From: Candidatus Omnitrophota bacterium
GTDB lineage: Bacteria > Omnitrophota > Omnitrophia > Omnitrophales > Aquincolibacteriaceae
Reading direction: 5' to 3'
Length of the DNA: 64,000 bases
Assembly: GCA_030698625.1 (NCBI GenBank)
Contig: JAUYMS010000040.1
Span: forward strand, 21,499 to 85,498
Part shown: in pieces, positions 1-64,000 of the stretch
Layout of the letters: each line of letters begins with the position of its first letter
How positions within the stretch are numbered: the first letter of the stretch is position 1
Notes under the pieces: model-generated
What the model saw: only the letters and a program-made list of their open reading frames with translations
What the model was told of the DNA's origin: nothing
Database searches by the model: none
Translations under genes and position numbers: made by a program

Positions 1-3000
1 CTGAAGGCGCTTCAATTCAAACCTGCAGGAGAGACGGGTAAGGACGCTAACGTTTTGCGCTTCGACGAAGCTGTCTACGATCCGGCCGCCAGAGCAAATT
101 GGCAGAATCTGCTCGTCAATCTCCGGGCCACCCTGAAGGCGGTTAATGAAAATTTTGACGAACAGCTCTCCCGGACGGCGGGTGCGGAGGACGAACATTA
201 CCACCCTCTGCGGCTTACCGATGCACGGCCGGTGCGCGTCCTTCAGAATTTTCTCTCTCAGTACAGCGACAGGATCAATCAGGTCGAGACCGCAAGGCTT
301 TTCATCTTCCTCTTCTCCCGCTATCCCAATGTTTCCGTAGGACGAGTCCGGGAGCTCCTCTTTCCCGGAGGTGAACGAGACCCGATCGAAACCGGGGAGG
401 TCGAACCTCCGAGTGTGGATCCGGCGCCGAGGATCCCAGGCGATGATACGGGCGCTCCGGCTGAGGACACAGGAGATGCTGATGCAGAGCGGAGCGCCCT
501 TGTGCGCGCCAAGATTCCGCCCGAGGCCGTTGAGATCACGGCAGCACTCAATATCGACCAGCGCGATGCCGACGCGAAAGAGCAGATGGAGCAGGTTGTC
601 AGGGAACTCGGCGCGAAGCATAGGGTAAGCGATGAGTACAGCATGCGCGTCCTTAAAGTTAAGGTGCAGGAATTTAACAATCTCGTCACGCACTACATTC
701 CCGAAAATGACGGGCCTCGCCAGGTCTATCTCGAGAGCCACGATGAGGGCAACCTCGAGATCGCTTTTCACAGGGATCCGCTCGAAGGCCCGAACGCGTT
801 GGTCCCGCTCGGGTTTCACATGCATCGCCGGGGCGCGGGTGGAATCGGCACTGAGTCGTGGACCTTTCCGCTGGGCGACCCCACAAATCTGGTGGGGGTC
901 CACATTGTGCCTGAGCCGGACTATAACGGTCACCGGAACATCTACCTGCATTTCCGTGAATTGACTCCGCCCATGATGGAAGTGATCCGGGAATTTGCCA
1001 GGGCACTCGCCTATCTTGAAAAGCGCCGCAGCATTCACACCAAGGACGGGGTTATCCAAATCGAAACTCTCTATACAACCTGGCATATTCTGGCAGACAA
1101 GACACCGGTTTGGAACCCTGAATCACGGCGTCCCGATTTCACGGTTACAGAAGGCTTCAGTCAGGCTCTGACCAAGGCATTGAAGAAACAAAAGGACACA
1201 TGGAAGCGAACGGAAAATAAGAATTCGTATGCTAAATATGTCCCTGAGGACCGTGGCCTGGAAGAAGGTAAAGGGCACTTCGAAGTGATGAAGGATTCCT
1301 GGCATGATGCGCAACTATTCCTTCCCGGATTGTTTTTTGACTTCACCAAGACTGAGAGCGCGACTCGGTTTGGAGCGACACCTGATAGCGGAATCCTTAA
1401 ATGGGAAGTTCGAAAAGAGGATATCCGCGGGGTCAGTCTCAAAAGGACCGATGCGGGCAAAGAGCGGCTGGAACTCTACTTTGATGCCGATGAATTTGAG
1501 ACGTACCGCATTGCGGCCCTGGCCGGCAAGGATTATGACGGCCGGTCGTACGACCGCACGAAGACCGCAGAACATACCGAGATCGACGAGAATGGCGTCA
1601 TCACGGTAACAAGCGATGACGGCGACGAGATCGTGTTTATATTTAATCAAAGTCACACACCAAGATCGGATCGGCGGCTCGCGCCTGTCAGGCGAGGCGG
1701 CCCGCTGCTGACGACACCGGACGAGCTACGGCGTGTGCTCGCACCCTTTGAGGGTTTCAGGGCCGCTGCTGATCTTTTGGAGATCGAGCCCAGTTTCGAA
1801 TACGGCCAGCTGAAGATGAAGCATCGGCTCGGTATTCCGCCACAGGTTGGCGCCACGATCGTGGCTGAAAACGGGAACGTGGTCGGCGGCGAGCTCATGC
1901 TGATTCAAGACGCCCGCGCCGGTGAAATCGTGGGGCCGGCCATTCACACTCAGGGCTTCAAAGGAATCCGCGTTCGCGTTGATGCGGATCCGGAAACGGG
2001 CATCCAGCACAAAGTCATCGAATTCCATTTCTCGGGCTATGTTCTTCCGAGCACCGAAGACCTCGTAAAAATACGCACTCATGCGGCCTTCAAACAGGCC
2101 CTGCTGCTTAAAGGCCAATTCCGCGAGGACGTGCATTATGAAATTCTGGCCGGCAACGATGTCGAATTCCTAAATACGCTTCGAGGCAATGCAGAACCGC
2201 GCGGAAACGAGTCCGTCTCGCCCGCATCTCAAGCGCTTGTCGGTGACCGGCTCGCTTCGGAAGCCGAACCGGCGGGAGAACCAAGAGAAGAATCGCCGCC
2301 TTCTGCGCTGGAACAAAGGGAGCTGCGCGCCGTTTTTGTGGCGGGACGATTTGACGAGTTCCTTGAGCGCGAGAATTCGCCCAAGTTATTGACCGGCCAG
2401 CAGGTGCTTAAAGCACTGCACAAGTTTGTTCGCTCGACCGAATACGAAATCGAACTTGAAGAAGCCGAGGCGATTCTTAAGCATCTCAATGATTCCTATG
2501 CTGCATATCAACTCGAGACAAAGATACTATCTGCCGAAGCGCAGATAGAAAGCGAATGGGCCCCTACTTTCACTGAGGCCCTCGGAGGCAACGCCCTATT
2601 TACTCGATTGAGGACACTGGACTTTTCTGCAACCCTCGATGGGTTGAAAAAATTCTTATCGGCATTCCGGGGTGCGGGCGAGGGCATTATCCAGGTTGAG
2701 GACATTGCCAACTTTGAGGTCTTTACGGGCAAGGTCCTATCGGTCGAGGTCATTAATGAGATCGCGGCCTACGTTAACACGGAAGGCGGATTTACCCTCG
2801 ACGCACAGTTCGCGGATGATGAATTAGATGATTTTGCCCGTGAGTTGAAAGAAACCCTTCAAGATGGCCGGCCTATAAGGCAAAAACTCTTAGTGTATCT
2901 CGATAGTCAGGATGAGTACGGGGAGAACGTAACGGGAACCTGGCCGGGCCCGAATGACCAAGGCACCTTCCGCGCTTATACCGTAACGCAGTTAATCGCG

Positions 3001-4629
3001 GCCCTCATCGAATTCGACCAAGCCAATGACCAATCACTTGACGATATTACTATCGAGGCGCTAGTGCGTGAGTTAAATGCACGAGGCGGGCAACATCGAT
3101 TGCTGCAAACGGCACGCACCCCCGGAGAACTCACCGAATGGGTCGAAGATATTACCACAGCGGTGATTGCGGCGGGCCGCGACAATGGCTTCAGCCCCTT
3201 TGATGATGCCTACGGCTTAGGCGAAGAAGATTTTAGAGTCTTTTGGGAGCAAATCTTTACGGGGTTACAGCGACTAAACTTGCGCACATTAATCGCGGAA
3301 ATCGTCCGCTTTGAAGCCTATACCGGCAATGAACTCCCGGATGAAGCGATCGAAGCTATTATCGCGGGCGCCAATGACCGGAACGGGCGGCTTTTCGTAC
3401 TTGAGCAAATTCTTGATGAACGGGGACTCGGACGCGCGGCGCAGAACGCCAAGCGCGATGTGAAACGGGCCCGGCTTAAGCGTCCGAACACAGACATGCG
3501 TTCCGAACTGAGGAGTGCCGTATTCGATAAGGATGAGCTCGACAGCATGTTCTTTGAAATGCAATACGGCACGGATCAGGGTTTCCTTAGTACGTACAAG
3601 CTGACAGATGCGGATGGCCTGATATTGAGACTGCTGGCTTTGCACGGAGACAAGCTCGACTGGTTTAGCGGAACTATCGAGGTTGTTCGCGGGCCTGTCA
3701 AAAAGGCGGGAGACAACATGTTCCTGCATCTTGATCTTGAGGAGATATTGCGGGAATTCACATTTCAGATAAACGGGAAGAACTCTCACTTCCTTCTGCG
3801 TCAGAGGGGTGAGAAATTTGACGTTGTTTTGAGAGAATCGCTGGTGAACTCTTTCTTGAATGGTTACGCGGCGGGTGACGTGACCGTCGTCGAGGCCTTG
3901 GCCGGCGCTCTTAATGTGGAGGGAACCGAAGCTGCCATTGCGAAGCGTCGATCAGCCCTCATTGAAAGTGCGCAATACGCCAACACCTTGTTCCGGGATC
4001 TTGTGCCGCATATGCGCGCGCGCACTCCCGAGAACCTTGGTGCCGAGCGCTACATGATCGTCTCACAAGACGTTGTGGCTAAGAATATGGGGTTTGCCCG
4101 TACGGCGCGCTTCCTGGCGGGTATGGGCTATCGCCTCTTTGTGCGGCTGAATGAGATGCCTCAGAATGAGCAGGCGATTGAGAACTTCCTTTCTATATAT
4201 CATCTCGAGGGGCTGGCGCGGGAAGACTTCATAACGCCTGTCTACGGTAACGCGGTACAAGTAACAGCGCAGATGCACCGCGCCGGTGTGCGATATCAAT
4301 TGACAGCAGAGAACCTGATCACACTAGGGTTCGATAGCGACGGACTCGCGAATGAATTTGCAGAATACAGCCACCTGGTCTTGGGCGATGAGATATTGGG
4401 CAAACGCCGCGATGCTCGTGCCGATGCACCCACGGCTTTAATCGCGGCATTAATTCTAGAGGCGCCCGTAAAAATCAGAGAACTCGGAGAGGAAATTGTT
4501 ACGGTTACGGATGCAACCCGCCGTTGGGACTTGCACCAATCCCCGGTGGCCTTCGACATGTCGGAGTTTCTGGCCGATGAGGTCGAAAACTATCATCGTT
4601 TGGCAAAGGCTCTCAGCGCTTCGGCGTAA
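1..4629 (+). CDS. Giant acidic hypothetical protein, 5'-partial (more than 1524 aa; the reading frame is open back to window position 1)
   Basis: 4.6-kb uninterrupted ORF. The track start at 55 is a TTG, and the same frame has no stop back to nt 1, so the N-terminus lies upstream of the window. D/E-rich. I see no Walker A, radical-SAM, GT or other motif. Confidence 0.55.
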   Translation: MKALQFKPAGETGKDANVLRFDEAVYDPAARANWQNLLVNLRATLKAVNENFDEQLSRTAGAEDEHYHPLRLTDARPVRVLQNFLSQYSDRINQVETARLFIFLFSRYPNVSVGRVRELLFPGGERDPIETGEVEPPSVDPAPRIPGDDTGAPAEDTGDADAERSALVRAKIPPEAVEITAALNIDQRDADAKEQMEQVVRELGAKHRVSDEYSMRVLKVKVQEFNNLVTHYIPENDGPRQVYLESHDEGNLEIAFHRDPLEGPNALVPLGFHMHRRGAGGIGTESWTFPLGDPTNLVGVHIVPEPDYNGHRNIYLHFRELTPPMMEVIREFARALAYLEKRRSIHTKDGVIQIETLYTTWHILADKTPVWNPESRRPDFTVTEGFSQALTKALKKQKDTWKRTENKNSYAKYVPEDRGLEEGKGHFEVMKDSWHDAQLFLPGLFFDFTKTESATRFGATPDSGILKWEVRKEDIRGVSLKRTDAGKERLELYFDADEFETYRIAALAGKDYDGRSYDRTKTAEHTEIDENGVITVTSDDGDEIVFIFNQSHTPRSDRRLAPVRRGGPLLTTPDELRRVLAPFEGFRAAADLLEIEPSFEYGQLKMKHRLGIPPQVGATIVAENGNVVGGELMLIQDARAGEIVGPAIHTQGFKGIRVRVDADPETGIQHKVIEFHFSGYVLPSTEDLVKIRTHAAFKQALLLKGQFREDVHYEILAGNDVEFLNTLRGNAEPRGNESVSPASQALVGDRLASEAEPAGEPREESPPSALEQRELRAVFVAGRFDEFLERENSPKLLTGQQVLKALHKFVRSTEYEIELEEAEAILKHLNDSYAAYQLETKILSAEAQIESEWAPTFTEALGGNALFTRLRTLDFSATLDGLKKFLSAFRGAGEGIIQVEDIANFEVFTGKVLSVEVINEIAAYVNTEGGFTLDAQFADDELDDFARELKETLQDGRPIRQKLLVYLDSQDEYGENVTGTWPGPNDQGTFRAYTVTQLIAALIEFDQANDQSLDDITIEALVRELNARGGQHRLLQTARTPGELTEWVEDITTAVIAAGRDNGFSPFDDAYGLGEEDFRVFWEQIFTGLQRLNLRTLIAEIVRFEAYTGNELPDEAIEAIIAGANDRNGRLFVLEQILDERGLGRAAQNAKRDVKRARLKRPNTDMRSELRSAVFDKDELDSMFFEMQYGTDQGFLSTYKLTDADGLILRLLALHGDKLDWFSGTIEVVRGPVKKAGDNMFLHLDLEEILREFTFQINGKNSHFLLRQRGEKFDVVLRESLVNSFLNGYAAGDVTVVEALAGALNVEGTEAAIAKRRSALIESAQYANTLFRDLVPHMRARTPENLGAERYMIVSQDVVAKNMGFARTARFLAGMGYRLFVRLNEMPQNEQAIENFLSIYHLEGLAREDFITPVYGNAVQVTAQMHRAGVRYQLTAENLITLGFDSDGLANEFAEYSHLVLGDEILGKRRDARADAPTALIAALILEAPVKIRELGEEIVTVTDATRRWDLHQSPVAFDMSEFLADEVENYHRLAKALSASA

Positions 4630-5479
4630 GCCTCTTGAGCAATTTCATTATTTTCCTGGGCATTTGTGTTTGAGCGGCCTTCCACTTCTTTTCCTCCGGT
4701 GTTGTCTCAACCCAAGCGACATGCCGCTGCATACCTTTATAATGCGGATTGGGGGTCCTGTTTAAGGCATAATAATAAACGGCCAATGAGTTCCTTCTCC
4801 GGCCTTCGGGACAGGTCAATGGCTGCGGGTGCCCATGGTAGGAATACGTTCCCGTATCAAAAATAACGCAGCGATTATAAATCGGCAGAATCCGTTTTTC
4901 GCACTGAGTCGCATCCCGGTTCCATAATTCAAGATGGCCGCCGTACTCTTCACGCCAATCTTTGTTCAAAAATAGAATCAAGTTATAACGCTGATGAATC
5001 ATATCGCCGCTTTTAATGGGATGCCGGTTCGTGTCGGTATGAATCATGAGCTTGCCGCCGCGGCCCGTCGAGTGAAGGCCGCAGCCATTAAAAGAGGGGT
5101 CGACCAGTAAGTCAGTAGCCCTTGTCAAAGACTTGAGGAAGCGAAGGAATGTGCTGGAAATGAGCTGGCCCATAAAATGACGCGTGAAAGGGCCGAATTT
5201 TGCATCATTCGCTACGCCCACCTTCTCAATATTCTTGTCGCCCGTATTTTCGGTCTCGCCGGGCCCCCAGAGTTTCCATTTGATTTGATTGATCGCTGGG
5301 AACTCATCGACGGCAATATCCAGTATTTCAGGAGGCATAAAGTTGTCGATAACGACATGCGGGAAGGGCTTGGCGGATGCGAATTCGTCTCGATACTTGT
5401 CCGCAACTTGCAGCAATTCTTGTGCGTCGAAATAAAAAGCCGGTATCTTTTCCGTAGGAATTGACGTGATTTCAGGCAT
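4613..5479 (-). CDS. 2OG-Fe(II) oxygenase (prolyl-4-hydroxylase-like)
   Basis: HxD...H iron triad: LMIHTDTNRH followed by the distal YSYHGHPQP. Length and layout fit the P4H/PF13640-type fold. It is convergent with ORF1 and overlaps it by 17 nt. Confidence 0.55.
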   Translation of the reverse strand: MPEITSIPTEKIPAFYFDAQELLQVADKYRDEFASAKPFPHVVIDNFMPPEILDIAVDEFPAINQIKWKLWGPGETENTGDKNIEKVGVANDAKFGPFTRHFMGQLISSTFLRFLKSLTRATDLLVDPSFNGCGLHSTGRGGKLMIHTDTNRHPIKSGDMIHQRYNLILFLNKDWREEYGGHLELWNRDATQCEKRILPIYNRCVIFDTGTYSYHGHPQPLTCPEGRRRNSLAVYYYALNRTPNPHYKGMQRHVAWVETTPEEKKWKAAQTQMPRKIMKLLKRLTPKR

Positions 5480-5499
5480 AATTCAGCTATATTACATCT

Positions 5500-6354
5500 A
5501 TGAAGATAAAGCGCAAAGCTCAAAAAATACTCAGAAACTCAGTCAAACAACTGTATAGCACCGCTTCTATTAGGCGGTCTCTCATTCGTTTTGCTGTTGC
5601 CAGGCTAAGCGGGGACTATAGAGCGCGTCTCTATGCGGAGGCATTAGAGCGCCCTCATTACGGGTATTGCGTCTACAATGCGGCACTTCTGGCTAAAAAG
5701 CTCGGGCATAAGCGGATAAGCATTTTAGAATTTGGGGTTGCCGGAGGGGAGGGGTTGCGGAGTCTGGAATATCACGCGACTCAAGTCAGCCGTCTCTTAT
5801 CCATAGAAATCGAGCTCTATGGTTTTGACACAGGCACCGGCTTACCGGACCCTGTGGATTACAGGGATCTTCCATACCACTGGCAGGAGGGGTTCTTTCG
5901 CATGGATGTGGAGAAATTAAAGGGGTCGTTGAAGCGCGCGAAACTAGTCGTCGGCGACATTGCGGATACAGTTAAAACTTTTACCGCGACTTATAACCCT
6001 GCGCCGATTGCCGCAATTATGTTCGATCTCGACTTTTATTCCTCAACGACCGCCTCTTTTGAGATATTCAACATCCCGCGATCTTACTATCTTCCCCGCG
6101 TGTTTTGCTATTTCGACGATGTTCTCGGCGGAAACGTGGAGCTTTACAACAGCTATACGGGAGTCCTTCTGGCGATCAAGGAATTCAACGAGGGCCGGGA
6201 TGAGAAAAAGATAGATCGGGCGCATTACTTGCTGGCTAAGCCGCTGCAGAGTAAATGGTATCGGCAGATCTATGTTTTTCATGATTTTGCGCACGAGTCC
6301 TATAATTCGTTCATTGGAAAGCGAAACCCGCAGCTTTCTCTAAAGCCCGTCTAA
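5500..6354 (+). CDS. TylF/MycF-family (macrocin-O-MT-like) SAM methyltransferase
   Basis: LEFGVAGGEG...YGFDTGTGLPD...FDLDFYSST...FDDV aligns with the tandem TylF-like ORFs at 22169 and 22912 (LEFGV..YGFDTFTGLPE..HIDCDLYSST..FDEY). Confidence 0.55.
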   Translation: MKIKRKAQKILRNSVKQLYSTASIRRSLIRFAVARLSGDYRARLYAEALERPHYGYCVYNAALLAKKLGHKRISILEFGVAGGEGLRSLEYHATQVSRLLSIEIELYGFDTGTGLPDPVDYRDLPYHWQEGFFRMDVEKLKGSLKRAKLVVGDIADTVKTFTATYNPAPIAAIMFDLDFYSSTTASFEIFNIPRSYYLPRVFCYFDDVLGGNVELYNSYTGVLLAIKEFNEGRDEKKIDRAHYLLAKPLQSKWYRQIYVFHDFAHESYNSFIGKRNPQLSLKPV

Positions 6355-6371
6355 TCAGCATACTAGGAGAG

Positions 6372-6391
6372 TTATCACCAGCTAGTGATAA
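6372..6391. promoter_or_regulatory. Perfect 7-bp inverted repeat TTATCAC-N6-GTGATAA upstream of gmd (candidate operator)
   Basis: ttatcac cagcta gtgataa, read directly. It lies in the 180-bp spacer upstream of the gmd start. There is no U-tract, so it does not look like a terminator. Confidence 0.25.
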
Positions 6392-6492
6392 GGCGCAATT
6401 CCTTTCATATATTCTCAGTTTTAACTGTGAATCTAACTCTCCAAAGGGGTTGTCCTCAAAGCATTTATAGCTTAAAATGGGCGCTTGCTGCA

Positions 6493-6519
6493 CATGTAGT
6501 CAAGTCGAGACTTGACCCC
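6493..6519 (+). repeat. REP-like hairpin element, copy 1 (catgtaGTCAAGTcgagACTTGACccc)
   Basis: 7-bp stem GTCAAGT/ACTTGAC with a 4-nt loop. The same 27-mer recurs at 15747, 22142 and inverted at 21080. Confidence 0.6.
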
Positions 6520-6532
6520 TTCGAAAGGATGT

Positions 6533-7633
6533 ATGAAGAAAGCGCTGATCACGGGTGTTACGGGGCAGGACGGGAGCTATCTGGCGGAATTTCTGCTCAG
6601 TATGGGCTATGAGGTTCATGGCTTAAACCGGCGGTCGAGTTCTATTAATACGCAGCGCATTGCGCATCTGATAGATGAAGAGGACACCACCAATGAGCGG
6701 TTCTTTCTTCACCACGGTGACCTCGGCGATTCAGGAAAGCTCCTCGATCTTGTCCATAATGTAAAGCCCGATGAGATTTATCATCTCGGGGCACAGAGCC
6801 ACGTCAAAGTCAGCTTTGAAATTCCGGAGTACACCCTCGATGCCAATATCCTGGGCACGGTGAGGTTGCTCGAAGCGGTACGGCGCAGCGGCCTCCAGAC
6901 AAAGATTTATCAGGCATCGTCCAGTGAAATGTTTGGAAGCACCCCGCCGCCGCAGAATGAACAAAGCCCTTTTCATCCCCGTAGTCCCTACGCCGTCTCC
7001 AAAGTTGCGGCGTACTGGATCATGGTGAACTATCGCGAAAGTTACGGCATGTTTGCCTCCAACGGAATTCTTTTTAACCATGAGTCTCCGCGCAGGGGAG
7101 AAACCTTCATCACCCGAAAGATTACCCGCGCCGTAGCCCGCATCAAAAAAGGGCTTCAAAAGAAACTCTATCTGGGAAACCTGGAAGCACGCCGCGACTG
7201 GGGCTTTGCTCCCGAGTATGTCGAAGGCATGTGGCGTATCCTGCAGTTGGACAAGCCCGATGACTTTGTCATAGGCTCCGGTGAGACGCACAGCGTGCGC
7301 GAATTCGCGGAGGCTGCCTTTTCTTACGCGGACATGGATTGGCAGGAGTACGTCGAGGTGGATCCGCGGTATTTTCGCCCGGCCGAGGTGAACAACCTCG
7401 CCACCGAAATGGCAAAGGCGCGGGACATGCTGCATTGGCAGCCGCGCATCAAGTTTCAGGATCTCGTTAAAATTATGGTCGACTACGACCTTGAGTCTCT
7501 TGGACTTACTGCCAAGGGCGAGGGCAAAAAAGTCCTCCGGAAAAAGATGCTCTGGCTTTCTGAAAAACAAAAGTTTGAAATCTTCCAAAAGGATCTCGAA
7601 GAGGCGCTCTCGACACACAAGAGAAAGTCTTAA
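6533..7633 (+). CDS. gmd: GDP-mannose 4,6-dehydratase
   Basis: [22 protein letters not shown], a YAVSK catalytic Y/K, ~366 aa. RBS aaagga sits 7 nt upstream of the ATG at 6533. The track start at 6512 is probably too far upstream. Confidence 0.9.
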
Positions 7634-7636
7634 ATT

Positions 7637-9622
7637 GTGAAGAAACTCACCATCCAAATGCTGCAACCCAACAGCGCGTACGGCAAGCAGCAGTACCTAC
7701 CTTACAGTGTTGGCATGTTGATATCCTACGTGCAGCAATATCCCGATCTCTACAAAAAGCTCGAATTCCGGCCTCTGCTTTACAAACGTGACAAGGTCGA
7801 ATCGATTGTCGGCCAGATCGGCGAGGTGGATGTGTTGTGTCTGTCGAGCTATATTTGGAATTTTCGTTTAAATATGGCAATCGCTTGTGAAGTGCGCAAG
7901 CGTCAGCCCGGTTGTCTTATTGTTGTGGGCGGACCTCATGTGCCTGACCAAATCGAAGGCTTCTTTGAGCAAAATCCCTTCCTTGATGCGGCCTGTCACC
8001 GCGAGGGGGAAAAGACGTTTTGTCATGTGCTAAAAGCCATTACCAAAGACCAACCCCTCAATAACATTGACGGCCTCTCTTATTACGACCGCGCAACCGG
8101 AGAAATTTTCAAGAACCCCATGCGGACGCGAATCGAACATCTTGACGAAATCCCGTCGCCCTATTTGACCGGAGTTTTTGACCACCTTTTCCGGCCTGAC
8201 AATGATGTCGAGTGGCAGGTGATGTGGGAAACAAACCGCGGATGCCCGTTTACGTGCACCTTTTGTGATTGGGGTTCTGCCATTGCAAGCAAGGTGCGGA
8301 AATTCGGCATGGACCGGCTGCTGGGCGAGATTCAGTGGTTTGCGGATCATCGTGTCAGCTGGGTATTCGGCTGTGACGCCAACTTTGGGATTCTCCCGAG
8401 AGATAAAGAACTTGCGGCGGCGCTAGCTGAAGCCAAAGAGAGAACCGGCTACCCCCACCAGTTCCGAGTGTGCTTCACGAAGAACAGTAACAATCGTGTT
8501 TTTGGCGTCGCCAAGATCCTGCATGACGCTCACATGTCAAAAGGGGTGTCGCTCAGTATGCAGTCTCTCGACAGCGAAACCCTGGCAAACGTGCGGCGCG
8601 ACAACATCAAGCTTGAGGTCTTCCATGAATTGCAGGCCCGTTATCTCGAAGAGGGCGTCGCTACATTCTCCGAGCTCATCATCGGGCTACCCGGCGAAAC
8701 TTATGAGAGCTTCAGAAACGGTCTGGATGTTTTACTCGACCAGGGGCAGCATAGCGGCATCAATATCTATAACTGTTCGGTCATGCCGAACGCCGAAATG
8801 GGAGATCCTGAATATCAGAAAAAATACAAATTACGAATGGTGGATCAGCCGATTTTTCAGGCGCATGCCGCCCGGCTCGCAGATGACGTCATGGTCGAAT
8901 ACGAACCGATTGTGATAGAGACTCACAGCATGACCGTCGCCGACTGGAGGCGCATCTATCACTTTGCTTGGGCGGTGCAGTGCTTTCACTTACTCGGAAG
9001 CCTTCAGGCCGTCAGTGTACTTTTAAGGAATAGGTACGGCGTGCGGTACAGCACTTTTTACGAAGCTGTTATTGAATTCGGGCAGAGAAATCCCGGCAGT
9101 GTTTTGAACAGCGAGATGGGGATACTCGACGGAGTGCTCGATAATATTCTTTCAGGCACGGGCTCAGATCAGTACCTGACGGAGTTTCTCGACATCACCT
9201 GGCCGCCGGAAGAAGCGTCCCATTTGCGTTTTGCAAAGGATATCGACGGCTTTTATCGCGAGTGCCGCCACTTTCTCGATGAGTTTCTCCTTGCGCAAAA
9301 AGTCGACATGCCTGAGGCTTTAAAAGATGATCTTATGCGCTACCAGCAAGCGACCTTAGTGCATTACGATCGCCGGAACGACGTTACTTTAAATCTTAGA
9401 TATAATCTTGATGAGTATATCAAGGGTTGCCGCAAGGGAAATTCTGTAGCCTTCGAAAAAGGAGATTTTAAATACAAAGTAACGGCCACGCATAAACTGG
9501 AGGGTGATGCCGAAAAGTTCGCCCGTGAGGTGGTTTGGTACGGAAGAAAAGGCGGGAAATTCATTTACCCCGTGGAGCGAGTTCATGCGGATGATTTTGC
9601 ATCCATTGGGAGAGGCGTGTAG
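7637..9622 (+). CDS. Cobalamin-binding radical SAM protein (class B, 661 aa)
   Basis: N-terminal B12-binding-like region (VLCLSSY...VVGGPHV), then the CxxxCxxC cluster [16 protein letters not shown] start. About 250 aa of C-terminal extension. Confidence 0.8.
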
Positions 9623-9624
9623 CC

Positions 9625-10062
9625 ATGGGCGCAGACCCAAAAACCGTGTATGTCGCGATGGCCGCGGACATTCTTCACCCCGGTCACATGAATGTGATCA
9701 AAGTTGCCCGGGAATACGGTGATATCGTAATCGGCTTACTCACGGACAAGGCGATCGAGGAATACAAACGGTCGCCATGGATGAAGTACGACGAGCGCAA
9801 AGCGGTCGTAGAAAATATTAAGGGAGTCAGCCGCATTATGGCGCAGGATTCACTGGACTATGTGGCCAACCTGCGGGCGCTCAAGCCCGACTATGTCGTG
9901 CACGGGGATGACTGGAGGAACGGCGTTCAAACTGAAACTCGGCAGAGGGTCATCGATGCGCTTAAGGAATGGGGCGGGAAACTTATCGAAACGCCCTATA
10001 CGGCGGGGATTTCTTCAACCGCCCTTATGGAAAGAATGCGAGCCCGGGCGTCGGCGCTTTAA
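9625..10062 (+). CDS. TagD-like cytidylyltransferase (HxGH nucleotidyltransferase, 145 aa)
   Basis: [10 protein letters not shown] (HxGH), GDDW and GISST resemble glycerol-3-phosphate cytidylyltransferase. The Fom1 cytidylyltransferase domain is of the same family. Confidence 0.7.
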
Positions 10063-11684
10063 TACTTCAGGGCACTCCACTTCTTTTCAGTATAGGCGCG
10101 CGTATCGTTCTTATTGAACTCGTAATTATACTTCGCAGCGAGCTCTGCAATTTCCGTTCCCCTCCACAGCCCCGGGACATCAATCAGGCCCTGTTTATAG
10201 GACATACGGAACAGATTCACTGAAGGATCAATGAACCCTTGGCGCACGCACTCCGTTAAAAGCTCCGAGCCTACGATCGGAACCGCAGCAAAGAAAGACG
10301 CACTGCTAAATTCACACTCCTGAGCAAAACGGTAGGTTGTTGCCATCTCTTCAAGGGTCTCGCCTTCATGCCCGAACATGGGCGGCATGCCGATGATGAA
10401 GTAGCCGTGCACGTGAAGACCGATCTGGCGGGCATATTTTATAAGGTGTTTAGTCTTCTCGAGATCAAGAGGCTTCTTTATGAGCTGGTCAAGGACACGC
10501 TGCACACCGCTCTCGATCGCGAACGTCAGCTGATAGGCACCGGAGGCCACCATCAAATCGAGTAGCTCTTCATCCATTCGCCAGAGCGCCGTGCCTTGCG
10601 GGGTTTGCCAAGGCAGGCCGATCTCCCGAAAAGAACGGAAAAGAATTTTCGCATGTTTCATGTCGTTGGTGATGTTGTCATCCTGAACATGGAACTCATT
10701 GATGCCGTACTGTTCCTTCAGCGCAATGATCTCTTCGACCACGTTCTCGGGACTGCGCCGCCTGAGTTTATTGCCCCAAAAATTGGTCGTGGTGCAAAAG
10801 GTGCAGTGTGCGCTGCATCCGCGGCTCGTGTAAATCTGTGCGACTCGGTCGCCCTTCGTGTAGGGAGACTGATAGGCGCGGTAATCAAAATATTTTTCCA
10901 TGTCATAAAGATGCCACGCGGGAAAGGGGATCTGATCCAATTCAGACCAATTATTCAAATCGTTCTTGGACCGTGAACTTATGAGCACGTTTTCGGAATT
11001 GATCTTGATTTCATCGCCCTGACGAAAAGCGATGCTCCCGATCTTTTCGACATCGTAGTTACCGTTAAGATGTTCGAGATATTGGAGAAACGTCAATTCC
11101 GACTCGCCCAAAAATACGACATCAAGATTAGGATCCGAGAGGCAGGCTTTGGGAAAGTAACGGGCATGAGCGCCGCCAATCGCCGTAACCACCCCGGGCT
11201 TGGCTTGTTTGGCAAGCTTCAGGAGGTTTTGGACATTGTCAGCTTGATTGCTGAAGATGCTTGAGACCCCAACGACGTCAGGGTTGAACTCGCGTATCGC
11301 CTCGATAACCCCTTCATCGTGAAGTCCGTAACTGATGAAGTTTCCCTCCGCATCAATGGGAATACCGTCATTGTAACCCTCAGCAAAAACATCAAGAATT
11401 TTGACGGTGTATTCATGATTCTCCAGCACGGCCGCGATGTAGCCGATGCCGAGGGGATAGGTGCATCTGGGGTAATCGTTTTTGAAGAGGGTCGCGGCCG
11501 GATTAAGAAGGAAGACGCGGTTAAACTTGCGGCGATGGGGGGAAGTTATAGCCTGGGGCATTGTGACCCATTTGCCGACTTTTGGGGTCCCCGGATCAAT
11601 CTCTTGCTTCCCGAGAGACCCCACCGTTAGACGTTGTTCATAACTCATGGTGGGCATTATAGGGATTCCTCGGCTCATTTCCAA
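10059..11684 (-). CDS. Cobalamin-binding radical SAM protein (541 aa)
   Basis: B12-domain-like N-terminus (VVGVSSIF...AIGGAHA), then [14 protein letters not shown] (CxxxCxxC). Its stop overlaps the cytidylyltransferase stop by 4 nt; the two genes are convergent. Confidence 0.8.
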
Positions 11685-11736
11685 GGAGTGTTTTGTAACA
11701 TATTGTTATGAAATGAGTTAGGGGTAGTTTTAAGGC

Positions 11737-11765
11737 TTTGACGGTGTCGCCTATATTCGCTATCA
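11737..11765 (+). promoter_or_regulatory. Sigma70-like promoter TTGACG-17-TATCAT for the pepM operon
   Basis: ttgacg (11737-11742), a 17-nt spacer, then tatcat (11760-11765), inside the 100-bp divergent spacer. Confidence 0.35.
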
Positions 11766-11784
11766 TAGGCACCTATTCCACCGA

Positions 11785-13500
11785 GTGCCGGAGAGGGGCT
11801 ATCGTCCTATAATGAACAGAAAAACCACCCAACTGCGCCAGCTCTTTTCGCGGGGCGGCATCATCCGCGTTATGGGAGCGCACGACGGTTTAGGTGCGCG
11901 CCTCATCGAGCGCAATGGTTTCGATGCCGTCTGGTCGAGCGGACTGGAAATCTCCACAGCGCATGCACTCCCCGACGCCAATCTCCTAACCATGACTGAG
12001 AATCTGGCTGCAGCACAAGGCATTAACGATGCCACCCATCTACCCGTCATCTGCGATTGCGATACCGGATACGGCAACTCAACCAATGTCATGCACATGG
12101 TTAAGAAATACGAAGCTGCCGGACTGGCGGCCGTCGTGATTGAAGATAAACGTTTTCCTAAAATAAACAGCTTTATTCCCGGCAGACAGGAACTTGCAGG
12201 GATCCATGAATTCGCAGGCAAACTTCAGGCGGCAAAGAGCGTTCAAAATGATCCTGATTTTATGGTCATTGCGCGCACCGAAGCGCTCATCGCCGGATGG
12301 GGAATGGATGAGGCATTGCGGCGCGCGATTGCCTACGAGCAGGCGGGCGCGGATGCGATTGTCATTCATTCCCGGTCCCGCATGCCGGACGAAGTCTATG
12401 AATTTGCTTCTAAGTGGAAGGGGTCGGTTCCCTTGATCGCCATCCCCACGATGTATCCCGATGTGACCGCAGCTCAACTTGAAGCCGCCGGTTACGGCAT
12501 GGTCATCTATGCCAATCACGGTCTACGGGCATCGATACGCGCCATGGATGAAGTCATGCGACTGATTGCGGAAACGGGATCTTTGACCGCCGTTGAGGGA
12601 AAGATCGCCGGGATGGATGAGGTTTTTGAAATTCAGCGTATGACTGCCATGCGGGAAGACGAGAAGAGATTTACGGGAAGGGAGTCGTTAAATGCTGTGA
12701 TCCCGGCGGCCGGCAATCACGCCCTCGAATCCGATTTGGGAGATGTCCTCGGAGACAAACCCGTTTGCATGCTGAATGTCGGCGCCAAAACACTCATTGA
12801 CCGGCAGACGGATCTATTGCGCTCGGCGGGAGTCAGCGACATTTGGATCGTGGGCGGTCATCAGCATGACAAAATCCGCTCCGATGGTTCTCATATCATT
12901 CACAATCCCCGATACGACACTTGTCATAATGCCTACTCACTGATGCAGGCCGAAGCGCATATGGGGACACGATGCGTCGTGGCTTATTCGGATATCATTT
13001 ATGATCGCCAAATTCTTAATCATCTGCTCATGAGTCCGCATGACATTACACTCGTTATGGATCGTGCGTATCAGACGCTTCCGGCGCGAGATAAAAAACA
13101 TGATTTGGTGATCGCAGAAAATTCATCCGTGGGGTTTGAGTCGCGGCGGCTCGACGCCAGTCTCTTCCTTCCGGTGCGCCGTATCGGAAAGGAACTCGAC
13201 AAGGCTCGGGCCAATTATGAATTCATCGGACTGGCCTTATTTCAGGGGCAGGGCATTCATGAACTGCGAGCGGCCTGGCGTGACGCACTATCGAAATTCC
13301 GGGACAAGCAGTTTAACGAGGCCCCCTCGGCCGAAAAGGCTAGTTTGCCGGACCTGATTCAGTATCTCATTGAACGCGGTGCCGGCGTGTATGGCATGCA
13401 GATTGAGCACGGCTGGTCCGAGATTCAATCGAAAGAGGACTACCGCCGCGTAGACTCTTATTTTCAGCCGTCTTCGGCTCAGCCGTCTCAAGTCGTATGA
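11785..13500 (+). CDS. pepM: Phosphoenolpyruvate phosphomutase fused to a C-terminal nucleotidyltransferase domain
   Basis: PepM signature VVIEDKRFPKINSF (EDKxxxxxNS) and the isocitrate-lyase/PEP-mutase fold motifs in aa 1-290. Aa ~300-571 has VIPAAG...GDKP...VGG, an NTP-transferase-like fold. An alternative start is the ATG at 11812 (MNRKTTQLRQLF). Confidence 0.85.
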   Translation: MPERGYRPIMNRKTTQLRQLFSRGGIIRVMGAHDGLGARLIERNGFDAVWSSGLEISTAHALPDANLLTMTENLAAAQGINDATHLPVICDCDTGYGNSTNVMHMVKKYEAAGLAAVVIEDKRFPKINSFIPGRQELAGIHEFAGKLQAAKSVQNDPDFMVIARTEALIAGWGMDEALRRAIAYEQAGADAIVIHSRSRMPDEVYEFASKWKGSVPLIAIPTMYPDVTAAQLEAAGYGMVIYANHGLRASIRAMDEVMRLIAETGSLTAVEGKIAGMDEVFEIQRMTAMREDEKRFTGRESLNAVIPAAGNHALESDLGDVLGDKPVCMLNVGAKTLIDRQTDLLRSAGVSDIWIVGGHQHDKIRSDGSHIIHNPRYDTCHNAYSLMQAEAHMGTRCVVAYSDIIYDRQILNHLLMSPHDITLVMDRAYQTLPARDKKHDLVIAENSSVGFESRRLDASLFLPVRRIGKELDKARANYEFIGLALFQGQGIHELRAAWRDALSKFRDKQFNEAPSAEKASLPDLIQYLIERGAGVYGMQIEHGWSEIQSKEDYRRVDSYFQPSSAQPSQVV

Positions 13501-14606
13501 TCGAATCCGGCACGTTCGTGCAACAACTCAAGAATGAAGGTTTTCGTTTTTTTACGGGCGTGCCTTGTTCCTTCTTTCAATCTGCGATCAACGCTGTGGT
13601 TGACGACAAGTCTTTGAAGTATGTCACCGTACCAAACGAAGGCGCGGCCTTGGCTGCGGCATCGGGCGCCATACTTGCCGGAGAACCCGCTGTAGTCCTA
13701 ATTCAGAACTCCGGTTTTGGCAATTTGATCAACCCGCTGACATCGCTGAATATGATTTATGGGCTGGGTGTTCTTATATTTATCAGCGGGCGCGCCTATG
13801 GCGTCGCCGATGAACCGCAACACGAAATTATCGGTAAGTCTATGGCAGGAATGCTCGACGCGATGGGTGTTGCTTTCGAAGACCTGCCTTCCGAGCCCGA
13901 GGCGCTACGGTCTGCTTTGGGACGTGCGCACCTGTGGATCCGGAACGAAAAGCAGCCCTTTGTTTTCTTTGTGCGCAAGGACACCCTTTTGGAATACGCC
14001 GGGCCATCCGGCAAAGACGTCTACCCGCTAAAACGAATTGATGCCATAAAGATCATTGCGGAATCGATAGGGGACAATGACTATGTCGTTGCGACCACGG
14101 GCAAGCCGTCACGCGAACTCTTCAAGATCAAGGATAGGGTCCGCAATTTTTACATGCAGGGTTCCATGGGGCATGCGGCGGCAATTGGTTTGGGGGCTGC
14201 ACTCAGTCGTCCGGATGAGAGGATTATCGTCCTGGACGGTGACGGCGCCATTTTGATGCACCTCGGTATCCTCTCTTCGATTGGGCATTACCGGCCAAAG
14301 AACTTCTATCATATTGTTCTCGACAACGAGGCTTACGAATCAACGGGCGGCCAAGATACGACCTCTGCCTCCTCCGATTTGTGCGCTGTGGCGCATGCAT
14401 GCGGCTATGTTTGGACTAAAGAAACGTCTACAGCAGATGAGTTAAAGCGCAGCCTTGAAGAGCTCAAAGGAATTGAAGGGCCGTGTTTTTTAAGAGTTAA
14501 GATCAACCGTATTGCTACACCCGATGTCCCGCGCATATCGGGAAAGCACAGTTCACGTGATATCGCCTCGCATTTCTCCGAAGAACTGGCCAGGGGGCGC
14601 ACTTGA
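13497..14606 (+). CDS. ppd: Phosphonopyruvate decarboxylase (ThDP-dependent)
   Basis: 369 aa. ThDP motif LDGDGAILMHLG...NEAYESTGGQ. ATGA overlap with pepM. pepM-ppd synteny is canonical. Confidence 0.8.
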   Translation: MIESGTFVQQLKNEGFRFFTGVPCSFFQSAINAVVDDKSLKYVTVPNEGAALAAASGAILAGEPAVVLIQNSGFGNLINPLTSLNMIYGLGVLIFISGRAYGVADEPQHEIIGKSMAGMLDAMGVAFEDLPSEPEALRSALGRAHLWIRNEKQPFVFFVRKDTLLEYAGPSGKDVYPLKRIDAIKIIAESIGDNDYVVATTGKPSRELFKIKDRVRNFYMQGSMGHAAAIGLGAALSRPDERIIVLDGDGAILMHLGILSSIGHYRPKNFYHIVLDNEAYESTGGQDTTSASSDLCAVAHACGYVWTKETSTADELKRSLEELKGIEGPCFLRVKINRIATPDVPRISGKHSSRDIASHFSEELARGRT

Positions 14607-15739
14607 GTTGCGCTTACTGGAATCCTACGCGCCGTCTCATAGAAGAAGGTGCCCTCGACAAACTGGCTGAAGAACTATCAGCTTCCGGTGCCGCAAAGGT
14701 ATTGGTCGTGCTCGGCGAAAAATCATTTCGTAAGTCGATTCGCTACACAAAACTGCGCGATACGTTGGAACACTTTTCCCTTGTCGAATCTGAGCCCGTC
14801 GTCAAAGACCCTTCACTGGTATTCGCACAGTCATTTGCCGAAAAGTATCGCGGCAAGGCTATTGATAGCGTCGTGGCAATTGGCGGGGGCAGCGTCATGG
14901 ATATGGCGAAACTGACGGCGCTCCTGCTCAATCAGCCGGATGACACGTGGAACACTTTTTGGCGTGATCCGGTGGTACCGATTGAGTTTCCAAATGCGTC
15001 ACTCCCGCTCGTCGCGGTTCCTACAACGGCGGGCACGGGGAGCGAAGTCACTCAATACGCCTCTTTTGAGGATCACCAGCATCAAAAGATGAGCTTTGCT
15101 CACCCTTATCTTTTCCCAAAGCTTGCGCTCGTGGATCCTGAATTGGCCGTTTCGATGCCGCCTGCGATTACGGCCTCGACAGGATTTGACGCACTATCGC
15201 AAGCGATCGAGGCCTATTGGTCCATCCATCATATGCCTTCCTCAGACACCCATGCACTGCGGGCTATCCCGTTGGTTTTAGAACAGCTTCAGCGTGCCGT
15301 CGAAAAACCTGCCGATAGGGATGCTCGTTTCGCCATGGCAATTGCAGGCAACGAGGGGGGCCTAGCCATCGCACAGACACGGACGACAGCAGTTCATTCG
15401 GTTTCTTATCCCATGACGACGATATTTCACGTGCCGCATGGCCACGCTTGCGCCTTGACGCTTGCCTCATTCGTACGGTTCAACCAGGATGCGATTGAGC
15501 ACGAGCGAGCCGCCGCACTTTGGAGAGCTCTCGGGGCGGAGAACGCTGAAATGGCCGCTAAGCACATTGAGGGCCTTATGGATAATGTCGGACTCGAGCG
15601 CCGACTGAGTCAAGTAGGCATTGATGAGGAAGGACTGGAGTCCATTGTAAAATATGGGTTTAGACCGGATCGTGTAAAGAATAACCCAAGAGAACTCAAT
15701 GCCTCTCAATTAAGAACAATGCTTGTGGAAATTCTTTGA
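14603..15739 (+). CDS. Iron-containing alcohol dehydrogenase (phosphonoacetaldehyde reductase candidate, FomC/PhpC-like)
   Basis: Fe-ADH family: GGGSVMDMAKL. Positioned directly after ppd. TTG start overlaps the ppd stop. Confidence 0.7.
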   Translation: MSCAYWNPTRRLIEEGALDKLAEELSASGAAKVLVVLGEKSFRKSIRYTKLRDTLEHFSLVESEPVVKDPSLVFAQSFAEKYRGKAIDSVVAIGGGSVMDMAKLTALLLNQPDDTWNTFWRDPVVPIEFPNASLPLVAVPTTAGTGSEVTQYASFEDHQHQKMSFAHPYLFPKLALVDPELAVSMPPAITASTGFDALSQAIEAYWSIHHMPSSDTHALRAIPLVLEQLQRAVEKPADRDARFAMAIAGNEGGLAIAQTRTTAVHSVSYPMTTIFHVPHGHACALTLASFVRFNQDAIEHERAAALWRALGAENAEMAAKHIEGLMDNVGLERRLSQVGIDEEGLESIVKYGFRPDRVKNNPRELNASQLRTMLVEIL

Positions 15740-15746
15740 CGCGAAA

Positions 15747-15773
15747 CATGTCTTCAAGTCGAGACTTGACCCC
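15747..15773 (+). repeat. REP-like hairpin element, copy 2
   Basis: catgtcttcaagtcgagacttgacccc, 8 nt after the ADH stop. Identical to the copy at 22142. Confidence 0.6.
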
Positions 15774-15838
15774 TCGTGATTTTTCGCTAGACTATACGAA
15801 ATCTTCAGTTATGGCGACTGGAACCGATATAAAGAGAT

Positions 15839-17377
15839 ATGACTAAGAGCGCTGAAAAACCTACGATTTGCCTGATTATACCCCCGTCGATTTTTCTGTT
15901 GGACGAGCGGGTCTTCATTAGCGTCGGCATTCTCAAGATTGCGGCGGTTCTAGAGAGGGAACATTACCCTGTGGACGTGCTAGACCTCTCGGGCGTTGAA
16001 AACTATGAAGCCGTTATTGAAGACCACATTAATAACAGCCCGGCCCGAATCTTTGGCGTTACGTCGACAACCCCGCAAATGCCGGCTACCGCGAGAATCG
16101 CAAGGCTAATTCGTAAGCTCGTTCCTGAAGGCAGATTGATTCTTGGCGGACCTCACGCAACGTTGGTCCATTCTGCTTTCAAGAAGGAAAGCATCGAAGG
16201 GAAAAAGGGGCGGGGAACAGTTGCTATGGATAGCATTCTAGCACTCTATGACGTTGCCGTAGTCGGTGACGGTGAAGACGCCATCTTTGAAGCCATTGCT
16301 GAAAATCCGTCGCAGATCGTGGACGCAAATGACCGCACATCCAGGCTTTTTTTGACTAACCAAAGATATGACAGCCTTCCGTTTCCCGCGCGCCATCTCA
16401 TCGATATCGACAGCTATCATTATTTTATAGAGGGACATCGCACGACAAGCCTTATTGCTCAGCTTGGCTGCCCCTTTGAATGCGGTTTCTGCGGGGGACG
16501 GCAATCGCCGATGTTGAGAAATATCCGTATGCGCAGTATGGACAGCATCATTGAAGAGATGCGGCACATCCATGTCACCTACGGGCATACCGGATTCATG
16601 TTTCACGATGACGAACTTAATGTGAATCCGAAAATGATCGAGCTTATGACCAAAATCGTTGACCTGCAAAAGGAACTCGGGGTTGATTTTCGGCTTCGCG
16701 GGTTTGTTAAAGCGGAACTCTTCAATGACCGGCAGGCGGAAGTGATGATGAAGGCCGGTTTCCGCTGGCTCCTGACCGGTTTTGAATCGGGAGACCGCAG
16801 GATCTTGACGAATATTAACAAAAAGGCGACCCGTGAAGACAATTCGCGCGCCGTACAGATCGCCAAAAAACAGGGCCTTAAAGTTAAAGCGCTTATGTCT
16901 ATCGGGCATCCCGGCGAAAGCGAAGAGTCCGTCATGGCCACACGCGACTGGCTACTTGAAGCAGAACCGGAGGATTTTGACGTCACCATTATTACCACTT
17001 ATCCGGGCACGCCTTATTATGATTTTGCCGTACCGCATCCGGAAAAACATGGGATCTGGGTCTACACCTACAAGAAAACAGGGGACAAGCTCTACAGCCT
17101 TGAAGTCGATTACAATGAAGTAGCCGATTACTACAAAGGAGATCCTGACGGCGGCTATAAATCGTATGTGTATACCGACCACTTGAGTCAGAATGACCTG
17201 GTCGATTTGCGTGATTTTGTAGAAAGAGATGTTCGGGATCGCCTTGAAATTCCTTTCTACGCTGGTTCGCCCAGCATCCGCTATGAGCACTCTATGGGCC
17301 AATTCGGCAAACAGCTCCCGCCCAATATCCTAAGGCGTTCCGGCGGGGGTGCCCATGAAAAGCTGCCCGTCAGTTAG
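15839..17377 (+). CDS. Cobalamin-binding radical SAM protein (512 aa; Fom3-like methyltransferase candidate)
   Basis: N-terminal B12-binding-like region (FGVTSTTP...ILGGPHA), then GCPFECGFCGG (CxxxCxxC). Size matches class B radical-SAM methyltransferases. Confidence 0.8.
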   Translation: MTKSAEKPTICLIIPPSIFLLDERVFISVGILKIAAVLEREHYPVDVLDLSGVENYEAVIEDHINNSPARIFGVTSTTPQMPATARIARLIRKLVPEGRLILGGPHATLVHSAFKKESIEGKKGRGTVAMDSILALYDVAVVGDGEDAIFEAIAENPSQIVDANDRTSRLFLTNQRYDSLPFPARHLIDIDSYHYFIEGHRTTSLIAQLGCPFECGFCGGRQSPMLRNIRMRSMDSIIEEMRHIHVTYGHTGFMFHDDELNVNPKMIELMTKIVDLQKELGVDFRLRGFVKAELFNDRQAEVMMKAGFRWLLTGFESGDRRILTNINKKATREDNSRAVQIAKKQGLKVKALMSIGHPGESEESVMATRDWLLEAEPEDFDVTIITTYPGTPYYDFAVPHPEKHGIWVYTYKKTGDKLYSLEVDYNEVADYYKGDPDGGYKSYVYTDHLSQNDLVDLRDFVERDVRDRLEIPFYAGSPSIRYEHSMGQFGKQLPPNILRRSGGGAHEKLPVS

Positions 17378-17388
17378 AATCTGCGACC

Positions 17389-18345
17389 GTGTTCCTGATT
17401 GATTCTTACATCCGAGACCGCCTTGTAAGAAAGGTGCGTGCAAAGAAAGAAAAAATCGCCCGTTTGGGAACTCCCTATACAGAGAATCCCAAAGTTTCAG
17501 CGGTTGTCACCTCGTACAATCACAGGGCCAACATCAAGCCGATTCTCGAAGCTTACAGAGCCGCAGACCTTGAGGAATTGATCGTTTGCGAAGATGGTTC
17601 CCTCGACGGCTCCCGCGACGAATGGCTCAAGCATCTGCTTAGGCCGAATGATTTCCTGATTGTCTCCAACGAACTGAATGAACTTCGGATCTACAATCGC
17701 GCCATCAGTCTCGCTCGCGGAGAAATAGTGATCGTCAATCAGGACGACGATATTCCCCCCCAAGACGCAAGTTGGATTCGTGATGCGGTACGCCTTTTCG
17801 ACAAGTATCCGCGGTTGGCGATTTTGGGTGCGTTGGAGGGCGCTCAACAGCCAATCTTTACCCTCGACAATTACTACCGCGTCAAATCTCTGGCTGAGCG
17901 TCTCGGGCAGGCAAAATTCAGAATACCCCGTAAAGAGATACAACATCGCGATCCCGAACTCGGAGTCGGTTTTATGTTCATCGATGTCGTCAATAACGGG
18001 CCGCTGATCTTCCGCAGACAGGCTTATCTCGAACTCGGAGGCCTGGATACGTCTCGTAGTAAGGCAGGGGAATCCATGATGTTTATGGATTACGATCTTT
18101 GTTATCGTGCTTGGCTTGCCGGTTGGCAGGTGGGGCTCTATGAGCACGCTCCGTTTGTGACCAATGCGGGCCAGCGAGCCTCGGTTCTTTTTGCCCATGG
18201 GGATCGTAAGAAGCGCGGGAAGGAAACTCGCGAATACCTGAATCAAGCTTATTCACACGTCTATGAGGATGTCGGGAGCCGGGCACGTCGGTTGAACGAG
18301 GAGTTTCTCACCTTGGCTGATCACAAAGAAACGGTGAATAGTTGA
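17389..18345 (+). CDS. GT-A fold glycosyltransferase (GT2-like)
   Basis: VVTSYNH...CEDGSLDGS...NQDDD. Paralog of the ORF at 28811. GTG start. Confidence 0.6.
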   Translation: MFLIDSYIRDRLVRKVRAKKEKIARLGTPYTENPKVSAVVTSYNHRANIKPILEAYRAADLEELIVCEDGSLDGSRDEWLKHLLRPNDFLIVSNELNELRIYNRAISLARGEIVIVNQDDDIPPQDASWIRDAVRLFDKYPRLAILGALEGAQQPIFTLDNYYRVKSLAERLGQAKFRIPRKEIQHRDPELGVGFMFIDVVNNGPLIFRRQAYLELGGLDTSRSKAGESMMFMDYDLCYRAWLAGWQVGLYEHAPFVTNAGQRASVLFAHGDRKKRGKETREYLNQAYSHVYEDVGSRARRLNEEFLTLADHKETVNS

Positions 18346-19691
18346 AACCTACGGTTCAGAGGAATGTCTCGGTTGTTGGGCTCGGAAAGCTCGGGTTTCC
18401 GTTCTCTGTTTGTCTTGCCAATAAGGGATTTAACGTCTGGGCCGTCGACAACGATGCCGTAAAATTACGCACCCTCAAGGCTGGGCATTCGATGCAGTAT
18501 GAACCGGGCTTGCGGGCGTTATGGCACAAGTCACGCAAGCGGGTGCACCTCACCGCAGATTACGCGGAAGCGATAGCGAATACTAATATTACATTCGTGG
18601 TAGTTCCTACCCCGAGCAAGAAGGACGGCAGCTTTACATCCCGTTATGTTCTGGACGCCTGCCGCAAAATCGGAAAAGTCCTGAAGGATAAAAAACGTTT
18701 TCATTTAGTCGTCATCACAAGCACCGTGGTTCCGGGCACGGTGGACACGAAAATCCGGTCTGCTCTCGAGGCCGAATCCCGCAAGAAGTGCGGTGCCGGA
18801 TTCGGCCTTTGCTACAATCCGGAGTTTATCGCATTAGGCAGCGTCATCCACGACCTGTACCACCCCGATTTCGTTCTCATCGGCGAGTCTGACAAAAAGT
18901 CGGGGGACCTTCTGTCTACCGTGTACGCGAAATTCTGCGGGAAGCATGTCCCGCTTGCCAGAATGAACTTCAGTAATGCGGAGCTGACAAAACTGACGCT
19001 GAATGCCTTCGTCACAATGAAGATATCCTACGCCAATATGATTAAACAGTTCTGCGAGGGACTTCCCGGCGGAAATGTGGATGTGGTGACCGGTGCCCTC
19101 GGACTCGACAGGCGCATCGGCTCCCGCTACTTGAAGGGCGGCCTCGGCTACGGGGGCCCATGCTTCCCAAGAGACAATCTGGCATTACTGCATACGGCCC
19201 ATAAGATGTCTGTGAGGGGGAGTCTTCCGGAGGCCACGCACGAATTCAACAAACGTGAGATTCACCGCCTAGCCAAGCTTGTGATCGAAAAGCTGCCGCG
19301 AGGAGGCAAGGTCGGAATTCTGGGTCTTTCTTACAAGCCGAACACGAATGTTGCCGATGAAGCCCAGGGCGTTTTGCTGGCACGTTTTCTGGCGCGCAAA
19401 CGTATTCCCGTAATTGTGTATGACCCCGTAGCCACCGATAACGCCCGTAAATTACTCACATCAAGAGTTGAATTTGCCTCATCAAAGGCCGAATGCTTGT
19501 CGCAGGCAGATATCGCTGTCATCACGACTCCGTGGGAAAGATTCAAGCGCTTGAGGGGCACGGACTTTAAGCGATCAAAGCGCAAGCCGATCGTGATTGA
19601 TTGCTGGCGTATTCTGGACACCGCCAAGCTCCGGAACCATGTGGAGTACTTGCCGCTCGGCGTCGGGCGAGAAATAACGGTTCACACATAG
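18342..19691 (+). CDS. NDP-sugar 6-dehydrogenase (UDP-glucose/GDP-mannose dehydrogenase family)
   Basis: VVGLGKLG Rossmann motif. Catalytic-Cys motif GYGGPCFPRDN (cf. GGSCFPKD). 449 aa. Confidence 0.8.
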   Translation: MKPTVQRNVSVVGLGKLGFPFSVCLANKGFNVWAVDNDAVKLRTLKAGHSMQYEPGLRALWHKSRKRVHLTADYAEAIANTNITFVVVPTPSKKDGSFTSRYVLDACRKIGKVLKDKKRFHLVVITSTVVPGTVDTKIRSALEAESRKKCGAGFGLCYNPEFIALGSVIHDLYHPDFVLIGESDKKSGDLLSTVYAKFCGKHVPLARMNFSNAELTKLTLNAFVTMKISYANMIKQFCEGLPGGNVDVVTGALGLDRRIGSRYLKGGLGYGGPCFPRDNLALLHTAHKMSVRGSLPEATHEFNKREIHRLAKLVIEKLPRGGKVGILGLSYKPNTNVADEAQGVLLARFLARKRIPVIVYDPVATDNARKLLTSRVEFASSKAECLSQADIAVITTPWERFKRLRGTDFKRSKRKPIVIDCWRILDTAKLRNHVEYLPLGVGREITVHT

Positions 19692-19692
19692 A

Positions 19693-20427
19693 ATGAACGC
19701 ACATGATCCGCTTTACATTTTCTTTCATATTCACAAAACAGCGGGCACAACGTTTGCGATGCATTTGCAGGAAAATCTGGCCGGGGATGAACGCCTAGCT
19801 GTTTATCTGAAATCGGTTGAAGTGGATGCCTTTAATGATTCGCTTGCGCAAATGCCACCGGCTCAAAAGGGTAGACTAAAAGTAATTTACGGGCATCGGG
19901 TCTACGACGGTATTCATAAACATTTTAACCGCGAGGCCCGGTATTTCACTTTTCTCCGCGACCCCGTCGCCCGCACCCTTTCACACTACAATGGGCAGAT
20001 GCAGTTACTGGAGAAACGACACTATAAGAAGACCCCGGGCTTACCCTTCCGGCCCCAACCTTTTAAAGAATGGCTCTTCTCGGACACATCGCAGTGGAAT
20101 GCAATGGCCCAGGAACTCATCCGAGTCTTTTTACAAACGCATGTAGTCCGTGAAGAAATGAACGAGACACATCTCAATACGGCAAAAGGAGTCCTCGACC
20201 GGTTCTTTTTTGTGGGAGCTACGGAGCATTACGAGGAAGATGCGTCTTATTTGTATAATCTGATGGGAATCACCAAGTTTGTGCCTGATTGCCGAGTCAC
20301 CCTAAAATCGTACTACGAGGGGGATCCGGAGGAGGCCAGGCAATGGATACGGCAGAAAGCCCCCCTAGATGTCGCCTTATACTCCCACGCCCTCCGGCTC
20401 AGGCGCAGGAGCCAAGTCACAACTTGA
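19693..20427 (+). CDS. Sulfotransferase (PAPS-dependent)
   Basis: 5'-PSB HIHKTAGTT and 3'-PB RDPVARTLSHY. Paralog of the ORF at 43439. Confidence 0.7.
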   Translation: MNAHDPLYIFFHIHKTAGTTFAMHLQENLAGDERLAVYLKSVEVDAFNDSLAQMPPAQKGRLKVIYGHRVYDGIHKHFNREARYFTFLRDPVARTLSHYNGQMQLLEKRHYKKTPGLPFRPQPFKEWLFSDTSQWNAMAQELIRVFLQTHVVREEMNETHLNTAKGVLDRFFFVGATEHYEEDASYLYNLMGITKFVPDCRVTLKSYYEGDPEEARQWIRQKAPLDVALYSHALRLRRRSQVTT

Positions 20428-20613
20428 ATATCATGCCTGCCATATCACATTTCCCGGTGGGCGCCATGAACAATTCTTGAATTCAACCATATTCCCAGGA
20501 TAGGCCCTCTTGATAAACCGTAGGGCGCGGCGAACATCGCCTTGCGACGTGTTGTCGAAATAAGCCTTACCGTCACAAGCAACGATTCTTATATTCGCAC
20601 TCATGTAAGTCGT

Positions 20614-20964
20614 CTATGAAATTAGAATCGAGATACTCCTTACAACGACGGCTTCCTTGCTTCTGTCGAATAAGCTGCAAATCAGGGAGTAGTACAAAAG
20701 GTTCCAAGACGGATAACCGATAGTGAGGCCGGTCTTTTTTACGGCACCCTCAATACTGCTGACACCTTTCTCCTGATCTGACAGATAGGAGTTGGGTAAT
20801 AATTCATGCCGATAATCAAAGACTCTTTTCTGCTTGTCGTTCGTTCCGCAATAATGCTGTTTGCTAATCATAAGATATTTGATGGCATTTAAAGGATAGA
20901 GGCAGGCGGGCAGAACCGTACCCCAGAGGAACTTAGGCAGACCCTTTGCCACGTTGATTTCCAC
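20614..20964 (-). CDS. Hypothetical ORF in a low-GC scar; possible gene remnant
   Basis: 116-aa ORF with no motif. A 57-aa ORF (MSANIRIVACDGKAYFDN...) follows on the same strand at 20604-20434. The region is AT-richer than the flanks and adjoins the RAYT. Confidence 0.2.
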   Translation of the reverse strand: MEINVAKGLPKFLWGTVLPACLYPLNAIKYLMISKQHYCGTNDKQKRVFDYRHELLPNSYLSDQEKGVSSIEGAVKKTGLTIGYPSWNLLYYSLICSLFDRSKEAVVVRSISILIS

Positions 20965-21059
20965 CAGTGATTTAATCCTTATATCTCATATTATGAATAA
21001 CGCGCGTGATAGCGCAGATTCTAATCAATTATGTCATTTTAGCCATCATTTAGTTGCCG

Positions 21060-21085
21060 GGGCTAAGGGGTCGGGCTAAGGGGTC
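21060..21085. repeat. 13-bp perfect tandem duplication GGGCTAAGGGGTC x2 abutting the inverted REP
   Basis: gggctaaggggtc gggctaaggggtc, read directly. The second copy runs into the REP stem. Confidence 0.5.
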
Positions 21086-21106
21086 AAGTCTCGACTTGAC
21101 TACATG
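21080..21106 (-). repeat. REP-like hairpin element, copy 3 (inverted orientation)
   Basis: ggggtcaagtctcgacttgactacatg is the reverse complement of the 6493 copy. It lies 70 nt upstream of the RAYT start. Confidence 0.6.
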
Positions 21107-21177
21107 TTGTTTCCTGCGTATCATGATATCTTCGTAACATCATTCCACAACGTAACATAACCTCTATTCACCAGCTC

Positions 21178-22164
21178 ATGGCTCGTCCACTCCGTATTGA
21201 ATTCGAAAATGCCTGGTATCACGTTATGAACCGGGGCCGGAATCACATGGACATCTTCCGGGGTGAGCACGATTACCGCGTATTTCTTGAGATTCTGACG
21301 GAGGCATGCGGCCTCTTTAACGTACAGATTGCGTCTTACTGCTTGATGTCCAATCATTACCATCTGCTGATTCATACCCCTGAGGCAAATCTTTCGCGTT
21401 TTATGCGGCATATCGACGGGGTCTATACGCAGAAATACAACCGGTCTTATCAAAAAGACGGATCTTTGTTTAAGGGGCGTTACCGTGCCGTTGTATTACA
21501 GGTTGAAAGCTATCTGTTGCGCGTCATGCGTTACATCCATCTGAATCCGGTGCAGGCGCGCATTGTCCATGATCCTACAGATTATCCCTGGTCGAGTCAT
21601 CGCGACTATATTTCAGTCAACGGCCACCCGAGTTGGCTGCTTGTAGGTTTTATCCTTAATCAATTCTCTTCGCAATCGCACCTAGCCGCAGAAGCTTACA
21701 ATCAATTCATTACGGCAGGCATTGACAGTGAGACAGAGAAATTTTACTCGCAGGTAAAACTAAAACCAATTTATGCGGATGCCACGCGAACGGCGGAAAT
21801 TAAAGAAAAGTATCTCGCTCCAAATACCCGTGAGGTGGCTGAAATCCCTGAGAGACGCAAGATCCGCGGAGAGCAAATGGCGAGCCATATCCTGCGGGCA
21901 GTTTCACAAAACTTCAGCGTAGCAGCTGCCGGCATCAAGTCATCACGGCGAGGTAAGGAAAACCTGCCGCGTCAGATGGCGATCGCCCTTGCAAGGGAGC
22001 TTTCAGGAATGACGCATCGCCAAATCGCCGATTTTTTTAATATTAACTCCTACAAAACCGTCAATAAACATTGCGATCGCTTTGCGAGCAAGATTCGCGT
22101 CAGCGACGAACTGAGTGAACAGTACAAGCAACTGAGATCAACATGTCTTCAAGTCGAGACTTGA
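21178..22164 (+). CDS. IS200/IS605-like Y1 (HuH) transposase, REP-associated (RAYT-type), with C-terminal DnaA-C-like HTH
   Basis: HuH motif SNHYHLLIH, then YIHLNPV...YPWSS (catalytic Y region). The C-terminal ~100 aa (MAIALARELSGMTHRQIADFFN...NKHCDRF) resembles the DnaA C-terminal DNA-binding domain. Confidence 0.75.
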   Translation: MARPLRIEFENAWYHVMNRGRNHMDIFRGEHDYRVFLEILTEACGLFNVQIASYCLMSNHYHLLIHTPEANLSRFMRHIDGVYTQKYNRSYQKDGSLFKGRYRAVVLQVESYLLRVMRYIHLNPVQARIVHDPTDYPWSSHRDYISVNGHPSWLLVGFILNQFSSQSHLAAEAYNQFITAGIDSETEKFYSQVKLKPIYADATRTAEIKEKYLAPNTREVAEIPERRKIRGEQMASHILRAVSQNFSVAAAGIKSSRRGKENLPRQMAIALARELSGMTHRQIADFFNINSYKTVNKHCDRFASKIRVSDELSEQYKQLRSTCLQVET

Positions 22165-22168
22165 CCCC
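22142..22168 (+). repeat. REP-like hairpin element, copy 4
   Basis: catgtcttcaagtcgagacttgacccc. It overlaps the last codons and stop of the RAYT. Confidence 0.6.
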
Positions 22169-22918
22169 ATGGACCTAACGCGGGTAAAGAAGGGGATTAA
22201 TGATATTGTTTTTCGGTGGCTGATACGGCCGCATGTCAAGAGGTTGGTGAAGTACAGTCTCAAGGATCAGCGGAAGCACTTCCTTAAGGACAGGAAGATG
22301 CATGAGCTGCTCAAGACCCGGCTTGAGTCAATTGACCTTGAGGAGCAGCTCTTCAAGGACGCCAAGCCTTGCGGCAAGCGATTTGAACTGCTTTCGCGTG
22401 CCGTGGAGCAGGCCAAACGCTTTGACGGCGGGGAGCTCTGGCTTGAGTTCGGGGTCGAGGCTGGCGCATCCATTAATCACATTGCAGGCGAAGTGCAATC
22501 GACGGTCTACGGATTTGACACCTTCACGGGTCTTCCTGAGGCATGGAAGACAGGCCTCTATCATCATGCGCGAAAGGGTAAGCGCAGTCTTGATGCCGTA
22601 CTGCCGAAGGTGGCGTCGAACGTTGAGTTGATTCCGGGGCTGTTTGAAGACACCTTACAGCCGTTCTTAGAAAAGCATGCGGAGCCCGTCGCTTTTGTCC
22701 ATATCGATTGTGACTTATACAGTTCAACAAAAACAGTGTTTCGTCAATTAAAGCTGCAAGTCGGGAGCGTGATCGCCTTCGATGAGTATTACAACTACCC
22801 AAATTGGAGAGAGGGGGAATACAAAGCCTTCCATGAGTTCTTGGCCGAAAGCCAGATGACAGCGAAGTGCCTCGGTTTTTGTCCGCGATCGGGACAGGCG
22901 GCGTTTATCCTATGCTAA
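22169..22918 (+). CDS. TylF/MycF-family SAM O-methyltransferase
   Basis: LEFGVEAG...YGFDTFTGLPE...VHIDCDLYSST...FDEY. First of a tandem pair. Confidence 0.7.
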   Translation: MDLTRVKKGINDIVFRWLIRPHVKRLVKYSLKDQRKHFLKDRKMHELLKTRLESIDLEEQLFKDAKPCGKRFELLSRAVEQAKRFDGGELWLEFGVEAGASINHIAGEVQSTVYGFDTFTGLPEAWKTGLYHHARKGKRSLDAVLPKVASNVELIPGLFEDTLQPFLEKHAEPVAFVHIDCDLYSSTKTVFRQLKLQVGSVIAFDEYYNYPNWREGEYKAFHEFLAESQMTAKCLGFCPRSGQAAFILC

Positions 22919-23676
22919 GTAAAATTTTACCGAGTTCAGTGAAACGATGGTTTCATGATTTTGTGTTCAGGATCGTCCGTTCCAATTCAAGGCGTATCGT
23001 CAAGTATATCCTTGAGGACCGCCACATCCAGGAGCAGCTCAAGGCCCGACTGGAATCCATTGAGCGCGAGGATGAATTGTTTGGTGATGGGGTAATTTTC
23101 AAGAACCGCACAGGCCTTATTGAGCATGCGCTGAAACAAGTACCCGAGAGATTACGAAACGGGCTTTACCTGGAGTTTGGTGTAGCCAACGGAAAATCCG
23201 TAAACCTCATCGCGAGGAATATTCAGACGAGGGTCTATGGTTTTGATTCCTTTGAGGGACTTCCCGAGAAGTGGGTCACCGGCAAGTACAGCAGTGCGGT
23301 CCAGGGAAAACACAACCGCAACAAAACATTGCCTAAAGTGGAGCTCAATGTCGAACTCGTTCGCGGATGGTTCCACGACACTGTCCCCGGTTTCTTGCGC
23401 GACCACCCGGGTCCTGTGGCGTTTGTGCATGTCGATAGCGACCTTTATGAATCAGCGCGATACATTTTCTCACAACTAAAATTAGAAAACGAGACCGTGA
23501 TCGTTTTCGACGAGTACTTCAACTTCCCGGCCTGGAAAGAGGGCGAATATAAGGCCTTTCAAGATTTTCTGACGGCACGCGGAGCAACCGCTCGATGCAT
23601 TGGCTACTGTCCGCGAAGTCAGCAGGCGGCTTTTGTGCTCTCACTTAATTCCGAAGGAGCTCCGGCTTTTGCATAG
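22912..23676 (+). CDS. TylF/MycF-family SAM O-methyltransferase (tandem paralog)
   Basis: LEFGVANG...YGFDSFEGLPE...VHVDSDLYES...FDEY. ATG at 22912 overlaps the upstream stop (ATGCTAA). Confidence 0.7.
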   Translation: MLSKILPSSVKRWFHDFVFRIVRSNSRRIVKYILEDRHIQEQLKARLESIEREDELFGDGVIFKNRTGLIEHALKQVPERLRNGLYLEFGVANGKSVNLIARNIQTRVYGFDSFEGLPEKWVTGKYSSAVQGKHNRNKTLPKVELNVELVRGWFHDTVPGFLRDHPGPVAFVHVDSDLYESARYIFSQLKLENETVIVFDEYFNFPAWKEGEYKAFQDFLTARGATARCIGYCPRSQQAAFVLSLNSEGAPAFA

Positions 23677-25483
23677 TATCCAAACAATAGACAAACCAAC
23701 CGAGTTTTATAGCGCCTTGGAGAAGGAGGAGACTGCCTGCGTACTCTGCGGTTCTCTGCAGCATGTGCTCGTGTCAAACAGGGACCGCTATCACATGGGC
23801 ATTCGCACCGTCATGTGTCGGCAATGTGGATTGGTCTTTACGAATCCGCGCCCAAGCCAGAAGGCCATGCGGCAGTTTTACAGAGATTCCTACGCCGAGT
23901 TCTACTTCAGCACTCCGCATCCCGCCATGGATTATAGACGGGGGTCGGATATTCATAAACGGGCAAAGAGGTTATTCGGATTTATCCGGCCTATACTTGA
24001 TGCCAAGGGAAAACGTGCTCCGACCGTGTTCGATGCAGGGTGCGGATCCGGCGTACTGCTGCATCTGTTTCGTAAAGTTTACCCCACCAGTATTCTCTAC
24101 GGCGCCGAATTGAATCCGGCGCTGGCGCGCTATGCCGCTAAGCGCAACGACGCCATTGTCTATGATGGGGGAATCGAAGAAGCGGTCAGCAGCGGCACCG
24201 CCAGGCGCGGATCCTTTGATGTCATTATTCTAAATCACGTCCTTGAGCACCTCCACGATCCAGTAGGGCAGCTCGGCACCTTGCGTGAGCTTCTGAAGCC
24301 AAACGGCCATCTTTTGGTCGAGCTTCCCGACATCACATCGCCGTACTGGCGCGATCCCTATGAGATGTTCCATATCGCTCATCTGTATCACTTTTCACCG
24401 ACCACCTTGCGGGGCGTTCTAAATCGCGGAGGCTTCAATGTAATTCGAGAATTTCCGGCAAAACTTTCAGTCAACCCTTGGGCGATCGCCGTTGCCTGCG
24501 AAAGCAAGCTCGATCTACTCGACAGCCGGGACCCGTTCGAAAGTCTCAGCCGTGACAGGTTCGAAGAACTCTTCGCCAAGATTCAGGCCGTTATTTGCGC
24601 GAAAGGTTTTTCTAAATCACTCAGGCGCGCCATGCGGGCGATCCCGCCCGTTCGTTTTGTGAGGCAAGCCTTTGCCTACTGTTGGGACTACGGATTTCGC
24701 ATGGCGTTCGCCAAGGCGTCACACGTGCTTGCGGATGCGTTAGCAACTGCGGCCTATCCGGTTTTATACCCGTTTCTACGCCTGCGTTGGCGTGTGGCAC
24801 GCATCGCTAATAATCCGGTTTACGAAAAGGCCCTCCGGTCTAAGCGCGTTCTTATTTTGGGCTCCGGCCCCTCAGCGGCCGAGCTTGAGACGATTCCGAA
24901 TGATGTGGTCGTCATGACCTGCAACCGGGGGCTTCGTCTGCTGGTGGAAAAGAGGATACCGCATGCCCTCGACATCTTCGTCTGTACCGAAAGCCGCATG
25001 CAGAGGCTCCCCATGATCACGGAATGGTTATCTGAGCTTAAAACCACCACGATCTTCATGGATCATCCGGGTTTCATCAGGAAGGACAAAAAACTTCGGG
25101 ATCACTACTCGGAGGTTCGCTACGAGGACGGTCGAGACAATTTTTTCCTGAGTGACATGATTGCCCCCGAAAGGGTGCGGAATCTGAGGGGTAAATCGCG
25201 CCATCCGTGGACATCCACGAGCATTCGACAAATGCTGATCGCTCTTCATTACCAGGCCAGGGAAGTCTACTTATGCGGCGTTGATTTAGGCCGCGAGGGC
25301 TATTTCTGGGGGGTCAGCGACGCGAGCTGGGACCACGATGACATCGACGAAAACGTCCTAAAGATTGCTTCGACCAAACACCGAAATCTTTACTGCCTCT
25401 CCAAGGCCAGCCCGATTACCCAGTATATTTCGCACAAAAGCTTTGATAGCCCAGCCTATGAAACGGAGGTTGCAAATTCATGA
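23669..25483 (+). CDS. Fusion: Zn-ribbon + class I SAM methyltransferase (N-terminal) and CstII/GT42- or DUF115-like glycosyltransferase domain (C-terminal)
   Basis: N-terminus has CxxC...CxxC, then VFDAGCGSGVL...ILNHVLEHL. The C-terminus (RVLILGSGPSA...VVMTCNRG...VYLCGVDLGREGYFWG...NLYCLS) follows the CstII pattern GNGPSL...FRCNQ...YLSGIDFY. Likely TTG start near 23669. Confidence 0.6.
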   Translation: MHSIQTIDKPTEFYSALEKEETACVLCGSLQHVLVSNRDRYHMGIRTVMCRQCGLVFTNPRPSQKAMRQFYRDSYAEFYFSTPHPAMDYRRGSDIHKRAKRLFGFIRPILDAKGKRAPTVFDAGCGSGVLLHLFRKVYPTSILYGAELNPALARYAAKRNDAIVYDGGIEEAVSSGTARRGSFDVIILNHVLEHLHDPVGQLGTLRELLKPNGHLLVELPDITSPYWRDPYEMFHIAHLYHFSPTTLRGVLNRGGFNVIREFPAKLSVNPWAIAVACESKLDLLDSRDPFESLSRDRFEELFAKIQAVICAKGFSKSLRRAMRAIPPVRFVRQAFAYCWDYGFRMAFAKASHVLADALATAAYPVLYPFLRLRWRVARIANNPVYEKALRSKRVLILGSGPSAAELETIPNDVVVMTCNRGLRLLVEKRIPHALDIFVCTESRMQRLPMITEWLSELKTTTIFMDHPGFIRKDKKLRDHYSEVRYEDGRDNFFLSDMIAPERVRNLRGKSRHPWTSTSIRQMLIALHYQAREVYLCGVDLGREGYFWGVSDASWDHDDIDENVLKIASTKHRNLYCLSKASPITQYISHKSFDSPAYETEVANS

Positions 25484-27747
25484 GGTCTGAAATCTGCCTC
25501 ATCCTCACGTCATCAATACAGCCTCTAAGCGATGAGTTCGTCCGGCGGAATGACCCCGCGTTGCGGCTCGCAGATTATAAACAGGCTTTCGAGCAATGGC
25601 TGTCGAAGCAAAGCGCCTTTCAAAAGATCGTTTACGCTGATAACTCAGGCCATTCCTTGTCCGAACTGGAGTCCGTCGCACGCAGATACCCCGCCAAACA
25701 GGTTGAATTTTTATCCTACAGAGACAGCGACTCTTCACGAGGCAAGGGCTATTGCGAACTGGGCTTGATTCGCTATGCCTTGGAGCATTCGAAGCTTATG
25801 TGCGAAACAGATTATTTCGCTAAGGCCAACGGTAGAATCTTCGTTGAAAACATAGAGGCTATTGCGCGGAGGTTACCGGCGCAATTTGACTGTGTTGCCA
25901 GTTTCAAGAAAAACCTCTGCGTTGTTCTTTCTCATTTCATTCTTTTCCGTAAGCATTCCTACCTCACGCATATCCAGCCGGCCGCGCTTCGGTTCGTCGA
26001 TGACACCCAACGGAAATATCTTGAAGAGGGGTTTGCTAAGGCGATCTTATCCGGAATCTCTCACGACATGAGGTGGTATCCCTTTCCGGCAGAGCCCCGC
26101 GTAAGCGGTATTCTCGCAACAAAGAGCAAGCGGTATGAGCAAAATGCCTGGTATTCGTTTTGGGGAACCCTCATCTCTGGTCTTTTCCATACTTTCTACG
26201 GGACCGCGAACTCCAAATCACGAATGCACGTGCTTGAGGCCCGGGCGCGGCGAGAACAGAATCAGCGCGAGAAGGGGACGACGATCTCGGTTGTTTTGAC
26301 GGTACACAATAAGGAAGGCCTCATCGAGCGGGTGATCACATCCATATTCAATAACGTCTCGCCGCTGGTCAAAGAGATCATCGTTGTTTTGGACGGCTGC
26401 ACGGACCGCTCAGAACAAATATTGAGAAAACATACCGAGTCTCAGCAAAAGAGCAAACGGATCATTTACGAATATACGCCTGACGTATTCGAAACCAAGG
26501 CGAATAATGCAGGACTCAAACGGTGCTCCTCGGACTACGCCCTGCTAATCCAGGACGATATGGTTATCGAGGAGAAGCACTTTGACCGGCGGCTGCTGCA
26601 GCCGTTCCTGCATTTTGACGATGTGTTTGCGGTTACTGCCAAAAATGCCGTCAATGATGTCATCCGCAATGGACGCGTAGTTTCTGAGGACCGAGTGAGT
26701 CCGCGCTATTTGCCGCGCAATGTCTTTGCCGTTCGCGACGTGGTCAACCGCGGTCCTCTCATGATTAAGAGGTCATGCCTGGAACAACTCGATTACCTGG
26801 ATGAGTGGTTTGCGCCTCAGGATTACGACGAGCACGATCTCTGCCTGCGCGCCTACCGCGATTTTGGCTGGGTGTGCGGTGCGTATTCCGTCCGGTATAC
26901 GTCGAAACGCGGGTGGCATTCATCCATTGTCGGAAAAAATGCGGACTTCATTACACGGGCAAAACTGCAAAATGAACAGAAAATCATCGCACGACACCGC
27001 GATCTTTTGGCGGCACCGAAGCACACTGAGGATCGGATTATAGAGTATCAGGAGTACGCGCCGCCTAGGATGTCCAAGCGACTATCGAAGGGCTGGAAAC
27101 GAATGAATCCGCTTTCCCGGACCGCCAAGCAGTCGTACAAGAAGCCCTCATCATACCCTACTTATGAATCGTATCTCGATCATCAACGGGAAAAAACATC
27201 GCATGCAGGCCGGCGTAAAAAGTGGGCCGGAAAAATCGGAGTCAAGCGGAAAGCGGCTTTCCTGGCCGCCTTTGCCCGGCATAAAGATATTCTCAGCCGC
27301 TGCAGAAATGCCGCCTGTCTTGGAGCGAGGCTCGGACAAGAAGTTGAGGTCTTGCGTGAACTGGGGCTCGATGCCATAGGGATCGATCTCGTACCCCACG
27401 AACCGCTTGTCATAAGGGGGGATTTTCACCATTTGCCCTTCGAGAATCAGTCGCAAGACTTTGTCTTCACAAACTCATACGATCATGCCCTTCGGCCGCA
27501 GCAATTTCTTGCGGAAATCGAAAGAGTATTGAAACCCGGCGGGTACGTTGTGTTTCATCTGCAAATGGGCAGAGGATTAGGAAAGTACGACGTCACTCAG
27601 ATAAGCAGCAGCAGCGAAATCATAAGTCGTTTCGACCGCGTGAGCGTCGAGAGCGACGGCCGGATGGAAGACTGTTGCGCTATGAATTGGGAGATCGTTC
27701 TTCGGAAAGAGCCATCGGAGAATCTTGTGGGGCACGGAAAATCGTGA
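25480..27747 (+). CDS. Three-domain protein: unknown N-terminal domain + GT2 glycosyltransferase + class I SAM methyltransferase
   Basis: Middle domain: ISVVLTVHNKEG...VVLDGCTDRS (GT2). C-terminus: LGARLGQEVEVLRELG...GDFHHLPFENQSQDFVF...LKPGGYVV (Methyltransf_11-like). ATGA overlap with the upstream gene. Confidence 0.65.
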   Translation: MRSEICLILTSSIQPLSDEFVRRNDPALRLADYKQAFEQWLSKQSAFQKIVYADNSGHSLSELESVARRYPAKQVEFLSYRDSDSSRGKGYCELGLIRYALEHSKLMCETDYFAKANGRIFVENIEAIARRLPAQFDCVASFKKNLCVVLSHFILFRKHSYLTHIQPAALRFVDDTQRKYLEEGFAKAILSGISHDMRWYPFPAEPRVSGILATKSKRYEQNAWYSFWGTLISGLFHTFYGTANSKSRMHVLEARARREQNQREKGTTISVVLTVHNKEGLIERVITSIFNNVSPLVKEIIVVLDGCTDRSEQILRKHTESQQKSKRIIYEYTPDVFETKANNAGLKRCSSDYALLIQDDMVIEEKHFDRRLLQPFLHFDDVFAVTAKNAVNDVIRNGRVVSEDRVSPRYLPRNVFAVRDVVNRGPLMIKRSCLEQLDYLDEWFAPQDYDEHDLCLRAYRDFGWVCGAYSVRYTSKRGWHSSIVGKNADFITRAKLQNEQKIIARHRDLLAAPKHTEDRIIEYQEYAPPRMSKRLSKGWKRMNPLSRTAKQSYKKPSSYPTYESYLDHQREKTSHAGRRKKWAGKIGVKRKAAFLAAFARHKDILSRCRNAACLGARLGQEVEVLRELGLDAIGIDLVPHEPLVIRGDFHHLPFENQSQDFVFTNSYDHALRPQQFLAEIERVLKPGGYVVFHLQMGRGLGKYDVTQISSSSEIISRFDRVSVESDGRMEDCCAMNWEIVLRKEPSENLVGHGKS

Positions 27748-28814
27748 AGCTCATCTATTTCTCGCAATCTCTTGGGAAGTCGGGATCGTATCAGCGAGCC
27801 GCCGCCGATGAGCTTGCGCGTCAGCATGACGTTCATTTTTACGGGCCGGGATACGACGGGTTTGATAAACGGGCCGAGGTAGCCGATGTTATTGCCGCTG
27901 CCCCATGGGGCAGCCCGGACTTACTCCTTATCGGACACAACTGGTTGTCCGACAAACCCGGAGAGGCGCGCAGTGCCTCAGCCGCCATACACTTTGCCGA
28001 CACTTCTCTTCCGAAGGTTGCAATACTTAATAAAGAATACGTCAATCTTGATGCCAAGCTGCGGTATATGTCAGACAACAAAATCGATTTGGCTTTCACG
28101 CATCACCATGACACCAGGGCATACGAGAAGCGCACGGGAATCCCTTTCTCGTTCTTCCCGTTTGCGGTAGACCCCGAGAAATTTTCAGCGAACGGTAAGC
28201 GAAAGGATATCGATCTCTTTTTTACCGGAATCCTCAGGAATCCGTCTTGCCCTGAAACTCAGACAGATGCCCGTGCCGAAGCCCAGCATAAGTTGTTTTA
28301 CCACTGGGGGCTCACGCGACTAGCCAAGCGCATCCCGTATTGGAAGTACCGTTTTCAATGGCGGACGTACGACCAAAAGCATTTATCGGCGTTGTCACTT
28401 TTTAGGAACGGCAGTTTCTTCGCCGATGACGCTCGTTTCGGGATCGCAGAGTATGGCTGTGCCATGGCGCGCAGCCGTGTCTGTTTTACGGGGCTCTCGC
28501 CCCTCGGTTTAGTCGGCTCGCGATACTACGAAGCCATGGCGGCCGGGTCTCTGGTGATATGCCCGCGCGAGACTGTTTATGACGGACTCTTTGAGGACGG
28601 TAAGCACTGTGTAATGTTCCGGCCGGACTTCAGCGACTTCGAGGAGAAATTACGTTATTACCTTGATCACGAATCGGAACGCCGCGCCATTGCCGATACT
28701 GCTTATCGACATGTCATCACTCACCACACATGGGAAAAGCGCATCGATGTCATGGCGAAGGAAATAAAAACGCGACTACTGCCAAGCAACGTGCCGATCG
28801 GGGGTAAAGCGTGA
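27744..28814 (+). CDS. GT-B fold glycosyltransferase (GT4-like)
   Basis: C-terminal YYEAMAAGSLVICP is typical of GT-B donor-binding domains. GTG at 27744 overlaps the upstream stop (GTGA). The track start at 27675 is probably spurious. Confidence 0.5.
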   Translation: MKLIYFSQSLGKSGSYQRAAADELARQHDVHFYGPGYDGFDKRAEVADVIAAAPWGSPDLLLIGHNWLSDKPGEARSASAAIHFADTSLPKVAILNKEYVNLDAKLRYMSDNKIDLAFTHHHDTRAYEKRTGIPFSFFPFAVDPEKFSANGKRKDIDLFFTGILRNPSCPETQTDARAEAQHKLFYHWGLTRLAKRIPYWKYRFQWRTYDQKHLSALSLFRNGSFFADDARFGIAEYGCAMARSRVCFTGLSPLGLVGSRYYEAMAAGSLVICPRETVYDGLFEDGKHCVMFRPDFSDFEEKLRYYLDHESERRAIADTAYRHVITHHTWEKRIDVMAKEIKTRLLPSNVPIGGKA

Positions 28815-29737
28815 AGATAAAGTGGCCGTGGCTCAAAGAGGCGACCCGCAAAAAGGCACAACACGCCGGGCTTCGAAATCGTGTCGCTGAGATGAAAATG
28901 GCGCGAGCGGCCAGGGGGCTAATTCATAAGGACAACCCGAGTCTCTCTGTCATTATTCACTCGTTCAATCACAGGGAGAATATTGTCCCTATGATACGAA
29001 GCCTGGAGCGCATTCCGACCATTGAAGAGCTCATTATCTCTGAAGACGGCTCTCTCGACGGATCCCTGGAGGAATGGCTTCGCCACCTTGAAAAACCAAA
29101 TCATTTTTTAATCCGCTCCAACGATATTCACGAAATGCGTTCTTATGATCGGGCCATCGGACTCGCTCGTGCTCCCATATTTTGCCTGCTTCAAGATGAT
29201 GATGTCTTCTGCGGCACCCCCTGGGTAGAGCCTGTGCTTGCCCTTTTCGCAAAATATCCAAAACTCGCCATAGTGGGCGGCAACCTTGCGTCAGGGCGAA
29301 TTAGTCCCCATTTCCCCGACGGCCTTTATGGCAAGGACATCACGTCTCGTGATCCCGAAATCGATATCCCATTCCGGTTCGTCGAGAGTGCGGCGTTCGG
29401 GCCCTTCTTCATGAGGAAGGACGTGTACCGAGAGCTTGGTGGTTTTGATTACAGCATGTCACAGCCGGGACACAACTGCATCAACACAGACTCCGAAATT
29501 TGTTATCGTGCTTGGGACCGTGGCTACGCGGTGGGGCTCGCACACATACCCTTTGACCGCAGCAGCATTAAAGGCGGCAGCCATATTTTCAGCAAAGACT
29601 CGCGTGACATTGACGCTACAATTCGCACGCGAAAAATTATCAGCGATAAGTATGACAGCAGCTTCAAGGACATTCACGACAAAGTGTGCCGCGCCAACGA
29701 GCGGCTCGTTCCCATAGCTGAGGCACAACTCTTGTGA
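28811..29737 (+). CDS. GT-A fold glycosyltransferase (GT2-like), paralog of the ORF at 17389
   Basis: SVIIHSFNH...ISEDGSLDGS...LQDDD. GTGA overlap with the upstream gene. Confidence 0.6.
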   Translation: MKIKWPWLKEATRKKAQHAGLRNRVAEMKMARAARGLIHKDNPSLSVIIHSFNHRENIVPMIRSLERIPTIEELIISEDGSLDGSLEEWLRHLEKPNHFLIRSNDIHEMRSYDRAIGLARAPIFCLLQDDDVFCGTPWVEPVLALFAKYPKLAIVGGNLASGRISPHFPDGLYGKDITSRDPEIDIPFRFVESAAFGPFFMRKDVYRELGGFDYSMSQPGHNCINTDSEICYRAWDRGYAVGLAHIPFDRSSIKGGSHIFSKDSRDIDATIRTRKIISDKYDSSFKDIHDKVCRANERLVPIAEAQLL

Positions 29738-29843
29738 ACTGGTTTAAGAAATTTTGGTGCGGCGTTAAAAAATGGTTTTCACAGCGCAAAGAAAAGCAAG
29801 CGGGGGATGTCCCTGACGACATCTACCCGTTATTCTAAAAATC

Positions 29844-30869
29844 ATGAGCCTTTTTCTGAACTATCTTGCAGCATTAATCGGAGTTTTCCTGGTTGCCGAA
29901 GTGGCCGTGCGCCTCTTTGGGCAGCGTCCCTGGAAACCCTCCCGGGGAAAACGGGCCTGGCGCATTGAGCCGGAGGATACGCTCTATGCCAAGGATGCGA
30001 AACTCGGCCACACTCACTTGGCAGGCAAGCACCGCGCCGTGAGCAACCGCGATCCGAGCCATTCTTTTATCTTAACTCACGGCTCAGATACGCTGCGGGT
30101 TACCTCACCGCCCGAAAGGACGCCGCAGCATGACACCCGTTCTGAAATATGGATTTTTGGTTGCTCTTACACGCATGGGTGGGGTATCAACGATTGGGAA
30201 ACCTATCCTTGGCTATTGCAGGAGCGCTATCCCGAATATCATGTGATTAACTTTGGGGTAACGGCATACGGCACCATTCACTCGCTGATCCAGTTTGAAC
30301 AGCGGATCGCCAGCGGGCGTAAGCCTGCCTGCGTTGTCCTGGCATACAGCGGACGCCATGACATGCGCAACACAATGTCGCGTCACATGAGCAAGAAGAT
30401 AACGGCCGTCAATGCCCTCGGGGCCCTTGTCGAGCCCCATGCGTATTTTTCTGCCGACGGAAAACTTTCGTATGAGGCTCGCTTGGTGGAATATAAGCCC
30501 TGGCCGTTGATGAGGTATTCGGCATTCATACATACCCTTGAGGAGATGTTTACGCGCTGGGAGATGAGTCTTCATAGGAATCACGAAGTAACTCTCGCCG
30601 CAATCCGGCGATTCCGCGAAATTGCAACGCATCTGGGATCTCCATTTGTTATCGCGGGCATTTACCGTGTCCGGGCGAATATGCGCCGAACGCTTGAATC
30701 GGACCGGTTTCTCAAAGTCAATATTTCGGTCGACCTGGGAGATCCGAAAAATAACTGCCGGCCCTATGACCCGCATCCGAGCGCGGCGGCCAATCGGGTT
30801 TATGCCGATAAGCTTTCGGCTTTTCTAGATGCGAACGTCTTTGGCAATTTACCCGCGGAGGTGTCATGA
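29844..30869 (+). CDS. SGNH/GDSL-like hydrolase or acyltransferase with N-terminal TM helix
   Basis: N-terminal hydrophobic helix (LFLNYLAALIGVFLVAEVAV), then block I IWIFGCSYTHGWG (GDS-like). Paralog of the ORF at 46206. Confidence 0.5.
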   Translation: MSLFLNYLAALIGVFLVAEVAVRLFGQRPWKPSRGKRAWRIEPEDTLYAKDAKLGHTHLAGKHRAVSNRDPSHSFILTHGSDTLRVTSPPERTPQHDTRSEIWIFGCSYTHGWGINDWETYPWLLQERYPEYHVINFGVTAYGTIHSLIQFEQRIASGRKPACVVLAYSGRHDMRNTMSRHMSKKITAVNALGALVEPHAYFSADGKLSYEARLVEYKPWPLMRYSAFIHTLEEMFTRWEMSLHRNHEVTLAAIRRFREIATHLGSPFVIAGIYRVRANMRRTLESDRFLKVNISVDLGDPKNNCRPYDPHPSAAANRVYADKLSAFLDANVFGNLPAEVS

Positions 30870-31843
30870 TGCCCAAATGCCTCGTGCTTGGTGCCGACGG
30901 ATTCATGGGAAGTCACCTTAGCGAAAAGCTCGTGGAGGCGGGTCATGAGGTCGTCTGTTTTGACCGCTTCCGAAACGGAGAACCCAGGCACATCAAAGGC
31001 CTGTCGTTCAGGACCGAGGTCGTTCACGGTGATATCCGAGCCACATCGGCACTGGACAAAGCTTTGACGGGCTGTGATATCGTTTTCCATTTTGCTTCTG
31101 CAATCAAGCCTTACTCGGATAGCGTGGCCCCCGGCAAAGTTATTGAGGAAGAATCCGATGCCGCAATTCAGCTCTTCGATCTGTGCGTACGGCATAAAAT
31201 CAAAAAGATCATCTTCCCTTCAACAGGCGGTGCGGTGTACGGGGGAATGCCCTTATCAAAATCAACGATTTCCGAAACTCATGCTGCCAGGCCCGAACTC
31301 GCCTACGCTATTCACAAGCGCGGGCTCGAAAAGGTGCTAGCCCAATACGCCTCGGAGAAAAAGCTCAATTCTTGTGTATTGCGAATCTCGAACTGCTATG
31401 GCCCCCGCGCTCCTTTACGCGGCACTCAGGGGGTTATCAGTATTTTTATGCGGCACCTTGCGGACGGCGAACCTCCTTTGATCTACGGTGATGGCCGGTC
31501 CGTTCGAGATTATGTGTACGTGACCGACGTCATCTCGGCCATAATCCTGAGTGCGATGAATCCAACGCGCCACGCGATCTACAATATCGGAGCTGCGGAA
31601 GGTTACAGTGTCATAGAAATATTCGAAAAAATAAGAGAGATTGCGGAGCGCGATATCCGCCCCGTATTTCGTGAAGCAAGACAGAATGAGATACCCCGAA
31701 TCGTCTTGAACACCGACAGGTTTCGCCGAGAGTTCCTCTGGCGACCGCGGGTCGACTTTGAGACCGGCCTACGCCAGGTGTGGCAATGGATCGTTAATGA
31801 AACTCAGACCTCATCACTAAAGCAAATCGCGGAGAAAGCATAA
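30866..31843 (+). CDS. NAD-dependent epimerase/dehydratase (extended SDR)
   Basis: GADGFMGSHL Rossmann motif, YAIHK (YxxxK), 325 aa. Confidence 0.8.
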   Translation: MMPKCLVLGADGFMGSHLSEKLVEAGHEVVCFDRFRNGEPRHIKGLSFRTEVVHGDIRATSALDKALTGCDIVFHFASAIKPYSDSVAPGKVIEEESDAAIQLFDLCVRHKIKKIIFPSTGGAVYGGMPLSKSTISETHAARPELAYAIHKRGLEKVLAQYASEKKLNSCVLRISNCYGPRAPLRGTQGVISIFMRHLADGEPPLIYGDGRSVRDYVYVTDVISAIILSAMNPTRHAIYNIGAAEGYSVIEIFEKIREIAERDIRPVFREARQNEIPRIVLNTDRFRREFLWRPRVDFETGLRQVWQWIVNETQTSSLKQIAEKA

Positions 31844-31845
31844 AC

Positions 31846-33543
31846 ATGATAGAAGTAACCACCAGAGAGTTGTCAAAGCAGCCCTCGACTGAAAAGCCCA
31901 ATGCCGTGATCTGGTACCTGGCAGTCCGGCCGTCTATAATCGACAGTTTGCGAGGGCTCTATGAGCACTTCAATAACCAGTACAAGTACCCGGTCATCAT
32001 CTTCACTTTCGGGCAGCCCTACTCAAAGGCCTTCATTAGCAAAATTCATCGAACCATTGACCCCGCGATTCGCTTTGTCAAAGTAAAGCCGCGCATTCCG
32101 GCGAATGTGCCTGAAAGCGAGCTCTTCTATAACCGCAAAGACATTCGCTATGTGCGCAAGAATTTCCCCGAAACCCGTATCGGATATCTCCATATGTGCC
32201 ACTTTATGGCAGGCGGTTTTCTCGACACAAAAGAGTTAGATGGCTACGACTGGGGCATGCGCCTCGATGACGACTCCTTCTTTTTGGAAGACATCTCCTT
32301 TGATTTCTTCCGCGTCATGCGCGATGGGCGATATCTCTATGGCACGGGGTATGAAAATGACCGCGAGCTTGCGCCGAAGCGAAGCGTCAATGATTGCACG
32401 AGCGGACTCTGGGAATTTACGGATGCCTATATGAAGAAAAACAGTATTGAGTCTGACTGGATTCAGCGTCACAGGCGCTCAGACGGAAGCTTTCACTATG
32501 TAGTCGGTGCAGGAAACATGACGCTGTGGAATCTTAACCTGTTCCGCAGCCCAGAGTGGCGTAGTTGGTGGAAGACGCTGCTCGAATCCGGCGGAATCTA
32601 TAAGTATCGTTGGGGCGATCAAGAAATCCACCGCCTCTTTATGCAAATGCAGTTCAAAGAGTCCGAGTGGAAATCATTCGCCCCCGAGCTCCTTGATTGC
32701 CGCTACAAGCATGAGTCGGTTCCGGAAAAACGCAAGTACTGGCACGGCGGGTTGGGGATGTGGCACACAAAACCTCATCGCTCTGCCGCACTCGCAGAGC
32801 ATCTGCGCGGCTACATGCGCAACCTTGCCCGGGCGTTATCCCCGAGAAAGTTCCTCGCTAGCCTTCGCCCGAAGCAACAGATGAACCTCACCGAAATGGG
32901 CAGACGCTTTCATGCGGAAAAGGCAGACCCGACAAGGCAGTATTTTGGCAAGTGTCTTACCGAGATTTACGAGCCCTATTTGACGGCATTTTGCGGGAAA
33001 CCCATTAAGTTGCTTGAGATTGGCGTGGCACGTGGGAAATCGCTGAGGATGTGGGCGAAATATTTCCCGCAGGCAAAGATCTTCGGGCTCGACATTAACC
33101 CTATAACTAGGAAATACGAGCGCGGAAGAATTCGGATTATTATCGGGTCCCAAAACGATCCGAACGTACTAGATGGAGTGAGCCGGGAAGCGGGCACACT
33201 TGACATCATCATCGACGACGGCAGTCACGTCAACACCCACATCCTTCAGTCCTTTGAAACCCTGTTCCCAAAACTGAATTCCGGCGGCGTTTATATCATC
33301 GAGGCTCTCCACTGTTCGTATCAAGATCTCGAAACAGCCGGGGGCATCGGGGTGCGTGAGGGATCGCGTCAAGGCTTGGGGTGGAGCGGCATGCATCTCA
33401 ATCCCGAGTCGGAATCTTTCACTAATCACCGCGAAGACATGGATCGTTTCTTTCTTGAGCGCATCAAACAACTGGATCACAAAGAAGGCAGTATTCAAAG
33501 CATCCACTTCTGGTCACGGACCTGTATCATCACAAAGGTATAA
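31846..33543 (+). CDS. Fusion: GT15 (Kre2/Mnt1-type alpha-1,2-mannosyltransferase) domain + CmcI/Methyltransf_24-like SAM methyltransferase
   Basis: The N-terminus aligns by eye to yeast Mnt1: YKYPVIIF..., YLHMCHFMAGGF..DGYDWGMRLDDDSFF (cf. YRHMCRFQSGFF..EYDWYWRVEPD) and NLNLFRSPEWRSW...GGIYKYRWGDQEIH (cf. NLNLWRSPAYREY..GGFFYERWGDAPVH). The C-terminus has LLEIGVARGKS...IIDDGSH...GGVYIIE. Confidence 0.7.
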   Translation: MIEVTTRELSKQPSTEKPNAVIWYLAVRPSIIDSLRGLYEHFNNQYKYPVIIFTFGQPYSKAFISKIHRTIDPAIRFVKVKPRIPANVPESELFYNRKDIRYVRKNFPETRIGYLHMCHFMAGGFLDTKELDGYDWGMRLDDDSFFLEDISFDFFRVMRDGRYLYGTGYENDRELAPKRSVNDCTSGLWEFTDAYMKKNSIESDWIQRHRRSDGSFHYVVGAGNMTLWNLNLFRSPEWRSWWKTLLESGGIYKYRWGDQEIHRLFMQMQFKESEWKSFAPELLDCRYKHESVPEKRKYWHGGLGMWHTKPHRSAALAEHLRGYMRNLARALSPRKFLASLRPKQQMNLTEMGRRFHAEKADPTRQYFGKCLTEIYEPYLTAFCGKPIKLLEIGVARGKSLRMWAKYFPQAKIFGLDINPITRKYERGRIRIIIGSQNDPNVLDGVSREAGTLDIIIDDGSHVNTHILQSFETLFPKLNSGGVYIIEALHCSYQDLETAGGIGVREGSRQGLGWSGMHLNPESESFTNHREDMDRFFLERIKQLDHKEGSIQSIHFWSRTCIITKV

Positions 33544-33546
33544 ACG

Positions 33547-34284
33547 ATGGCAAACTCCCTACTCACAATTATCGGGTTAGGCGGTGTTGAACGATGGGCG
33601 AGAAGCAGGCTGCACAACCATCGTATCCATAAGTACTTTGCCGCAAAAAGACCCGGGGACAATAACTCCCAGTTTGCGATGCAGGAGCTCCTTTTCCACG
33701 CTGCCGACGTGCTGGAGAAGCATCGGATTCCTTATTGGCTGGACTGCGGAACGCTCCTCGGGGCCTGGCGTCAGGGAAATAATCTTCCTCAAGACGCCGA
33801 TGTGGATATTGGAATTCTGGAAGAGGACGCTGACCGCGTTGTCGACCACCTCAAAGGCGATTTGAAACCGCCCTATGAAATTGTGGCCGAAGGCCTTTGC
33901 CCGCGTGTCTATAACCGTCTCATTAAGTTCCCTAAGAAAACCCGGCACTACCTGCCGAAAATGAAGTGGCCCATCCACGTTGATTTACGAATCTTCAAAC
34001 TCGAAGACGGTTTTGTTAAATGCAGCGATAGAATGGGTTACGACCAGAAGCGAAAATATCAATCCGGGGCGATCACCCCTGAGGGGTGGTCCATGGGAAA
34101 ACCGAAACCGGTGCCGGCAGAATGGGTCTTCCCACTTGCTAAATGCAGGGTTCGCGGCAGGGAATTTTCGGCTCCTCGAGAGACTGAGACATATCTCGAA
34201 TTCAAATACGGATGCATCGGTGAAATCGGCAAAGAATGCGTGTGGAATCCCGACACCCAAAAACTGGAGAAGATAAAGCAATGA
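33547..34284 (+). CDS. LicD-family phosphotransferase (phosphocholine/phosphonate headgroup transferase-like)
   Basis: YWLDCGTLLGAWRQG followed by DADVDIGI, the LicD/fukutin nucleotidyltransferase-fold motifs. 245 aa. Confidence 0.8.
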   Translation: MANSLLTIIGLGGVERWARSRLHNHRIHKYFAAKRPGDNNSQFAMQELLFHAADVLEKHRIPYWLDCGTLLGAWRQGNNLPQDADVDIGILEEDADRVVDHLKGDLKPPYEIVAEGLCPRVYNRLIKFPKKTRHYLPKMKWPIHVDLRIFKLEDGFVKCSDRMGYDQKRKYQSGAITPEGWSMGKPKPVPAEWVFPLAKCRVRGREFSAPRETETYLEFKYGCIGEIGKECVWNPDTQKLEKIKQ

Positions 34285-35900
34285 AGAAACTGACTTTTAA
34301 TATTTGGATATCGGGAGAGGGCTATGCCAAGATATTTCTCGGGCCCCTGCTCCAAAGCATTGACGAGGTTTATCGCGGCACTGTGGGCTTGACCGTATGC
34401 TACGAAAACCTGAGTGATGATTTTCGTCTGGATTACAGCCGGCGGCTCCCATCCATTTACTGGCTCCCCGCCGGTGTCGCAGAGATGAAGCGTGACCATC
34501 TTCATGAGGGCTCCAAGCAACACTTGTGCAATTACACCTGGCTCAAAATGCTGGAGAAGGCCGATGACGGCTGGCATGCATTTATAGACGCAGACATGAT
34601 CCTGCTTCGCGATATACGCCACTTCTTTGAGGCGGACTTTGACGTAGCCTATACCTACTTTGACAGGACACACTTTTCTCCCGGAGGAGATATATCGCGG
34701 TCGGCTTCGGGCAAATATGATCGTATCAACCTGGGGGTCGTGCTCGTGAAGAACGTGGTCCACGGTTTGAGGTTTTTCCGAAAATGGGCAGAAGTGAGCG
34801 ACAAGTACTTGAGTGAACCTAAAAAATACGCCGACCTCACATGGGAGTGGGGTTCACCCGACCAAGCGGCATTCGTGAGTCTGCTAGCTACCGAGGATCA
34901 CACAAGACCCTATGAGCGTAACGGAATCAAATTACAGCCTTATTTAGCGCAGGATCTTAATGAGCCTGCGGGTCTGCCTATCACCGAAAGACAGCATGCG
35001 ATTCACCTCAAAAACTGGTGGCCGGTACTGCCGGACGGGAAGTGGGAGAACATCCGCTCTCCGAAGGCAAAGCAAGGTCGCAACGCTCGTGTTTGCGGCG
35101 AACAGTACCGCGCATGGCGGGGCTTCTATCACCGCTGGAATCGCCGCGGGGAATCCGGCTTGACTCACATCACGAGAAAGGTCGGAACGTTGATTCGTGA
35201 AGGTCGATTGCCCAATAGTTGGACGGCTTCGGTCCAGTCGTTCTTTAAGAAGCGCGGACTTGATAAACGCCTCACAAAATGGAAGAACGTGCTTGCTGCG
35301 GGTTTTTTCACAGCCAGAGCCTATGTCTGTTATAGGTTAAAGCGTCCTTTACCCGGACGGGAAGATTTGCCTTACCTCTTGCGAGTCTTGAAACTGGACG
35401 GCGAGGGAGTGGAGGTCGGAGTGCAAGGCGGCGGCTATTCCAAAAGATTGTTGCGTCACAGCGGCTTAGCGAAGCTCCATTCAGTGGATCCCTGGCAATC
35501 TTTTGAGGAGCACGAATATGTCAGCAGCGCCAACGTTTCACAGCAAGAACAGGATTGGCTCTACGCCAAGACACAAAGGAAACTGAACAGCTTCGGGGAC
35601 CGCAGCCAAATCTTGCGCATGGCGTCTACCCAGGCGGCGCCGCAATTCGCGGATGAAAGCCTGGACTTCGTATTCATCGATGCCAACCACGCCTATTCGG
35701 CGGTTAAAGAAGACATTGAGCACTGGTGGCCGAAAGTCAAAAAAGGCGGGCTCTTTGCAGGGCATGACTATCTCGATGGTGACCTCCCAACGGGCGATTA
35801 CGGGGTCAAACAAGCGGTAAATGAATTAATCAAGGAGCACGGGCAGGAACTCTTCGTCATCCCGCAAGAGTTCCCAACCTGGTATGTGATCAAGAAATGA
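34281..35900 (+). CDS. Fusion: GT-A (GT8-related) glycosyltransferase domain + class I SAM methyltransferase (Methyltransf_24-like)
   Basis: N-terminus: AFIDADMILL (DxD)...INLGVVLVK. C-terminus: VEVGVQGGGYS...FVFIDANHAYSAV...GGLFAGHDY. ATG at 34281 overlaps the upstream stop. Paralog of the ORF at 49258. Confidence 0.6.
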   Translation: MKKLTFNIWISGEGYAKIFLGPLLQSIDEVYRGTVGLTVCYENLSDDFRLDYSRRLPSIYWLPAGVAEMKRDHLHEGSKQHLCNYTWLKMLEKADDGWHAFIDADMILLRDIRHFFEADFDVAYTYFDRTHFSPGGDISRSASGKYDRINLGVVLVKNVVHGLRFFRKWAEVSDKYLSEPKKYADLTWEWGSPDQAAFVSLLATEDHTRPYERNGIKLQPYLAQDLNEPAGLPITERQHAIHLKNWWPVLPDGKWENIRSPKAKQGRNARVCGEQYRAWRGFYHRWNRRGESGLTHITRKVGTLIREGRLPNSWTASVQSFFKKRGLDKRLTKWKNVLAAGFFTARAYVCYRLKRPLPGREDLPYLLRVLKLDGEGVEVGVQGGGYSKRLLRHSGLAKLHSVDPWQSFEEHEYVSSANVSQQEQDWLYAKTQRKLNSFGDRSQILRMASTQAAPQFADESLDFVFIDANHAYSAVKEDIEHWWPKVKKGGLFAGHDYLDGDLPTGDYGVKQAVNELIKEHGQELFVIPQEFPTWYVIKK

Positions 35901-36535
35901 AACTCTTCCCCTGGCAAAAGAATAACATCGATCAGATCATCGATTTTCATCACCGCAATGACTCCGGATTCGCGCGGCATCATTTGGCACTTTACTCGGT
36001 AGTTTTGGGGCTCGAAACCAAAAGCGCATTTGAGTTTGGCTGCGGCCGTTCCACGCTTACGATACTTCGCGCCCTGCGTCAGACAGGGGGCAGGCTCATT
36101 TCCTGCGACCTGCGCGATCTTCCCGATACCGGTGTCGACGCAAACGATCTCTATCGCTTCAGGGATATATGGGATTACCTGCAGGGGGATTCGCTCGGGA
36201 TTGCTTCTGAGGTTGGGAATGAGATATTCGATTTCGTCTTACATGACGGCTCACACGAAGCGGATATCGTCCAGTCGGACCTCAGTAAGATCGTCCCCCG
36301 AATGATGAGAAACAGCATCCTCTTGCTTCATGACACCGACCACCCGACCCAGGACTATGGCCTGCAAGCTGCCGCAGAAAGAGCCCTGGCACCGTATCGC
36401 CACAGCCTGGTAACCCTTCCCTACGGTTATGGCCTCACCATCGTCAGGATCGATGAGGACTTCGGGCATGGGACAGTTCGGGTTGAGTGGAGAAAAACAA
36501 AATCCGGGAAGCCGAAGGTCAAGAAGAGAAAATGA
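35897..36535 (+). CDS. Class I SAM methyltransferase (CmcI/Methyltransf_24-like)
   Basis: FEFGCGRST...FVLHDGSHE...LLLHDTD. Confidence 0.6.
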   Translation: MKLFPWQKNNIDQIIDFHHRNDSGFARHHLALYSVVLGLETKSAFEFGCGRSTLTILRALRQTGGRLISCDLRDLPDTGVDANDLYRFRDIWDYLQGDSLGIASEVGNEIFDFVLHDGSHEADIVQSDLSKIVPRMMRNSILLLHDTDHPTQDYGLQAAAERALAPYRHSLVTLPYGYGLTIVRIDEDFGHGTVRVEWRKTKSGKPKVKKRK

Positions 36536-38181
36536 AATTATCAATCGTCATCACGACATTCAATAGGGCTGAGTGCCTCAAGGCAAATCTCCTTGAATTT
36601 GCTAAGCAGACGGACACTGACTTCGAAGTGATCGTGGCTATGGATGGGTGCACCGACAAAACCGAGGACATGCTCTCAGAACTCCTGCCGGCTCTGCCTT
36701 ATGAACTCCGTTGGGTCGATACGGGCGAAACCGGCAAATACTGCTTGGGCAAAGCAAGAAACATGGGCATCCTGGAATCAACCGGCGAAGCGGTCGTCAT
36801 CCTCGACGATGACACCTTTCCCACTCCCGAATTTGTCCAAGAGCACAAGAGGACCGCTCGCCCCAGGACGATTACATGCGGCTATCGGAATTCTCATGAT
36901 CCGGCCGATGAGCTTCACGCCAAGATGAAAAGTCAAATGCAAAAACTCAAGCAGGGGAAACTCAACCGCATCAAAGGGGTAGAGAACAATGCCTGCATGT
37001 ATCGTGAGGATTGGATCGGATGCGGGCTCTTTTCTGAGAGAATCGAGGGCTACGGCGGCGTCGGGCAGGAGTTCATGCCCCGCCTAAGGTTTCAGGGATT
37101 CGGTTACCAATTTAACCCAAAGGCCATGGCCTATCATCACCGTGAATACGAAGGCGTCAACGGCCTGACGCGTGACAAAAAAAGCGAACAGCACACCGCA
37201 AATCTGGCGCAGCTCAGAAAATTCTTCCCCAAAGATCAGGGCGATGCCGTGCCGCAGAGCTTTGATGATCTCGCTGCCGTTCCTACTGCAAAGCTCTCCG
37301 GAATCCAGAAAACAATTGAAGAGATGAGATATTCCTACGCATTGCACCATGCCCGGTCCAGGAGGGCGTTGATCCTAGCTCCGTACGGACAGGAGTACTT
37401 CGATGACGGGCTAAAACACCTCACGGCATCCCGGGCGGTACGTGCGCTCGTGGCCCAAGGGAAACTGGACGTGCTGATATTCACCTCGAAACGCACGAAG
37501 ATTTCCCGTATTCCCGAGGGCTATCAAGTGCTTGCCATCTCAGACGTGCCGCGCTGGCCGCCTGCTCCCGCGCTGCAGAATCGCTTCATCAAATGGGCTA
37601 TCCCTTTACTTTTTCCTAATATAGGCTCAAGCATTTATCTCGACACCGATTTGCGGATCACCCACAGCAGCGAAAGATTGTCACAAATCTTTGCGACAAT
37701 CGAGGATAAGAAATTCATCCTATCTTTACACCCGCGTTCGGGGTGGCAGACGGAATATGAAAAAATAGTCCGCAAGGGGGCACATGATAATCGCGAGCTG
37801 CTCGAACAACAGCGGCGCTTATTTCTCGCCCTCGGTATCCCGGAGCAGATCGCTTTTTACCAATGCAATTTTATCGGCCGCCGCCACGATGCTCTGGAGA
37901 ACAACCCCTTTTATCTAAATGTCTTACAGCAATTAAACTGCTACAGCGGACGGGACCAGTTAGCGGTCGCTTACGCGCTCTTCGTCACAGATATTAAGCC
38001 GTACAGTCTCCCGGTTGGGGAAGATCTATTCGCTTATGCACCGAAACTGCAAAACAATATGCCATGTTTCGTTGATGAAAAGGCGTGGCCTCGATTCAAA
38101 CAGCTTGCGCTCAAGGACGAGAGGCGGAAGAAATCTCCCGTTCAAAGGATACTCTCATGGTCACGAAATCCGGATTGGTAA
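36532..38181 (+). CDS. GT2 glycosyltransferase with ~300-aa C-terminal domain of unknown function
   Basis: MKLSIVITTFNRAE...VAMDGCTDKT...ILDDD. ATG at 36532 overlaps the upstream stop (ATGA). The C-terminal half has no motif I recognise. Confidence 0.65.
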   Translation: MKLSIVITTFNRAECLKANLLEFAKQTDTDFEVIVAMDGCTDKTEDMLSELLPALPYELRWVDTGETGKYCLGKARNMGILESTGEAVVILDDDTFPTPEFVQEHKRTARPRTITCGYRNSHDPADELHAKMKSQMQKLKQGKLNRIKGVENNACMYREDWIGCGLFSERIEGYGGVGQEFMPRLRFQGFGYQFNPKAMAYHHREYEGVNGLTRDKKSEQHTANLAQLRKFFPKDQGDAVPQSFDDLAAVPTAKLSGIQKTIEEMRYSYALHHARSRRALILAPYGQEYFDDGLKHLTASRAVRALVAQGKLDVLIFTSKRTKISRIPEGYQVLAISDVPRWPPAPALQNRFIKWAIPLLFPNIGSSIYLDTDLRITHSSERLSQIFATIEDKKFILSLHPRSGWQTEYEKIVRKGAHDNRELLEQQRRLFLALGIPEQIAFYQCNFIGRRHDALENNPFYLNVLQQLNCYSGRDQLAVAYALFVTDIKPYSLPVGEDLFAYAPKLQNNMPCFVDEKAWPRFKQLALKDERRKKSPVQRILSWSRNPDW

Positions 38182-38957
38182 TGAAAACAGCGAGATTACG
38201 GTCCGCTCTGGCGGACATTCGCGGAAGCGTCAGTTACAGAGTGCACCTAGCGAGCATACGCATGAAGAGTCTCTGTGCTCCTCGCGGGAAAAAAGAAGAT
38301 TTCAATTTTGACCGGCTGCTTTCGCGTCTCTGGGATAATTACAGCACAGACGACCACCCCAAAGACCGCAGAATGCGTATATTGCGCGACAAACGGGTCG
38401 CCGGCATGGGGGTTGAGAATATCCGTTATCTGACCAATGAAATGGTTAGACGGGTTGCGCAGAATGGAGTGTATCTCGAGGTCGGGACCTACCGCGGAAG
38501 CAGCCTTCTGAGTGCCGCACTCTTCAATGACACTACGCGGTGTATCGGTATTGATAATTTTTCCCAATTTAACAAAAGAGAGAAAAACGAGTATGCCTTG
38601 AAGAGAAATTTGGCAAAATTCGGGAGGCTCCGAAATATTGAGTTCTACAACAAAGATTACCGGGAAGCGCTGCGCGAACTCTTCGAGAGAGAGCCGCATT
38701 TGAAAGTGAACGTCTATTATTATGATGGGAAACACTCTTACCGCGACCAACTCGAGGGGCTTGAAGTCATGCTGCCGCATTACGCCGAGCGGTGCATAAT
38801 TCTGGTTGATGACATCAACTGGCCGGATCCTGAGCGCGCATCCGAAGATTTTCTAAGGAAGAACCCGTCATTTCGAACGCTTCTAAAAATAAAGACATCC
38901 GCGACTCCCGCGCCGAACTGGTGGAACGGATTTCAGGTGATAGCCCGTGGCATTTAA
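38181..38957 (+). CDS. Class I SAM methyltransferase (Methyltransf_24-like)
   Basis: YLEVGTYRGSS...YYYDGKHSY...LVDDINW. ATG at 38181 overlaps the upstream stop (TAATG). The track start at 38085 lies inside the upstream gene. Confidence 0.6.
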   Translation: MKTARLRSALADIRGSVSYRVHLASIRMKSLCAPRGKKEDFNFDRLLSRLWDNYSTDDHPKDRRMRILRDKRVAGMGVENIRYLTNEMVRRVAQNGVYLEVGTYRGSSLLSAALFNDTTRCIGIDNFSQFNKREKNEYALKRNLAKFGRLRNIEFYNKDYREALRELFEREPHLKVNVYYYDGKHSYRDQLEGLEVMLPHYAERCIILVDDINWPDPERASEDFLRKNPSFRTLLKIKTSATPAPNWWNGFQVIARGI

Positions 38958-39699
38958 CGTTAAAGTAACTATTCAAGAAACTCTCGTCGAACTTTGCCGG
39001 GGTATCAGCACGGGCGCTAACCGGATTGTTGCGCGCTGGGAACCCGCACGCAAACAGCGAGAGCGAAAGCGCCTGGCCGAGCAGCTTAAGGGACAGAGTC
39101 GAATTCATGTTGGCTGCGGAGAAATTTTTGTCCCGGGTTGGTTGAATATCGGACTACTGCCGAGTGATCGCTTTCCATACGCCGAGATGGTGCGGGCCCA
39201 AAACGGTGCCTTGGCACTTAGTTTCGACGTCTCAGACCTTTTGCCCATCGAGAACGATTCGCTTCATTACATCTATGCCAGCCATTTCATTGAGCATTTA
39301 AAATTGGAGACAGGAATCACATTTCTCAAGCGTTGCTACAAAATGCTGAACGCCGACGGGGTTCTACGACTTACGTTCCCAGACATGGAATTGTGGGTGA
39401 ATAAATACTACGAGAACGATGCCGCTTTTTTTGAGGGGTACAAGTCCATCTACCTCACGCCGAAGCGGGCGCGTCATGCCCAAACTAAGGGGCAGATCTT
39501 CATGTCGCAGGTTCATGGCTTCGGACATCGGTGGAATTACGACTTTGATTCCATGCGGAATATTCTGGAGAAAATCGGCTTCAGTCATATTACACGCAAA
39601 GGTGTTTGGGAAAGTGAGCTCCCGGACATAGATCGACTCGAGCCGAAGGAAGCCGGACGCATCATGGAAACAGCCTATGTTGAGGCCCATAAGGTTTAA
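38947..39699 (+). CDS. Class I SAM methyltransferase (Methyltransf_11-like)
   Basis: IHVGCGEIFVPGW...IYASHFIEHL...LNADGVLRLTFP. GTG start. Confidence 0.6.
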   Translation: MAFNVKVTIQETLVELCRGISTGANRIVARWEPARKQRERKRLAEQLKGQSRIHVGCGEIFVPGWLNIGLLPSDRFPYAEMVRAQNGALALSFDVSDLLPIENDSLHYIYASHFIEHLKLETGITFLKRCYKMLNADGVLRLTFPDMELWVNKYYENDAAFFEGYKSIYLTPKRARHAQTKGQIFMSQVHGFGHRWNYDFDSMRNILEKIGFSHITRKGVWESELPDIDRLEPKEAGRIMETAYVEAHKV

Positions 39700-39701
39700 A
39701 T

Positions 39702-40538
39702 ATGGATAAACTTAGCGTTGTAATCACATGCTACAAACCGGGCGAAAAACTGGCGGAGGCTTTCGCCAGCTTGCGGGCACAAACGGATAATGACTTTGAG
39801 ATTATCATTGTCAATGACGCCTCGCCGAGTGAGGATCTTAATCAAGCTTGCCGGCAACTTGAGACGGATGAGGCCGTTGGCGTGATTTGGCGGAGAAAAA
39901 ACGGGGGCGCGGCCGCGGCCCGAAATGACGGCTGCCGAGCCATTGCCGGCAACATCTATATACCCCTGGACGCAGATGACGTATTACCGCCGGATGCCGT
40001 TGCTACCATTCGGCACACTTTTGACGAATGGCCCGCCGCTGACTTCGTGTTCGGCGATTATCTTTACCGTCCTGATGGAGGTGCCGAAAAAGTTATGAAT
40101 GCCGGGGCTATGTGCGGTAGTGACGGCTGGCTAAGACCGCAGTCGCTAGCCAAGAGATTTGGAATCTACGGGGGAAGCCCCTTCCGAAAAATCGCGTGGG
40201 AACGAGTCAGCGGCTATGATGAAAGCGTTCCGTCAGGACATGAAGACGTCGATTTCTGGCTGCGCATGGTCAACTCCGGAGCGCGGGGCCGGTACGTGAA
40301 CCATTTGCTCTATATCTGGCAGCGCTCAGAACGGGGGATGGGAAGTCTCGTCCCCAAGGCGAAAAAGATGCGCATCAAGTGGGTAAAGAACGCCCCGTTT
40401 TATGACCGCTACGCCCATCCGATCGGATGGAGAAAAAAGGTGATACGCGAGGCCCTCAAGGAAAGTGATTACGGCTTGGCGGTAAGACTTTTTTTCGGGC
40501 TCATTCTATCGAAATTGAAATTAAGGGAGAAGGTATGA
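39702..40538 (+). CDS. GT2 glycosyltransferase
   Basis: LSVVITCYKPGE...IIVNDAS...PLDADD (DxD). Confidence 0.7.
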   Translation: MDKLSVVITCYKPGEKLAEAFASLRAQTDNDFEIIIVNDASPSEDLNQACRQLETDEAVGVIWRRKNGGAAAARNDGCRAIAGNIYIPLDADDVLPPDAVATIRHTFDEWPAADFVFGDYLYRPDGGAEKVMNAGAMCGSDGWLRPQSLAKRFGIYGGSPFRKIAWERVSGYDESVPSGHEDVDFWLRMVNSGARGRYVNHLLYIWQRSERGMGSLVPKAKKMRIKWVKNAPFYDRYAHPIGWRKKVIREALKESDYGLAVRLFFGLILSKLKLREKV

Positions 40539-41509
40539 AATCTGTTGTTACAGGAGCCGGGGGTTTTGTCGGCCATCACCTCGTCAGCTATTTAAAGAAA
40601 AAGGGGCATGAAGTCATTGCAATCGACATCAAGGAGCCGGAGTTTGCCCGTTCGGAGGCTAGTAAGTTCATACTTCAGGATCTGCGCGAGCCCGTAAAGA
40701 AAATTCAGCCGCTTTTTGAGGGCGCTGATCAAGTGTGGGCCCTGGCTGCGGATATGGGGGGAATGGGCTTTATTTCTCAGAACCACGCCTATTGCATGAG
40801 CAATAACGTCACGATTAATATTCAGACCCTCGAGGCAGCTCGAAACGCCCGCGTAAAGCGCTATCTCTACACGTCAACAGCCTGCGTTTATCCGCATCAT
40901 CTGCAGTTGACTCCGGATGTGACACCCCTCGCCGAATACATGGCCTATCCGGCAGGACCGCAAGACGGGTATGGCTGGGAGAAACTCTACACGGAGAAAC
41001 TTTGCCAGTATTACCGACTCGAATACGGCCTGGAAACCCGTATTGTGCGATTTCACACCATGTACGGTCCGCTGGGCACCTGGACGGGCGGCAAAGAAAA
41101 ATCGCCGGCTGCGCTCTGTCGCAAAGTTGCCGAGGCTGTTCTCACCGGGGGCAATTCCATTGAGATATGGGGTGACGGCGAGCAGACGAGAACCTTTTGC
41201 TATGTGGACGACACACTTAAAGGCCTGGACGGCATTATGAATTCCGATTATTCCGACCCCATCAATTTGGGGCGTGACGAGATGGTGACCATTAATGAAT
41301 TGGCGGATGTCATTATGAAGGTGGCCGGCGTTAAGCTAAAGAAGACCTATGTGGAGGGCCCGCAGGGAGTTCGGGGGCGTAATTCGGACAACACTCTTTG
41401 CCGCGAGATTCTCGCTTGGAGTCCTGAAATCGATTTGGAAACGGGCCTTCGCCTGACGTATCCGTGGATCCTTAAAGAGGTTCGCCAAGCATTAGAAATT
41501 AAGAAATAA
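40535..41509 (+). CDS. GDP-mannose 3,5-epimerase-like SDR (tandem copy 1)
   Basis: TGAGGFVGHHL, then ADMGGMGFISQNHA...YTSTACVYP matches the GME signature (DMGGMGFIQSNHS...YASSACIYP), and YGWEK (YxxxK). Confidence 0.7.
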   Translation: MKSVVTGAGGFVGHHLVSYLKKKGHEVIAIDIKEPEFARSEASKFILQDLREPVKKIQPLFEGADQVWALAADMGGMGFISQNHAYCMSNNVTINIQTLEAARNARVKRYLYTSTACVYPHHLQLTPDVTPLAEYMAYPAGPQDGYGWEKLYTEKLCQYYRLEYGLETRIVRFHTMYGPLGTWTGGKEKSPAALCRKVAEAVLTGGNSIEIWGDGEQTRTFCYVDDTLKGLDGIMNSDYSDPINLGRDEMVTINELADVIMKVAGVKLKKTYVEGPQGVRGRNSDNTLCREILAWSPEIDLETGLRLTYPWILKEVRQALEIKK

Positions 41510-41523
41510 GGGAGGAGCGTTAC

Positions 41524-42498
41524 GTGAAATTTATCGTTACAGGCGCCGGTGGTTTTATTGGGCACCACCTTGTGAGCCACTTGAAAAAATCTGGCGCGGA
41601 AGTTATCGGCATCGACATCAAGCATCCCGAATTCGAGCAGTCAAAGGCCGACCGCTTTGAGATACAGGACCTGCGCGAACCCATAACGACATGGAAGCAT
41701 CTCTTTGAGGGCGTTGACGACGTTTGGGCACTCGCGGCAGACATGGGGGGCATGGGATTCATCTCTCAGAATCATGCCCAAATTATGACGAGTAATGTCA
41801 TGATTAACATCCACACGCTTGAGGCCGCCAAGCTGGCTAAAGTGAAGCGCTATCTCTACACATCCTCAGCCTGCGTGTACCCCACACACCTGCAGTCGAA
41901 AACAAATGTCAAGCCGCTAGCCGAGGATATGGCGTATCCCGCAGACCCTCAAGACGGTTACGGCTGGGAAAAAATCTACACCGAGAAAATGTGCCAGTAC
42001 TATCATGCGGAATACGCGCTGGATACACGTATCGTGCGATTTCACAATATCTACGGACCTGCGGGTACTTGGAGGGGCGGCCGTGAAAAGGCCCCCGCCG
42101 CCTTATGCCGGAAGGTTGCCGAGGCCATCGAGACCGGGACAGATGCCATCGAGATCTGGGGCGACGGAGAGCAAACGCGAACCTTCTGTTATATCGATGA
42201 CTGCGTAACGGGTCTTCAGAAAATCATGGATTCCGGATACAACGAGCCGCTCAATCTTGGCCGAGACGAGATGGTTTCCATCAATGAGCTTGCCGATGTC
42301 GTGGCAGAAGTCGCTGGAGTAAAACTAAAAAAAGTTCATGTGGACGGACCTCAGGGCGTTCGAGGAAGAAACTCGGACAACGCTTTATTTCAAAGACTCA
42401 TGGGTTGGAGCCCGGCAATTGATCTCAAAACCGGCATAGCCCAAACCTATCCTTGGATACAGCAACAGGTACGCATGGGGTCAAAGTCCCCCACTTGA
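41524..42498 (+). CDS. GDP-mannose 3,5-epimerase-like SDR (tandem copy 2)
   Basis: Same motifs as the upstream paralog (ADMGGMGFISQNHA, YGWEK). GTG start with RBS gggaggag. Confidence 0.7.
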   Translation: MKFIVTGAGGFIGHHLVSHLKKSGAEVIGIDIKHPEFEQSKADRFEIQDLREPITTWKHLFEGVDDVWALAADMGGMGFISQNHAQIMTSNVMINIHTLEAAKLAKVKRYLYTSSACVYPTHLQSKTNVKPLAEDMAYPADPQDGYGWEKIYTEKMCQYYHAEYALDTRIVRFHNIYGPAGTWRGGREKAPAALCRKVAEAIETGTDAIEIWGDGEQTRTFCYIDDCVTGLQKIMDSGYNEPLNLGRDEMVSINELADVVAEVAGVKLKKVHVDGPQGVRGRNSDNALFQRLMGWSPAIDLKTGIAQTYPWIQQQVRMGSKSPT

Positions 42499-42509
42499 TT
42501 TGGAACCCT

Positions 42510-43442
42510 ATGGAAAAAATACAAAATAACTTGAAGAACGCTGAGACGGCCAAATTCCAGCCGAATCTCTTTATCCTCGGGGCAGCCAAATGCGGCACCA
42601 CGACCCTGCATTTTTATCTCGACACCATGCCTGAAATTTGCATGTCCATGCCCAAGGAACCTCACTTTTTTGAAAAGGAATATGATAAGGGGATTACGTT
42701 CTATAGGGACAAGTATTTTGCGCATTGGAACGGGGAAGCCATCATTGGTGAGGCGCGCCACAGAAATCTCTTTCTGCCTTATGTCGCCGAGCGAATCTAC
42801 AGGACAAATCCACAGGCCAAGTTAGTGGCGATATTGCGAAACCCGGTAGCCCGTGCCTATTCTCACTGGTGGCACTTTTATTCGCGCGGACACACCAAGC
42901 TTTCTTTCAGCAAAACGATTCGGGCCAATCGGGAGCGTCTGGAAGCGAGACTCGAAATTCGGAGACCGGATGACTACTTCAAGAGGGGCCTGAAGCCGTA
43001 TGTGAACAAAGACACATGCATCGAATCGGGCTATTACTTTGAACAGATTCAACGCTACCGCGCCTATTTCTCGGACAGCCAAATTAAGCTTATCCTTTTT
43101 GAGGATCTGGTCCAAAACCCGCAGCAAGTATTGGCCGATCTGAGAGCGTTACTGGGGCTGGAACCAGAGAGCAAAATTATTTCGCCTCTCACGAACATGA
43201 ATCCTCACAAACTCAAGCAGGTTTCTCTGCCATTGCGTCGCATTCAGAAAAAGTTTCGCCTCCGGGAAATTCTTCCTGATTTCGCTTACGAGTATCTCAA
43301 GCATTTCTTTAAGCTAAGTCTACGGCGCCCGAGAATGCCCGGACATACGCATCGCTGGCTTATTCAGCATTATGAAGTTCACAACGAAATGCTTGCCAGC
43401 TACATGAATCGTGACTTATCACACTGGAACCGGATGTCATGA
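42510..43442 (+). CDS. Sulfotransferase (PAPS-dependent)
   Basis: 5'-PSB LGAAKCGTTTL and 3'-PB ILRNPVARAYSHW. ATG at 42510; the track start at 42453 overlaps the upstream gene. Confidence 0.7.
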   Translation: MEKIQNNLKNAETAKFQPNLFILGAAKCGTTTLHFYLDTMPEICMSMPKEPHFFEKEYDKGITFYRDKYFAHWNGEAIIGEARHRNLFLPYVAERIYRTNPQAKLVAILRNPVARAYSHWWHFYSRGHTKLSFSKTIRANRERLEARLEIRRPDDYFKRGLKPYVNKDTCIESGYYFEQIQRYRAYFSDSQIKLILFEDLVQNPQQVLADLRALLGLEPESKIISPLTNMNPHKLKQVSLPLRRIQKKFRLREILPDFAYEYLKHFFKLSLRRPRMPGHTHRWLIQHYEVHNEMLASYMNRDLSHWNRMS

Positions 43443-44422
43443 ACCCCGTCTACGTCTTCCTCCATCTTCGCAAAACCGCCGGCAGTACGCTAAAGTACCA
43501 TCTGAGAAAGAATTTCCGGCCCGGCGAAATCATTTTCATAAACCCCAAAAGTGATACGCATGTAAGCGTCTACTTTGAGGATTGGCAGAAAGAAATGACT
43601 CGGGAAGAGTTGGCCGCCTATCTCGGCGGGTTACCCCAAAATAAGAAGGATCGCCTCAGGATGATCTTCGGGCATAGGGTGTATTCAGGGATCCACGAAC
43701 CTCTGGGTCGTCCGGCACGATACATTACGTTTCTTCGTAATCCCGAAACCAGAACGCTTTCCCACTACAACTGGTATCTCGAAAAGAAGATCCGCCAAAA
43801 CGGGAGTAGCACAAAAGCGCGTTTGACCGATGATCACTTCCGCGCCTGGCTTCAAGCCCCTGAATCACCGGACAATTTCATGACTCGTGTCCTCATCGAA
43901 TCCTTTCAATCGAAGCCGTCCACGAAGAGAGAGCTTGCGTCCAACGACCTCGAAAGGGCTAAGACGCTGCTCAAGTCCTTCTATTTTGTAGGTATTACCG
44001 AACAGTATGACCGCGACGCGGCATTTCTCTACGAGCAATTCAGCATCATTCGTTTTTTTTCAAATCAAAAGATCTCAACTAAATATTACGTCCCTGAAGA
44101 TCGCGAGGCCGTCGCAAAACTGATTCGAGACAAGTGTTGGATCGACTGTGACCTTTATGCCTACGCCAATCATTTAAACCAACGCTTTCGAGAGGCAAAC
44201 AAAGAGTTTGCCCGCTGCGTCGGACAGGCGAGACGGGTCAAGCGCGTTGCCGCCAGAATGGGTACGGTCATGCGGTGTGCGGGTACTCTCAAACGACTGC
44301 CATACGCGGTCCTGCCGGAACGCACCAAGCGCCGAGAAGCCTATGATGAAATTTGTCAACAGATACGCGACGCCGTAAAGCGGGTGTTTTTTCGCAAGTT
44401 GGCCCGGAGGGAGTCACGGTAA
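43439..44422 (+). CDS. Sulfotransferase (PAPS-dependent), paralog of the ORF at 19693
   Basis: LHLRKTAGST...FLRNPETRTLSHY. Confidence 0.7.
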   Translation: MNPVYVFLHLRKTAGSTLKYHLRKNFRPGEIIFINPKSDTHVSVYFEDWQKEMTREELAAYLGGLPQNKKDRLRMIFGHRVYSGIHEPLGRPARYITFLRNPETRTLSHYNWYLEKKIRQNGSSTKARLTDDHFRAWLQAPESPDNFMTRVLIESFQSKPSTKRELASNDLERAKTLLKSFYFVGITEQYDRDAAFLYEQFSIIRFFSNQKISTKYYVPEDREAVAKLIRDKCWIDCDLYAYANHLNQRFREANKEFARCVGQARRVKRVAARMGTVMRCAGTLKRLPYAVLPERTKRREAYDEICQQIRDAVKRVFFRKLARRESR

Positions 44423-44425
44423 GTC

Positions 44426-45355
44426 ATGAAACCAACCGTGTTCATAACGGGGAAACGGGAATATTTGATCACCATGAAGGTATCCGAGTATTCCTTGAAG
44501 AGAAACTCGAAGCATCCTGAGAGTTTTGACGTTAGATTGCTCTACCTGCAGGACTTCCCTTATCTGACGTCTCGGCAAGGCCGGCGCTACAAGCGGGAGC
44601 CTGGCATTTTAAAATGGCACAATGAAGACCCGCAAGCCTTTACACTCCTGCGTTTCCTTCCGCCTCAGCTCATGAACTATGAAAACCGTGCCGTGGTTAT
44701 CGACCCCGACATTTTTGCCGTGGGTGATGTCTATTCGCTCTTAACACGTGACATGCGAGGTAAGGTCATTCTGTGCAAAAAAAAGGATTACACGAACAGC
44801 AAGAAGCCCAACCGTCGATCCCATTTTGCATCGAGTGTAATGCTTCTGGATTGCGCACACCTTAAACATTGGGAGTGGGAAAAGCAGCTCGATGCCATGT
44901 TTCGCATGGAGCGGCATTACAATAACTGGATGAATATGCGTTTAGAACCCGAGGAGACAATCGGCGCTCTCGAGGATGAGTGGAATCACTACGACACCCT
45001 AACGCCCGACACGAAACTCTTGCACAACACCAACCGCAGTACGCAGCCCTGGTTGACAGGTCTGCCCTACGACCGCCGTCTTAAGAAGCATGTTGAAAAG
45101 ATGTTTGGCGTCTTTCCTGCCGCGTGGAGAGAGGGGATATGCTCTCTTTTACGCGGTGAAGGTTACTTGCCATACGGCCGCCACGAACGCCATCCGGACG
45201 CAAATCAGGAAAAGCTATGGTTTTCTCTCCTTAAAGGCGCCCTTCGCGACGGCTTTATTAGTGAGTCTGATCTACGTAACGAGATCGAAAAAAAGCATGT
45301 CAGGTCTGACGCCTTGGCAATTCTCGAGACCGCGGAGGAACCTGCACTCGCATGA
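44426..45355 (+). CDS. Putative GT-A (GT8-related) glycosyltransferase
   Basis: VVIDPDIF (DxD-like), then LLHNTNRSTQPW resembling the GT8 HxxGxxKPW tail. Weak call. Confidence 0.35.
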   Translation: MKPTVFITGKREYLITMKVSEYSLKRNSKHPESFDVRLLYLQDFPYLTSRQGRRYKREPGILKWHNEDPQAFTLLRFLPPQLMNYENRAVVIDPDIFAVGDVYSLLTRDMRGKVILCKKKDYTNSKKPNRRSHFASSVMLLDCAHLKHWEWEKQLDAMFRMERHYNNWMNMRLEPEETIGALEDEWNHYDTLTPDTKLLHNTNRSTQPWLTGLPYDRRLKKHVEKMFGVFPAAWREGICSLLRGEGYLPYGRHERHPDANQEKLWFSLLKGALRDGFISESDLRNEIEKKHVRSDALAILETAEEPALA

Positions 45356-46209
45356 TTACATTCGTAATCTTTCATGTAGATAATACGGGTAAGCGCAAGA
45401 AAAAGGGTGGGGATCCGCGACGGATGATGTACCTGCTGTTTCGATCCGCCGAACTTCACCACCCCCATTGCCGTAAGGTCGTAATCTCCGACCTCCGCAC
45501 CGACCTATCCTATCTGGCACCGGATATTGAGATCAAACGCTATGACGTTGATCCGACACAAATAGCGCTGAGCCGTTGGAACTCGCGCAATCAATTCCTT
45601 GCCGATCAGGATTTTTCATCTCATTTTGTCTTGCTTGATTACGATATTCTCGTGAACGCAAATCTCCTGCCCCTTTTCGATCAACCTTTTGACGTCGCAT
45701 TAACTTACCGCCATCGCACCGAAGCGGACAAAAGGCCAAAACTCAAGATTAACGGCGGCATCTTGTTTCTAAAGGCAAACAGAAAAGCGGCATCCATGTC
45801 ATTTTTGAACCGCGTTTTTACTACCTACAAAGAAAAATTCATTTCCCGTCCCGATTGGTGGGGAGGACAGTACTCAATGAACGAGGTTGTCGGCCATGCG
45901 AACGTGCCTGAGTCAGGGACCCGCACTGTTAAAACCGGAGATTCTACGATCCTGCTTCTGCCTTGCGACCAGTATAATTTTTCGCCCTCTAACCGCTATC
46001 GTTCGATCGCTGCGGAGTTTCAAACCCAGAAAATCCTCCATTTCAAGGCAAGATGTAGGCGACTCATGAATTTATATTGGGATATTTACTTTACAAGACG
46101 CATCACAAAGAATCCAGGGGTTGCACTGCAATCCCTTTTAAAACGATTGCACTTGCTGTGGCTCATCATCTATGAGCGGGCATTTCCCAAAAGGTCCATA
46201 AAATCATGA
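45352..46209 (+). CDS. Putative GT-A (GT8-related) glycosyltransferase
   Basis: FDVALTYRHRT...INGGILFLK aligns with the N-terminal domain of the ORF at 34281 (FDVAYTYFDRT...INLGVVLVK). Confidence 0.4.
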   Translation: MITFVIFHVDNTGKRKKKGGDPRRMMYLLFRSAELHHPHCRKVVISDLRTDLSYLAPDIEIKRYDVDPTQIALSRWNSRNQFLADQDFSSHFVLLDYDILVNANLLPLFDQPFDVALTYRHRTEADKRPKLKINGGILFLKANRKAASMSFLNRVFTTYKEKFISRPDWWGGQYSMNEVVGHANVPESGTRTVKTGDSTILLLPCDQYNFSPSNRYRSIAAEFQTQKILHFKARCRRLMNLYWDIYFTRRITKNPGVALQSLLKRLHLLWLIIYERAFPKRSIKS

Positions 46210-47342
46210 AAACGCTGCTGAGACTTGACGGAAAGCGTCTCGCCCTGAATCTTACACTCTTAGCGACGGTATTAGTCATGATCGGCTCCGTTCTAGAGGT
46301 CGGCGTATTCCGCATGAATATGCACCGTATCCCCATGAGGTTTCACGGCCATATCGACCGCTACTTCTACGCGTTTGCTCAGAGTTCTAAGGCCGTGGTT
46401 ATGCCAAAGAATTATATTGCTATTGCGGGAGATTCCTACGCTCAGGGAGAGGGGGACTGGCGGATCGAGGCGAACGTCTGGAAAAACCCGCCATTTGCCT
46501 CACAGCACGTTCTCCAGGAACTCACAGGCCAGGACGTCATTAATAGCGGCGCGGGCGGCGGAGACAGCCTTCGAACGCTCGCTGTACGCCCGGTTGCCCA
46601 ATACCGTTTTCTAAACTCGACCCTTCTTTATCGTATCAAGAAGCCTGACATCATCTTATCTTACGTCTATGAGGGAGGGCTAAACCGCAGCCTAGCCTTC
46701 CTTGAGCAGAACTATTTACCACGGTACGATCCTGCGCGAATCTACGACCGGGCCTATTTCCGGCAATTTATCGATGATATCGTGACGCAAAGCATCCCGA
46801 CGGCGATCGCACGGCGTTTTGTTTTGCCTCGATTTCTCTTACGCCTGTGGAACAATTTTCGTGTCCGGCTCGCAAAGCTTTTCCCGCCCATATCGCCCTT
46901 TTATGGTAAACGTACGCGGACAGACTCGGGGGCAAAGGAGGTTGCTAAGTCTTTCCCTGATTACAATAGTGAAGAGGGCCTCAAGCTTTCGTTGTACGTT
47001 ATTCAGCAATCGCTCACCTATCTGACGGATTTTTTTCCAGAAGCGCGTCACTACATCGTTTATATTCCCGATATCCATACCTCCTATGAAATGCCGGTTG
47101 ACGGGACGGCTCGGGACAATCTTCTGCCCGAGTTCCTACGGAGCGACGAAATCAGCGATGCTCTAAAAATAATCTCTGTAGCCGTCGGTTCAACTTATAT
47201 TGATTCACGCCCTGCCATCAGGGCTGCTTCGCAGGCAGGCCGCGTCCACGGCGTGATTGATAAGGCACACTTTAACCGCAAGGGTTACACCGTACTTGCG
47301 GAGACAATACTACCTTACCTGGAAGGGGATAAAACCCAATGA
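46206..47342 (+). CDS. SGNH/GDSL-like hydrolase or acyltransferase with N-terminal TM helix
   Basis: N-terminal hydrophobic segment LALNLTLLATVLVMIGSVL. IAIAGDSYAQGEG (GDS block I). Paralog of the ORF at 29844. Confidence 0.55.
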   Translation: MKTLLRLDGKRLALNLTLLATVLVMIGSVLEVGVFRMNMHRIPMRFHGHIDRYFYAFAQSSKAVVMPKNYIAIAGDSYAQGEGDWRIEANVWKNPPFASQHVLQELTGQDVINSGAGGGDSLRTLAVRPVAQYRFLNSTLLYRIKKPDIILSYVYEGGLNRSLAFLEQNYLPRYDPARIYDRAYFRQFIDDIVTQSIPTAIARRFVLPRFLLRLWNNFRVRLAKLFPPISPFYGKRTRTDSGAKEVAKSFPDYNSEEGLKLSLYVIQQSLTYLTDFFPEARHYIVYIPDIHTSYEMPVDGTARDNLLPEFLRSDEISDALKIISVAVGSTYIDSRPAIRAASQAGRVHGVIDKAHFNRKGYTVLAETILPYLEGDKTQ

Positions 47343-49261
47343 AATTTGATGCAAAGAAACTTAAAGTAAATCCTCAGCAGGTCTACGAGCATATGCAAAA
47401 GGAAAGCGTCCCGTGTAATATCTGCGGGGCTGAGAACCTCATCGATGTCCTCGATCGCGACCGATACGGGATGGGCATTAAAACAGTAATTTGCGAATCC
47501 TGTGGTTTTCTCTTCACGAGCCCGCGGCCGGTTCCCGCCGCGATGAGCGAATTCTACCGAACGACTTACCGGAAATTTTATACGGGAACGAAGAACCCCA
47601 AAAAGGAGTACGAGGATAAGCTCCATGTGCAAAAGAGGGAATGGCTGTACGAGCGCGTTAAGGGGCATATCGAGAAGCGCGGAAAGAAAAACCCGAAAAT
47701 CCTTGATGTCGGATGCGGTGCAGGTGCACTGCTTAACGTCTTCCGCAGAAATCTTCCCGACAGTGAACTCCATGGTGTGGAACCGACCCCTGAGTTTGCG
47801 CGTTATGCCCAGGAAAGGAATGGCGCCACGGTCTATAATGGAGGTGTCGCCGAGTTCTTCCATGAGCACCGGGGACTGCAAGGCTCGTTCGATGTCATTA
47901 CGCTTTATCACGTCCTTGAGCATCTTTATAACCCTGCGGATTTTCTCATCACCCTCAGAGATTTTCTTGTGCCCGGAGGCCTTTTGCTCATCCAGGTCCC
48001 GAATGCACTTTCTCCCCACTGGCAGAACGCCATTCAAATGTTCCACATCGCTCATATCAGCCACTTTAGCCTCTCGACACTCCGGCATGCCTACCAAGTA
48101 GCCGGTTTTCGCGTCCTTTACGAATTCGATGGGCCGCATCCCGGCAATCCGCGCGCGTTAACCCTTTTGGGCGAAAAGACGGACTCGCTATTACCGAAAG
48201 CAGACATCCCGCGGTTGACTGCGGACCGGGTTCAATCAATCACCAAATCAATTCGGGAAAGCGCCGCACCTCTCGAAGGTGTCAGTTTTGCCCGCCAATT
48301 TCTTCTCACTTATAAACGAAAGGGCGTCACGGAGGCTTTACGCGGACTCGCAGGTTACGCCAAACACAAAGTGCGGAAGTTCGCCATGAAGATGGAAGAA
48401 CTTTTTGGAAATTTCAAGCACCGCGGCATCAAGTACGGATTCGAAAAGCTTTGTTTCTATTTCGCGCAAAACGCCCTAAAAATCGCAAGGCTCGCGAAAA
48501 AGGCAGTCGTGTTCACCTACGGTTCGGCTCGAATTTCTGCAGCTTGGTCTTTACACCATCTTACCAATGACGCTCCGCTCCGAAAACTCATCCGGGGTAG
48601 GCGTGTCCTCATCCTTGGTTCAGGCCCGTCAGCGAAAGAGCTCGGCGATATCCCTGATGACGTGCTTATTTTTACCTGCAACGCAGGATTGCGCCTCTTG
48701 CGCGAGCGCGGCATAGACCGTCCGGTAGATCTCTACCTATGCCGCAAGAAGGCCATGACCGCCGATTATCCGGATATTGAGGGCCTCCTTGCCGAACAGA
48801 AAGCGAACGTCTACGTCATGGACGATGCCCGTTATGTCAAAACCAAAAAATCCTTAAAAGGGGCTTATGAGATCTTACTCCCGGACCATCAGAAAGATAA
48901 TTTTTACCTCAATAAACTCATGAAGCCGGATTCGATGCGCTTTATCCGCGAAGATGAGGTAACCTGGACCTCGGCAGGCATAAGGCTGCTCCAGTATGCC
49001 CTCTACTTCAAAGCAAGCGGCATCTTCATGATTGGGATCGACCTCAGCAACAATGGGTATTTCTGGGGCCCTGACTATGCCCACAGATTACCGACTGAGA
49101 AGAAAGGGCATAAGCACTCCATCGATTTCAATTTTCTGCGCTTCATGGCAAGGCGACATCCCAATCTATACTCGCTGTCGCCCTCGAGCCCTGTCTCGAG
49201 CCATCTCCCGTGCAGAAACTTCGATATGACAAGCCCGACCCTGGCAGGCTCGATTCTATGA
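47339..49261 (+). CDS. Fusion: Zn-ribbon + class I SAM methyltransferase (N-terminal) and CstII/GT42- or DUF115-like glycosyltransferase domain (C-terminal); paralog of the ORF at 23669
   Basis: CNICGA...CESCG, ILDVGCGAGAL...LYHVLEHL. C-terminus: RVLILGSGPSA...LIFTCNAG...IFMIGIDLSNNGYFWG...NLYSLS. Confidence 0.6.
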   Translation: MKFDAKKLKVNPQQVYEHMQKESVPCNICGAENLIDVLDRDRYGMGIKTVICESCGFLFTSPRPVPAAMSEFYRTTYRKFYTGTKNPKKEYEDKLHVQKREWLYERVKGHIEKRGKKNPKILDVGCGAGALLNVFRRNLPDSELHGVEPTPEFARYAQERNGATVYNGGVAEFFHEHRGLQGSFDVITLYHVLEHLYNPADFLITLRDFLVPGGLLLIQVPNALSPHWQNAIQMFHIAHISHFSLSTLRHAYQVAGFRVLYEFDGPHPGNPRALTLLGEKTDSLLPKADIPRLTADRVQSITKSIRESAAPLEGVSFARQFLLTYKRKGVTEALRGLAGYAKHKVRKFAMKMEELFGNFKHRGIKYGFEKLCFYFAQNALKIARLAKKAVVFTYGSARISAAWSLHHLTNDAPLRKLIRGRRVLILGSGPSAKELGDIPDDVLIFTCNAGLRLLRERGIDRPVDLYLCRKKAMTADYPDIEGLLAEQKANVYVMDDARYVKTKKSLKGAYEILLPDHQKDNFYLNKLMKPDSMRFIREDEVTWTSAGIRLLQYALYFKASGIFMIGIDLSNNGYFWGPDYAHRLPTEKKGHKHSIDFNFLRFMARRHPNLYSLSPSSPVSSHLPCRNFDMTSPTLAGSIL

Positions 49262-50763
49262 AATTTGTCACCCTCGTAACGCAGGATTATCTCCCAGGGT
49301 TCTATGCGTTAATGCAAAGCATCGCAGACCACGGCGGGCTCGAGCCCTCGGCTAAATTCCTGGTGCTTTACGCCGACGGGCAAGTTCTTCGGCACGCCCC
49401 GCAAATTCGCAAGTTTGGTTTTCAGTTTGAATTTCTGGATATCCACACCCTGGGAAAGGCCCACGCACCGCTTGCCGAACGGGGAAGAAATAAATTCCAA
49501 ATCGCCCTTCAGAAGCTTCTGATTTTTAAGATCCCGTCCGAGGAGAAGCTGTGTTTCATTGATTCCGATATGCTATGCCTCAACTCGCTCGATGGCGTCT
49601 ACGCGATGGAGCACTTTTCCATTGCTCCCGACAAACCCAAAAAGTATCTCCGTGATCGACTGCCCGTTCTAAACACCGGATTCATGGTCTTTAGCCCCTC
49701 GTCGGCCCTTTATGATGAAATCACGGAGTACATCAATCAATCATCGGAGACTTTTGATTGGGGCGATAACGGGGTCTTAAACCACTTCTTCTACGACCGG
49801 AGACCTGAGGAGATACACCTAGTCGATCGCAATTGGAACATGCGTAAAAAGGCAATGATCCATCAGCCTAAAAGCTTCGATCTTAAAAAGATTCGGCTGC
49901 TCCATTTTGTCGGCAACAACCCCTGGACTCACTTCGCCGGATTTCTGGCTGTTATGGCCTATGAGCGCGACTATCTCTCGCTCAATATACTCTGGTGGAA
50001 CTACTATCTTCGGTCTCAACTTGCGGCAGGCTTTCTGCCCGCATCCAAAGCGCTTATCGCCAGCATCCCTGCCGGCTTTATTGGGGCGGCAGTTAGCTTT
50101 CTCGATTTTTTTAAATTCGCGGCGGGAAACCGTATCAGCTCTTGGCTTGAGGCGAATCTAAAGAGTCTCTGGGCCAATACTGTCAAATATGCCCGGATTA
50201 AGTATACTCGCAAGATTCCCGCCAGGCAGGATTTTCCGCTGCTTTTGAGATCACTCAAGGCACAGGGGAAGGGCGTAGAGATCGGTGTGGCTCAGGGACG
50301 TTTTTCAGAATTCCTCCTAAAAAGCGGTGAGATTTCCCATCTCGTGTGCATCGACCCATGGAAGGAACAATCCCCGGACGTCTATCAGGATGTGAATCAC
50401 GTCTCAGATGAGGAATATGAACGCCGCTACTGGAATGTCTCGCAGCGCCTAAAGAAGTACGGAGAGAAAAGCCGGGTCATGCGCATGACATCTGAAGAGG
50501 CCGCGCCTCATTTTGACCGCGAAACCCTCGACTTTGCCTATATCGATGCCAATCACTCGTATGAGGCGGTCAAGCAGGACCTAGAGCTGTGGTGGGACAA
50601 GGTCAAGCCCGGAGGAATTTTCGCCGGTCATGATTACCTGAACGGAAAGTTGCCTGAAGGAAATTTCGGGGTCAGAAGAGCGGTCGACGAATTCGTAGAA
50701 GACCGCAACCTTCAATTGCACGTGACTCGCGAGCGCTGGCCCACGTGGTACGTGATTAAATGA
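49258..50763 (+). CDS. Fusion: GT8 glycosyltransferase domain + class I SAM methyltransferase (Methyltransf_24-like)
   Basis: N-terminus: FVTLVTQDY...CFIDSDM (DxD)...LLHFVGNNPW (GT8 HxxGxxKPW). C-terminus: VEIGVAQGRFS...FAYIDANHSYEAV...GGIFAGHDY. ATG at 49258 overlaps the upstream stop. Confidence 0.65.
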   Translation: MKFVTLVTQDYLPGFYALMQSIADHGGLEPSAKFLVLYADGQVLRHAPQIRKFGFQFEFLDIHTLGKAHAPLAERGRNKFQIALQKLLIFKIPSEEKLCFIDSDMLCLNSLDGVYAMEHFSIAPDKPKKYLRDRLPVLNTGFMVFSPSSALYDEITEYINQSSETFDWGDNGVLNHFFYDRRPEEIHLVDRNWNMRKKAMIHQPKSFDLKKIRLLHFVGNNPWTHFAGFLAVMAYERDYLSLNILWWNYYLRSQLAAGFLPASKALIASIPAGFIGAAVSFLDFFKFAAGNRISSWLEANLKSLWANTVKYARIKYTRKIPARQDFPLLLRSLKAQGKGVEIGVAQGRFSEFLLKSGEISHLVCIDPWKEQSPDVYQDVNHVSDEEYERRYWNVSQRLKKYGEKSRVMRMTSEEAAPHFDRETLDFAYIDANHSYEAVKQDLELWWDKVKPGGIFAGHDYLNGKLPEGNFGVRRAVDEFVEDRNLQLHVTRERWPTWYVIK

Positions 50764-51617
50764 ACCAGGCCACCATCGAAGAAGTGGCATCCTTCTGGAA
50801 CCGTCGTCCGTGCAATGTCCGCCATTCGCCAAAGCCGCGGGGAACTCGCGAATATTTTGAGGAGGTCGAGGCGCGGAAATACTTCGTCGAACCGCATATC
50901 CCTCGTTTTGCAAAATTTGACGAATGGAAGGGTAAAACGGTACTCGAGATCGGCTGCGGCCTGGGGACTGACACCGTCCATTTTGCCAGAGCCGGAGCCA
51001 GGGTGACGGCAGTGGATATTTCCGATCAATCCCTGGAACTCGCTAGGAAGCATGTAGACGTCTTCGGGCTTTCTGATCGCGTGTCTTTTTATCACGCGGA
51101 TGCCGAGAAACTCACGGATGTAATTTCGCCCCAACCTTTTGATTTGGTCTACTCCTTCGGCGTCATTCATCACACGCCCAATCCCGAACGGGTGATTCAG
51201 CAAATCAGAGAAAATTACGTAGAACCGGCGAGCGTGCTGAAGCTGATGGTGTATTACCGCTATGCCTACAAGGTTATTATGATTCTATTGAAGGAGGGCA
51301 GAGGGGCCTTCTGGCGACTGGACGAGCTCGTGGCCCGTCATTCTGAAGCCCAGACTGGCAGCCCCGTCACTTATCTCTATTCACGCCGCCAAATGCGACA
51401 CCTCTTAGAGGGCTTTCGAATCGAAGAAATGGGGGTGGAACACATTTTCCCTTACCGTGTCGCCGAGTATAAGAATTACCGCTACGTCAAATCCTGGCCC
51501 TTTAACTTTCTGTCGAGCGGCGTCACTCGCTGGATCGAGAGTGTTCTGGGTTGGCACCTTTGCGTAACTGCCCGGCCTTGCGCTTCAAACGACTCCAGAG
51601 CGTCAGCTTCTTTTTAG
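50760..51617 (+). CDS. Class I SAM methyltransferase (Methyltransf_11/25-like)
   Basis: VLEIGCGLGTD...VDISDQSL...FDLVYSFGVIHH. The 3' end overlaps the convergent gene by ~95 nt, so it may be over-extended. Confidence 0.65.
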   Translation: MNQATIEEVASFWNRRPCNVRHSPKPRGTREYFEEVEARKYFVEPHIPRFAKFDEWKGKTVLEIGCGLGTDTVHFARAGARVTAVDISDQSLELARKHVDVFGLSDRVSFYHADAEKLTDVISPQPFDLVYSFGVIHHTPNPERVIQQIRENYVEPASVLKLMVYYRYAYKVIMILLKEGRGAFWRLDELVARHSEAQTGSPVTYLYSRRQMRHLLEGFRIEEMGVEHIFPYRVAEYKNYRYVKSWPFNFLSSGVTRWIESVLGWHLCVTARPCASNDSRASASF

Positions 51618-52572
51618 CCGGCGCATCCTTCGTTTTATTTACCCGAAGTACAAACTTCTTCTTCACGACGTCATAGATCGCTTCAAATTCGTTCGCGGTC
51701 AAGAAAGGGAAGGGTCTTTCTCCTGATAGCCGCACGTTTTTTCTTGCCGCAAACGTCATGGCGTGACGCTTTCCCGGCGCGTAAGTGTCTGTAAATTCAT
51801 CCAAAACCTCAAAGCCAGCCTGCGTCAGAGCCCGCCGTAAGGTGCTAGGAATAAACTGGCTCACGTGGTCTATGTGCACTTTCTTTATGGGAGCGTCACA
51901 ATCGCGATGAAGAATATTCGGAACTTCGACAACAAGCAGACCTCCATCGGTCAAAAATTCACCGATTTCGCGCAGTTTTTGGACCGGATTATACATGTGT
52001 TCCAGGACGTGTACCAACGTGACAACATCCATCCGCCTATTGAGTGGCGTCTTGTAATGATTTAGTGCATGACATTGACCGCTAAAAATTTTGGCCCTGG
52101 TGTTTTCCCGTGCATAAGCCGCAAACGAATCCGTAGGCTCGATACCATACAGCTCCGCGGCAGGGAGCGATTGTCCAAGTAGATTGAGGAGAATTCCGGA
52201 AGCACAGCCGACATCCAGAATACGTATGTCTTCTGCCTGTCTGCCCCTGAGGTGCCGCAACGTAAAGTCACATATCCACTTTGCGCGCTTGTACACGCGA
52301 GAATCGGGGTTATAGTCCTTTGCCGGATCGCTAGCGCCTGTATAGAAGCCGCGATATGTTGTGCGGTAAAATGCGAGCATTTCCTTTTCAGTGGGGCGGG
52401 GATTGGTAAATATGAATCCGCATCTGCCGCAGATCACCGTTCTCAGAGGCATCCCGTTCTTGTCTAGATCAAGAATTTCTACCTGCTGGCGCGAGTCGCA
52501 GAGACTACAAGGAACGTCTTCCTTTTGCATTTGTTCATACAAACTTCGATGTTCTTCGCGCGTAAGCTTCAT
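51523..52572 (-). CDS. Zn-ribbon + class I SAM methyltransferase (paralog of the N-terminal domains of the ORFs at 23669 and 47339)
   Basis: CSLCDS...CGRCG, ILDVGCASGIL...LVHVLEHM. Confidence 0.65.
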   Translation of the reverse strand: MKLTREEHRSLYEQMQKEDVPCSLCDSRQQVEILDLDKNGMPLRTVICGRCGFIFTNPRPTEKEMLAFYRTTYRGFYTGASDPAKDYNPDSRVYKRAKWICDFTLRHLRGRQAEDIRILDVGCASGILLNLLGQSLPAAELYGIEPTDSFAAYARENTRAKIFSGQCHALNHYKTPLNRRMDVVTLVHVLEHMYNPVQKLREIGEFLTDGGLLVVEVPNILHRDCDAPIKKVHIDHVSQFIPSTLRRALTQAGFEVLDEFTDTYAPGKRHAMTFAARKNVRLSGERPFPFLTANEFEAIYDVVKKKFVLRVNKTKDAPAKKKLTLWSRLKRKAGQLRKGANPEHSRSSE

Positions 52573-53642
52573 ATAGCAAGCAGCCTTTGCAATCCCGACT
52601 TGATGGCGGGCCGGTCATCTAGCAGAGCCGTATGTGCCCTTCCATGGTAAAAGTCGCGAACTCGGATTGCGATATCATGAATAGGCACAAGCTCAATGTT
52701 TCCCTTAGACTGCAGATTGTGGAGGAAGGCGCGGTGTTTTTCATGAACAAAATGTTCCTCATCAAAAACAATGACATGCGCGCCTGACGAAGCTGCTTCT
52801 GAGACCATGTTGACGCTCTCCGGTGAAACAATCACAATGTCTGATAGACCGAGGATGCCGGCAACTGCGCCAGGGGGATTATACTCTTCCGGAATGACCA
52901 AAAGGCGACAGCGCGGATAGGGCCGCAATTCACTTTTCAGTAAGTCGATAACCGTTGTCGGGGTACGCCGTGAGGCTGTAACCATCATTTCAGCATCCAA
53001 ATTCTCGCACGCTTCCTTGACCTCCGACAAGACTCGAGCGATCATCTCTTCGCTCATGCGGAAGTGCTTATAATCTCCGCCAAGAAGTAAAGCAACTTTG
53101 AAAAGCCGCATCGGGCCAATTTCACGCGCGAGTTGAGCTGCTGATTCTAAAACCCTCTGAGGACTCATGAAATTAATAGAGCCTTCCGTACGAATAACAT
53201 TCGGCAGGTCTTCGACACGGTCGTGGCGGGGGATAATGGCAAGGTCAAATTTACTCAGACCTCGGCGCGGCGTCATCACGACGACAGATTTGGCCCCCAG
53301 GCGGCTCGCCAGCCAACGATTTACATCTGCTGTTCGCTTCCCAAACGCCGAGATAATGATATCTGCAGTCAGTCCGGAAAGTTCGGCATAATCTCGGTCT
53401 GAAACCTGATAGCGAATACATCGGTTGCAGCCGTTACAACGTTTTGCCTGCGGGTGTAGTGCGTAATAAAGGATCTTTGCCGCGAGGGATCGTTTGAACT
53501 TAACGTCTACTTTGTAATCGGTTTGCAGGATGGAGGCGGGTGGATGGCCGGATTCCACGCATGAGTCCTTGAGCATCTGAGCTACGGCTTCGCATTGACG
53601 CGCATGCCCCATGACTCCGTCACCTAAGACAAGAATCTTCAC
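52569..53642 (-). CDS. GT-B-like glycosyltransferase (possibly ELM1/DUF1022 family)
   Basis: Two-domain Rossmann-like layout with LLLGGDYKHFRMSEE in the second half. Weak recognition. Confidence 0.35.
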   Translation of the reverse strand: MKILVLGDGVMGHARQCEAVAQMLKDSCVESGHPPASILQTDYKVDVKFKRSLAAKILYYALHPQAKRCNGCNRCIRYQVSDRDYAELSGLTADIIISAFGKRTADVNRWLASRLGAKSVVVMTPRRGLSKFDLAIIPRHDRVEDLPNVIRTEGSINFMSPQRVLESAAQLAREIGPMRLFKVALLLGGDYKHFRMSEEMIARVLSEVKEACENLDAEMMVTASRRTPTTVIDLLKSELRPYPRCRLLVIPEEYNPPGAVAGILGLSDIVIVSPESVNMVSEAASSGAHVIVFDEEHFVHEKHRAFLHNLQSKGNIELVPIHDIAIRVRDFYHGRAHTALLDDRPAIKSGLQRLLAI

Positions 53643-55585
53643 GCTTTCAAAACACCCTCTTCCTCTTGCGTTTCAACAGCGGTATTACGCTGTCCGTCGA
53701 GCACCTTTTGCGCATCCCAGTACTCGTAGAATGCCCCCTTTTTAGCCAGCAACTTAGTCCACGTCCCTTCCTCGACTACGCAGCCGTCTTCGAGTACGAT
53801 AATCTTGTCGGCACTTGCAACTGTAGACAGGCGGTGCGCTATGACCACACAGGTCTCGTGCTCAGTAAGCTTGTCGATGTCCTGTTGGATCTTCCGCTCG
53901 GTTTTTGTGTCGAGCGCGCTCGTTGCTTCGTCCAGGATCACTAAATCCGCCTTTTTAAGGAAGACGCGCGCTATGGCAATACGCTGTTTCTCACCGCCTG
54001 AAAACTTGGCGCCTTTCTCCCCGACAAGAGTATCCACTCCCTGCGGAAGCCTCTTGGCAAATTCACTGAGTTGGGCATATTCGAGCGCTAGGTTCAACTC
54101 TGCATCCGAAATCTCATGGCGCAGGCCGTACGTTACATTTTCCCTGAGAGTGCCCTGAATGATCATCGGCTCCTGTGTGACAATTGCGATATGTTCGGCC
54201 AGCGAGCGCAGACTGAAGTCGCGTATGTCGACACCGTCCATAAATATAGAGCCCGGTGGGCAGTCATAGAAACGCGCAAGCAGGTGAGCAATAGTCGTTT
54301 TGCCCGCGCCGGTTTTACCCACAATCGCCGTCATTTTCCCTTTTTCAACCACCAAATTTACATTGTGCAGGACCGGACGACCTTTATCGTATCCAAATTG
54401 CAAATTCCGGAACTCGATCGATTTCTGCAGCCCTTCAAAGTTCCGATCGCCGGCTTGTACAAAATATTTGCCTTCATCACTGAGCATCGCCGTTATCCTC
54501 TCCAGACGGCCCGCGCTGCGAGCAATGGAGAGGTTGAGTGTCGCGAATAATGCGAAATTGGGCATTGCGCGCTTAATCAAATAAAAAAGCATCAGGTATT
54601 TCGTGACTTGCGCGGGCCCGTAATTCGGCGCCATCGCAGCCATGACGAAGGCCATTATCAGAAGAAAAGCGATCGTGCTAATGTCCTGAATCGGGCTGAG
54701 CAACAGTTGAAGTTTTTGCGCCTCAAAAGCATCTCTGAGCTCCGTCTCATTTAGTCTCGTAACCTCATCCCGCTCCATGTCTTCTGCCGCATAGGACTTA
54801 ACCAAGGCGATACAACTGACGGCATTATGCAATCGCTGCATAAGATCCAAACGGGAATTCTCGAACCTGATAGAGGCTTCGCGAATCTTACTCGACAAAA
54901 TGTCGGTGATGTAATGGCGCAGGGGGAAAAGCACCAGAGCAACGAGCGTGAGCTGCCATGACAACCAGAACATGATCGCGAGATACACCAAAAGCGAAAG
55001 AGCCTGCGTCAAAAGCTTTACAATCGGCTGCAATTGACCCGTGATCGCCTCAGCCCCCGCGATCACCGTTTGATTAACTTCAACTACCCGGAAACCATCG
55101 AAGTATTGTTTTCCGAAACCGAAAACGCGTTCGACCACCATATGACGCATACGCCCGTTGGCACGCCTCATCTGTTGGCCGATACTCAACGATGAAAAGT
55201 AAGTCATAGCATTCTTGATGACTGTGGCTAAGACAATCATTCCGAGCAGGAGAATAAAATAAGATGTGTTCGATTCAAAAACACCGGGAAACTTGGCTGT
55301 CAGAAATTTTGAGACACCGAGGCGGTCTCCAACCTTAGTGAAGTCTCCCTCGATCAAACCGCGACAAAGCGGGAACAAAAGCGCTATGCCGACCATATTG
55401 AAAAAAACCGAAAACGAAGAGCAGGCAATAGCGAGGAAAAAGTAGCCTGGGATTATCTGCATTTTTTTGAAGAATAAAACAATTAGCTTGAAATGGTCGA
55501 GAAGCCCGGGCGCCTTTATGGACTTGGCCTTATCGATTATTACGCGCGTTTTCAGGTGCGTTAACTCGTGATCGTTAAGTCGCAT
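53639..55585 (-). CDS. Half-type ABC exporter, fused TMD-NBD (MsbA/PglK-like flippase candidate)
   Basis: N-terminal multi-helix TMD. Walker A GKTGAGKTT, signature LSGGEKQRIAIAR, Walker B LVILDEATSALD. 648 aa. Confidence 0.85.
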   Translation of the reverse strand: MRLNDHELTHLKTRVIIDKAKSIKAPGLLDHFKLIVLFFKKMQIIPGYFFLAIACSSFSVFFNMVGIALLFPLCRGLIEGDFTKVGDRLGVSKFLTAKFPGVFESNTSYFILLLGMIVLATVIKNAMTYFSSLSIGQQMRRANGRMRHMVVERVFGFGKQYFDGFRVVEVNQTVIAGAEAITGQLQPIVKLLTQALSLLVYLAIMFWLSWQLTLVALVLFPLRHYITDILSSKIREASIRFENSRLDLMQRLHNAVSCIALVKSYAAEDMERDEVTRLNETELRDAFEAQKLQLLLSPIQDISTIAFLLIMAFVMAAMAPNYGPAQVTKYLMLFYLIKRAMPNFALFATLNLSIARSAGRLERITAMLSDEGKYFVQAGDRNFEGLQKSIEFRNLQFGYDKGRPVLHNVNLVVEKGKMTAIVGKTGAGKTTIAHLLARFYDCPPGSIFMDGVDIRDFSLRSLAEHIAIVTQEPMIIQGTLRENVTYGLRHEISDAELNLALEYAQLSEFAKRLPQGVDTLVGEKGAKFSGGEKQRIAIARVFLKKADLVILDEATSALDTKTERKIQQDIDKLTEHETCVVIAHRLSTVASADKIIVLEDGCVVEEGTWTKLLAKKGAFYEYWDAQKVLDGQRNTAVETQEEEGVLKA

Positions 55586-56687
55586 AAGCTTTCTCCTGCA
55601 TCGCGCATTTTTCTTTAATCACATGCAGGATTCGAGAGAGAACAGGCTCCGGCATTAGGACAGCGCGCACGAAATCCTGAGACTTTCGGATCAGGGCCCG
55701 TCTTTGAATCTCGATCCGTGTGCCACGAACAAACAAGAACCAGTCATCCGCCCTCTTCAGCATAGTAAGAGGTGAATAATTGTCCAGAATGAGCTTCTCA
55801 GCAAACAACGCCACAGGAAGCCCCGCCCGTGCCGCGTCCAACGCGACCGTCGATGGCGTTGTTATGACGGCGTCCGATATTGCCAGAAGACCGGTGGCCG
55901 TAAACGGCTCCCACTGTTTGCGTTTCGGATGGGCAATCACCAGATTCTTTAGACCTCTCAATTCATCATGCGGTTGCCGAACAATCCAGCACTCGTCATG
56001 ATGCGGCTTCACAATAATAGTGGTGTCCGTAAACTTCATTGCCATGCTGCGCAAATGGCACAAAAAAAGGCTGCGCTGTTCAGCATCGAACCGGGTCCAG
56101 TGCAGGTTTTCAAAAACAGAGACAACGTACGGACGATCCGCGGGGTTCTCAAACTTAGGCGGCGAAACCATAATATCCTTCGGACAGCCGACAGGGATGC
56201 AGCGTGCCTTCACGCCGGCTTTCACACTGGGGTGAAGGCGTTCCAAACTCCCCCAAGTAAGAATATGTTGGGAAGCAAAATCGGTTGTTTCCGCGGGGAA
56301 ATCATTATCAAAATAGGTCAGGCCGATATTTTCGTAACCATGTTGCAGCGTGAAAGTGGCGATTCCGGACTGGTTCGCTCGGGCGACCAGACGATGCGGA
56401 GCCAGATGGGCACTTGCCGTCGACTCACAAGCAACTACCAAGGCCATAACATTGTCAAGGGGCGGGGCAAAGCCAACGAGAATGTCGCGGCGAGGGACTT
56501 TAGTAAGCGGAAGGTCTAGCGCTTTAAGGCTCTTTCCAACCCGAGGAGAATGCTGGAGCAGGCGGTCTGTGACGCAGACTACGGGGGAAAGGCTCTTCTC
56601 AAACCGGGTTTCACGGACCAGGGGAAGGAGCAAATCGAGGTCTTGCACTAGATCAAATAGATACAATATGTTACGCGAATGGTTCAC
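55575..56687 (-). CDS. Hypothetical protein (possible glycosyl- or phosphotransferase), first gene of the minus-strand sub-operon
   Basis: 370-aa ORF with no confident motif. 11-nt overlap with the downstream ABC gene. Confidence 0.3.
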   Translation of the reverse strand: MNHSRNILYLFDLVQDLDLLLPLVRETRFEKSLSPVVCVTDRLLQHSPRVGKSLKALDLPLTKVPRRDILVGFAPPLDNVMALVVACESTASAHLAPHRLVARANQSGIATFTLQHGYENIGLTYFDNDFPAETTDFASQHILTWGSLERLHPSVKAGVKARCIPVGCPKDIMVSPPKFENPADRPYVVSVFENLHWTRFDAEQRSLFLCHLRSMAMKFTDTTIIVKPHHDECWIVRQPHDELRGLKNLVIAHPKRKQWEPFTATGLLAISDAVITTPSTVALDAARAGLPVALFAEKLILDNYSPLTMLKRADDWFLFVRGTRIEIQRRALIRKSQDFVRAVLMPEPVLSRILHVIKEKCAMQEKAYAT

Positions 56688-56739
56688 GGCGGTTATCGAA
56701 TCAAGCGCTCCTATTCAAGCTAGGAATTTATCATAAAGT

Positions 56740-56748
56740 TGGTATAAT
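56740..56748 (+). promoter_or_regulatory. Extended -10 element TGgTATAAT in the divergent spacer
   Basis: ttggtataat, read directly. The -35 is weak (ctagga). RBS aagagga precedes the ATG at 56807. Confidence 0.3.
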
Positions 56749-56806
56749 ATCACGGAATTGGGCATTTCACAACTTGTGATAAATAAAGAGGATTCGCTAA
56801 AATTTG

Positions 56807-57853
56807 ATGTTTACGAGAGACCTTACCAGCCCCCCTATTAAGCTCAGCATCGTTCTGGTCCATTTCAAGACGGTCAGTCTCACGCTGACCTGCATTGAGT
56901 CCATCTACACACATGCCCCTGACTGTTCCTTTGAAATTATCGTCGTAGATAACGGTTCAAATGACGATATCGAGGCCGTTATTTCCGATCGTTATCCGGA
57001 AGTCCGGTTTATTGAGAGCGGAGACAACCTGGGATTTACCCGGGGAAATAATCTTGGGATTCATAATTCGCACGGGGAGTATGTCGTCCTACTCAACACG
57101 GATACGGAGCTGATTGATCGCAGTTTCGATGCCATGATCACTTACATGGAAAGCCACACTGAGGTGGGCATCTTGGGCCCGCGCCATGTTGACGGGCAGG
57201 GAAACTTCCAGCTGTCTTTCGGCCATTTCCCTACTTTTTTTTCTGAAATTGTGCGCAAGCTGGCTCATTATCGGCTTCAAATTAACGACCTCCGGATCCG
57301 CGATTACTTCGAAGAAAAATATTCCGGCTCCAGCGTACTCGATTGGGTATCGGGCTCCTGCTTGATGATCCGCCGTGATGTCCTGCACGATATCGGTCTG
57401 CTGGACGAACGTTATTTCATGTACTTTGAGGACATCGACCTTTGCACTCGAGCTCGCAGGCGCGGCTGGTACGTCCATTACTTTCCCCAAACAAGCATCG
57501 TGCATTACGGGGGCCAATCGGTAAAAAGAAATCTTTTGGCCGCCCTCATCGCTTATCGCCTGAGTCAAGCCTACTTCGCGAGGAAGTATTACGGATTTTT
57601 CGGACTATTGGCAGTTCGACTCCTCCTACTTGCGAAATATGGCGTGAATTTTGCCAAGTGGGCCGTCCAATGGCTCTTCACCCGCCTCATGCGCAAAGAC
57701 ACGCGCCGAATCTACACCATGCTACTTCTCGGCAAAAAGGTCATTACCCAGGTTGCACTCGGAAGTATTTCCAAACCTGCGCCCGAACCGGCACTTCATC
57801 GGCCTGAACGTTTATGCGAGCCCGCCGCGACACGCCCTGTCGCAGTTCGATAA
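56807..57853 (+). CDS. GT2 glycosyltransferase
   Basis: LSIVLVHFKT...IIVVDNGSND...LLNTDTE, the WbbL/rhamnosyltransferase-like GT2 pattern. Confidence 0.7.
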   Translation: MFTRDLTSPPIKLSIVLVHFKTVSLTLTCIESIYTHAPDCSFEIIVVDNGSNDDIEAVISDRYPEVRFIESGDNLGFTRGNNLGIHNSHGEYVVLLNTDTELIDRSFDAMITYMESHTEVGILGPRHVDGQGNFQLSFGHFPTFFSEIVRKLAHYRLQINDLRIRDYFEEKYSGSSVLDWVSGSCLMIRRDVLHDIGLLDERYFMYFEDIDLCTRARRRGWYVHYFPQTSIVHYGGQSVKRNLLAALIAYRLSQAYFARKYYGFFGLLAVRLLLLAKYGVNFAKWAVQWLFTRLMRKDTRRIYTMLLLGKKVITQVALGSISKPAPEPALHRPERLCEPAATRPVAVR

Positions 57854-57862
57854 CCGGCGGCT

Positions 57863-59077
57863 ATGCTTCTGCTCAATCGCATTGCATTAGGGGCAATTCT
57901 CGGCATTGTTTTTTTTATTCCAATTTCATCGGCCGCAATCGAGAGTTTTTTCGGCGTCCTGGGTATTTGCGCAGCCCTCCGTCTTTTGCACGTCAGGCCC
58001 TGTCTGGCTGACGTAAAATCTTTTTTTTGGAATCCGCTCCACGCCACTCTAACTGTATTTTATGTACTTCTCGGTATTTCCATTCTTGCCGCTGGCCCGC
58101 TCTGGCCCAAGAGCCTCGAGGCTTGGCTTACCAAGTGGGGGGAGTGGCTTCTCTTGTTCTGCTTAATTCGTCTATTCGTGCAACGGGAACATTTAAAGTG
58201 GATCTCCTACATCCTTGTCTTCACGGCTGCCCTGATTTGTGTCGACGGAATCTTTCAGAAAATAACGGGGTACGATTTCATTCGCGGTTTTGAGATCGTA
58301 CCGGCAAATTATTTTTTGCCGGTACGGGCCAGCTTACACCATTACAACCACTTCGGCGGCTATCTGGCTGTGATCTTTTTTATGATCACAGCGGTGCTCA
58401 TCAACGTGAAAGATCGCGCCAAATGTATCGCTTTAATTGGGCTACTTGGCTTAATCTTCGTCAATCTTCTCTTGTCTTATTCACGCGGCGCCTGGCTCGC
58501 CTTTGCTTCGGGTTGCCTCTGGTTTTTTGCCACTAGCCCCAAGCAAAAATTCAGCTACGCTATCCTAAGTCTGCTAGGCGCGTTGCTCGGCCTCATTTTT
58601 TTACATCCCGGATTAAGAGAACGGGCTGTTTACCTATTCACGAGCGGTGGAGACGAACAGAGATTTGAGGTCTGGAAGGCAGCCCTTCGTGTTTGGATGG
58701 AGTCACCGTATATCGGGCGCGGCCTGGGGCTGCTGATGGACTATCTCCCCGAGTACCTGAGCCAGACCCGAATTAAGGAGGTGTTCTGGGCCCAGTACGC
58801 CCACAACAGCTATCTGCAAATCCTCGTCGAATCAGGCCCCCTGGCCCTATTGAGCTTCTTGCTGGCGGCCCTCGGTATTCTCCTGAGAGGGTTCAGGGCC
58901 GCTAAAGGCTATAGCCCGGCTCATGCTCTAGTCGCCGCCTATGTGGTGCTTCTCGTGCACTGTTTTTTCGAGAATCATCTCTATTCACTCCAGTTATCAG
59001 CGCTGTTTTGGGTCTCTGCCGCGTTCGTCAGCCGGATACCCGAGCTTGGCCTTGGGGAGGGGCAAAAGAGCCATTAA
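57863..59077 (+). CDS. O-antigen ligase/polymerase-like polytopic membrane protein (WaaL/Wzy_C family)
   Basis: About 10 predicted TM helices with a periplasmic loop containing YSRGAWLAF, an O-antigen-ligase-domain-like motif. Confidence 0.55.
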   Translation: MLLLNRIALGAILGIVFFIPISSAAIESFFGVLGICAALRLLHVRPCLADVKSFFWNPLHATLTVFYVLLGISILAAGPLWPKSLEAWLTKWGEWLLLFCLIRLFVQREHLKWISYILVFTAALICVDGIFQKITGYDFIRGFEIVPANYFLPVRASLHHYNHFGGYLAVIFFMITAVLINVKDRAKCIALIGLLGLIFVNLLLSYSRGAWLAFASGCLWFFATSPKQKFSYAILSLLGALLGLIFLHPGLRERAVYLFTSGGDEQRFEVWKAALRVWMESPYIGRGLGLLMDYLPEYLSQTRIKEVFWAQYAHNSYLQILVESGPLALLSFLLAALGILLRGFRAAKGYSPAHALVAAYVVLLVHCFFENHLYSLQLSALFWVSAAFVSRIPELGLGEGQKSH

Positions 59078-59083
59078 TTAGCG

Positions 59084-59111
59084 TTGATTTTTTCTCGTAA
59101 CTCGTTATAAT
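59084..59111 (+). promoter_or_regulatory. Sigma70-like promoter TTGATT-16-TATAAT for the acyltransferase-wzm-wzt operon
   Basis: ttgatt (59084-59089), a 16-nt spacer, then tataat (59106-59111), in the 88-bp AT-rich spacer. Confidence 0.4.
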
Positions 59112-59165
59112 AATTGGGCTAATAAAAATTTCGCCAACGCTCATCTTAACCCCTATCGGAAGCGC

Positions 59166-59675
59166 ATGAGTTCCGCATACGCCGCCTCGCCGCTACAAAA
59201 AATTGCGCCTGACGTACGCTTCGGTCGTGACGTGATCGTTCGTGATTTCGTCAATCTCTACGGCTGCGAGATCGGTGACGAATCGCAGATCGGCCCCTTT
59301 GTCGAAGTGCAGAAAAACGCACGCATAGGTAAGCGCTGCAAAATCTCCAGTCATTCCTTTATCTGTGAAGGAGTGACCATTGAGGATGGTGTCTTTTTAG
59401 GCCATGGCGTCATGTTCACCAATGGGAAATACCCTAGCGCCACCAATCCGGACGGCAGTTTGCAAACCGAGAAAGACTGGATCTGTGAGAAAACCCTTGT
59501 GAAAAAGGGTGCCTCGATCGGATCTGGGTCCTCGATTCTCTGCGGGATTACGATTGGCGAGAACGCGCTTATCGGTGCCGGCAGTGTGGTCACCCGCGAC
59601 ATTCCCGACGGCGCTCGTGCTTGCGGCAATCCCGCGCGTCTCATGCAAGGCGCCTCCGACATCGAAGGCCGCTGA
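59166..59675 (+). CDS. Left-handed beta-helix (hexapeptide-repeat) acyltransferase, probably a sugar N-acetyltransferase
   Basis: Repeating [LIV]G-x4 hexapeptides: IGKRCKI, IEDGVFLG, IGSGSSI, IGENALIGAGSVV. 169 aa. Confidence 0.75.
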   Translation: MSSAYAASPLQKIAPDVRFGRDVIVRDFVNLYGCEIGDESQIGPFVEVQKNARIGKRCKISSHSFICEGVTIEDGVFLGHGVMFTNGKYPSATNPDGSLQTEKDWICEKTLVKKGASIGSGSSILCGITIGENALIGAGSVVTRDIPDGARACGNPARLMQGASDIEGR

Positions 59676-60478
59676 TGCTTCGGGATCTTTTTTCCTATCT
59701 CGGGAATCTTGTCAAAGAGAGGAGAATCATTTTCGAGCTGGCGAAGCGTGATTTCCGCGTACGCTACCTCGGCTCGTATCTTGGCATTCTGTGGGCATTT
59801 CTGCAGCCGGCCGTCTTTGTGTTCCTCCTCTGGTTCATTTTTCACCTCGGCTTTAGGAGCGCGCCGGTCAAGAACATGCCGTACATCCTCTGGCTGCTTC
59901 CCGCACTCATCCCGTGGTTCTTTTTCTCCGAAAGCTTGAGCAGCGCCACCAATGCCCTCATCGACAACAGCCACATCGTCAAGAAGGTAGTCTTTCAGGT
60001 CAATATCCTGCCGGTGATCAAGATCGTCTCTTCGCTGTACGTACACCTAGTCTTCGTCGGAATCCTCTTTGTGGTCTATGCCGCATCAGGCCGCTTTTCC
60101 TTGCCCGTCTTTATCCATGTTGCCTACTATCTGAGCGCCACAATTCTATTAGTTCTTGGGTTGTCATTTTTCACCGCTTCACTCGTGGTTTTTATTCGTG
60201 ACGTCACTCAGGTGATCGCGATTCTCCTGAATTTCGGCTTTTGGATGACCCCCATATTCTGGCATGTCGACCTTCTGCCCGAGAAGTACCAGAGCCTCAT
60301 GCGGCTAAACCCCGTCTATTACATCACGGAAGGATACCGCAATAGTTTTATGCAGCATGCGCCGACCGCGGCAGAACCTCTGTGGACACTTTACTTCTGG
60401 GCTGTGGTCCTCATAACATTCGTGACCGGTGCGATGTTTTTCAAGAGGCTTAAACCGCATTTCGCCGACGTGCTTTAG
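59675..60478 (+). CDS. wzm: ABC-2 type polysaccharide exporter permease
   Basis: RDFRVRYLGSYLGILWAFLQP is a characteristic ABC-2 N-terminal motif. Six TM helices. ATG at 59675 overlaps the upstream stop. Confidence 0.75.
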   Translation: MLRDLFSYLGNLVKERRIIFELAKRDFRVRYLGSYLGILWAFLQPAVFVFLLWFIFHLGFRSAPVKNMPYILWLLPALIPWFFFSESLSSATNALIDNSHIVKKVVFQVNILPVIKIVSSLYVHLVFVGILFVVYAASGRFSLPVFIHVAYYLSATILLVLGLSFFTASLVVFIRDVTQVIAILLNFGFWMTPIFWHVDLLPEKYQSLMRLNPVYYITEGYRNSFMQHAPTAAEPLWTLYFWAVVLITFVTGAMFFKRLKPHFADVL

Positions 60479-60488
60479 GAACGTGACG

Positions 60489-61838
60489 ATGACTGACAAC
60501 ACAGCCATTCGGGTGGAGGGGCTTTCAAAGATATACCGCCTCTATGACAAGCCCATAGACCGTCTGAAAGAGGCCCTTCACATTTTTCGCCGAAAATATC
60601 ACCGTGACTTCTTTGCCCTACAGGACGTCTCGTTTGAAATAAGAAAAGGGGAGAGCATCGGTATCATTGGGAGAAACGGCGCGGGAAAATCAACGCTTCT
60701 AAAAATTCTCACGGGCGTTCTGACTGCCAGCTCCGGCCGGGTCGATGTCACCGGAAAAGTTTCGGCCCTCCTGGAATTGGGGCTGGGCTTCAACCCCGAA
60801 ATGACTGGCATCGAAAACGTTCGCTTTGGCGGCGCGATCATGGGTTACTCAAAGGAGGCGTTTGAAGCGAAAATCGATGAGATCCTGTCTTTCGCCGATA
60901 TCGGGGAGTTTGTCCATCAACCCGTCAAGACGTATTCAAGCGGAATGTATGTACGACTCGCCTTTGCGTTGCAGATGTCCGTTGATCCCGACATCCTGAT
61001 CGTGGACGAAGCTCTGGCCGTGGGGGATGTCTTTTTCCAGGCGAAGTGCATGACCCGTCTGCGCCACATTATCGACAAGGGAGTAACGGTGCTGTTCGTA
61101 AGTCATGATACCAGTGTCGTCAAAAGCCTTTGCAGCAAAGCCCTGCTGCTCGACCGCGGCCGCTTACTTACCTTCGACCGCCCCGGTGCTGTTGCTGAAA
61201 CTTATTTCCGCATGAAAACACAGGCCGAGCAGCCCATACTCAGCCAGTTAGCTGGGGAGCCACGAAAGTTCGTGCCGACCGGCGAAGCCACGGGTGACGA
61301 ACTCTGGGATTCTTTTACGGCTGCCACGCAACCGTTTGAAGAGCGGGCCCGGTATGAGCGGATCAGCAACGGAAAAGCCTCATTCCGAAAAGTCGCTATT
61401 CTTGATGCTGCAGGGCAGGAGATCGAAGAGGCAAATTTCGGGCAGGAGATCACGCTTCGCATGGCCGTTGAAGCGCATGAAGACGTGCCTCAACTCGGAT
61501 ACAGTTACTGCATCGCAGACAGAAACATGCACAGAATCATTTATTCCGATAGCTATATTGAAAACGGCTCCCTTGAGAATGTCCGGGCGGGCGAACGTTT
61601 TATCGTCGATTGGAACTTCAAACTGCCACTACAGGCGGGGTCTTACAACGTCCTCGCGGCTCTGTCCATTCCTGTCAATCTCGAATTGCAGAAAGTGGTA
61701 TTTTGCGACCGTATCCCTATCGCCTGTCAATTTTTGCTCAACCGCGATCCTGCCTTTCACCTATATGCACCGGTAAAATTCGAACATCGCTTACGCATTC
61801 AGCGCATGACGGCGCAAGCGGCAACGGCTGGGAATTAA
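60489..61838 (+). CDS. wzt: ABC polysaccharide exporter ATPase with C-terminal glycan-binding extension
   Basis: Walker A GRNGAGKST, signature SSGMYVRLAFA, Walker B ILIVDEA. About 200 extra C-terminal residues, Wzt_C-like. Confidence 0.8.
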   Translation: MTDNTAIRVEGLSKIYRLYDKPIDRLKEALHIFRRKYHRDFFALQDVSFEIRKGESIGIIGRNGAGKSTLLKILTGVLTASSGRVDVTGKVSALLELGLGFNPEMTGIENVRFGGAIMGYSKEAFEAKIDEILSFADIGEFVHQPVKTYSSGMYVRLAFALQMSVDPDILIVDEALAVGDVFFQAKCMTRLRHIIDKGVTVLFVSHDTSVVKSLCSKALLLDRGRLLTFDRPGAVAETYFRMKTQAEQPILSQLAGEPRKFVPTGEATGDELWDSFTAATQPFEERARYERISNGKASFRKVAILDAAGQEIEEANFGQEITLRMAVEAHEDVPQLGYSYCIADRNMHRIIYSDSYIENGSLENVRAGERFIVDWNFKLPLQAGSYNVLAALSIPVNLELQKVVFCDRIPIACQFLLNRDPAFHLYAPVKFEHRLRIQRMTAQAATAGN

Positions 61839-61839
61839 A

Positions 61840-62670
61840 ATGAGCCGACCCATGTTTCTTATTATAGGCGCGCAGCGATCCGGTACATCGGCCTTACACA
61901 CATGCCTGTCCAGGCACCCCCTTCTTTTCGGGGCACCCGTTAAGGAGATCGGTTATTTTGCTTATAACTGCAAGTACGGTAGGGGTGACGAGTGGTATGA
62001 GCGCGAACTTGAACCTGGTAATATTGACGCCGCTCGTATGACTTTCGAAACTACCCCTGAGTATGCGTATTTCCCGTGGTGCGCAGAGAGAATCCACGTG
62101 TTTGATCCCAATATCCGGTTGATCATGCTGGTCCGTGATCCGGTAGACCGCGCCTATTCGGCGTGGCAGATGTTTCTCAACGCTTTCCGGCAGAGAGCTG
62201 CATGGCTCGTCGAATATCTTTCCGGCATTGACTCAAGCATCAGCGAACCCTTTTACCGCCTATTGGAGGCCCCCGAGCCACCTGACTTTGAGACCGCCGT
62301 CGCCGCCGAACTTTCAGGAGAGAACAACCTCCCGATAGAGCCCAGTTATATTCGCAGGGGACTTTACGGGCAGCAAATCGAGAGATACCTGGGACGATTC
62401 GGCCGCGACGCTATATTGATTCTGGATGCCGCACAATTCGCAACCCGTCCGGCCGAGACCCTTCACCGTGCGTGCCGTTTTCTCGAGATCCCGTATGACT
62501 CAAGCCTCTGCGAGCCGGTATCCCTTGTCAATCGGGGTGAGTACTCACAGCCCGTTCCTGTCGAGGCACAGGAGCAGCTCCGCGAATACTACCGCCCGCA
62601 TAACGAGGTCTTCTTCAACCTCATTGGGCAAGACTTCAGCTGGGCAAAGTCAGAGGCGGTTCGGCCGTGA
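61840..62670 (+). CDS. Sulfotransferase (PAPS-dependent)
   Basis: 5'-PSB IIGAQRSGTSAL and 3'-PB LVRDPVDRAYSAW. Confidence 0.7.
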   Translation: MSRPMFLIIGAQRSGTSALHTCLSRHPLLFGAPVKEIGYFAYNCKYGRGDEWYERELEPGNIDAARMTFETTPEYAYFPWCAERIHVFDPNIRLIMLVRDPVDRAYSAWQMFLNAFRQRAAWLVEYLSGIDSSISEPFYRLLEAPEPPDFETAVAAELSGENNLPIEPSYIRRGLYGQQIERYLGRFGRDAILILDAAQFATRPAETLHRACRFLEIPYDSSLCEPVSLVNRGEYSQPVPVEAQEQLREYYRPHNEVFFNLIGQDFSWAKSEAVRP

Positions 62671-63416
62671 AGACATTGGATCTGCTCGACTATTGGAACA
62701 ACGCTGCAACGCAATCGATGTACGACAAGCATCTAGTTCGTGCAGAGTCAGACCTGACCATGAAGCATTTCCCCAAGATCATCTCACCCAAAATTCTGGA
62801 TGCGGGCTGCGGCGAAGGAGAAGGAACAGAAACCTATGCCTCCGTGAGGGGTGCGACCGTGCACGGCGTTGACTTCTCGGCCAGGCGTCTCGATCTCGCC
62901 CGGGCACGACTCTCGGAAAAATCTAACGTAACACTTTTCCGGCAGGACCTCACCGAAGCGGTTGGTCTTGTGCCCGACTACGACATTGTGATTTCACAAC
63001 GGTTTCTGATTAATATCCCCGAATGGGAGTTGCAGATGAAGGTGCTTAGACAACTCATGGGCCTACTCGCTCATCACGGCAGACTGCTCCTCCTTGAGGG
63101 GCATCAGGAAGGCGCCGCAGCACTTAACGAGTTTCGCGCTGCCGCGGGACTCGAACCGATCCCGGTAAAATGGCATAACGTCTTTCTGAGCGACACCCGA
63201 CTCAAGCGCTTCATGAAAGCGGAAGGGTATCGCCTGACGGCAGAGGATTCACTGGGCGCCTATTTTTTAATGACGCGCGGCATTCGTCCTATGCTGGACT
63301 CGAACCTTGACTGGGACTGCGACTTCAACCGCATTGCTTCCTCGCCTGAAATGATGCGCATGCTTACCGGCTGCGACCGGTACTCGCGATTAAAACTGTG
63401 GGTATATGAAAAATAA
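62667..63416 (+). CDS. Class I SAM methyltransferase
   Basis: ILDAGCGEGEG...VDFSARRL...IVISQRFLI. GTGA overlap with the upstream gene. Confidence 0.65.
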   Translation: MKTLDLLDYWNNAATQSMYDKHLVRAESDLTMKHFPKIISPKILDAGCGEGEGTETYASVRGATVHGVDFSARRLDLARARLSEKSNVTLFRQDLTEAVGLVPDYDIVISQRFLINIPEWELQMKVLRQLMGLLAHHGRLLLLEGHQEGAAALNEFRAAAGLEPIPVKWHNVFLSDTRLKRFMKAEGYRLTAEDSLGAYFLMTRGIRPMLDSNLDWDCDFNRIASSPEMMRMLTGCDRYSRLKLWVYEK

Positions 63417-64000
63417 CCCCCTATACGTAACAAGGCCCTTTTGTGCGCCTCCCGAAGAATTCGCGGAAGAATATCGCCGAATGTCTGAAGCCGCCCGCTT
63501 CACGAATCACGGCAACTGCCATGAACGCCTTGAAAGAGAGCTCGCCGGGTATCTCGGAGTGCCGTATTTTTCACTAGTCAATAATGCAACGACGGGGCTC
63601 ATGATTGCATGCAAGGCGCTGAATCTCCGCGGCGAAGTCATCGTCAGCCCCTTCACGTTCCCCGCAACCGTTAATGCCCTCACGTGGTGCGGCCTCACAC
63701 CCGTCTTTGCTGACATCGCAGAGAAGAGCTTCAATCTTGATCCCCGGCGGGCCGAGGAAGCCGTCACGACTCGGACGAGTGCCATCCTTCCGGTTCATCT
63801 CTACGGTAACGTGTGCGACACGCGCGCCTTCGACGAGATCGCCCGCCGCCGCAAGCTCCGTCTTCTCTACGACGCAGCACACGCTTTCGGCGTAACTCGC
63901 GGTGACCTTCCCGTCGGCCGCTATGGTGACATATCGGTATTCAGTTTTCATGCGACAAAGCTCTTTCACACCGGCGAAGGCGGCGGCCTCAGCTGTAGGA
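63406..64000 (+). CDS. DegT/DnrJ/EryC1/StrS-family PLP-dependent sugar aminotransferase (3'-partial, runs off the window)
   Basis: Translated by hand from the ATG at 63406: MKNNPLYVTRPF...SFHATKLFHTGEGGGLS (PLP-lysine motif SFHxxKxxxxGEGG). Not in the ORF track because no stop falls inside the window. Confidence 0.85.
   Translation, partial: MKNNPLYVTRPFCAPPEEFAEEYRRMSEAARFTNHGNCHERLERELAGYLGVPYFSLVNNATTGLMIACKALNLRGEVIVSPFTFPATVNALTWCGLTPVFADIAEKSFNLDPRRAEEAVTTRTSAILPVHLYGNVCDTRAFDEIARRRKLRLLYDAAHAFGVTRGDLPVGRYGDISVFSFHATKLFHTGEGGGLSCR

Follow-up and report, generated by a model that had tools for sequence, protein, structure and literature searches.

A GT15-family glycosyltransferase domain fused to a MycE/SpnK-like methyltransferase in a surface-glycan locus of a Candidatus Omnitrophota bacterium

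Glycosyltransferase family GT15 is viewed as an antifungal target and as a family of the fungal Golgi, and Mnn6 is a mannosylphosphate transferase. Mnn6/Ktr6 is assigned to fungal GT15, and in a survey of 153 genomes the corresponding Pfam family, PF01793, was confined to fungi (PMC5225481). The fungal members Kre2/Mnt1, Ktr4, and CmsA (1s4n, 5a07, and 7boo) share a GT-A fold, and the roles of the catalytic residues of Mnt1, among them Arg130 as a nucleotide/phosphate contact, are taken here from PMC11077754. Literature searches for bacterial GT15 brought up no account of prokaryotic members. Among bacterial enzymes, WsaE from Geobacillus stearothermophilus consists of a 2-O-methyltransferase and two rhamnosyltransferase domains (PMC2943079). 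WsaE, ORF6 of the Klebsiella pneumoniae O7 locus, and WbdD of Escherichia coli (O8/O9a) may serve as analogues of the protein described here, as each joins glycosyltransferase and methyltransferase modules in one polypeptide encoded in a Wzm/Wzt locus for ABC-transporter-dependent glycan assembly, and the same enzyme system methylates the sugar that it installs (PMC2943079, PMC11231755). MycE and SpnK (3ssm/3ssn and 8ia9, the latter also labelled demethylmacrocin O-methyltransferase) are Mg-dependent deoxysugar O-methyltransferases of macrolide pathways. In MycE, Asp275 and Asp304 are Mg ligands and His278 is catalytic (PMC9275233).

Omnitrophota constitute, to our knowledge, a phylum without cultured representatives, and their biology is thought to hinge on cell-cell contact. 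The window, i.e., the whole stretch of 64,000 nucleotides analysed here, contains at 31846..33543 (+ strand) an ORF of 565 amino acyl residues with an ATG start and a TAA stop, preceded by a GGAG Shine-Dalgarno-like site (31832..31835, + strand) 10 nt 5' of the ATG. Its product is identical to NCBI MDP3920786.1, which is labelled just "class I SAM-dependent methyltransferase" [Candidatus Omnitrophota bacterium]; since this annotation covers the methyltransferase only, half of the function of the protein has been missed. Gaps of 2-3 bp separate the gene from both of its operon partners, upstream a gene for a GalE-like SDR of the NDP-hexose epimerase/dehydratase family (30866..31843, + strand; 4zrm, E=1.4e-45), the TAA stop of which ends at 31843, and downstream a gene for a LicD-family protein (33547..34284, + strand). 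Scans for promoter- or terminator-like sites gave no clear enrichment over shuffled sequences. Two antisense ORFs within the gene (32836-33153 and 33169-33507, - strand) are taken to be mere side effects of the coding frame.

The N-terminal domain (aa ~13-300; 31882..32745, + strand) is confirmed, by profile searches and a predicted structure, as a genuine member of GT15. PF01793 (Glyco_transf_15) matches aa 13-268 over profile positions 48-306 of 325 with E=6.2e-27 and 95.3 bits, the gathering cut-off being 25 bits, and therefore the assignment made in the preliminary description withstands the search by which it might have failed. With phmmer, the domain finds yeast Mnt1 (1s4n) at E=1.8e-16, CmsA (7boo) at E=4e-9, and Ktr4 (5a07) at E=5e-8, and a profile built from 41 prokaryotic relatives finds Mnt1 (1s4n) at E=6.9e-31. 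The three blocks noticed earlier as resembling Mnt1 are genuine, i.e., YKYPVIIF (aa 46-53), GYLHMCHF...YDWGMRLDDD (aa 113-143), and NLNLFRSP...GGIYKYRWGDQEIH (aa ~229-262), and HMMER pairs all three with the corresponding blocks of Mnt1. An AlphaFold2 model of aa 1-336 (pLDDT 86.4) was compared by Foldseek with known structures, and each of the top 11 matches is a chain from Mnt1, CmsA, or Ktr4 (2e-17 to 2e-15, TM 0.64-0.67). The Mnt1 structures 1s4n/1s4o are among the best of these (2e-17 to 6e-17, TM 0.65), together with CmsA 7boo (1e-16) and Ktr4 5a07 (6e-16), while other GT-A families (GT8, GT24, and GT6) lie far behind at about 7e-7.

The alignments show that the catalytic core known from Mnt1 is kept in the Omnitrophota protein, although the pairing of one histidine is less certain. 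Arg28 (31927..31929, + strand) pairs with Mnt1 Arg130 and is invariant in a 7-sequence alignment (A1), and Tyr114 in GYLHMC (32185..32187, + strand) pairs with Mnt1 Tyr220. The DxD-type metal motif Asp141-Asp142-Asp143 (32266..32274, + strand) pairs with Glu247-Pro248-Asp249, and the column of Asp141/Glu247 contains Asp or Glu in all but 2 of 157 tallied sequences. Arg255-Trp-Gly-Asp258 (RWGD; 32608..32619, + strand) pairs with Arg358...Asp361 of Mnt1, and its Arg, Trp, and Asp are almost invariant across all groups of the family. His289 in CRYKH (32710..32712, + strand) pairs with Mnt1 His388, the second Mn ligand within the motif D-x-x-Y-x-H, in one MAFFT L-INS-i alignment of this variable region; the HMMER alignments end before His289 and the 7-sequence MAFFT alignment places the stretch as an insertion. 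The Tyr of YxHMC, the acidic metal-binding motif, and RWGD are thus shared with fungal GT15 enzymes, and, if the L-INS-i pairing is right, so is the histidine of a C-terminal YxH; in keeping YxH, which is typical of the other main clade, the protein would differ from its stand-alone subclade relatives.

The pockets for the donor base and for the acceptor are different. At the position of the guanine-reading loop L-N160-D161-E of Mnt1, the Omnitrophota protein has FTFGQP (aa 54-59; 32005..32022, + strand), and within IFTFGQPY no Asn, Asp, or Glu occurs at or beside the positions of N160 and D161, which are occupied by F and G as in 16/17 members of the subclade; acidic and amide side chains are missing from this loop in the subclade as well. 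All alignments place V, A, and T where Mnt1 has its acceptor-mannose contacts H323, W325, and E329, respectively, and the Glu329 column, which is Glu in 45/45 anchored sequences, contains Thr, Asn, or Tyr in the clade of the Omnitrophota protein. E279 is paired with Ser in the large MAFFT alignment but with Asp, a conservative replacement, when HMMER aligns the two proteins pairwise. With guanine-reading and acceptor-binding residues replaced, homology does not reveal the donor or the acceptor, and the designation alpha-1,2-mannosyltransferase given in the preliminary description is not established. Such natural variants, combining a kept catalytic core with altered donor-base and acceptor pockets, could be useful for dissecting specificity within this fold.

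Also unlike fungal GT15 enzymes, to which identity is only 22%, the protein has neither a type-II anchor and stem, the GT15 domain beginning at residue ~13, nor the disulfides, as the positions of the Mnt1 disulfide cysteines Cys254 and Cys322 are occupied by Glu and Val, respectively. No TM-like hydropathy segment exists anywhere in the protein (maximum KD19 0.98). The lack of a membrane anchor and of disulfide cysteines indicates a cytoplasmic location rather than the Golgi lumen. Between the two domains lies a basic amphipathic helix/linker (aa ~312-345; 32779..32880, + strand; helix 312-331 in the AlphaFold2 model) with a hydrophobic moment of 0.62. Its counterpart is the basic amphipathic helix with which stand-alone GT15 proteins of prokaryotes end, and in most of these the moment is 0.55-0.77 and the net charge +4 to +8. 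The helix is probably a membrane-surface anchor.

Such stand-alone proteins are encoded in Patescibacteria (JAHJSY010000002, L001), Saccharibacteria (L002), Nanoarchaeota (MDP2947110.1), and metagenomic loci (P0002/P0004). They are 40-45% identical to the Omnitrophota domain, belong to the same subclade (94/100), and have likewise lost the guanine-reading loop. They consist of about 300 amino acyl residues forming a single domain that ends with the amphipathic helix, whereas the MycE-like domain is found in the Omnitrophota protein alone. Their genes are also situated in polysaccharide operons adjoining genes for NDP-sugar epimerases/dehydratases; among their neighbours are a DegT aminotransferase gene and, in L001, a 4,6-dehydratase-type gene, and neither is next to the Omnitrophota gene.

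The C-terminal domain (aa ~349-565; 32890..33540, + strand) is a class I SAM-dependent O-methyltransferase domain of the MycE/SpnK type. The two domains were aligned and modelled separately, as a joint full-length alignment misplaced the methyltransferase sequences (8-17% identity). Methyltransf_24 (PF13578) matches with 33.6 bits (cut-off 26.3), MycE 3ssm with E=9e-25, and the next structure of the MycE/SpnK group with 1.5e-24, which substantiates the previously noted fusion to a SAM methyltransferase. The term "CmcI-like" used for it was imprecise, however, since PF04989 (CmcI/rhamnosyl O-methyltransferase) stays below its cut-off (16 bits vs 23.2, E=0.01) and MycE and SpnK are the closest characterized, and by sequence and fold the closest solved, relatives. 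The AlphaFold2 model has a pLDDT of 80 overall and above 90 over the core, and Foldseek aligns it with MycE at 1.4e-16 and TM 0.71, the target-normalised TM being 0.42-0.46. The alignment is limited to the methyltransferase core of MycE (residues ~180-310; chain residues 200-330), and the N-terminal auxiliary domain of MycE is without counterpart. SAM-binding motif I (LEIGVA, aa 390-395; 33013..33030, + strand), with E-I-G invariant in 32 aligned sequences, and the invariant DDGSH (aa 457-461; 33214..33228, + strand), corresponding to MycE Asp275 and His278, are shared with MycE, and Asp458 and His461 are kept in 32/32 aligned sequences. Glu303 of MycE is also retained, but the following Asp304 is replaced by Ala (Glu486-Ala487; 33301..33306, + strand), at a position where 30/32 aligned sequences have E-D. 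Judged from the alignment, a methyltransferase with Ala487 may be weakened, may have a different metal geometry, or may be inactive. The substrate is presumably a glycan and not a macrolide sugar as in the case of MycE and SpnK. According to phmmer, the domain and the window's other MT24 domains do not stem from a recent duplication.

In the preliminary description, the suggested O-methylated chain, based on mannose/6-deoxyhexose, had been compared loosely with mycobacterial methylmannose polysaccharides. The comparison holds as an analogy of concept, in that ManT, MeT1, and MeT3 alternate glycosyl transfer and O-methylation of a mannose-type glycan, and does not extend to specific kinship, as MeT1 (6g80/6g7d) matches the methyltransferase domain at 2e-6 to 5e-6, a level that unrelated class I methyltransferases also reach. 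We know of no GT15 enzyme in that mycobacterial pathway.

GT15 domains are fused to methyltransferases in other proteins as well, namely P0073 (MT24+GT15), P0072 (GT15+MT11/25), P0126 (GT15+MT25/31), and P0075 (MT22+GT15). The fusions thus arise repeatedly, the methyltransferase family and the order of the domains varying among them, and such recurrent independent fusions constitute a signal of the Rosetta-stone type for coupled glycosyl transfer and O-methylation. As compact two-activity enzymes they might be of use in making methylated glycans. The C-terminal 195 amino acyl residues of a further protein, P0091, align with the methyltransferase profile at an hhalign probability of 47.5% (E=1.9e-4), suggestive of GT15 plus a possible class I methyltransferase, and P0091 is not among the counted fusions.

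The exact architecture of the Omnitrophota protein is a singleton, known as one protein from one organism, and in P0002 a separate methyltransferase gene adjoins or overlaps the start of the GT15 gene, so one might suspect that an error in sequencing or assembly joined adjacent GT15 and methyltransferase genes. (When the methyltransferase domains of the window were compared by phmmer with ORFs of related loci, a search of low sensitivity, this neighbour in P0002 was the only match.) However, the reading frame is unbroken, and the same protein with the same neighbours, present in the NCBI MAG on a 135-kb contig, was recovered from run SRR13727534 as assembled independently by Logan; the fusion is therefore not the product of one assembler. 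Moreover, the linker is the usual C-terminal helix of the stand-alone homologues followed directly by the N-terminal helices of the methyltransferase, and one of the other GT15-methyltransferase fusions was found on four contigs. An artefactual fusion is hence exceedingly improbable. We give even less credence to a eukaryotic source, either through a gene recently acquired horizontally from a fungus or another eukaryote or through eukaryotic contamination of the bin, although GT15 is best known from fungi (PMC5225481) and the blocks of the protein match yeast Mnt1. Apart from the low identity to Mnt1 and the missing signal anchor and disulfide cysteines, the GC content is uniform (about 0.52) and the gene lies within a tight bacterial operon. 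In a bootstrap tree from Poisson distances, the protein belongs to a clade with 100/100 support that has no membrane-anchored member and in which the four named members are all prokaryotic, its nearest neighbour lies within this clade in 100/100 replicates, and it forms a subclade with the sequences from Patescibacteria, Saccharibacteria, and Nanoarchaeota (94/100). Taxonomic anchors were obtained from a scan of GTDB genomes with a single peptide pattern and represent a lower bound, while the cluster records of the closest relatives carry almost no taxonomy. Based on clade support, topology, operon, and GC, recent fungal transfer was rejected.

The protein is therefore not "eukaryote-type" as first described, and of the two origins considered then, transfer from or deep homology with the eukaryotic family, ancient common ancestry is the remaining reading. 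The accompanying statement that GT15 is rare outside eukaryotes agrees with 1009 PF01793-type matches (E<=1e-3) among 1.84 billion cluster representatives and with the fungal restriction in the 153-genome survey. The Omnitrophota protein is part of an overlooked prokaryotic branch of GT15, and a well-supported clade of cytoplasmic type, with named members that are all prokaryotic, alters the picture of GT15 as a fungal Golgi family and raises the question of the source of the eukaryotic enzymes. A protein from Methanoperedens matches Mnt1 at E=3e-43. One might speculate that the prokaryotic GT15 enzymes constitute an old family in its own right, present in lineages of ultra-small or episymbiotic cells (Patescibacteria, DPANN, and Omnitrophota) and in some archaea, that in the clade of the Omnitrophota protein the donor changed to a non-GDP one or a modified sugar and the enzyme became an obligatory glycosylate-then-methylate unit, and that the eukaryotic Golgi Ktr/Mnt1 enzymes descended from such an ancestor. 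In this scenario, which we regard as doubtful in its entirety, obligatory coupling would lead to repeated fusion to unrelated methyltransferases, and, if true, Ktr/Mnt1 would be of prokaryotic descent and not a fungal invention.

The window encodes about 12 glycosyltransferase domains, 13 SAM methyltransferase domains, four sulfotransferases, Wzy_C, and functions for phosphonate synthesis. The previously reported gmd and GME-like genes are present, gmd (GDP-mannose 4,6-dehydratase) at 6512..7633 (+ strand; TIGR01472, 501.5 bits vs a cut-off of 415) and two tandem paralogues of GDP-mannose 3,5-epimerase at 40535-41509 and 41524-42498 (+ strand; plant GME 2c59, E=3e-95 and 4e-101, respectively). 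Genes for Wzm, an ABC-2 permease (59621-60478), and for the Wzt ATPase with a C-terminal carbohydrate-binding Wzt_C domain of 77.7 bits (60429-61838) are located at 59621..61838 (+ strand). The implied product is a surface glycan with methyl, sulfate, phosphonate, L-galactose/6-deoxyhexose, and LicD-type decorations, which points to an unusually decorated cell surface in Omnitrophota.

The fusion protein most likely helps to build a heavily methylated cell-surface glycan, and we think it reasonably probable that it does so as a soluble or peripheral cytoplasmic two-activity enzyme of lipid-linked glycan assembly. Its GT15 domain would transfer a hexose in a metal-dependent manner from a nucleotide sugar onto the growing glycan, employing Asp141-143, His289, Arg255 and Asp258 of RWGD, and Tyr114, presumably, by homology, with retention of the anomeric configuration. 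A GDP-activated mannose-derived donor is plausible in view of gmd and the two GME genes; however, the guanine-reading residues are absent. The MycE/SpnK-type domain would then methylate a hydroxyl of the glycan, in the simplest case on the residue just added or its neighbour, while the basic amphipathic helix between the domains would keep the protein on the surface of the membrane, the site of the lipid-linked acceptor. WsaE, ORF6, and WbdD differ from such an enzyme in employing GT2/GT4-type domains instead of GT15 and in their domain order.

As a special case of this explanation, the protein might be a chain terminator that attaches the final non-reducing sugar and a methyl group to it, and this cap would be read by the carbohydrate-binding domain of Wzt before export, as with WbdD of E. 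coli O8/O9a, ORF6 of K. pneumoniae O7, and WsaE of the Geobacillus S-layer glycan. Known Wzt-CBM systems export only methyl-, methylphosphate-, or Kdo-capped chains, and terminators may reside in multi-module glycosyltransferase proteins (PMC11231755, PMC2943079), so the presence of Wzm and of Wzt with Wzt_C in the window fits this possibility. Yet these genes are found 26 kb downstream of the fusion gene, past an opposite-strand block (51523-56687), the AlphaFold2 models contain only helices of 20 and 25 residues and no long coiled-coil ruler like those of terminators, and since the window encodes at least three further glycosyltransferase-methyltransferase fusions and a total of 13 methyltransferase domains, methylation looks pervasive and not terminal only. 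We therefore consider a terminator rather unlikely. Somewhat less likely still is an active glycosyltransferase joined to a degenerate methyltransferase that has lost catalysis and is retained for binding SAM/SAH or a sugar, for scaffolding, or for regulation. The replacement of an Mg ligand by Ala487 would agree with it, as would a 22-residue insert of low model confidence (aa 498-519) and the deletion of the 7-residue active-site loop containing Tyr208 of MycE, but this loop is absent from the whole subfamily, and motif I, DDGSH with its metal-binding Asp and catalytic His, Glu486, and the confidently modelled core are intact. Finally, the membership of Mnn6 in GT15 (PMC5225481), the adjoining gene of the LicD family, which is linked with phosphodiester-type decoration, and the phosphonates made by the locus would suit a Mnn6/Ktr6-like sugar-phosphate transferase generating a phosphodiester branch by transfer of hexose-1-phosphate. 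This is very improbable, given that in all of our analyses the protein is no closer to Mnn6-type than to Mnt1-type enzymes.

The gene at 31846-33543 on the plus strand of the window, exactly where the preliminary description had placed it, encodes a protein of 565 residues and is preceded by a GGAG ribosome-binding site 10 nt before its start. Its N-terminal domain is a member of glycosyltransferase family GT15 by HMM score, similarity to characterised members, fold and core catalytic residues. The match to Glyco_transf_15 (PF01793) in Pfam, the absence of which would count against this assignment, is strong (E=6.2e-27, 95.3 bits vs a gathering score of 25, aa 13-268), and the three sequence blocks initially recognised by eye are those that HMMER aligns. 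Among all PDB sequences, aa 30-267 retrieve yeast Kre2/Mnt1 (1s4n, E=1.8e-16) and two Ktr4/CmsA structures (4e-9 and 5e-8). The AlphaFold2 prediction for aa 1-336, with 41 relatives as input, has high confidence (pLDDT 86.4, pTM 0.83) and, when compared with solved structures, matches best three GT15 proteins, i.e., Mnt1 (2e-17, TM 0.65), to which the preliminary description had likened it, CmsA (1e-16) and Ktr4 (6e-16), the next GT-A families (GT8, GT24, GT6) reaching about 7e-7 at best. The best viral fold match to the protein is the Megaviridae protein A0A5J6VLB3 (2.6e-12).

Roles of individual residues are available from a modelling study of Candida Mnt1, which starts from structure 1S4P of yeast Mnt1 and lists yeast counterparts for some residues (PMC11077754). 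With chain numbering checked against the HMMER alignments, residues kept with respect to Mnt1 are Arg130 (Arg28), Tyr220 (Tyr114, in GYLHMC), the metal motif Glu247-Pro-Asp (Asp141-Asp-Asp), and Arg358 and Asp361 (Arg255 and Asp258, in RWGD). Mnt1 His388 may correspond to His289 in CRYKH, an assignment less certain than the others, and CRYKH fits the D-x-x-Y-x-H motif of the Mnt1, Methanoperedens, haloarchaeal, and Bacteroidota homologues. Of the 184 family members aligned, nearly all, most of the membrane-anchored ones among them, have D-[DT]-D as metal motif; the exception in the family is not the DDD found here but the E-P-D of S. cerevisiae Mnt1, which has often been quoted as evidence against a DxD motif in GT15. 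Judged from these residues, the chemistry of nucleotide-sugar cleavage looks intact. Three features tied to the characterised function of GT15 enzymes, recognition of guanine, contacts with the mannose acceptor, and a Golgi topology, are lacking, however. The guanine-reading Asn160 and Asp161 of Mnt1 are not kept, the loop IFTFGQPY having no acidic or amide residue in their place, and the acceptor contacts His323, Trp325, and Glu329 are replaced by V, A, and T. With these residues replaced, homology offers no basis for the label GDP-mannose α-1,2-mannosyltransferase, and the initial naming as an α-1,2-mannosyltransferase is not established. The cysteines of the Mnt1 disulfide, Cys254 and Cys322, are replaced by E and V, and Glu279 is matched by Asp171, a conservative change, when the two sequences are aligned pairwise with HMMER, but by Ser when 184 sequences are aligned.

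A hydropathy scan reveals no membrane span, the most hydrophobic 19-residue window reaching 0.98. At the C-terminus of most stand-alone prokaryotic homologues lies a helix that is amphipathic and basic (hydrophobic moment 0.55-0.77, net charge +4 to +8), and the same helix is kept as the inter-domain linker (aa ~312-345, moment 0.62), where it probably serves as a membrane-surface anchor.

The C-terminal methyltransferase half, the METHYLTRANSFERASE domain, belongs to Methyltransf_24 in Pfam (33.6 bits vs a cut-off of 26.3, aa 390-485). A methyltransferase is indeed fused to GT15, as first proposed, but its description as CmcI-like does not hold, as RMNT_CmcI scores 16 bits, under its cut-off of 23.2, which leaves the domain outside the CmcI family by the Pfam threshold, and MycE is closer. 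Among all PDB sequences, aa 369-493 find MycE (3ssm, 9e-25) and 8ia9 (1.5e-24), an entry that the fold library names SpnK and the sequence library demethylmacrocin O-methyltransferase; the two enzymes depend on Mg and O-methylate 6-deoxyhexoses. Modelling of aa 337-565 (pLDDT 80) yields a class I Rossmann methyltransferase that includes a single disordered insert (aa 498-519); the top fold matches of this model are MycE (1.4e-16, TM 0.71) and 8ia9, generic methyltransferases, including mycobacterial MeT1, coming next at about 1e-6. An alignment of 32 sequences shows no variation in the E-I-G of motif I (LEIGVA, aa 390-395) or in DDGSH (aa 457-461). In MycE, His278 is presumably the catalytic base. 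The DDGSH motif corresponds to the Mg ligand Asp275 and to this conserved active-site His278 (PMC9275233). Where 30 of the 32 aligned sequences have Glu-Asp, the present protein has Glu486-Ala487, and the Asp at the position of Ala487 is Asp304 in MycE, the second Mg ligand (PMC9275233). In the alignment, the Tyr208 loop of MycE is absent from the whole subfamily. Because of Ala487 in place of Asp304 and the missing Tyr208 loop, the domain is classified from its sequence as MycE-like but outside the MycE group, with an atypical metal site. As a Methyltransf_24 member it probably works in a similar way to MycE and SpnK, but it fails in three MycE-specific features.

When 1.84 billion cluster representatives are searched exhaustively with aa 1-336 (phmmer), 1009 clusters match at E<=1e-3, of which 259 at E<=1e-10; the GT15-like family is rare. 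The best relatives are proteins of about 300 residues with the domain starting at residue 1; lower-ranked ones have an N-terminal hydrophobic anchor and stem like eukaryotic Golgi enzymes, or are multidomain proteins of 1000-1500 residues. A genome scan with a single peptide pattern and one genome per GTDB species, the counts of which are lower bounds, detects GT15-like genes in at least 11 genomes, i.e., from bacteria (Patescibacteria, two Saccharibacteria, a Verrucomicrobiales MAG, Emticicia soli, and two Roseivirga) and archaea (two Candidatus Methanoperedens, one unclassified uncultured archaeon, and Natronomonas aquatica); a profile search adds the Nanoarchaeota protein MDP2947110.1. A survey of 153 genomes reports PF01793 only in fungi (PMC5225481), and our literature searches found no description of a prokaryotic GT15. 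As far as these searches show, the prokaryotic GT15 clade is new, and the combination of GT15 with a MycE-like domain is unprecedented.

A neighbour-joining tree of 184 domains, divided at its midpoint, consists of two groups. Group A contains 68 sequences, 67 of them without any N-terminal extension and one, the relative P0073, in which the extension is a methyltransferase domain; it has zero membrane anchors and includes the present protein and the CPR/DPANN anchor sequences. Group B comprises all 45 membrane-anchored sequences, yeast Mnt1 and a Guillardia protein, together with Methanoperedens, haloarchaeal, Verrucomicrobiales, and Bacteroidota proteins. With Poisson distances and 69 taxa, bootstrap support is 100/100 for the group A split and 94/100 for a subclade uniting the protein with Patescibacteria, Saccharibacteria, and Nanoarchaeota, and its nearest neighbour lies inside group A in 100/100 replicates. 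The metagenomic relatives P0002, P0004, and the locus L001 lie in compact bacterial polysaccharide operons beside genes for a DegT aminotransferase and for NDP-sugar dehydratases/epimerases, with a methyltransferase adjacent or nearby. Placement in the unanchored group A and these bacterial operons therefore lead us to reject recent fungal transfer, a form of the horizontal transfer from the eukaryotic family considered at first, as well as eukaryotic contamination, leaving such an origin virtually no probability. Reported exchange between Patescibacteriota, Omnitrophota, and DPANN, and the hypervariable polysaccharide cassettes of Omnitrophota (bioRxiv 10.64898/2026.05.20.726742), fit the membership of this subclade. 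A 325-residue GT15 protein from Candidatus Methanoperedens (JBAQMZ010000054, L004 7956-8933) matches yeast Mnt1 with E=3.3e-43, and therefore prokaryotic sequences exist that are much nearer to the fungal enzymes than the present protein is. It retains YRHMC, NFEI, RWGD, and YQH, with a Wzx-like flippase upstream and a B12-radical SAM gene downstream.

In a 5.8-billion-sequence index no other protein spans both halves, and the architecture is a singleton. GT15-methyltransferase fusions occur in at least four further forms among relatives: P0073 of group A (Methyltransf_24 at the N-terminus, then GT15; four contigs with bacterial-type loci), P0072 (GT15 with Methyltransf_11/25), P0126 (GT15 with Methyltransf_25/31; on a 281-kb contig with a second GT15 gene and transposases alongside), and P0075 (FkbM-type Methyltransf_22 with GT15; 1156 aa). 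Because methyltransferase families and domain orders differ and both tree groups are represented, these sequences imply that the fusions arose independently, and their recurrence is the strongest indirect evidence that both activities act on the same glycan. At L016 6001-9149 (ENA ERZ25068762), a second, stand-alone GT15-like gene and a FUT8_N_cat-like gene come after P0126, alongside transposases, so that "eukaryotic" glycosyltransferase families again appear on a prokaryote-type contig. At L017 1800-9269 (JGI 3300062158), two adjacent P0075-like paralogues of about 1160 residues (N-terminal anchor, FkbM-type Methyltransf_22, GT15) lie among ORFan genes, with protist, giant virus, and prokaryote as candidate origins.

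The gene lies in a glycan region that extends from about 6.5 to 63 kb of the window and is largely co-directional, apart from a minus-strand gene (10059-11684) and a minus-strand block (51523-56687). Directly upstream is a GalE-like SDR epimerase gene (gap of 2 bp) and directly downstream a LicD gene (gap of 3 bp). The presence of gmd (6512-7633; TIGR01472, 501 bits vs 415) and of two tandem plant-type GDP-mannose 3,5-epimerase paralogues (40535-41509 and 41524-42498; E=3e-95 and 4e-101 to Arabidopsis GME, 2c59) bears out the preliminary description; no NCBIfam model reaches its cut-off for the latter pair (best Fcl, 118-134 bits vs 500). The region encodes about 12 glycosyltransferase domains, 13 SAM methyltransferase domains, a UDP-glucose dehydrogenase, and four sulfotransferases (19693-20427, 42453-43442, 43439-44422, and 61840-62670), which imply sulfation of the glycan besides methylation. 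Also encoded here are Wzm/Wzt, with a carbohydrate-binding domain of the Wzt_C type, as well as an MsbA-like exporter and an O-antigen-ligase/Wzy_C protein. A module at 7637-17377 suggests a phosphonate-decorated glycan, possibly C- or P-methylated; it contains a PEP mutase-nucleotidyltransferase fusion (11785-13500), a phosphonopyruvate decarboxylase-like TPP decarboxylase (13497-14606), an Fe-ADH (14603-15739), and three B12-radical SAM enzymes, one KedN5-like (7637-9622), one resembling the Sden_1168 P-methyltransferase (10059-11684, minus strand; 297 bits, below the cut-off of 575), and a third at 15839-17377. Glycosyltransferase-methyltransferase fusion is a theme of the locus, with three more cases, GT2 with Methyltransf_11 (25480-27747), Nucleotid_trans, a weak match, with Methyltransf_24 (34236-35900), and GT8 with Methyltransf_24 (49210-50763), besides two paralogous proteins combining Methyltransf_23 with an MptE-like (DUF115) domain (23600-25483 and 47339-49261). 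The other Methyltransf_24 domains of the window are no recent paralogues of the one studied here.

We consider it reasonably probable that the protein is cytoplasmic, associated with the membrane, and bifunctional. In this reading the GT15 domain would bind a nucleotide sugar by means of a divalent metal, the DDD motif and His289 and, by analogy with Mnt1, pass the sugar on to a lipid-linked glycan while retaining its configuration; the MycE-like domain would then methylate a hydroxyl of the new or an adjacent residue, using SAM, Asp458, His461, and Glu486. The most economical donor, with gmd and both GME paralogues encoded in the region, is a mannose derivative linked to GDP (Man, L-Gal or a 6-deoxyhexose), although the missing guanine-reading loop leaves room for other nucleotides. 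Of this picture, the data establish the identity of the domains, the conserved residues, the topology, the gene context and the repeated fusion, from which stereochemistry, donor, acceptor, the order of the reactions and membrane binding are inferred.

It is rather unlikely that the protein is specifically the terminator that caps the chain and is recognised by the carbohydrate-binding domain of Wzt, as known for WbdD, O7 ORF6, and WsaE (PMC11231755, PMC2943079), since Wzm/Wzt is 26 kb away, methyltransferases abound in the locus and a coiled-coil ruler is lacking. WsaE, the closest functional precedent, also joins a methyltransferase and glycosyltransferases in one chain, but these belong to families unrelated to GT15. 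Somewhat less likely still is a degenerate methyltransferase, for which the change from Asp to Ala at the metal site speaks. That the GT15 domain transfers a sugar phosphate like Mnn6 is improbable, and an artefactual fusion even more so; the protein and its neighbours are identical in the NCBI MAG of Candidatus Omnitrophota (MDP3920786.1, 135-kb contig) and in the Logan assembly of SRR13727534, which was made independently. In the NCBI record the label reads only "class I SAM-dependent methyltransferase", so that 60% of the protein, the GT15 domain, is left unannotated.

Elsewhere in the window, a 1524-residue ORF (55-4629) has no Pfam match at E<=1e-4, and an IS200-like Y1 transposase domain fused to a DnaA C-terminal helix-turn-helix (21178-22164) lies mid-locus, coinciding with the lowest GC of the window (0.479 at 20001-22000). 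Two other proteins match "eukaryote-flavoured" families, one combining GT2 with a weak C-terminal TOD1/MUCI70 match (36487-38181, E=0.027), and the other matching Mito_fiss_Elm1 (PF06258) strongly (52569-53642, minus strand; 182 bits).

Follow-up and report, generated by a model that had tools for sequence, protein, structure and literature searches.

A divergent LicD/FKRP-family gene in an Omnitrophota glycan locus and its proposed role in attaching a CMP-activated phosphonate

The gene at positions 33547 to 34284 of the window (the whole 64-kb stretch of Candidatus Omnitrophota DNA that was analysed, part of a 135-kb contig) had been read, in the original prediction, as a LicD-family transferase that likely couples a phosphonate to a glycan. 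The features of the window that bear on this gene are the following.

7637 to 9622, + strand: cobalamin-dependent radical SAM C-methyltransferase of the TokK/CysS class
9625 to 10062, + strand: stand-alone Fom1-type cytidylyltransferase (CyTase), 145 aa, PF01467
10059 to 11684, - strand: B12-binding radical SAM protein
11785 to 13500, + strand: PEP mutase (PepM) with a C-terminal fusion to a MobA-like NTP-transferase (PF12804, PntC-type)
13497 to 14606, + strand: phosphonopyruvate decarboxylase (Ppd)
14603 to 15739, + strand: Fe-dependent alcohol dehydrogenase (Fe-ADH)
21073 to 22175, + strand: IS200-like element
31846 to 33543, + strand: GT15-like glycosyltransferase fused to Methyltransf_24
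33547 to 34284, + strand: LicD/FKRP-family phosphotransferase, 245 aa
34236 to 35900, + strand: nucleotide-diphospho-sugar transferase-like domain (weak match) fused to Methyltransf_24
57863 to 59077, + strand: Wzy_C/O-antigen ligase-family membrane protein
59621 to 61838, + strand: Wzm (ABC-2 permease) and Wzt (ATPase with a Wzt_C carbohydrate-binding domain)

All genes from 11785 to 51617 lie on the + strand, as expected of the co-directional array first described, but a 750-bp gap and the IS200-like element (~21073-22175) interrupt the array and stand between the phosphonate block and the part that contains LicD. Its Y1 transposase + DnaA_C gene (21178-22164) lies between inverted repeats of 37 nt that contain hairpins. 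The distance from pepM, originally given as 17 kb, is 20.0 kb when measured from the end of pepM (13500) to the start of LicD, with about 12 genes and the element in between; 16.2 kb is obtained only from 17377, where the last gene of the pepM-adjacent block ends. LicD itself is embedded in a glycosyltransferase/methyltransferase array through tight junctions, starting after a 3-nt gap behind the GT15-like fusion and ending in an overlap with the gene downstream, whose internal ATG (34281) shares the LicD stop codon as ATGA. A comparison of the window with other loci revealed no conserved sub-module around LicD.

The ORF runs from ATG to stop and contains the two motifs exactly as they had been quoted, at Y63-WLDCGTLLGA-73 and D83-A-D85-V-D87. 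The family assignment likewise stands: Pfam LicD (PF04991) matches far beyond chance expectation and above its cutoff (E 5.4e-13; 50 bits against 22.6), over residues 57-104 only, the remaining domain being shown by alignment and fold. An exhaustive HMMER search returned 3875 homologs at E<=1e-3, the record of an identical protein reads 'LicD family protein [Candidatus Omnitrophota bacterium]', and the nearest relative in a set of 1.8 billion representative proteins shares 40% identity with the window protein. The PDB match is FKRP (phmmer, E 1.2e-7), and a Foldseek search of the PDB with an AF2 model of moderate confidence (pLDDT 73.4, pTM 0.70) returned FKRP for all of the top 13 matches (E 7e-10 to 8e-8), with ~200-220 aligned columns (~218 at E 7e-10) and a query-normalised TM of ~0.5, making it the best match in structure as well. 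The NCBIfam Mf1 model matches weakly, at 32.5 bits against an equivalog cutoff of 225 bits. Judged by HMM match, motifs and modelled fold, the gene is a real ORF of the LicD/FKRP family, and its sequence marks it as a near-orphan, divergent protein of the LicD/fukutin type.

The near-invariant columns of the family are all retained (W64, G68, L71, G72, R75, P81, D83, D85, D87, D146, P196, L197, P210, Y221, and G222), and T69 and L70 likewise occupy invariant or near-invariant columns of the 38- and 59-sequence alignments. They belong to an N-terminal W-L-x-x-G-T-L-L-G-x-x-R block followed by D-x-D-x-D, which aligns to the FKRP motif, a mid-domain acidic residue (h-x-D-h-F; D146), and a C-terminal F-P-L...P...Y-L..Y-G block that includes Y216 and L217. 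The residues D83, D85, and D87 form a putative metal-binding DxDxD, with D146 as the presumed third acidic residue. The description of these motifs as classic holds for GTLLG and DxDxD but not for P-W-D, which reads PQD here, Gln82 replacing Trp. Since this Trp is conserved yet not universal (W in 227 and H in 37 of the 275 homologs in which the motif could be located), Gln82 does not exclude membership in the LicD family.

The phosphonate module opens with PepM, in which EDKRFPKINS corresponds to the EDKxxxxxNS signature of genuine PEP mutase; TIGR02320 (PEP_mutase) scores 314 bits, just below its cutoff of 319.55, and the fused PF12804 domain is recognized at E 3.7e-8. Ppd exceeds the TIGR03297 cutoff (360.8 against 312.5 bits). 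The best NCBIfam match of the Fe-ADH is the phosphonate-type Fe-ADH, at 238 bits under an equivalog cutoff of 423.7 (TIGR03405), and the enzyme is proposed to be a phosphonoacetaldehyde reductase that would yield 2-hydroxyethylphosphonate (HEP). No AEP transaminase (PF00266, Aminotran_5) was found in the ORFs of at least 150 aa or in the gaps of the 64-kb window; the single aminotransferase of the window, a sugar aminotransferase of the DegT type, is partial and sits at the extreme right end, and none lies in or near the module. The presence of the Fe-ADH and the absence of an AEP transaminase point to a HEP-type rather than an AEP-type module. Of the two donors originally considered, CMP-AEP is for this reason unlikely, and CMP-HEP, as such or methylated, is likely.

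The main new evidence for transfer of a phosphonate by the LicD is the CyTase gene at 9625-10062 (PF01467, E 5.4e-16), which had been overlooked in the original prediction and begins 3 nt past the stop of the preceding radical SAM gene. The Fom1 CyTase domain (PDB 5x3d) matches it at E 1.7e-54 with 81/131 identical positions (62%), and matches to TagD (1e-7) and ECT (1e-15) are weaker. The Fom1 domain has been reported to convert HEP and CTP to CMP-HEP (PMC6697681), and the window enzyme is proposed to make the same product. It and the PepM-fused PF12804 domain are the only two nucleotidyltransferases in the 64 kb. With these genes, a complete route to a CMP-activated phosphonate appears to be encoded in the window.

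The radical SAM protein at 7637-9622, translationally coupled to the CyTase, resembles TokK (PDB 7kdx, E 1.1e-116) and CysS (5e-58), and homologs of ~30% identity adjoin an NTase and pepM in six marine loci; tentatively, it may methylate the phosphonate. The B12-binding radical SAM protein at 10059-11684, divergent and upstream of pepM, has the Sden_1168 P-methyltransferase family as its best match (NF038361, 296.7 bits against a cutoff of 575), and at one other locus (L098) the PepM fusion is directly preceded by a similar ORF. A role as a Fom3-like CMP-HEP methylase was considered for the radical SAM gene at 15839-17377 and dismissed, since over 100 homologs share 62-75% identity with it and the two homolog contexts examined (L115 and L116) are pepM-free glycan clusters. 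A GT2 gene at 17389 follows this intervening gene directly and is close to the phosphonate module, and a protein without a family match (5500-6354) is encoded near the module as well.

Toward the right of the window, Wzm (ABC2_membrane, E 5.7e-15), Wzt (ABC_tran and Wzt_C, E 1.1e-21), and the Wzy_C-family protein were assigned with Pfam. Wzm and Wzt suggest export of a glycan that is fully assembled in the cytoplasm, and a soluble LicD and CMP-HEP would therefore meet the glycan there. Among the ORFs of at least 150 aa and the inter-gene gaps of the window, LicD is the only phosphotransferase-type enzyme recognized. Neither a CDP-alcohol phosphotransferase (PF01066) nor a second LicD was found in the 64 kb, and the same holds for choline kinase, licA/licB/licC, TarI/J, and TagD-type genes, in a search for other CDP-alcohol pathways that covered 64 kb of the 135-kb contig. 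Pfam scans of all window ORFs of at least 150 aa gave no domain matching FomD (CMP hydrolase) or the HppE epoxidase, so the locus is not a fosfomycin cluster.

To place the gene among its relatives, genomes were scanned with a 7-sequence LicD alignment, the 38-sequence alignment being too diverse. In species-representative genomes, PepM lies within 10 kb of 23 of the 80 top-ranking LicD relatives (a raw count), usually at 0.4-4 kb; restricted to loci flanked by 5 kb or more on each side, the count is 19/51. The PepM-linked loci represent about eight separate lineages, or nine if a soda-lake bacterium (L001) is counted. A Fom1-type CyTase occurs in 21 of these 23 loci (44-60% identity to that of the window), and the best CyTase matches (L058, L014, and L021) are Fe-ADH (HEP-type) loci. 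LicD, a CyTase-PepM fusion, Ppd, and Fe-ADH form contiguous same-strand operons in L021, L058, and L001, and L014 holds all of them in a convergent arrangement; the four together are thus a recurrent minimal operon in at least three lineages (four with L014). Other relatives of the window LicD stand beside inositol-phosphate synthase or CDP-OH transferases, or in eukaryotic DNA, and the 3.5-kb contig of the nearest homolog (P0003, 40% identity) holds no pepM.

The view from the PepM side is different, with the reservation that the two sets of loci were selected in different ways: neither LicD, sought within 10 kb, nor a Fom1-type CyTase was found at any of the 22 nearest PepM relatives (0/22 each). 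The closest PepM-NTase + Ppd + Fe-ADH modules are 45-61% identical to that of the window, and the loci without LicD carry NTases and lie in glycan (nonulosonic acid) clusters. LicD is thus not obligatory for this type of module, and another kind of transferase must exist; no unannotated protein or unrecognized transferase common to the window and these PepM-side loci was found. Because the Fom1-type CyTase is present in the window and in PepM-linked LicD loci and absent from the LicD-less ones, the window is placed with the LicD group. Co-occurrence of this CyTase with LicD among pepM loci predicts that the two are a donor-transferase pair.

The phylogeny that had been proposed as a check gave no placement in a pepM-specific clade. 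In the neighbor-joining (NJ) tree of the full data, the window LicD stands next to a 14-member Cytophagales clade, all pepM-linked, but its grouping with pepM-linked LicDs is recovered in 19 of 200 bootstrap replicates, and within a star-like topology the protein forms a deep orphan branch without supported placement. The HMM of unlinked LicDs scores it best (116.6 bits), followed by those of the non-Cytophagales pepM-linked LicDs (109.0) and the Cytophagales clade (64.3). A non-Trp residue at position 82 and YG[YC][IL]G are common to the window LicD and the Cytophagales clade; as a marker of phosphonate-linked LicDs this combination was discarded, because some of the other contigs that carry it are eukaryote-like and lack pepM and others are too short for a verdict. 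On these data the window LicD does not appear orthologous to any pepM-linked LicD found.

Several known systems resemble parts of the locus. FKRP and fukutin, the mammalian ribitol-phosphate transferases that use CDP-ribitol (PDB 6kak-6kan), share with the window LicD the nucleotidyltransferase-type catalytic fold, GxLLGxxR, the DxDxD metal site, and the C-terminal block; the window protein differs in comprising the catalytic domain only (no stem domain), in its ~21% identity, in the Trp-to-Gln change, and in its donor, presumably a CMP-phosphonate instead of CDP-ribitol. The phosphocholine transferases LicD, LicD2, and Mf1 (CDP-choline donors) belong to the same Pfam family and share the scheme in which a cytidylyl-activated group is passed on to a glycan, whereas the window LicD falls far under the Mf1 cutoff and has no licA, licB, or licC in the window. 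The published phosphonyl-tailoring (Pnt) pathway (PMC6697681) likewise combines a Ppm-PF12804 fusion with a second, PF01467-type CyTase and with a LicD at a glycan locus, although its examples make CMP-AEP and the window locus is HEP-type, with LicD 20 kb away and not adjacent. Rice et al. (2019) only noted 'LicD-like phosphotransferases' near Ppm-fused PntC cytidylyltransferases (PMC6697681).

The early fosfomycin pathway of Streptomyces (Fom1 CyTase-PepM, Fom2, FomC, Fom3) is approached through the 62%-identical CyTase, PepM, Ppd, Fe-ADH, and the cobalamin radical SAM C-methylase coupled to the CyTase; here, however, the CyTase is a separate gene, PepM is fused to PF12804 instead, FomD- and HppE-type proteins are lacking from the Pfam scans, and the setting is a polysaccharide locus and not an antibiotic cluster. 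The compact loci of a Marinimicrobia bacterium (L021), a Bacteroidetes bacterium (L058), Akkermansia (L014), and the soda-lake bacterium (L001) encode the same five functions as the window, with CyTase identities of 52-60% and PepM/Ppd identities of 33-40%. Their genes are contiguous with CyTase fused to PepM, whereas in the window LicD is distant and the CyTase stands alone, and their LicDs retain the P-W-D Trp and are ~26-30% identical to that of the window.

Our preferred reading, to which we assign a probability of roughly 0.6, is that 33547-34284 encodes a cytoplasmic phosphotransferase of the LicD/FKRP fold that decorates an O-antigen-like polysaccharide with HEP or methylated HEP. Since the same glycan cluster would also make and CMP-activate HEP, LicD is the best candidate for attaching it. 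Sequence shows what family and fold each enzyme has and which genes co-occur; from this we infer all of the reactions, what serves as donor and as acceptor, and that LicD and the phosphonate genes, 20 kb apart, work together. PepM (11785) would convert PEP to phosphonopyruvate, Ppd (13497) would decarboxylate this to phosphonoacetaldehyde, and the Fe-ADH (14603) would reduce the aldehyde to HEP, which would be converted to CMP-HEP by the Fom1-type CyTase (9625), the PepM-fused PntC-type domain, or both. LicD, via a metal bound at DxDxD, would then release CMP from CMP-HEP and place the phosphonyl group on a hydroxyl of a sugar in the undecaprenyl-linked glycan; once finished, the glycan would leave through Wzm/Wzt and be ligated by the protein of the Wzy_C family. 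The coupling role first proposed for the gene is accordingly the best-supported explanation, given the full CMP-phosphonate route, the sole phosphotransferase recognized in the window, and compact operons in unrelated bacteria; the 20 kb with its IS element, the 0/22 PepM-side loci with LicD, and the missing pepM-clade placement count against it. Headgroup transfer by LicD in phosphonate systems, which had been presented as given, is a published hypothesis and not an established reaction (PMC6697681); our literature search turned up neither an assay of any LicD with a phosphonate donor nor a biochemical demonstration of an enzyme attaching a phosphonate to a glycan (PMC6697681, PMC8942020).

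The LicD could instead transfer phosphocholine or glycerol-, ribitol-, or inositol-phosphate, with CDP-donor genes outside the window. Large glycan loci collect many tailoring genes, so the pepM of the array could be there by coincidence, and the 20 kb and IS element between the two genes fit such an arrangement. CDP-choline or CDP-ribitol is the donor of every characterized LicD/FKRP enzyme (FKRP structures 6kam; NCBIfam names), and both the best HMM score, that of the non-pepM-linked LicDs, and the relatives found with inositol-phosphate synthase and CDP-OH transferases point the same way. We nevertheless consider this rather unlikely, as the 64 kb yielded no choline kinase, LicC, TarI/J, or TagD-type gene, the two nucleotidyltransferases of the window are the PepM-fused PF12804 domain and a CyTase far closer to Fom1 (1.7e-54) than to TagD (1e-7), and the conserved Trp of P-W-D, which may bear on donor choice, is lost from this LicD. 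We regard as improbable a further arrangement in which a different, unrecognized transferase uses the CMP-phosphonate, or the phosphonate ends on a lipid or small molecule, and LicD is an unrelated tailoring enzyme. The 22 closest PepM-module loci, where NTases and nonulosonic acid clusters occur without LicD, favor it, and the unannotated proteins near the module (e.g., 5500-6354) or the GT2 at 17389 might supply candidates. However, those LicD-less loci have none of the unannotated window proteins and also lack the Fom1-type CyTase that the window and the LicD-containing pepM loci possess, and the window holds no PF01066 enzyme as an alternative.

An extension of the preferred reading, phosphonate attachment by LicD, is highly speculative: early fosfomycin-type chemistry may have been reused for the cell surface, with the Fom1-type CyTase making CMP-HEP, the TokK/CysS-class radical SAM enzyme C-methylating the CMP-bound phosphonate once or more (to 2-hydroxypropylphosphonate or a larger alkyl), and the orphan PQD LicD attaching the product to the O-antigen-like glycan, where it might cap the non-reducing end and be read by the C-terminal domain of Wzt. 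If this were true, the head group would be one not yet described for phosphonoglycans. Cell-surface decoration is the presumed purpose of about half of the phosphonate pathways in bacteria, and polysaccharide-bound HEP has been described as a major component of marine dissolved organic phosphorus (PMC6697681, PMC8942020). That LicD proteins attach phosphonates is an already known idea, supported here and not proven, and the Omnitrophota LicD is a divergent example rather than a new principle. The recurrent minimal operon and the co-occurrence of CyTase and LicD offer concrete, testable material.

The ATG-initiated open reading frame at 33547–34284 (+) encodes a protein of 245 aa, and its assignment to the LicD family is confirmed by a Pfam match, by the conserved columns that it keeps, and by a predicted fold of the type seen in FKRP, the mammalian ribitol-phosphate transferase of the LicD/fukutin family. 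The two strings on which the original prediction relied are present (YWLDCGTLLGA at residues 63–73, DADVD at 83–87), the database record of the identical protein is titled "LicD family protein", PF04991 (LicD) matches with an E-value of 5.4e-13 (50 bits; cutoff 22.6), and the top PDB sequence match is human FKRP (E 1.2e-7). Because the Pfam span is limited to residues 57–104, the remainder was examined by alignment and predicted structure. In two family alignments (38 and 59 sequences), the window protein keeps all invariant or near-invariant columns, in the N-terminal part (W64, G68, L71, G72, R75, P81, D83, D85, and D87), at mid-domain (D146), and toward the C-terminus (P196, L197, P210, Y216, L217, Y221, and G222). 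The AlphaFold2 model (pLDDT 73.4, pTM 0.70) retrieves FKRP catalytic domains as its top 13 Foldseek matches in the PDB (E 7e-10 to 8e-8, ~200–220 aligned columns), followed by the nucleotidyltransferases LnuA and ANT(2''). A DxDxD metal site and a predicted catalytic-domain fold are common to the window LicD and FKRP. In the P-W-D motif, Gln replaces the Trp found in 227 of 275 homologs with a locatable motif, and inspection of the N-terminus revealed no obvious hydrophobic segment.

The surroundings of this gene were mapped by Pfam and NCBIfam scans of open reading frames of at least 150 aa and then of the inter-gene gaps, giving the following features, assigned by Pfam/NCBIfam unless stated:

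6512–7633 (+), GDP-mannose 4,6-dehydratase
7637–9622 (+), cobalamin radical SAM enzyme
9625–10062 (+), 145-aa cytidylyltransferase (Pfam PF01467)
10059–11684 (-), second B12 radical SAM protein
11785–13500 (+), PEP mutase (PepM or Ppm) fused to a PF12804 NTP-transferase (EDKRFPKINS motif)
13497–14606 (+), phosphonopyruvate decarboxylase, Ppd (TIGR03297, 360.8 bits, exceeding the cutoff)
14603–15739 (+), Fe-dependent alcohol dehydrogenase, Fe-ADH (top model, phosphonate-type Fe-ADH)
15839–17377 (+), third B12 radical SAM protein
17389–20427 (+), GT2, UDP-glucose dehydrogenase, and sulfotransferase
21178–22164 (+), IS200-like Y1 transposase gene, preceded by a 750-bp gap
22169–51617 (+), tightly packed array of ~26 genes including LicD
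57863–59077 (+), Wzy_C/O-antigen-ligase protein
59621–61838 (+), Wzm and Wzt (the latter with a Wzt_C domain)

The large array encodes glycosyltransferases (many fused to methyltransferases), epimerase/reductases, and sulfotransferases. The LicD start lies 3 nt past the stop of a GT15-like/methyltransferase gene, and the LicD stop shares the sequence ATGA with an in-frame ATG of the gene that follows. That upstream neighbor (31846–33543, +) joins a GT15 domain (Glycolipid 2-alpha-mannosyltransferase, PF01793, E 6e-27), a family best known from fungi, to Methyltransf_24; further glycosyltransferase–methyltransferase fusions start at 25480, 34236, and 49210. The locus unites four sulfotransferase genes (19693, 42453, 43439, and 61840, +), about 12 methyltransferase domains, and the phosphonate module, implying a glycan that is extensively sulfated, methylated, and phosphonylated. 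At the left edge, a 1524-aa open reading frame with no Pfam match (55–4629, +) adjoins a divergent 2OG-Fe(II) oxygenase gene (4613–5479).

LicD had been placed 17 kb from pepM in the same co-directional array; the actual distance is 20 kb, and the one-strand gene order holds but is broken by a mobile element. The latter, an IS200-like unit at 21073–22175, comprises a single Y1 transposase + DnaA_C HTH gene between 37-nt inverted repeats (21073–21109 and 22139–22175; 86% complementary, with a palindromic hairpin in each), the right arm running into the 5' end of the following gene (22169). The element seems to have inserted into, and divided, a glycan/phosphonate array that was formerly continuous. 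Directly past it lie two TylF-like (Methyltransf_24) methyltransferases (22169–23676, +), homologs of which, at 34–44% identity, adjoin pepM in seven marine metagenome loci (L102, L105, L106, L108, L109, L112, and L114); phosphonate-associated genes therefore probably extend beyond the element.

The nature of the activated donor is suggested by the small cytidylyltransferase (PF01467, E 5.4e-16). Its match to PDB 5x3d (E 1.7e-54; 81/131 residues identical, 62%) is far stronger than those to ethanolamine-phosphate cytidylyltransferase (1e-15) or to TagD, a glycerol-3-phosphate cytidylyltransferase (1e-7). The 160-residue 5x3d chain, deposited as "phosphoenolpyruvate phosphomutase", corresponds to the cytidylyltransferase domain of Fom1, the cytidylyltransferase–PepM fusion of the Streptomyces fosfomycin pathway, which transfers CMP from CTP onto 2-hydroxyethylphosphonate (HEP) to give CMP-HEP (Rice et al., 2019; PMC6697681). 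Judged by sequence, the window thus encodes PepM, Ppd, and Fe-ADH together with a cytidylyltransferase closely related to Fom1, the only enzyme for which CMP-HEP formation is reported. Within the same scans (Pfam/NCBIfam, open reading frames of at least 150 aa plus gaps), no transaminase for the amino analogue AEP was found in the window; its sole aminotransferase, of the DegT sugar type, is partial and lies at the right edge. Given this gene set, the LicD donor is most likely CMP-HEP rather than CMP-AEP.

The association was then viewed across the LicD family, using the window phosphonate proteins as queries against 10-kb flanks of the 80 best LicD relatives in species-representative genomes (L-numbers denote fetched loci and P-numbers LicD homologs). 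PepM lies within 10 kb of LicD in 23 of the 80 loci, typically at 0.4–4 kb, and is accompanied by Ppd in 22; where at least 5 kb of flank is available on both sides, 19 of 51 are linked. Only some 5% of bacterial genomes carry Ppm (PMC8942020); rough reasoning from that prevalence puts a linkage of 29% well above chance placement. The 23 loci span about eight separate lineages: a 14-member Cytophagales clade, Marinimicrobia, Campylobacterales, Akkermansia, two Bacteroidales groups, Methanobrevibacter, and one unclassified bacterium. P0002, the sole distant LicD relative returned by a word-indexed search, is also linked, its gene lying directly upstream of CyTase (cytidylyltransferase)–PepM, Ppd, NTP-transferase, and Fe-ADH.

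When the window CyTase was searched against all fetched loci, 21 of the 23 linked loci proved to carry a Fom1-type CyTase (44–60% identity) fused to the PepM N-terminus, the exceptions being L041 (33%) and L006 (none). Loci with LicD but no pepM have CyTases of only 28–35% identity, except L003 (50%), a truncated copy of the linked locus L001. The top matches, in L058 (60%), L014 (58%), and L021 (56%), all come from loci with Fe-ADH. The genes for LicD, CyTase-PepM, Ppd, and Fe-ADH form an uninterrupted same-strand run in L021 (9344–14123), L058 (6424–10750), and L001 (10001–14686), and are convergently arranged in L014; by predicted function, operons of the L021/L058/L001 type hold little besides HEP synthesis, HEP activation, and LicD. 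A compact AEP-type cassette occurs in Ekhidna (L019, 8957–15087) and 13 related Cytophagales loci, comprising a Stealth-family protein, a 198-aa LicD with a P-H-D variant, PF12804 NTase, CyTase-PepM, Ppd, and a class-V aminotransferase; this LicD clade is 14/14 pepM-linked.

From the PepM side the picture differs. A metagenome scan with the window PepM fusion gave 22 loci (45–65% identity), all of which lack both a Fom1-type CyTase and a LicD, the latter sought down to E≤10 with an HMM that the window LicD matches at 3e-60. This PepM type thus does not always have LicD as a partner, and another transferase must exist for these loci. The CyTase contrast (21/23 against 0/22) is suggestive rather than a controlled statistic, as the two sets were picked by different criteria. 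The window mixes traits of both groups, its PepM resembling the LicD-less one and its CyTase and LicD the other. The best-sampled locus of the scan, L095 (8445–20801), holds the closest full relative of the PepM-NTase/Ppd/Fe-ADH module (59% identity), in the order separate PF12804 NTase, uncharacterised 250-aa protein, PepM-NTase, Ppd, and Fe-ADH; the nonulosonic-acid pathway downstream (DegT, GT28/GNAT, NeuB, and CMP-sugar synthetase) suggests that HEP is attached to a sugar of the pseudaminic or legionaminic type. Marine loci L104–L114 show a recurrent order of TokK-like radical SAM enzyme, PF12804 NTase, TylF-like methyltransferase, PepM, short Ppd, second NTase, and sulfotransferase, with neither LicD nor Fom1-type CyTase.

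The window LicD itself is a deep orphan branch within a very large family. HMMER, run exhaustively over 1.84 billion representative proteins, returned 3875 homologs at E≤1e-3 and nothing but the protein itself below 1e-30; the nearest representative protein is P0003 (40% identity), and 185,579 species-representative genomes gave no match above about 30% identity over the LicD domain. A neighbor-joining tree of 98 LicD domains was star-like; with the full data, the window LicD fell inside an 18-sequence split with only P0003, L004, P0045, P0087, P0023, and the 14 Cytophagales LicDs (14/14 pepM-linked). It has two derived traits in common with them, a P-W-D motif that has lost its Trp and a YG[YC][IL]G motif at the C-terminus. 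Against this, the grouping with the Cytophagales-containing split recurred in only 19/200 bootstraps, and group HMMs scored the window LicD best with unlinked LicDs (116.6 bits), then with non-Cytophagales linked LicDs (109.0) and lowest with the Cytophagales clade (64.3), so that this grouping was not upheld. Other bearers of the non-Trp/YG[YC][IL]G signature come either from pepM-free contigs of eukaryotic appearance or from contigs whose length does not allow a judgment. Non-Trp homologs in eukaryote-like DNA include those of L088, beside Ank/PARP/FYVE genes, and L091, with a YGYIG motif, sparse coding, a kinetoplastid-type zinc-finger gene, and two LicD paralogs. Linkage to pepM is polyphyletic within the family, and donor specificity is therefore not readable from the tree.

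Three B12 radical SAM genes lie within 10 kb of pepM in the window, a hint that the phosphonate is alkylated or P-methylated. The enzyme at 7637–9622, coupled to the CyTase, matches TokK (E 1.1e-116) and CysS (5e-58), which sequentially methylate sp3 carbons; its homologs (~30% identity) stand beside NTase and pepM in six marine loci, and it may methylate the phosphonate. This gene and 10059–11684 (-), whose top match is the Sden_1168 P-methyltransferase family (297 bits, under cutoff), flank the CyTase. The third, at 15839–17377 right after Fe-ADH, was considered as Fom3-like and rejected, since its family is wide and occurs in glycan clusters lacking pepM: more than 100 homologs (62–75% identity, unusually high conservation for a glycan-tailoring enzyme) occur in Omnitrophota, Elusimicrobia, and CPR bacteria, and the two contexts examined (L115 and L116) are cell-envelope glycan clusters in which GT2, Wzy_C, and CDP-OH phosphotransferase genes are present and pepM is absent within 10 kb.

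Taken together, we favor a route, at a probability of roughly 0.6 for the whole, in which PepM would convert PEP to phosphonopyruvate, Ppd would yield phosphonoacetaldehyde, Fe-ADH would reduce this to HEP, and the Fom1-type CyTase, possibly with the PepM-fused PntC-type domain, would form CMP-HEP. LicD, acting in concert with the module 20 kb away, would, by analogy with FKRP, use its DxDxD metal site to move the phosphonyl group onto a hydroxyl of a sugar, CMP being the leaving group. The Wzm/Wzt system implies a glycan completed in the cytoplasm, where a soluble LicD could act; Wzm/Wzt would export it and the Wzy_C-family protein would ligate it. In this scheme the enzyme families, their folds, and their co-occurrence come from the sequence data, and the catalytic steps, the acceptor, and the connection across 20 kb are inferred. 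On a less probable reading, LicD would draw on a conventional CDP-alcohol whose synthesis is encoded elsewhere in the genome; the inspected sequence covers 64 of the 135 kb of the contig. Still more doubtful is attachment of the phosphonate by another, unrecognised enzyme, with LicD in a different role, for which the LicD-less pepM loci offer a precedent.

Elements of the favored CMP-HEP route have been described. The idea that LicD-like phosphotransferases use CMP-phosphonates was published on the strength of gene neighborhoods (PMC6697681), HEP-type neighborhoods make up ~8.5% of ppm clusters, HEP–glycan conjugates have been isolated, and PntC pairs, one fused to Ppm, are known (PMC8942020); a literature search found no published assay of a LicD with a phosphonate donor. 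The idea that LicD uses a CMP-phosphonate is thus already known, and the window gene is a divergent further example. The present analysis adds the Fom1-type CyTase, a five-function HEP cassette that recurs, and the co-occurrence of CyTase with LicD, which together make the hypothesis directly testable.

What the first reader, a model, noticed from the sequence alone, without database searches (positions are those of the whole stretch)
42510..44422. Four PAPS-type sulfotransferases in the same locus (tandem pair here, plus 19693 and 61840)
All four carry clear 5'-PSB (xKxGTT/S) and 3'-PB (RxPxxRxxS) motifs. Sulfated bacterial surface polysaccharides are uncommon (rhizobial Nod factors and KPS, mycobacterial sulfolipids, some cyanobacterial and marine EPS). 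Combined sulfation, methylation and phosphonylation of one glycan would be highly unusual.
Basis: partly seen in the sequence, partly recalled or inferred. Interest (0 to 1): 0.6.

Follow-up and report, generated by a model that had tools for sequence, protein, structure and literature searches.

The report
Four sulfotransferase genes, O-antigen locus
Four genuine sulfate-adding enzymes lie in a very large cell-surface sugar-chain gene cluster of an uncultured Omnitrophota bacterium; the enzyme types are common and already annotated, but one sits in a conserved exporter-linked module whose role, possibly a sulfate "cap" on the chain, has never been tested.

Summary
The window has exactly four sulfotransferase (ST) ORFs: ST-A 42510-43442, ST-B 43439-44422, ST-C 19693-20427 and ST-D 61852-62670. 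All four pass Pfam's curated cut-offs. They fall into two lineages. ST-A and ST-D resemble heparan-sulfate 3-OST/NST. ST-B and ST-C resemble heparan-sulfate 2-OST/6-OST. An AlphaFold model of ST-B (pLDDT 86) matches 2-OST and 6-OST.

The source is a Candidatus Omnitrophota MAG, and NCBI already names all four proteins sulfotransferases. The locus is an ABC-transporter (Wzm/Wzt with a cap-binding domain) O-antigen-type cluster with a WaaL-like ligase, 13 methyltransferase-domain proteins and a phosphonate module.

These ST families are abundant, and clusters with several STs are common (21 of 80 related loci). The most interesting result is a conserved wzm-wzt-ST-DegT module in Flavobacteriales, Hyphobacterium and this MAG, plus a natural ST::Wzt-ATPase fusion. 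Both tie sulfation to ABC export.

Verdict: new members of a known kind, modest interest.

The parts
42510..43442 (+). ST-A, 310 aa, Sulfotransfer_1/3 type (HS 3-OST/NST-like); NCBI MDP3920796.1
   Evidence: Pfam PF00685 55.5 bits. PDB 3RNL E=2e-28 and HS 3-OST-3 E=6e-13, with KEPHFF aligned to EPHFF. K27, E50, R110, P112, R115 and S118 are conserved in 115-120 of 120 homologues.
43439..44422 (+). ST-B, 327 aa, Sulfotransfer_2 type (HS 2-OST/6-OST-like) with a basic C-terminal tail (residues 255-327); NCBI MDP3920797.1
   Evidence: PF03567 23.5 bits. Family profile against 5T03 E=3.6e-25 and 4NDZ E=1e-15. AF2 pLDDT 86.3, with 5T03 and 4NDZ as top Foldseek matches. Invariant H9, H79, R100, S108. 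ATGA overlap with ST-A.
19693..20427 (+). ST-C, 244 aa, paralogue of ST-B (35% identity) and last gene of the phosphonate/GT2/UDP-sugar-dehydrogenase operon; NCBI MDP3920775.1
   Evidence: PF03567 34.9 bits. BLASTP against ST-B E=1.7e-48. Starts 1 nt after the dehydrogenase stop codon.
61852..62670 (+). ST-D, 272 aa (ORF opens at 61840), Sulfotransfer_1/3 type with P-loop QRSGTS, immediately downstream of wzt
   Evidence: PF00685 55.5 bits. HS 3-OST-1 E=9e-19. The gene call at 61852 matches the public record. Conserved wzm-wzt-ST-DegT synteny.
59675..60478 (+). Wzm, ABC-2 permease
   Evidence: PF01061; gene call from L007.
60489..61838 (+). Wzt, ATPase with a C-terminal carbohydrate-binding (Wzt_C) domain
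   Evidence: PF00005 and PF14524 (E=1e-21). NBD matches A. aeolicus Wzt 8DKU at E=5e-71.
62718..63416 (+). Class-I SAM methyltransferase between ST-D and DegT. It is not conserved in the syntenic loci and is an alternative cap enzyme.
   Evidence: Pfam; gene call; 0 of 80 related loci have a homologue.
63406..64000 (+). DegT-family aminotransferase, cut by the window end; conserved partner of the wzt-ST module
   Evidence: L007 gene table; synteny.
57863..59077 (+). WaaL-like O-antigen ligase (Wzy_C domain)
   Evidence: PF04932 E=2.6e-19.
22169..51617 (+). 29-kb same-strand array of 26 genes (GT2, GT8, GT15 and GT1-like transferases, 10 methyltransferase-domain proteins, LicD at 33547-34284, three epimerases) that contains ST-A and ST-B
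   Evidence: Pfam. All intergenic gaps are 106 nt or less, and most genes overlap.
11785..19691 (+). Phosphonate operon upstream of ST-C: PEP mutase fused to a PF12804 nucleotidyltransferase, phosphonopyruvate decarboxylase, Fe-alcohol dehydrogenase, B12-radical-SAM enzyme, GT2, UDP-sugar 6-dehydrogenase
   Evidence: Pfam.

Best explanation
The four genes encode soluble, cytoplasmic, PAPS-dependent carbohydrate O-sulfotransferases of two old lineages.
- ST-A and ST-D belong to the HS 3-OST/NST-like lineage, which uses a catalytic Glu (KE..FF motif).
- ST-B and ST-C belong to the HS 2-OST/6-OST-like lineage, which uses a catalytic His (GH motif).

The proposed mechanism is as follows. The enzymes transfer sulfate from PAPS to hydroxyls of an undecaprenyl-diphosphate-linked glycan while it is built at the cytoplasmic face of the inner membrane. 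Cytoplasmic methyltransferases and a LicD-type phosphonate transferase act at the same stage. Wzm/Wzt then exports the finished chain, and the WaaL-like ligase joins it to lipid A-core.

The STs belong to three gene modules:
- ST-C closes the phosphonate/uronic-acid operon.
- ST-A and ST-B are translationally coupled inside the 29-kb GT/methyltransferase array.
- ST-D belongs to a conserved wzm-wzt-ST-DegT export module.

Shown here: family membership, conserved catalytic and PAPS-binding residues, lack of membrane segments, operon structure and the conserved synteny. Inferred: the acceptor sugars, whether the modules act on one chain or several, the PAPS supply, and activity itself.
For: Membership and active-site evidence:
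- Pfam hits are above the curated cut-offs.
- The proteins are homologous to PAP-bound carbohydrate STs.
- ST-A E50, R110, P112 and R115 are invariant in 120 of 120 homologues.
- In the ST-B/ST-C family, H9, H79, R100, P102 and S108 are invariant. H79 aligns with the second His of the 'HGH' segment of HS 2-OST.
- The AF2 model of ST-B has 6-OST and 2-OST as its best structural matches, at probability 1.0.
- No hydrophobic segment is present (maximum KD19 below 0.9).

Context evidence:
- Wzm, Wzt with CBD, WaaL-like ligase, an MsbA-like exporter, about a dozen GTs, 13 methyltransferase-domain proteins, PepM/Ppd/Fe-ADH and LicD.
- A 1053-aa multi-domain GT lies downstream.
- Homologues of each ST type lie in polysaccharide loci in every case examined.
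- ST-A's closest homologue (49% identity) sits with Methyltransf_24 genes, a Sulfotransfer_2 gene and eukaryote-like GTs, as in this window.
- P0132 is a natural fusion of an ST-B-like domain to a Wzt-type NBD.
Against: - No PAPS-synthesis gene (sat/cysDN, cysC) or cysQ was seen in the window or the reachable flanks. The published Vibrio example regards in-cluster cysNDC as a hallmark.
- No initiating phosphoglycosyltransferase is present in the window.
- ST-B's own Pfam score is marginal.
- ST-D has Arg at the catalytic P-loop Lys position.
- No biochemical data exist for any close relative. NCBIfam has no specific model for these proteins.
- In A. salmonicida, a conserved ST-domain gene next to wzt has no sulfate in the published O-antigen structure.
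Confidence: 0.7

Rival explanations
1. Chain-terminator reading. ST-D, and elsewhere ST-B-like enzymes, add a sulfate to the non-reducing terminal sugar. This stops polymerisation, and the Wzt carbohydrate-binding domain recognises the sulfate cap to license export. It would be a sulfate analogue of the methyl, methyl-phosphate and Kdo caps of ABC-dependent O-antigens.
For: - ST-D lies directly after wzt, in the slot WbdD occupies in the E. coli O9a cluster (my recollection of that gene order, not re-verified here).
- The window's Wzt has a CBD, and CBD-bearing Wzt proteins require a cap (PMC9445017).
- The wzm-wzt-ST-DegT order is conserved in L008, L009 and 11 of 80 genome loci. In those loci the ST is the only modifying enzyme conserved next to wzt.
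- All 10 Wzt proteins tested from such loci have a C-terminal extension of about 200 aa, detectable as Wzt_C in 4 of them.
- An ST::Wzt-NBD fusion exists.
- A. salmonicida has wzt-ST-wbbB.
Against: - Sulfate is not among the known caps.
- A methyltransferase follows ST-D and could supply a conventional methyl cap. The closest solved Wzt, from A. aeolicus, reads a methyl cap.
- The CBDs of the syntenic loci show no similarity to the window's CBD even at E<=10, so there is no ST-CBD co-variation.
- ST-D has no coiled-coil ruler domain.
- In the fusion, the ST is N-terminal and does not replace the CBD.
- No sulfate was found in the A. salmonicida O-antigen.
Confidence: 0.18
2. Several products rather than one. 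The three ST-containing modules decorate different glycoconjugates, for example a phosphonoglycan, a heavily methylated polymer and the Wzm/Wzt-exported O-polysaccharide. On this reading no single glycan carries sulfate, methyl and phosphonate together.
For: - The wzm-wzt-ST-DegT module and the ST-A/Methyltransf_24 module recur separately in other organisms.
- An IS200-like gene and a 750-bp gap separate the ST-C operon from the 29-kb array.
- An oppositely oriented LPS-core block (51523-56687) separates the array from wzm-wzt.
- The number of GTs is large for one repeat unit.
Against: - Only one polysaccharide exporter (Wzm/Wzt) and one ligase are present in 64 kb plus 10 kb of flank.
- LicD, which would be needed to attach the phosphonate, lies inside the methyltransferase array and not in the phosphonate operon. 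This links the two modules.
Confidence: 0.35
3. ST-D is an N-sulfotransferase that converts the amino group introduced by the adjacent DegT aminotransferase into a sulfamate, as the NST domain of NDST does on glucosamine.
For: - ST and DegT are adjacent in at least 13 loci.
- ST-D matches the NST domain 1NST at E=4e-12.
Against: - ST-D matches the O-sulfotransferases 3-OST-1 and 3-OST-5 better (E about 1e-18).
- A hexapeptide acyltransferase that could N-acylate the amine lies just upstream of wzm.
- To my knowledge, sulfamates are not known in bacterial O-antigens.
Confidence: 0.08
4. The genes are present but do nothing useful, either because the organism cannot make PAPS or because some copies are inactive paralogues (for example ST-D with Arg in the P-loop).
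For: - No PAPS genes were seen in the roughly 75 kb examined.
- Many Omnitrophota are reported to have reduced, host-dependent lifestyles (my recollection, not verified here).
Against: - All four ORFs are intact and keep every family-invariant residue.
- Arg in the P-loop is a frequent natural variant, in 22 of 80 genes.
- ST-A and ST-B are translationally coupled within an operon.
Confidence: 0.07

Closest known systems
Heparan-sulfate 3-O-sulfotransferases and the NDST N-sulfotransferase domain; bacterial structural-genomics ST 3RNL (Alicyclobacillus)
   Same: ST-A and ST-D share the fold family, the P-loop, the 3'-PB R-x-P-x-x-R-x-x-S motif and the (K)E-x-x-F-F segment. That segment holds the catalytic Glu of the 3-OSTs. 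The role of that Glu is from my knowledge of the published structures.
   Different: The window proteins are bacterial and cytoplasmic, with no Golgi anchor, and their acceptor is unknown. ST-D has Arg in place of the P-loop Lys. Identity to the animal enzymes is low.
Heparan-sulfate 2-O- and 6-O-sulfotransferases (PF03567)
   Same: The ST-B/ST-C family profile matches both (E=1e-15 and 3.6e-25). The invariant GH histidine aligns with the 2-OST 'HGH' segment. The AF2 model superposes on 4NDZ with TM 0.55-0.63.
   Different: Sequence identity is only about 18%. ST-B has an extra basic C-terminal helical tail (22 K/R against 7 D/E). The genes sit in a bacterial polysaccharide operon.
Sulfated CPS/O-antigen cluster of Vibrio sp. 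KMM 8419 (PMC11641403)
   Same: It is a large polysaccharide locus (80 genes) with three sulfotransferase genes, ABC-transporter export, and a proposed cytoplasmic sulfation step before export.
   Different: The Vibrio cluster carries its own cysNDC copies and its product is chemically proven. Here there are no PAPS genes in the locus and no chemistry. The window also has phosphonate genes and many more methyltransferases.
Rhizobial polysaccharide and Nod-factor sulfotransferases (LpsS, KpsS, NodH, NoeE)
   Same: They are bacterial PAPS-dependent sulfation of LPS, K-antigen or oligosaccharide. NoeE acts on a methylated fucose. All of this is from my own knowledge.
   Different: No significant sequence relationship was found. 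The only NCBIfam hit is NoeE at E=0.05, 12 bits against a cut-off of 500.
WbdD-type O-antigen chain terminators of ABC-dependent pathways (PMC3482155, PMC9445017)
   Same: The gene sits immediately after wzm-wzt. The partner Wzt carries a cap-binding domain. The modification would be a small anionic or methyl group made by cytoplasmic enzymes.
   Different: The enzyme class differs (sulfotransferase rather than kinase/methyltransferase). ST-D has no coiled-coil ruler. Sulfate is not a documented cap.
Aeromonas salmonicida wb cluster ORF19 (PMC4483657)
   Same: A sulfotransferase-domain ORF lies directly downstream of wzt in an ABC-2-dependent O-antigen cluster and is conserved among strains.
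   Different: That ORF is 216 aa and its function is unassigned. The authors found no sulfate in the known O-antigen structure. Its homology to ST-D was not tested here.

Membership tests
PAPS-dependent sulfotransferase superfamily | Score above the curated Pfam threshold for PF00685, PF13469 or PF03567 | tested here: met
   All four pass. ST-B passes only marginally (23.5 bits against 22).
PAPS-dependent sulfotransferase superfamily | 5'-phosphosulfate-binding P-loop with the catalytic Lys | tested here: met
   KCGTT, KTAGST and KTAGTT in ST-A, ST-B and ST-C. ST-D has RSGTS (Arg), a variant found in 22 of 80 relatives.
PAPS-dependent sulfotransferase superfamily | 3'-phosphate-binding motif R-x-P-x-x-R-x-x-S | tested here: met
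   Present in all four. Invariant in family alignments.
PAPS-dependent sulfotransferase superfamily | Catalytic base (Glu in 3-OST/NST-like enzymes, His in 2-OST/6-OST-like enzymes) | tested here: met
   ST-A E50 is conserved in 120 of 120 homologues. The equivalent Glu of ST-D (E32 in the 272-aa numbering) is invariant in A2. ST-B H79 and ST-C H68 are invariant and align to the 2-OST 'HGH' segment. The catalytic role of these residues is taken from the literature on the animal enzymes, from memory.
PAPS-dependent sulfotransferase superfamily | Sulfotransferase fold | tested here: met
   ST-B AF2 model has pLDDT 86.3. All seven Foldseek matches at E<=0.001 are HS 6-OST or 2-OST chains, and nearly all weaker matches are also PAPS sulfotransferases. 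ST-A and ST-D rest on sequence homology to solved structures only.
PAPS-dependent sulfotransferase superfamily | PAPS donor available (ATP sulfurylase and APS kinase in the genome) | not testable with these tools
   None is present in the window or the reachable flanks. The rest of the 135-kb contig and the MAG could not be fetched.
PAPS-dependent sulfotransferase superfamily | Measured sulfotransfer activity and a defined acceptor | not testable with these tools
   No characterised close homologue exists. NCBIfam has no specific model.
ABC-transporter-dependent O-polysaccharide pathway | Wzm permease and Wzt ATPase | tested here: met
   PF01061 and PF00005. Wzt NBD matches A. aeolicus Wzt at E=5e-71.
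ABC-transporter-dependent O-polysaccharide pathway | Wzt C-terminal carbohydrate-binding domain (cap-dependent subtype) | tested here: met
   PF14524 at E=1e-21, 77.7 bits.
ABC-transporter-dependent O-polysaccharide pathway | O-antigen ligase and cytoplasmic polymerising GTs | tested here: met
   Wzy_C/WaaL-like protein at 57863-59077. A 1053-aa GT2-GT2-GT4 protein lies in the flank. No Wzx or Wzy-type polymerase pair was seen.
ABC-transporter-dependent O-polysaccharide pathway | Initiating phosphoglycosyltransferase (WecA or WbaP type) | tested here: not met
   No PF00953 or PF02397 protein is present in the window or flank. It may be encoded elsewhere, as wecA is in E. coli (my own knowledge).
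O-antigen chain terminator (WbdD/WbbB-like role) | Encoded next to wzm-wzt together with a CBD-bearing Wzt | tested here: met
   ST-D starts 2-14 nt after wzt, depending on the start codon used. The synteny is conserved.
O-antigen chain terminator (WbdD/WbbB-like role) | Coiled-coil ruler or membrane-anchoring extension on the terminator | tested here: not met
   ST-D is a bare 272-aa catalytic domain. Only ST-B and some of its relatives have C-terminal helical extensions.
O-antigen chain terminator (WbdD/WbbB-like role) | Modification confined to the non-reducing end and recognised by the CBD | not testable with these tools
   This needs chemistry and binding assays. The indirect test, CBD similarity across syntenic loci, was negative.

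The most novel reading that the evidence does not exclude
Sulfation is a previously unrecognised way of capping ABC-transporter-dependent O-polysaccharides. In the conserved wzm-wzt-ST-DegT module (Omnitrophota, Flavobacteriales, Hyphobacterium) and in ST::Wzt-ATPase fusions, the sulfotransferase would put a sulfate on the terminal sugar. That would end polymerisation, and the Wzt carbohydrate-binding domain would read it to license export.
Probability: 0.15. Interest if true: 0.7.

Novelty: new member of a known kind. Interest (0 to 1): 0.33.

Why it matters
If the enzymes are active, this uncultured Omnitrophota lineage displays an anionic, sulfated surface glycan that is also heavily O-methylated and probably phosphonylated. 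That would bear on phage and host recognition, on adhesion, and on the fate of sulfated and phosphonylated organic matter in the environment. It is also one more sign that sulfated bacterial glycans are far commoner genetically than the few solved structures suggest.

The more useful product of this work is a testable lead. A wzm-wzt-sulfotransferase-aminotransferase module is conserved across phyla and is present in cultured strains (Winogradskyella sediminis DSM 28134, Ulvibacter antarcticus DSM 23424, Hyphobacterium sp. CCMP332). In those strains one can test directly whether sulfate decorates or caps an O-antigen. That question cannot be answered in the MAG itself.

Tried and rejected
1. 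**Fifth sulfotransferase.** I searched all 390 stop-to-stop segments with two family HMMs and found none.
2. **PAPS genes.**
   - None is present in the window's Pfam annotation.
   - Flanks were reachable only through short Logan contigs. The right flank of about 10 kb and the left flank of about 1.5 kb contain none.
   - Two look-ups failed because my start codons differed from the public gene calls.
   - The NCBI 135-kb contig and the rest of the MAG could not be fetched.
   - Literature searches on Omnitrophota with sulfotransferase or sulfate assimilation gave nothing relevant.
3. **ST1-type plus ST2-type pairing in L003.** I first read L003 as showing the same pairing as ST-A/ST-B. BLAST showed that its 'Sulfotransfer_1 (weak)' gene is really ST-B-like, so I dropped that reading. 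ST1-type and ST2-type genes do co-occur in L090 and L049, but L090's Sulfotransfer_2 gene is not detectably ST-B-like.
4. **ST-CBD co-variation.** I tested whether Wzt CBDs co-vary with the ST across syntenic loci. There was no similarity even at E<=10.
5. **Methyltransferase after ST-D.** I tested whether it belongs to the conserved module. It has no homologue in any of the 80 loci.
6. **NCBIfam.** The only hit was NoeE at E=0.05, which I rejected as insignificant.
7. **Glycomyces phosphonoglycan paper.** PMC3993330 is not held in the library, so the precedent for methylated phosphonoglycans rests on my memory and on its citation in PMC8942020.
Full report
**1. What is there**

The window contains exactly four sulfotransferase-like ORFs.
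- ST-A is at 42510-43442 and ST-B at 43439-44422. They overlap by 4 nt (ATGA), which suggests translational coupling.
- ST-C is at 19693-20427.
- ST-D lies in the ORF that opens at 61840. The public gene call starts at 61852.

All four pass Pfam's curated thresholds.
- ST-A and ST-D hit PF00685 (55.5 bits each) and PF13469.
- ST-C hits PF03567 at 34.9 bits.
- ST-B hits PF03567 at 23.5 bits against a cut-off of 22, which is marginal.

Profile searches of every stop-to-stop segment of the window with two family HMMs found only these four.

The proteins form two pairs.
- ST-B and ST-C are 35% identical (E=1.7e-48).
- ST-A and ST-D are 24% identical (E=1.4e-16).
- Across the pairs, only the 3'-PB region is alignable.

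**2. Are they real PAPS-type enzymes?**

*ST-A.* It matches the solved bacterial sulfotransferase 3RNL (E=2e-28) and heparan-sulfate 3-OST-3 (E=6e-13). Its PKEPHFF segment aligns on the EPHFF segment of 3-OST-3. In 120 homologues, E50, R110, P112 and R115 are invariant, and K27 is Lys in 115 and Arg in 4.

*ST-D.* It matches 3-OST-1 at E=9e-19 and the NST domain at E=4e-12. In its family alignment the corresponding Glu and the 3'-PB Arg/Pro/Arg/Ser are invariant.

More than 90% of its close family has Lys. Among 80 more distant genomic relatives, 22 have Arg. I treat it as a tolerated variant.

*ST-B and ST-C.*
- An 18-sequence family profile matches HS 6-OST (E=3.6e-25) and HS 2-OST (E=1e-15).
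- The family-invariant residues are H9, G15, H79, R100, P102 and S108 in ST-B numbering.
- H79 aligns with the second His of the 'HGH' segment of 2-OST. From my knowledge of that enzyme, that His is the catalytic base.
- An AlphaFold2 model of ST-B is confident (pLDDT 86.3, pTM 0.81).
- All seven of its Foldseek matches at E<=0.001 are HS 6-OST or 2-OST chains, at probability 1.0. Nearly all weaker matches are also PAPS sulfotransferases.

None of the four proteins has a hydrophobic segment, so all are predicted to be cytoplasmic.

**3. Provenance and prior annotation**

The sequences are identical to proteins of a Candidatus Omnitrophota MAG on a 135,039-bp NCBI contig. The same sequence is also assembled from run SRR13727534.

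NCBI already names these proteins.
- ST-A (MDP3920796.1) is named 'sulfotransferase'.
- ST-B (MDP3920797.1) and ST-C (MDP3920775.1) are named 'sulfotransferase family 2 domain-containing protein'.
- ST-D is named 'sulfotransferase domain-containing protein'.

The identification is therefore not new.

**4. Context**

Pfam annotation of about 50 ORFs shows an O-antigen-type locus of the ABC-transporter class.
- Wzm is at 59675-60478.
- Wzt is at 60489-61838 and carries a Wzt_C carbohydrate-binding domain (E=1e-21). Its NBD matches the A. aeolicus O-antigen transporter at E=5e-71.
- A WaaL-like ligase is at 57863-59077.
- An MsbA-like exporter and core-type GTs lie on the minus strand at 51.5-56.7 kb.

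The locus continues past the window. After ST-D come a methyltransferase, a DegT aminotransferase, a 1053-aa GT2-GT2-GT4 protein, an AsnB-like amidotransferase, another methyltransferase, a GT2, a GFO/IDH oxidoreductase and an epimerase.

ST-A and ST-B lie inside a 29-kb array of 26 same-strand genes (22169-51617) whose gaps are all 106 nt or less. The array includes GT2, GT8, GT15 and GT1-like transferases, ten methyltransferase-domain proteins, LicD and three epimerases.

ST-C is the last gene of an operon that encodes the following:
- PEP mutase fused to a PF12804 nucleotidyltransferase;
- phosphonopyruvate decarboxylase;
- an Fe-alcohol dehydrogenase;
- a B12-radical-SAM enzyme;
- a GT2;
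- a UDP-sugar 6-dehydrogenase.

The gene-level claim of sulfation, methylation and phosphonylation in one neighbourhood is therefore correct. The window holds 13 class-I methyltransferase-domain proteins and three B12-radical-SAM enzymes.

**5. How unusual is it?**

- ST-B has 3,023 relatives at E<=1e-3, and 536 at E<=1e-10, among 1.84 billion 50%-identity representatives.
- A single peptide pattern from the ST-D family found at least 557 confirmed loci in species-representative genomes. They span Bacteroidota, Actinomycetota, Chloroflexota, Verrucomicrobiota, Proteobacteria, CPR and archaea.
- Within ±8 kb of those genes, 21 of 80 loci hold two or more STs and 4 hold three or four.
[quoted passage not shown] That cluster, unlike this window, carries its own cysNDC (PMC11641403).
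- Phosphonoglycan loci with Ppm-PF12804 fusions and LicD-like transferases are a documented common pattern (PMC6697681 and PMC8942020).
- ST-A's nearest homologue (49% identity) sits among Methyltransf_24 genes, a Sulfotransfer_2 gene and eukaryote-like GT families. The sulfation-plus-methylation module therefore recurs.

**6. The most informative new result**

The two closest ST-D homologues have the same gene order. P0141 (40% identity) lies on a JGI contig, and P0149 (36% identity) lies in Hyphobacterium sp. CCMP332. In both, the order is wzm, wzt, one or two ST genes, then DegT.

Among the 80 best genomic relatives, 11 keep this order. All 11 are among the closer ones and most are Flavobacteriales. 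They include Winogradskyella sediminis DSM 28134 and Ulvibacter antarcticus DSM 23424. The distant actinomycete relatives lack it.

The window's methyltransferase between ST-D and DegT is not part of the conserved core; it has no homologue in any of the 80 loci.

All ten Wzt proteins tested from these loci carry a C-terminal extension of about 200 aa. It is recognisable as Wzt_C in four of them, two above threshold.

Independently, an ST-B-like domain is fused in one continuous 527-aa ORF to a Wzt-type NBD.
- The ST domain is 31% identical to ST-B (E=5e-40), and the NBD is 34% identical to the window's Wzt (E=3.5e-48).
- The fusion lies next to wzm and a paralogous ST.

A. salmonicida also has an ST-domain ORF directly after wzt, and its authors could not explain it (PMC4483657).

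Taken together, these findings tie sulfotransferases functionally to Wzm/Wzt export.

**7. Mechanism**

Best-supported reading (confidence about 0.7): the four enzymes are cytoplasmic, PAPS-dependent O-sulfotransferases. They decorate the lipid-linked glycan before Wzm/Wzt export and WaaL ligation.

More novel reading (about 0.15-0.2): the Wzt-adjacent ST makes a terminal sulfate cap that the CBD reads.

For the cap reading:
- the gene position;
- the CBD;
- the conserved synteny;
- the fusion.

Against the cap reading:
- The known caps are methyl, methyl-phosphate and Kdo (PMC9445017).
- A methyltransferase next to ST-D could supply a conventional methyl cap.
- ST-D has no ruler domain.
- The CBDs of the syntenic loci share no detectable similarity with the window's CBD.
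- The A. salmonicida O-antigen shows no sulfate.

Whether one chain carries all three modifications is open.
- For one chain: a single exporter and ligase, and LicD embedded in the methyltransferase array.
- For several products: the modules recur independently elsewhere, and a transposase-like gene and an oppositely oriented core block separate them here.

**8. What could not be done**

PAPS synthesis genes were not found in the roughly 75 kb examined. No activity, acceptor or product chemistry can be inferred beyond the family level.

**9. Verdict**

- The enzymes are new members of known, abundant and already annotated families.
- Interest is modest. It is raised somewhat by the conserved exporter-linked sulfotransferase module, which can be tested in cultured bacteria.

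Noticed in passing
window 11785-17377, with 33547-34284, 4613-5479(-), 7637-9622 and 10059-11684(-): The phosphonate module has the same enzyme set as the early fosfomycin pathway: a PEP mutase-nucleotidyltransferase fusion, Ppd, an Fe-alcohol dehydrogenase and a B12-radical-SAM enzyme, comparable to Fom1/Fom2/FomC/Fom3. A LicD transferase lies 16 kb away. Two further B12-rSAM enzymes and a 2OG-Fe oxygenase are nearby. This suggests a glycan-linked hydroxyalkylphosphonate, possibly C-methylated, rather than 2-AEP, because no aminotransferase lies next to Ppd.
   Followed up: partly
L003 8005-9588 (protein P0132) and 7043-8008: A natural fusion of an ST-B-like sulfotransferase (N-terminal) with a Wzt-type ABC ATPase (C-terminal). 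It is preceded by a recently duplicated ST paralogue with an identical N-terminus, and by wzm.
   Followed up: yes
proteins P0177 (622 aa), P0178 (957 aa), P0182 (1250 aa): ST-B relatives with two, three or four matched stretches in one polypeptide, which may be multi-sulfotransferase proteins.
   Followed up: no
window 21178-22164 and the gap 20428-21177: An IS200-like Y1 transposase domain fused to a DnaA-C-type HTH, preceded by about 750 bp of non-coding DNA. It interrupts the otherwise continuous plus-strand glycan array between ST-C and the methyltransferase block.
   Followed up: no
window 40535-41509 and 41524-42498: Tandem NAD-dependent epimerase/dehydratase paralogues that are 71% identical, immediately upstream of ST-A. 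Other duplicated pairs: TylF-like methyltransferases at 22169 and 22867 (49% identical), and methyltransferase + MptE-like proteins at 23600 and 47339 (36% identical).
   Followed up: partly
window 31846-33543 and 49210-50763; L090: Eukaryote-type GT families fused to Methyltransf_24 domains: GT15 (alpha-1,2-mannosyltransferase family) + MT, and GT8 + MT. ST-A's closest homologue lies among GT17, GT6 and PLOD-type GTs with the same methyltransferase family. This may be a recurring kind of 'methylated, sulfated glycan' locus.
   Followed up: partly
window 55-4629; L002 1507-6621: A very large ORF with no Pfam hit. It is 1524 aa within the window and at least 1704 aa on the Logan contig, running off its end.
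   Followed up: no
L007 2358-2867, 6598-7743, 10885-12735, 14695-15732 (window 59166-59675 and beyond 63406); window 18342-19691: A hexapeptide acyltransferase, a DegT aminotransferase, a GFO/IDH oxidoreductase, an AsnB-like amidotransferase and a UDP-sugar dehydrogenase together resemble the WbpA/B/E/D-type route to 2,3-diacetamido-uronic acids or their amides (from memory). This hints at the sugar that ST-D's module builds.
   Followed up: no
L003 11982-13442, L006 6894-8312, window 15839-17377: B12-binding radical-SAM enzymes recur within a few kb of ST-B-type sulfotransferases in three unrelated polysaccharide loci.
   Followed up: no
window 52569-53642 (-): A strong hit to PF06258 'Mitochondrial fission ELM1' (E=1.6e-53) beside the MsbA-like exporter. 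It is probably a bacterial core glycosyltransferase-like protein rather than anything related to fission.
   Followed up: no
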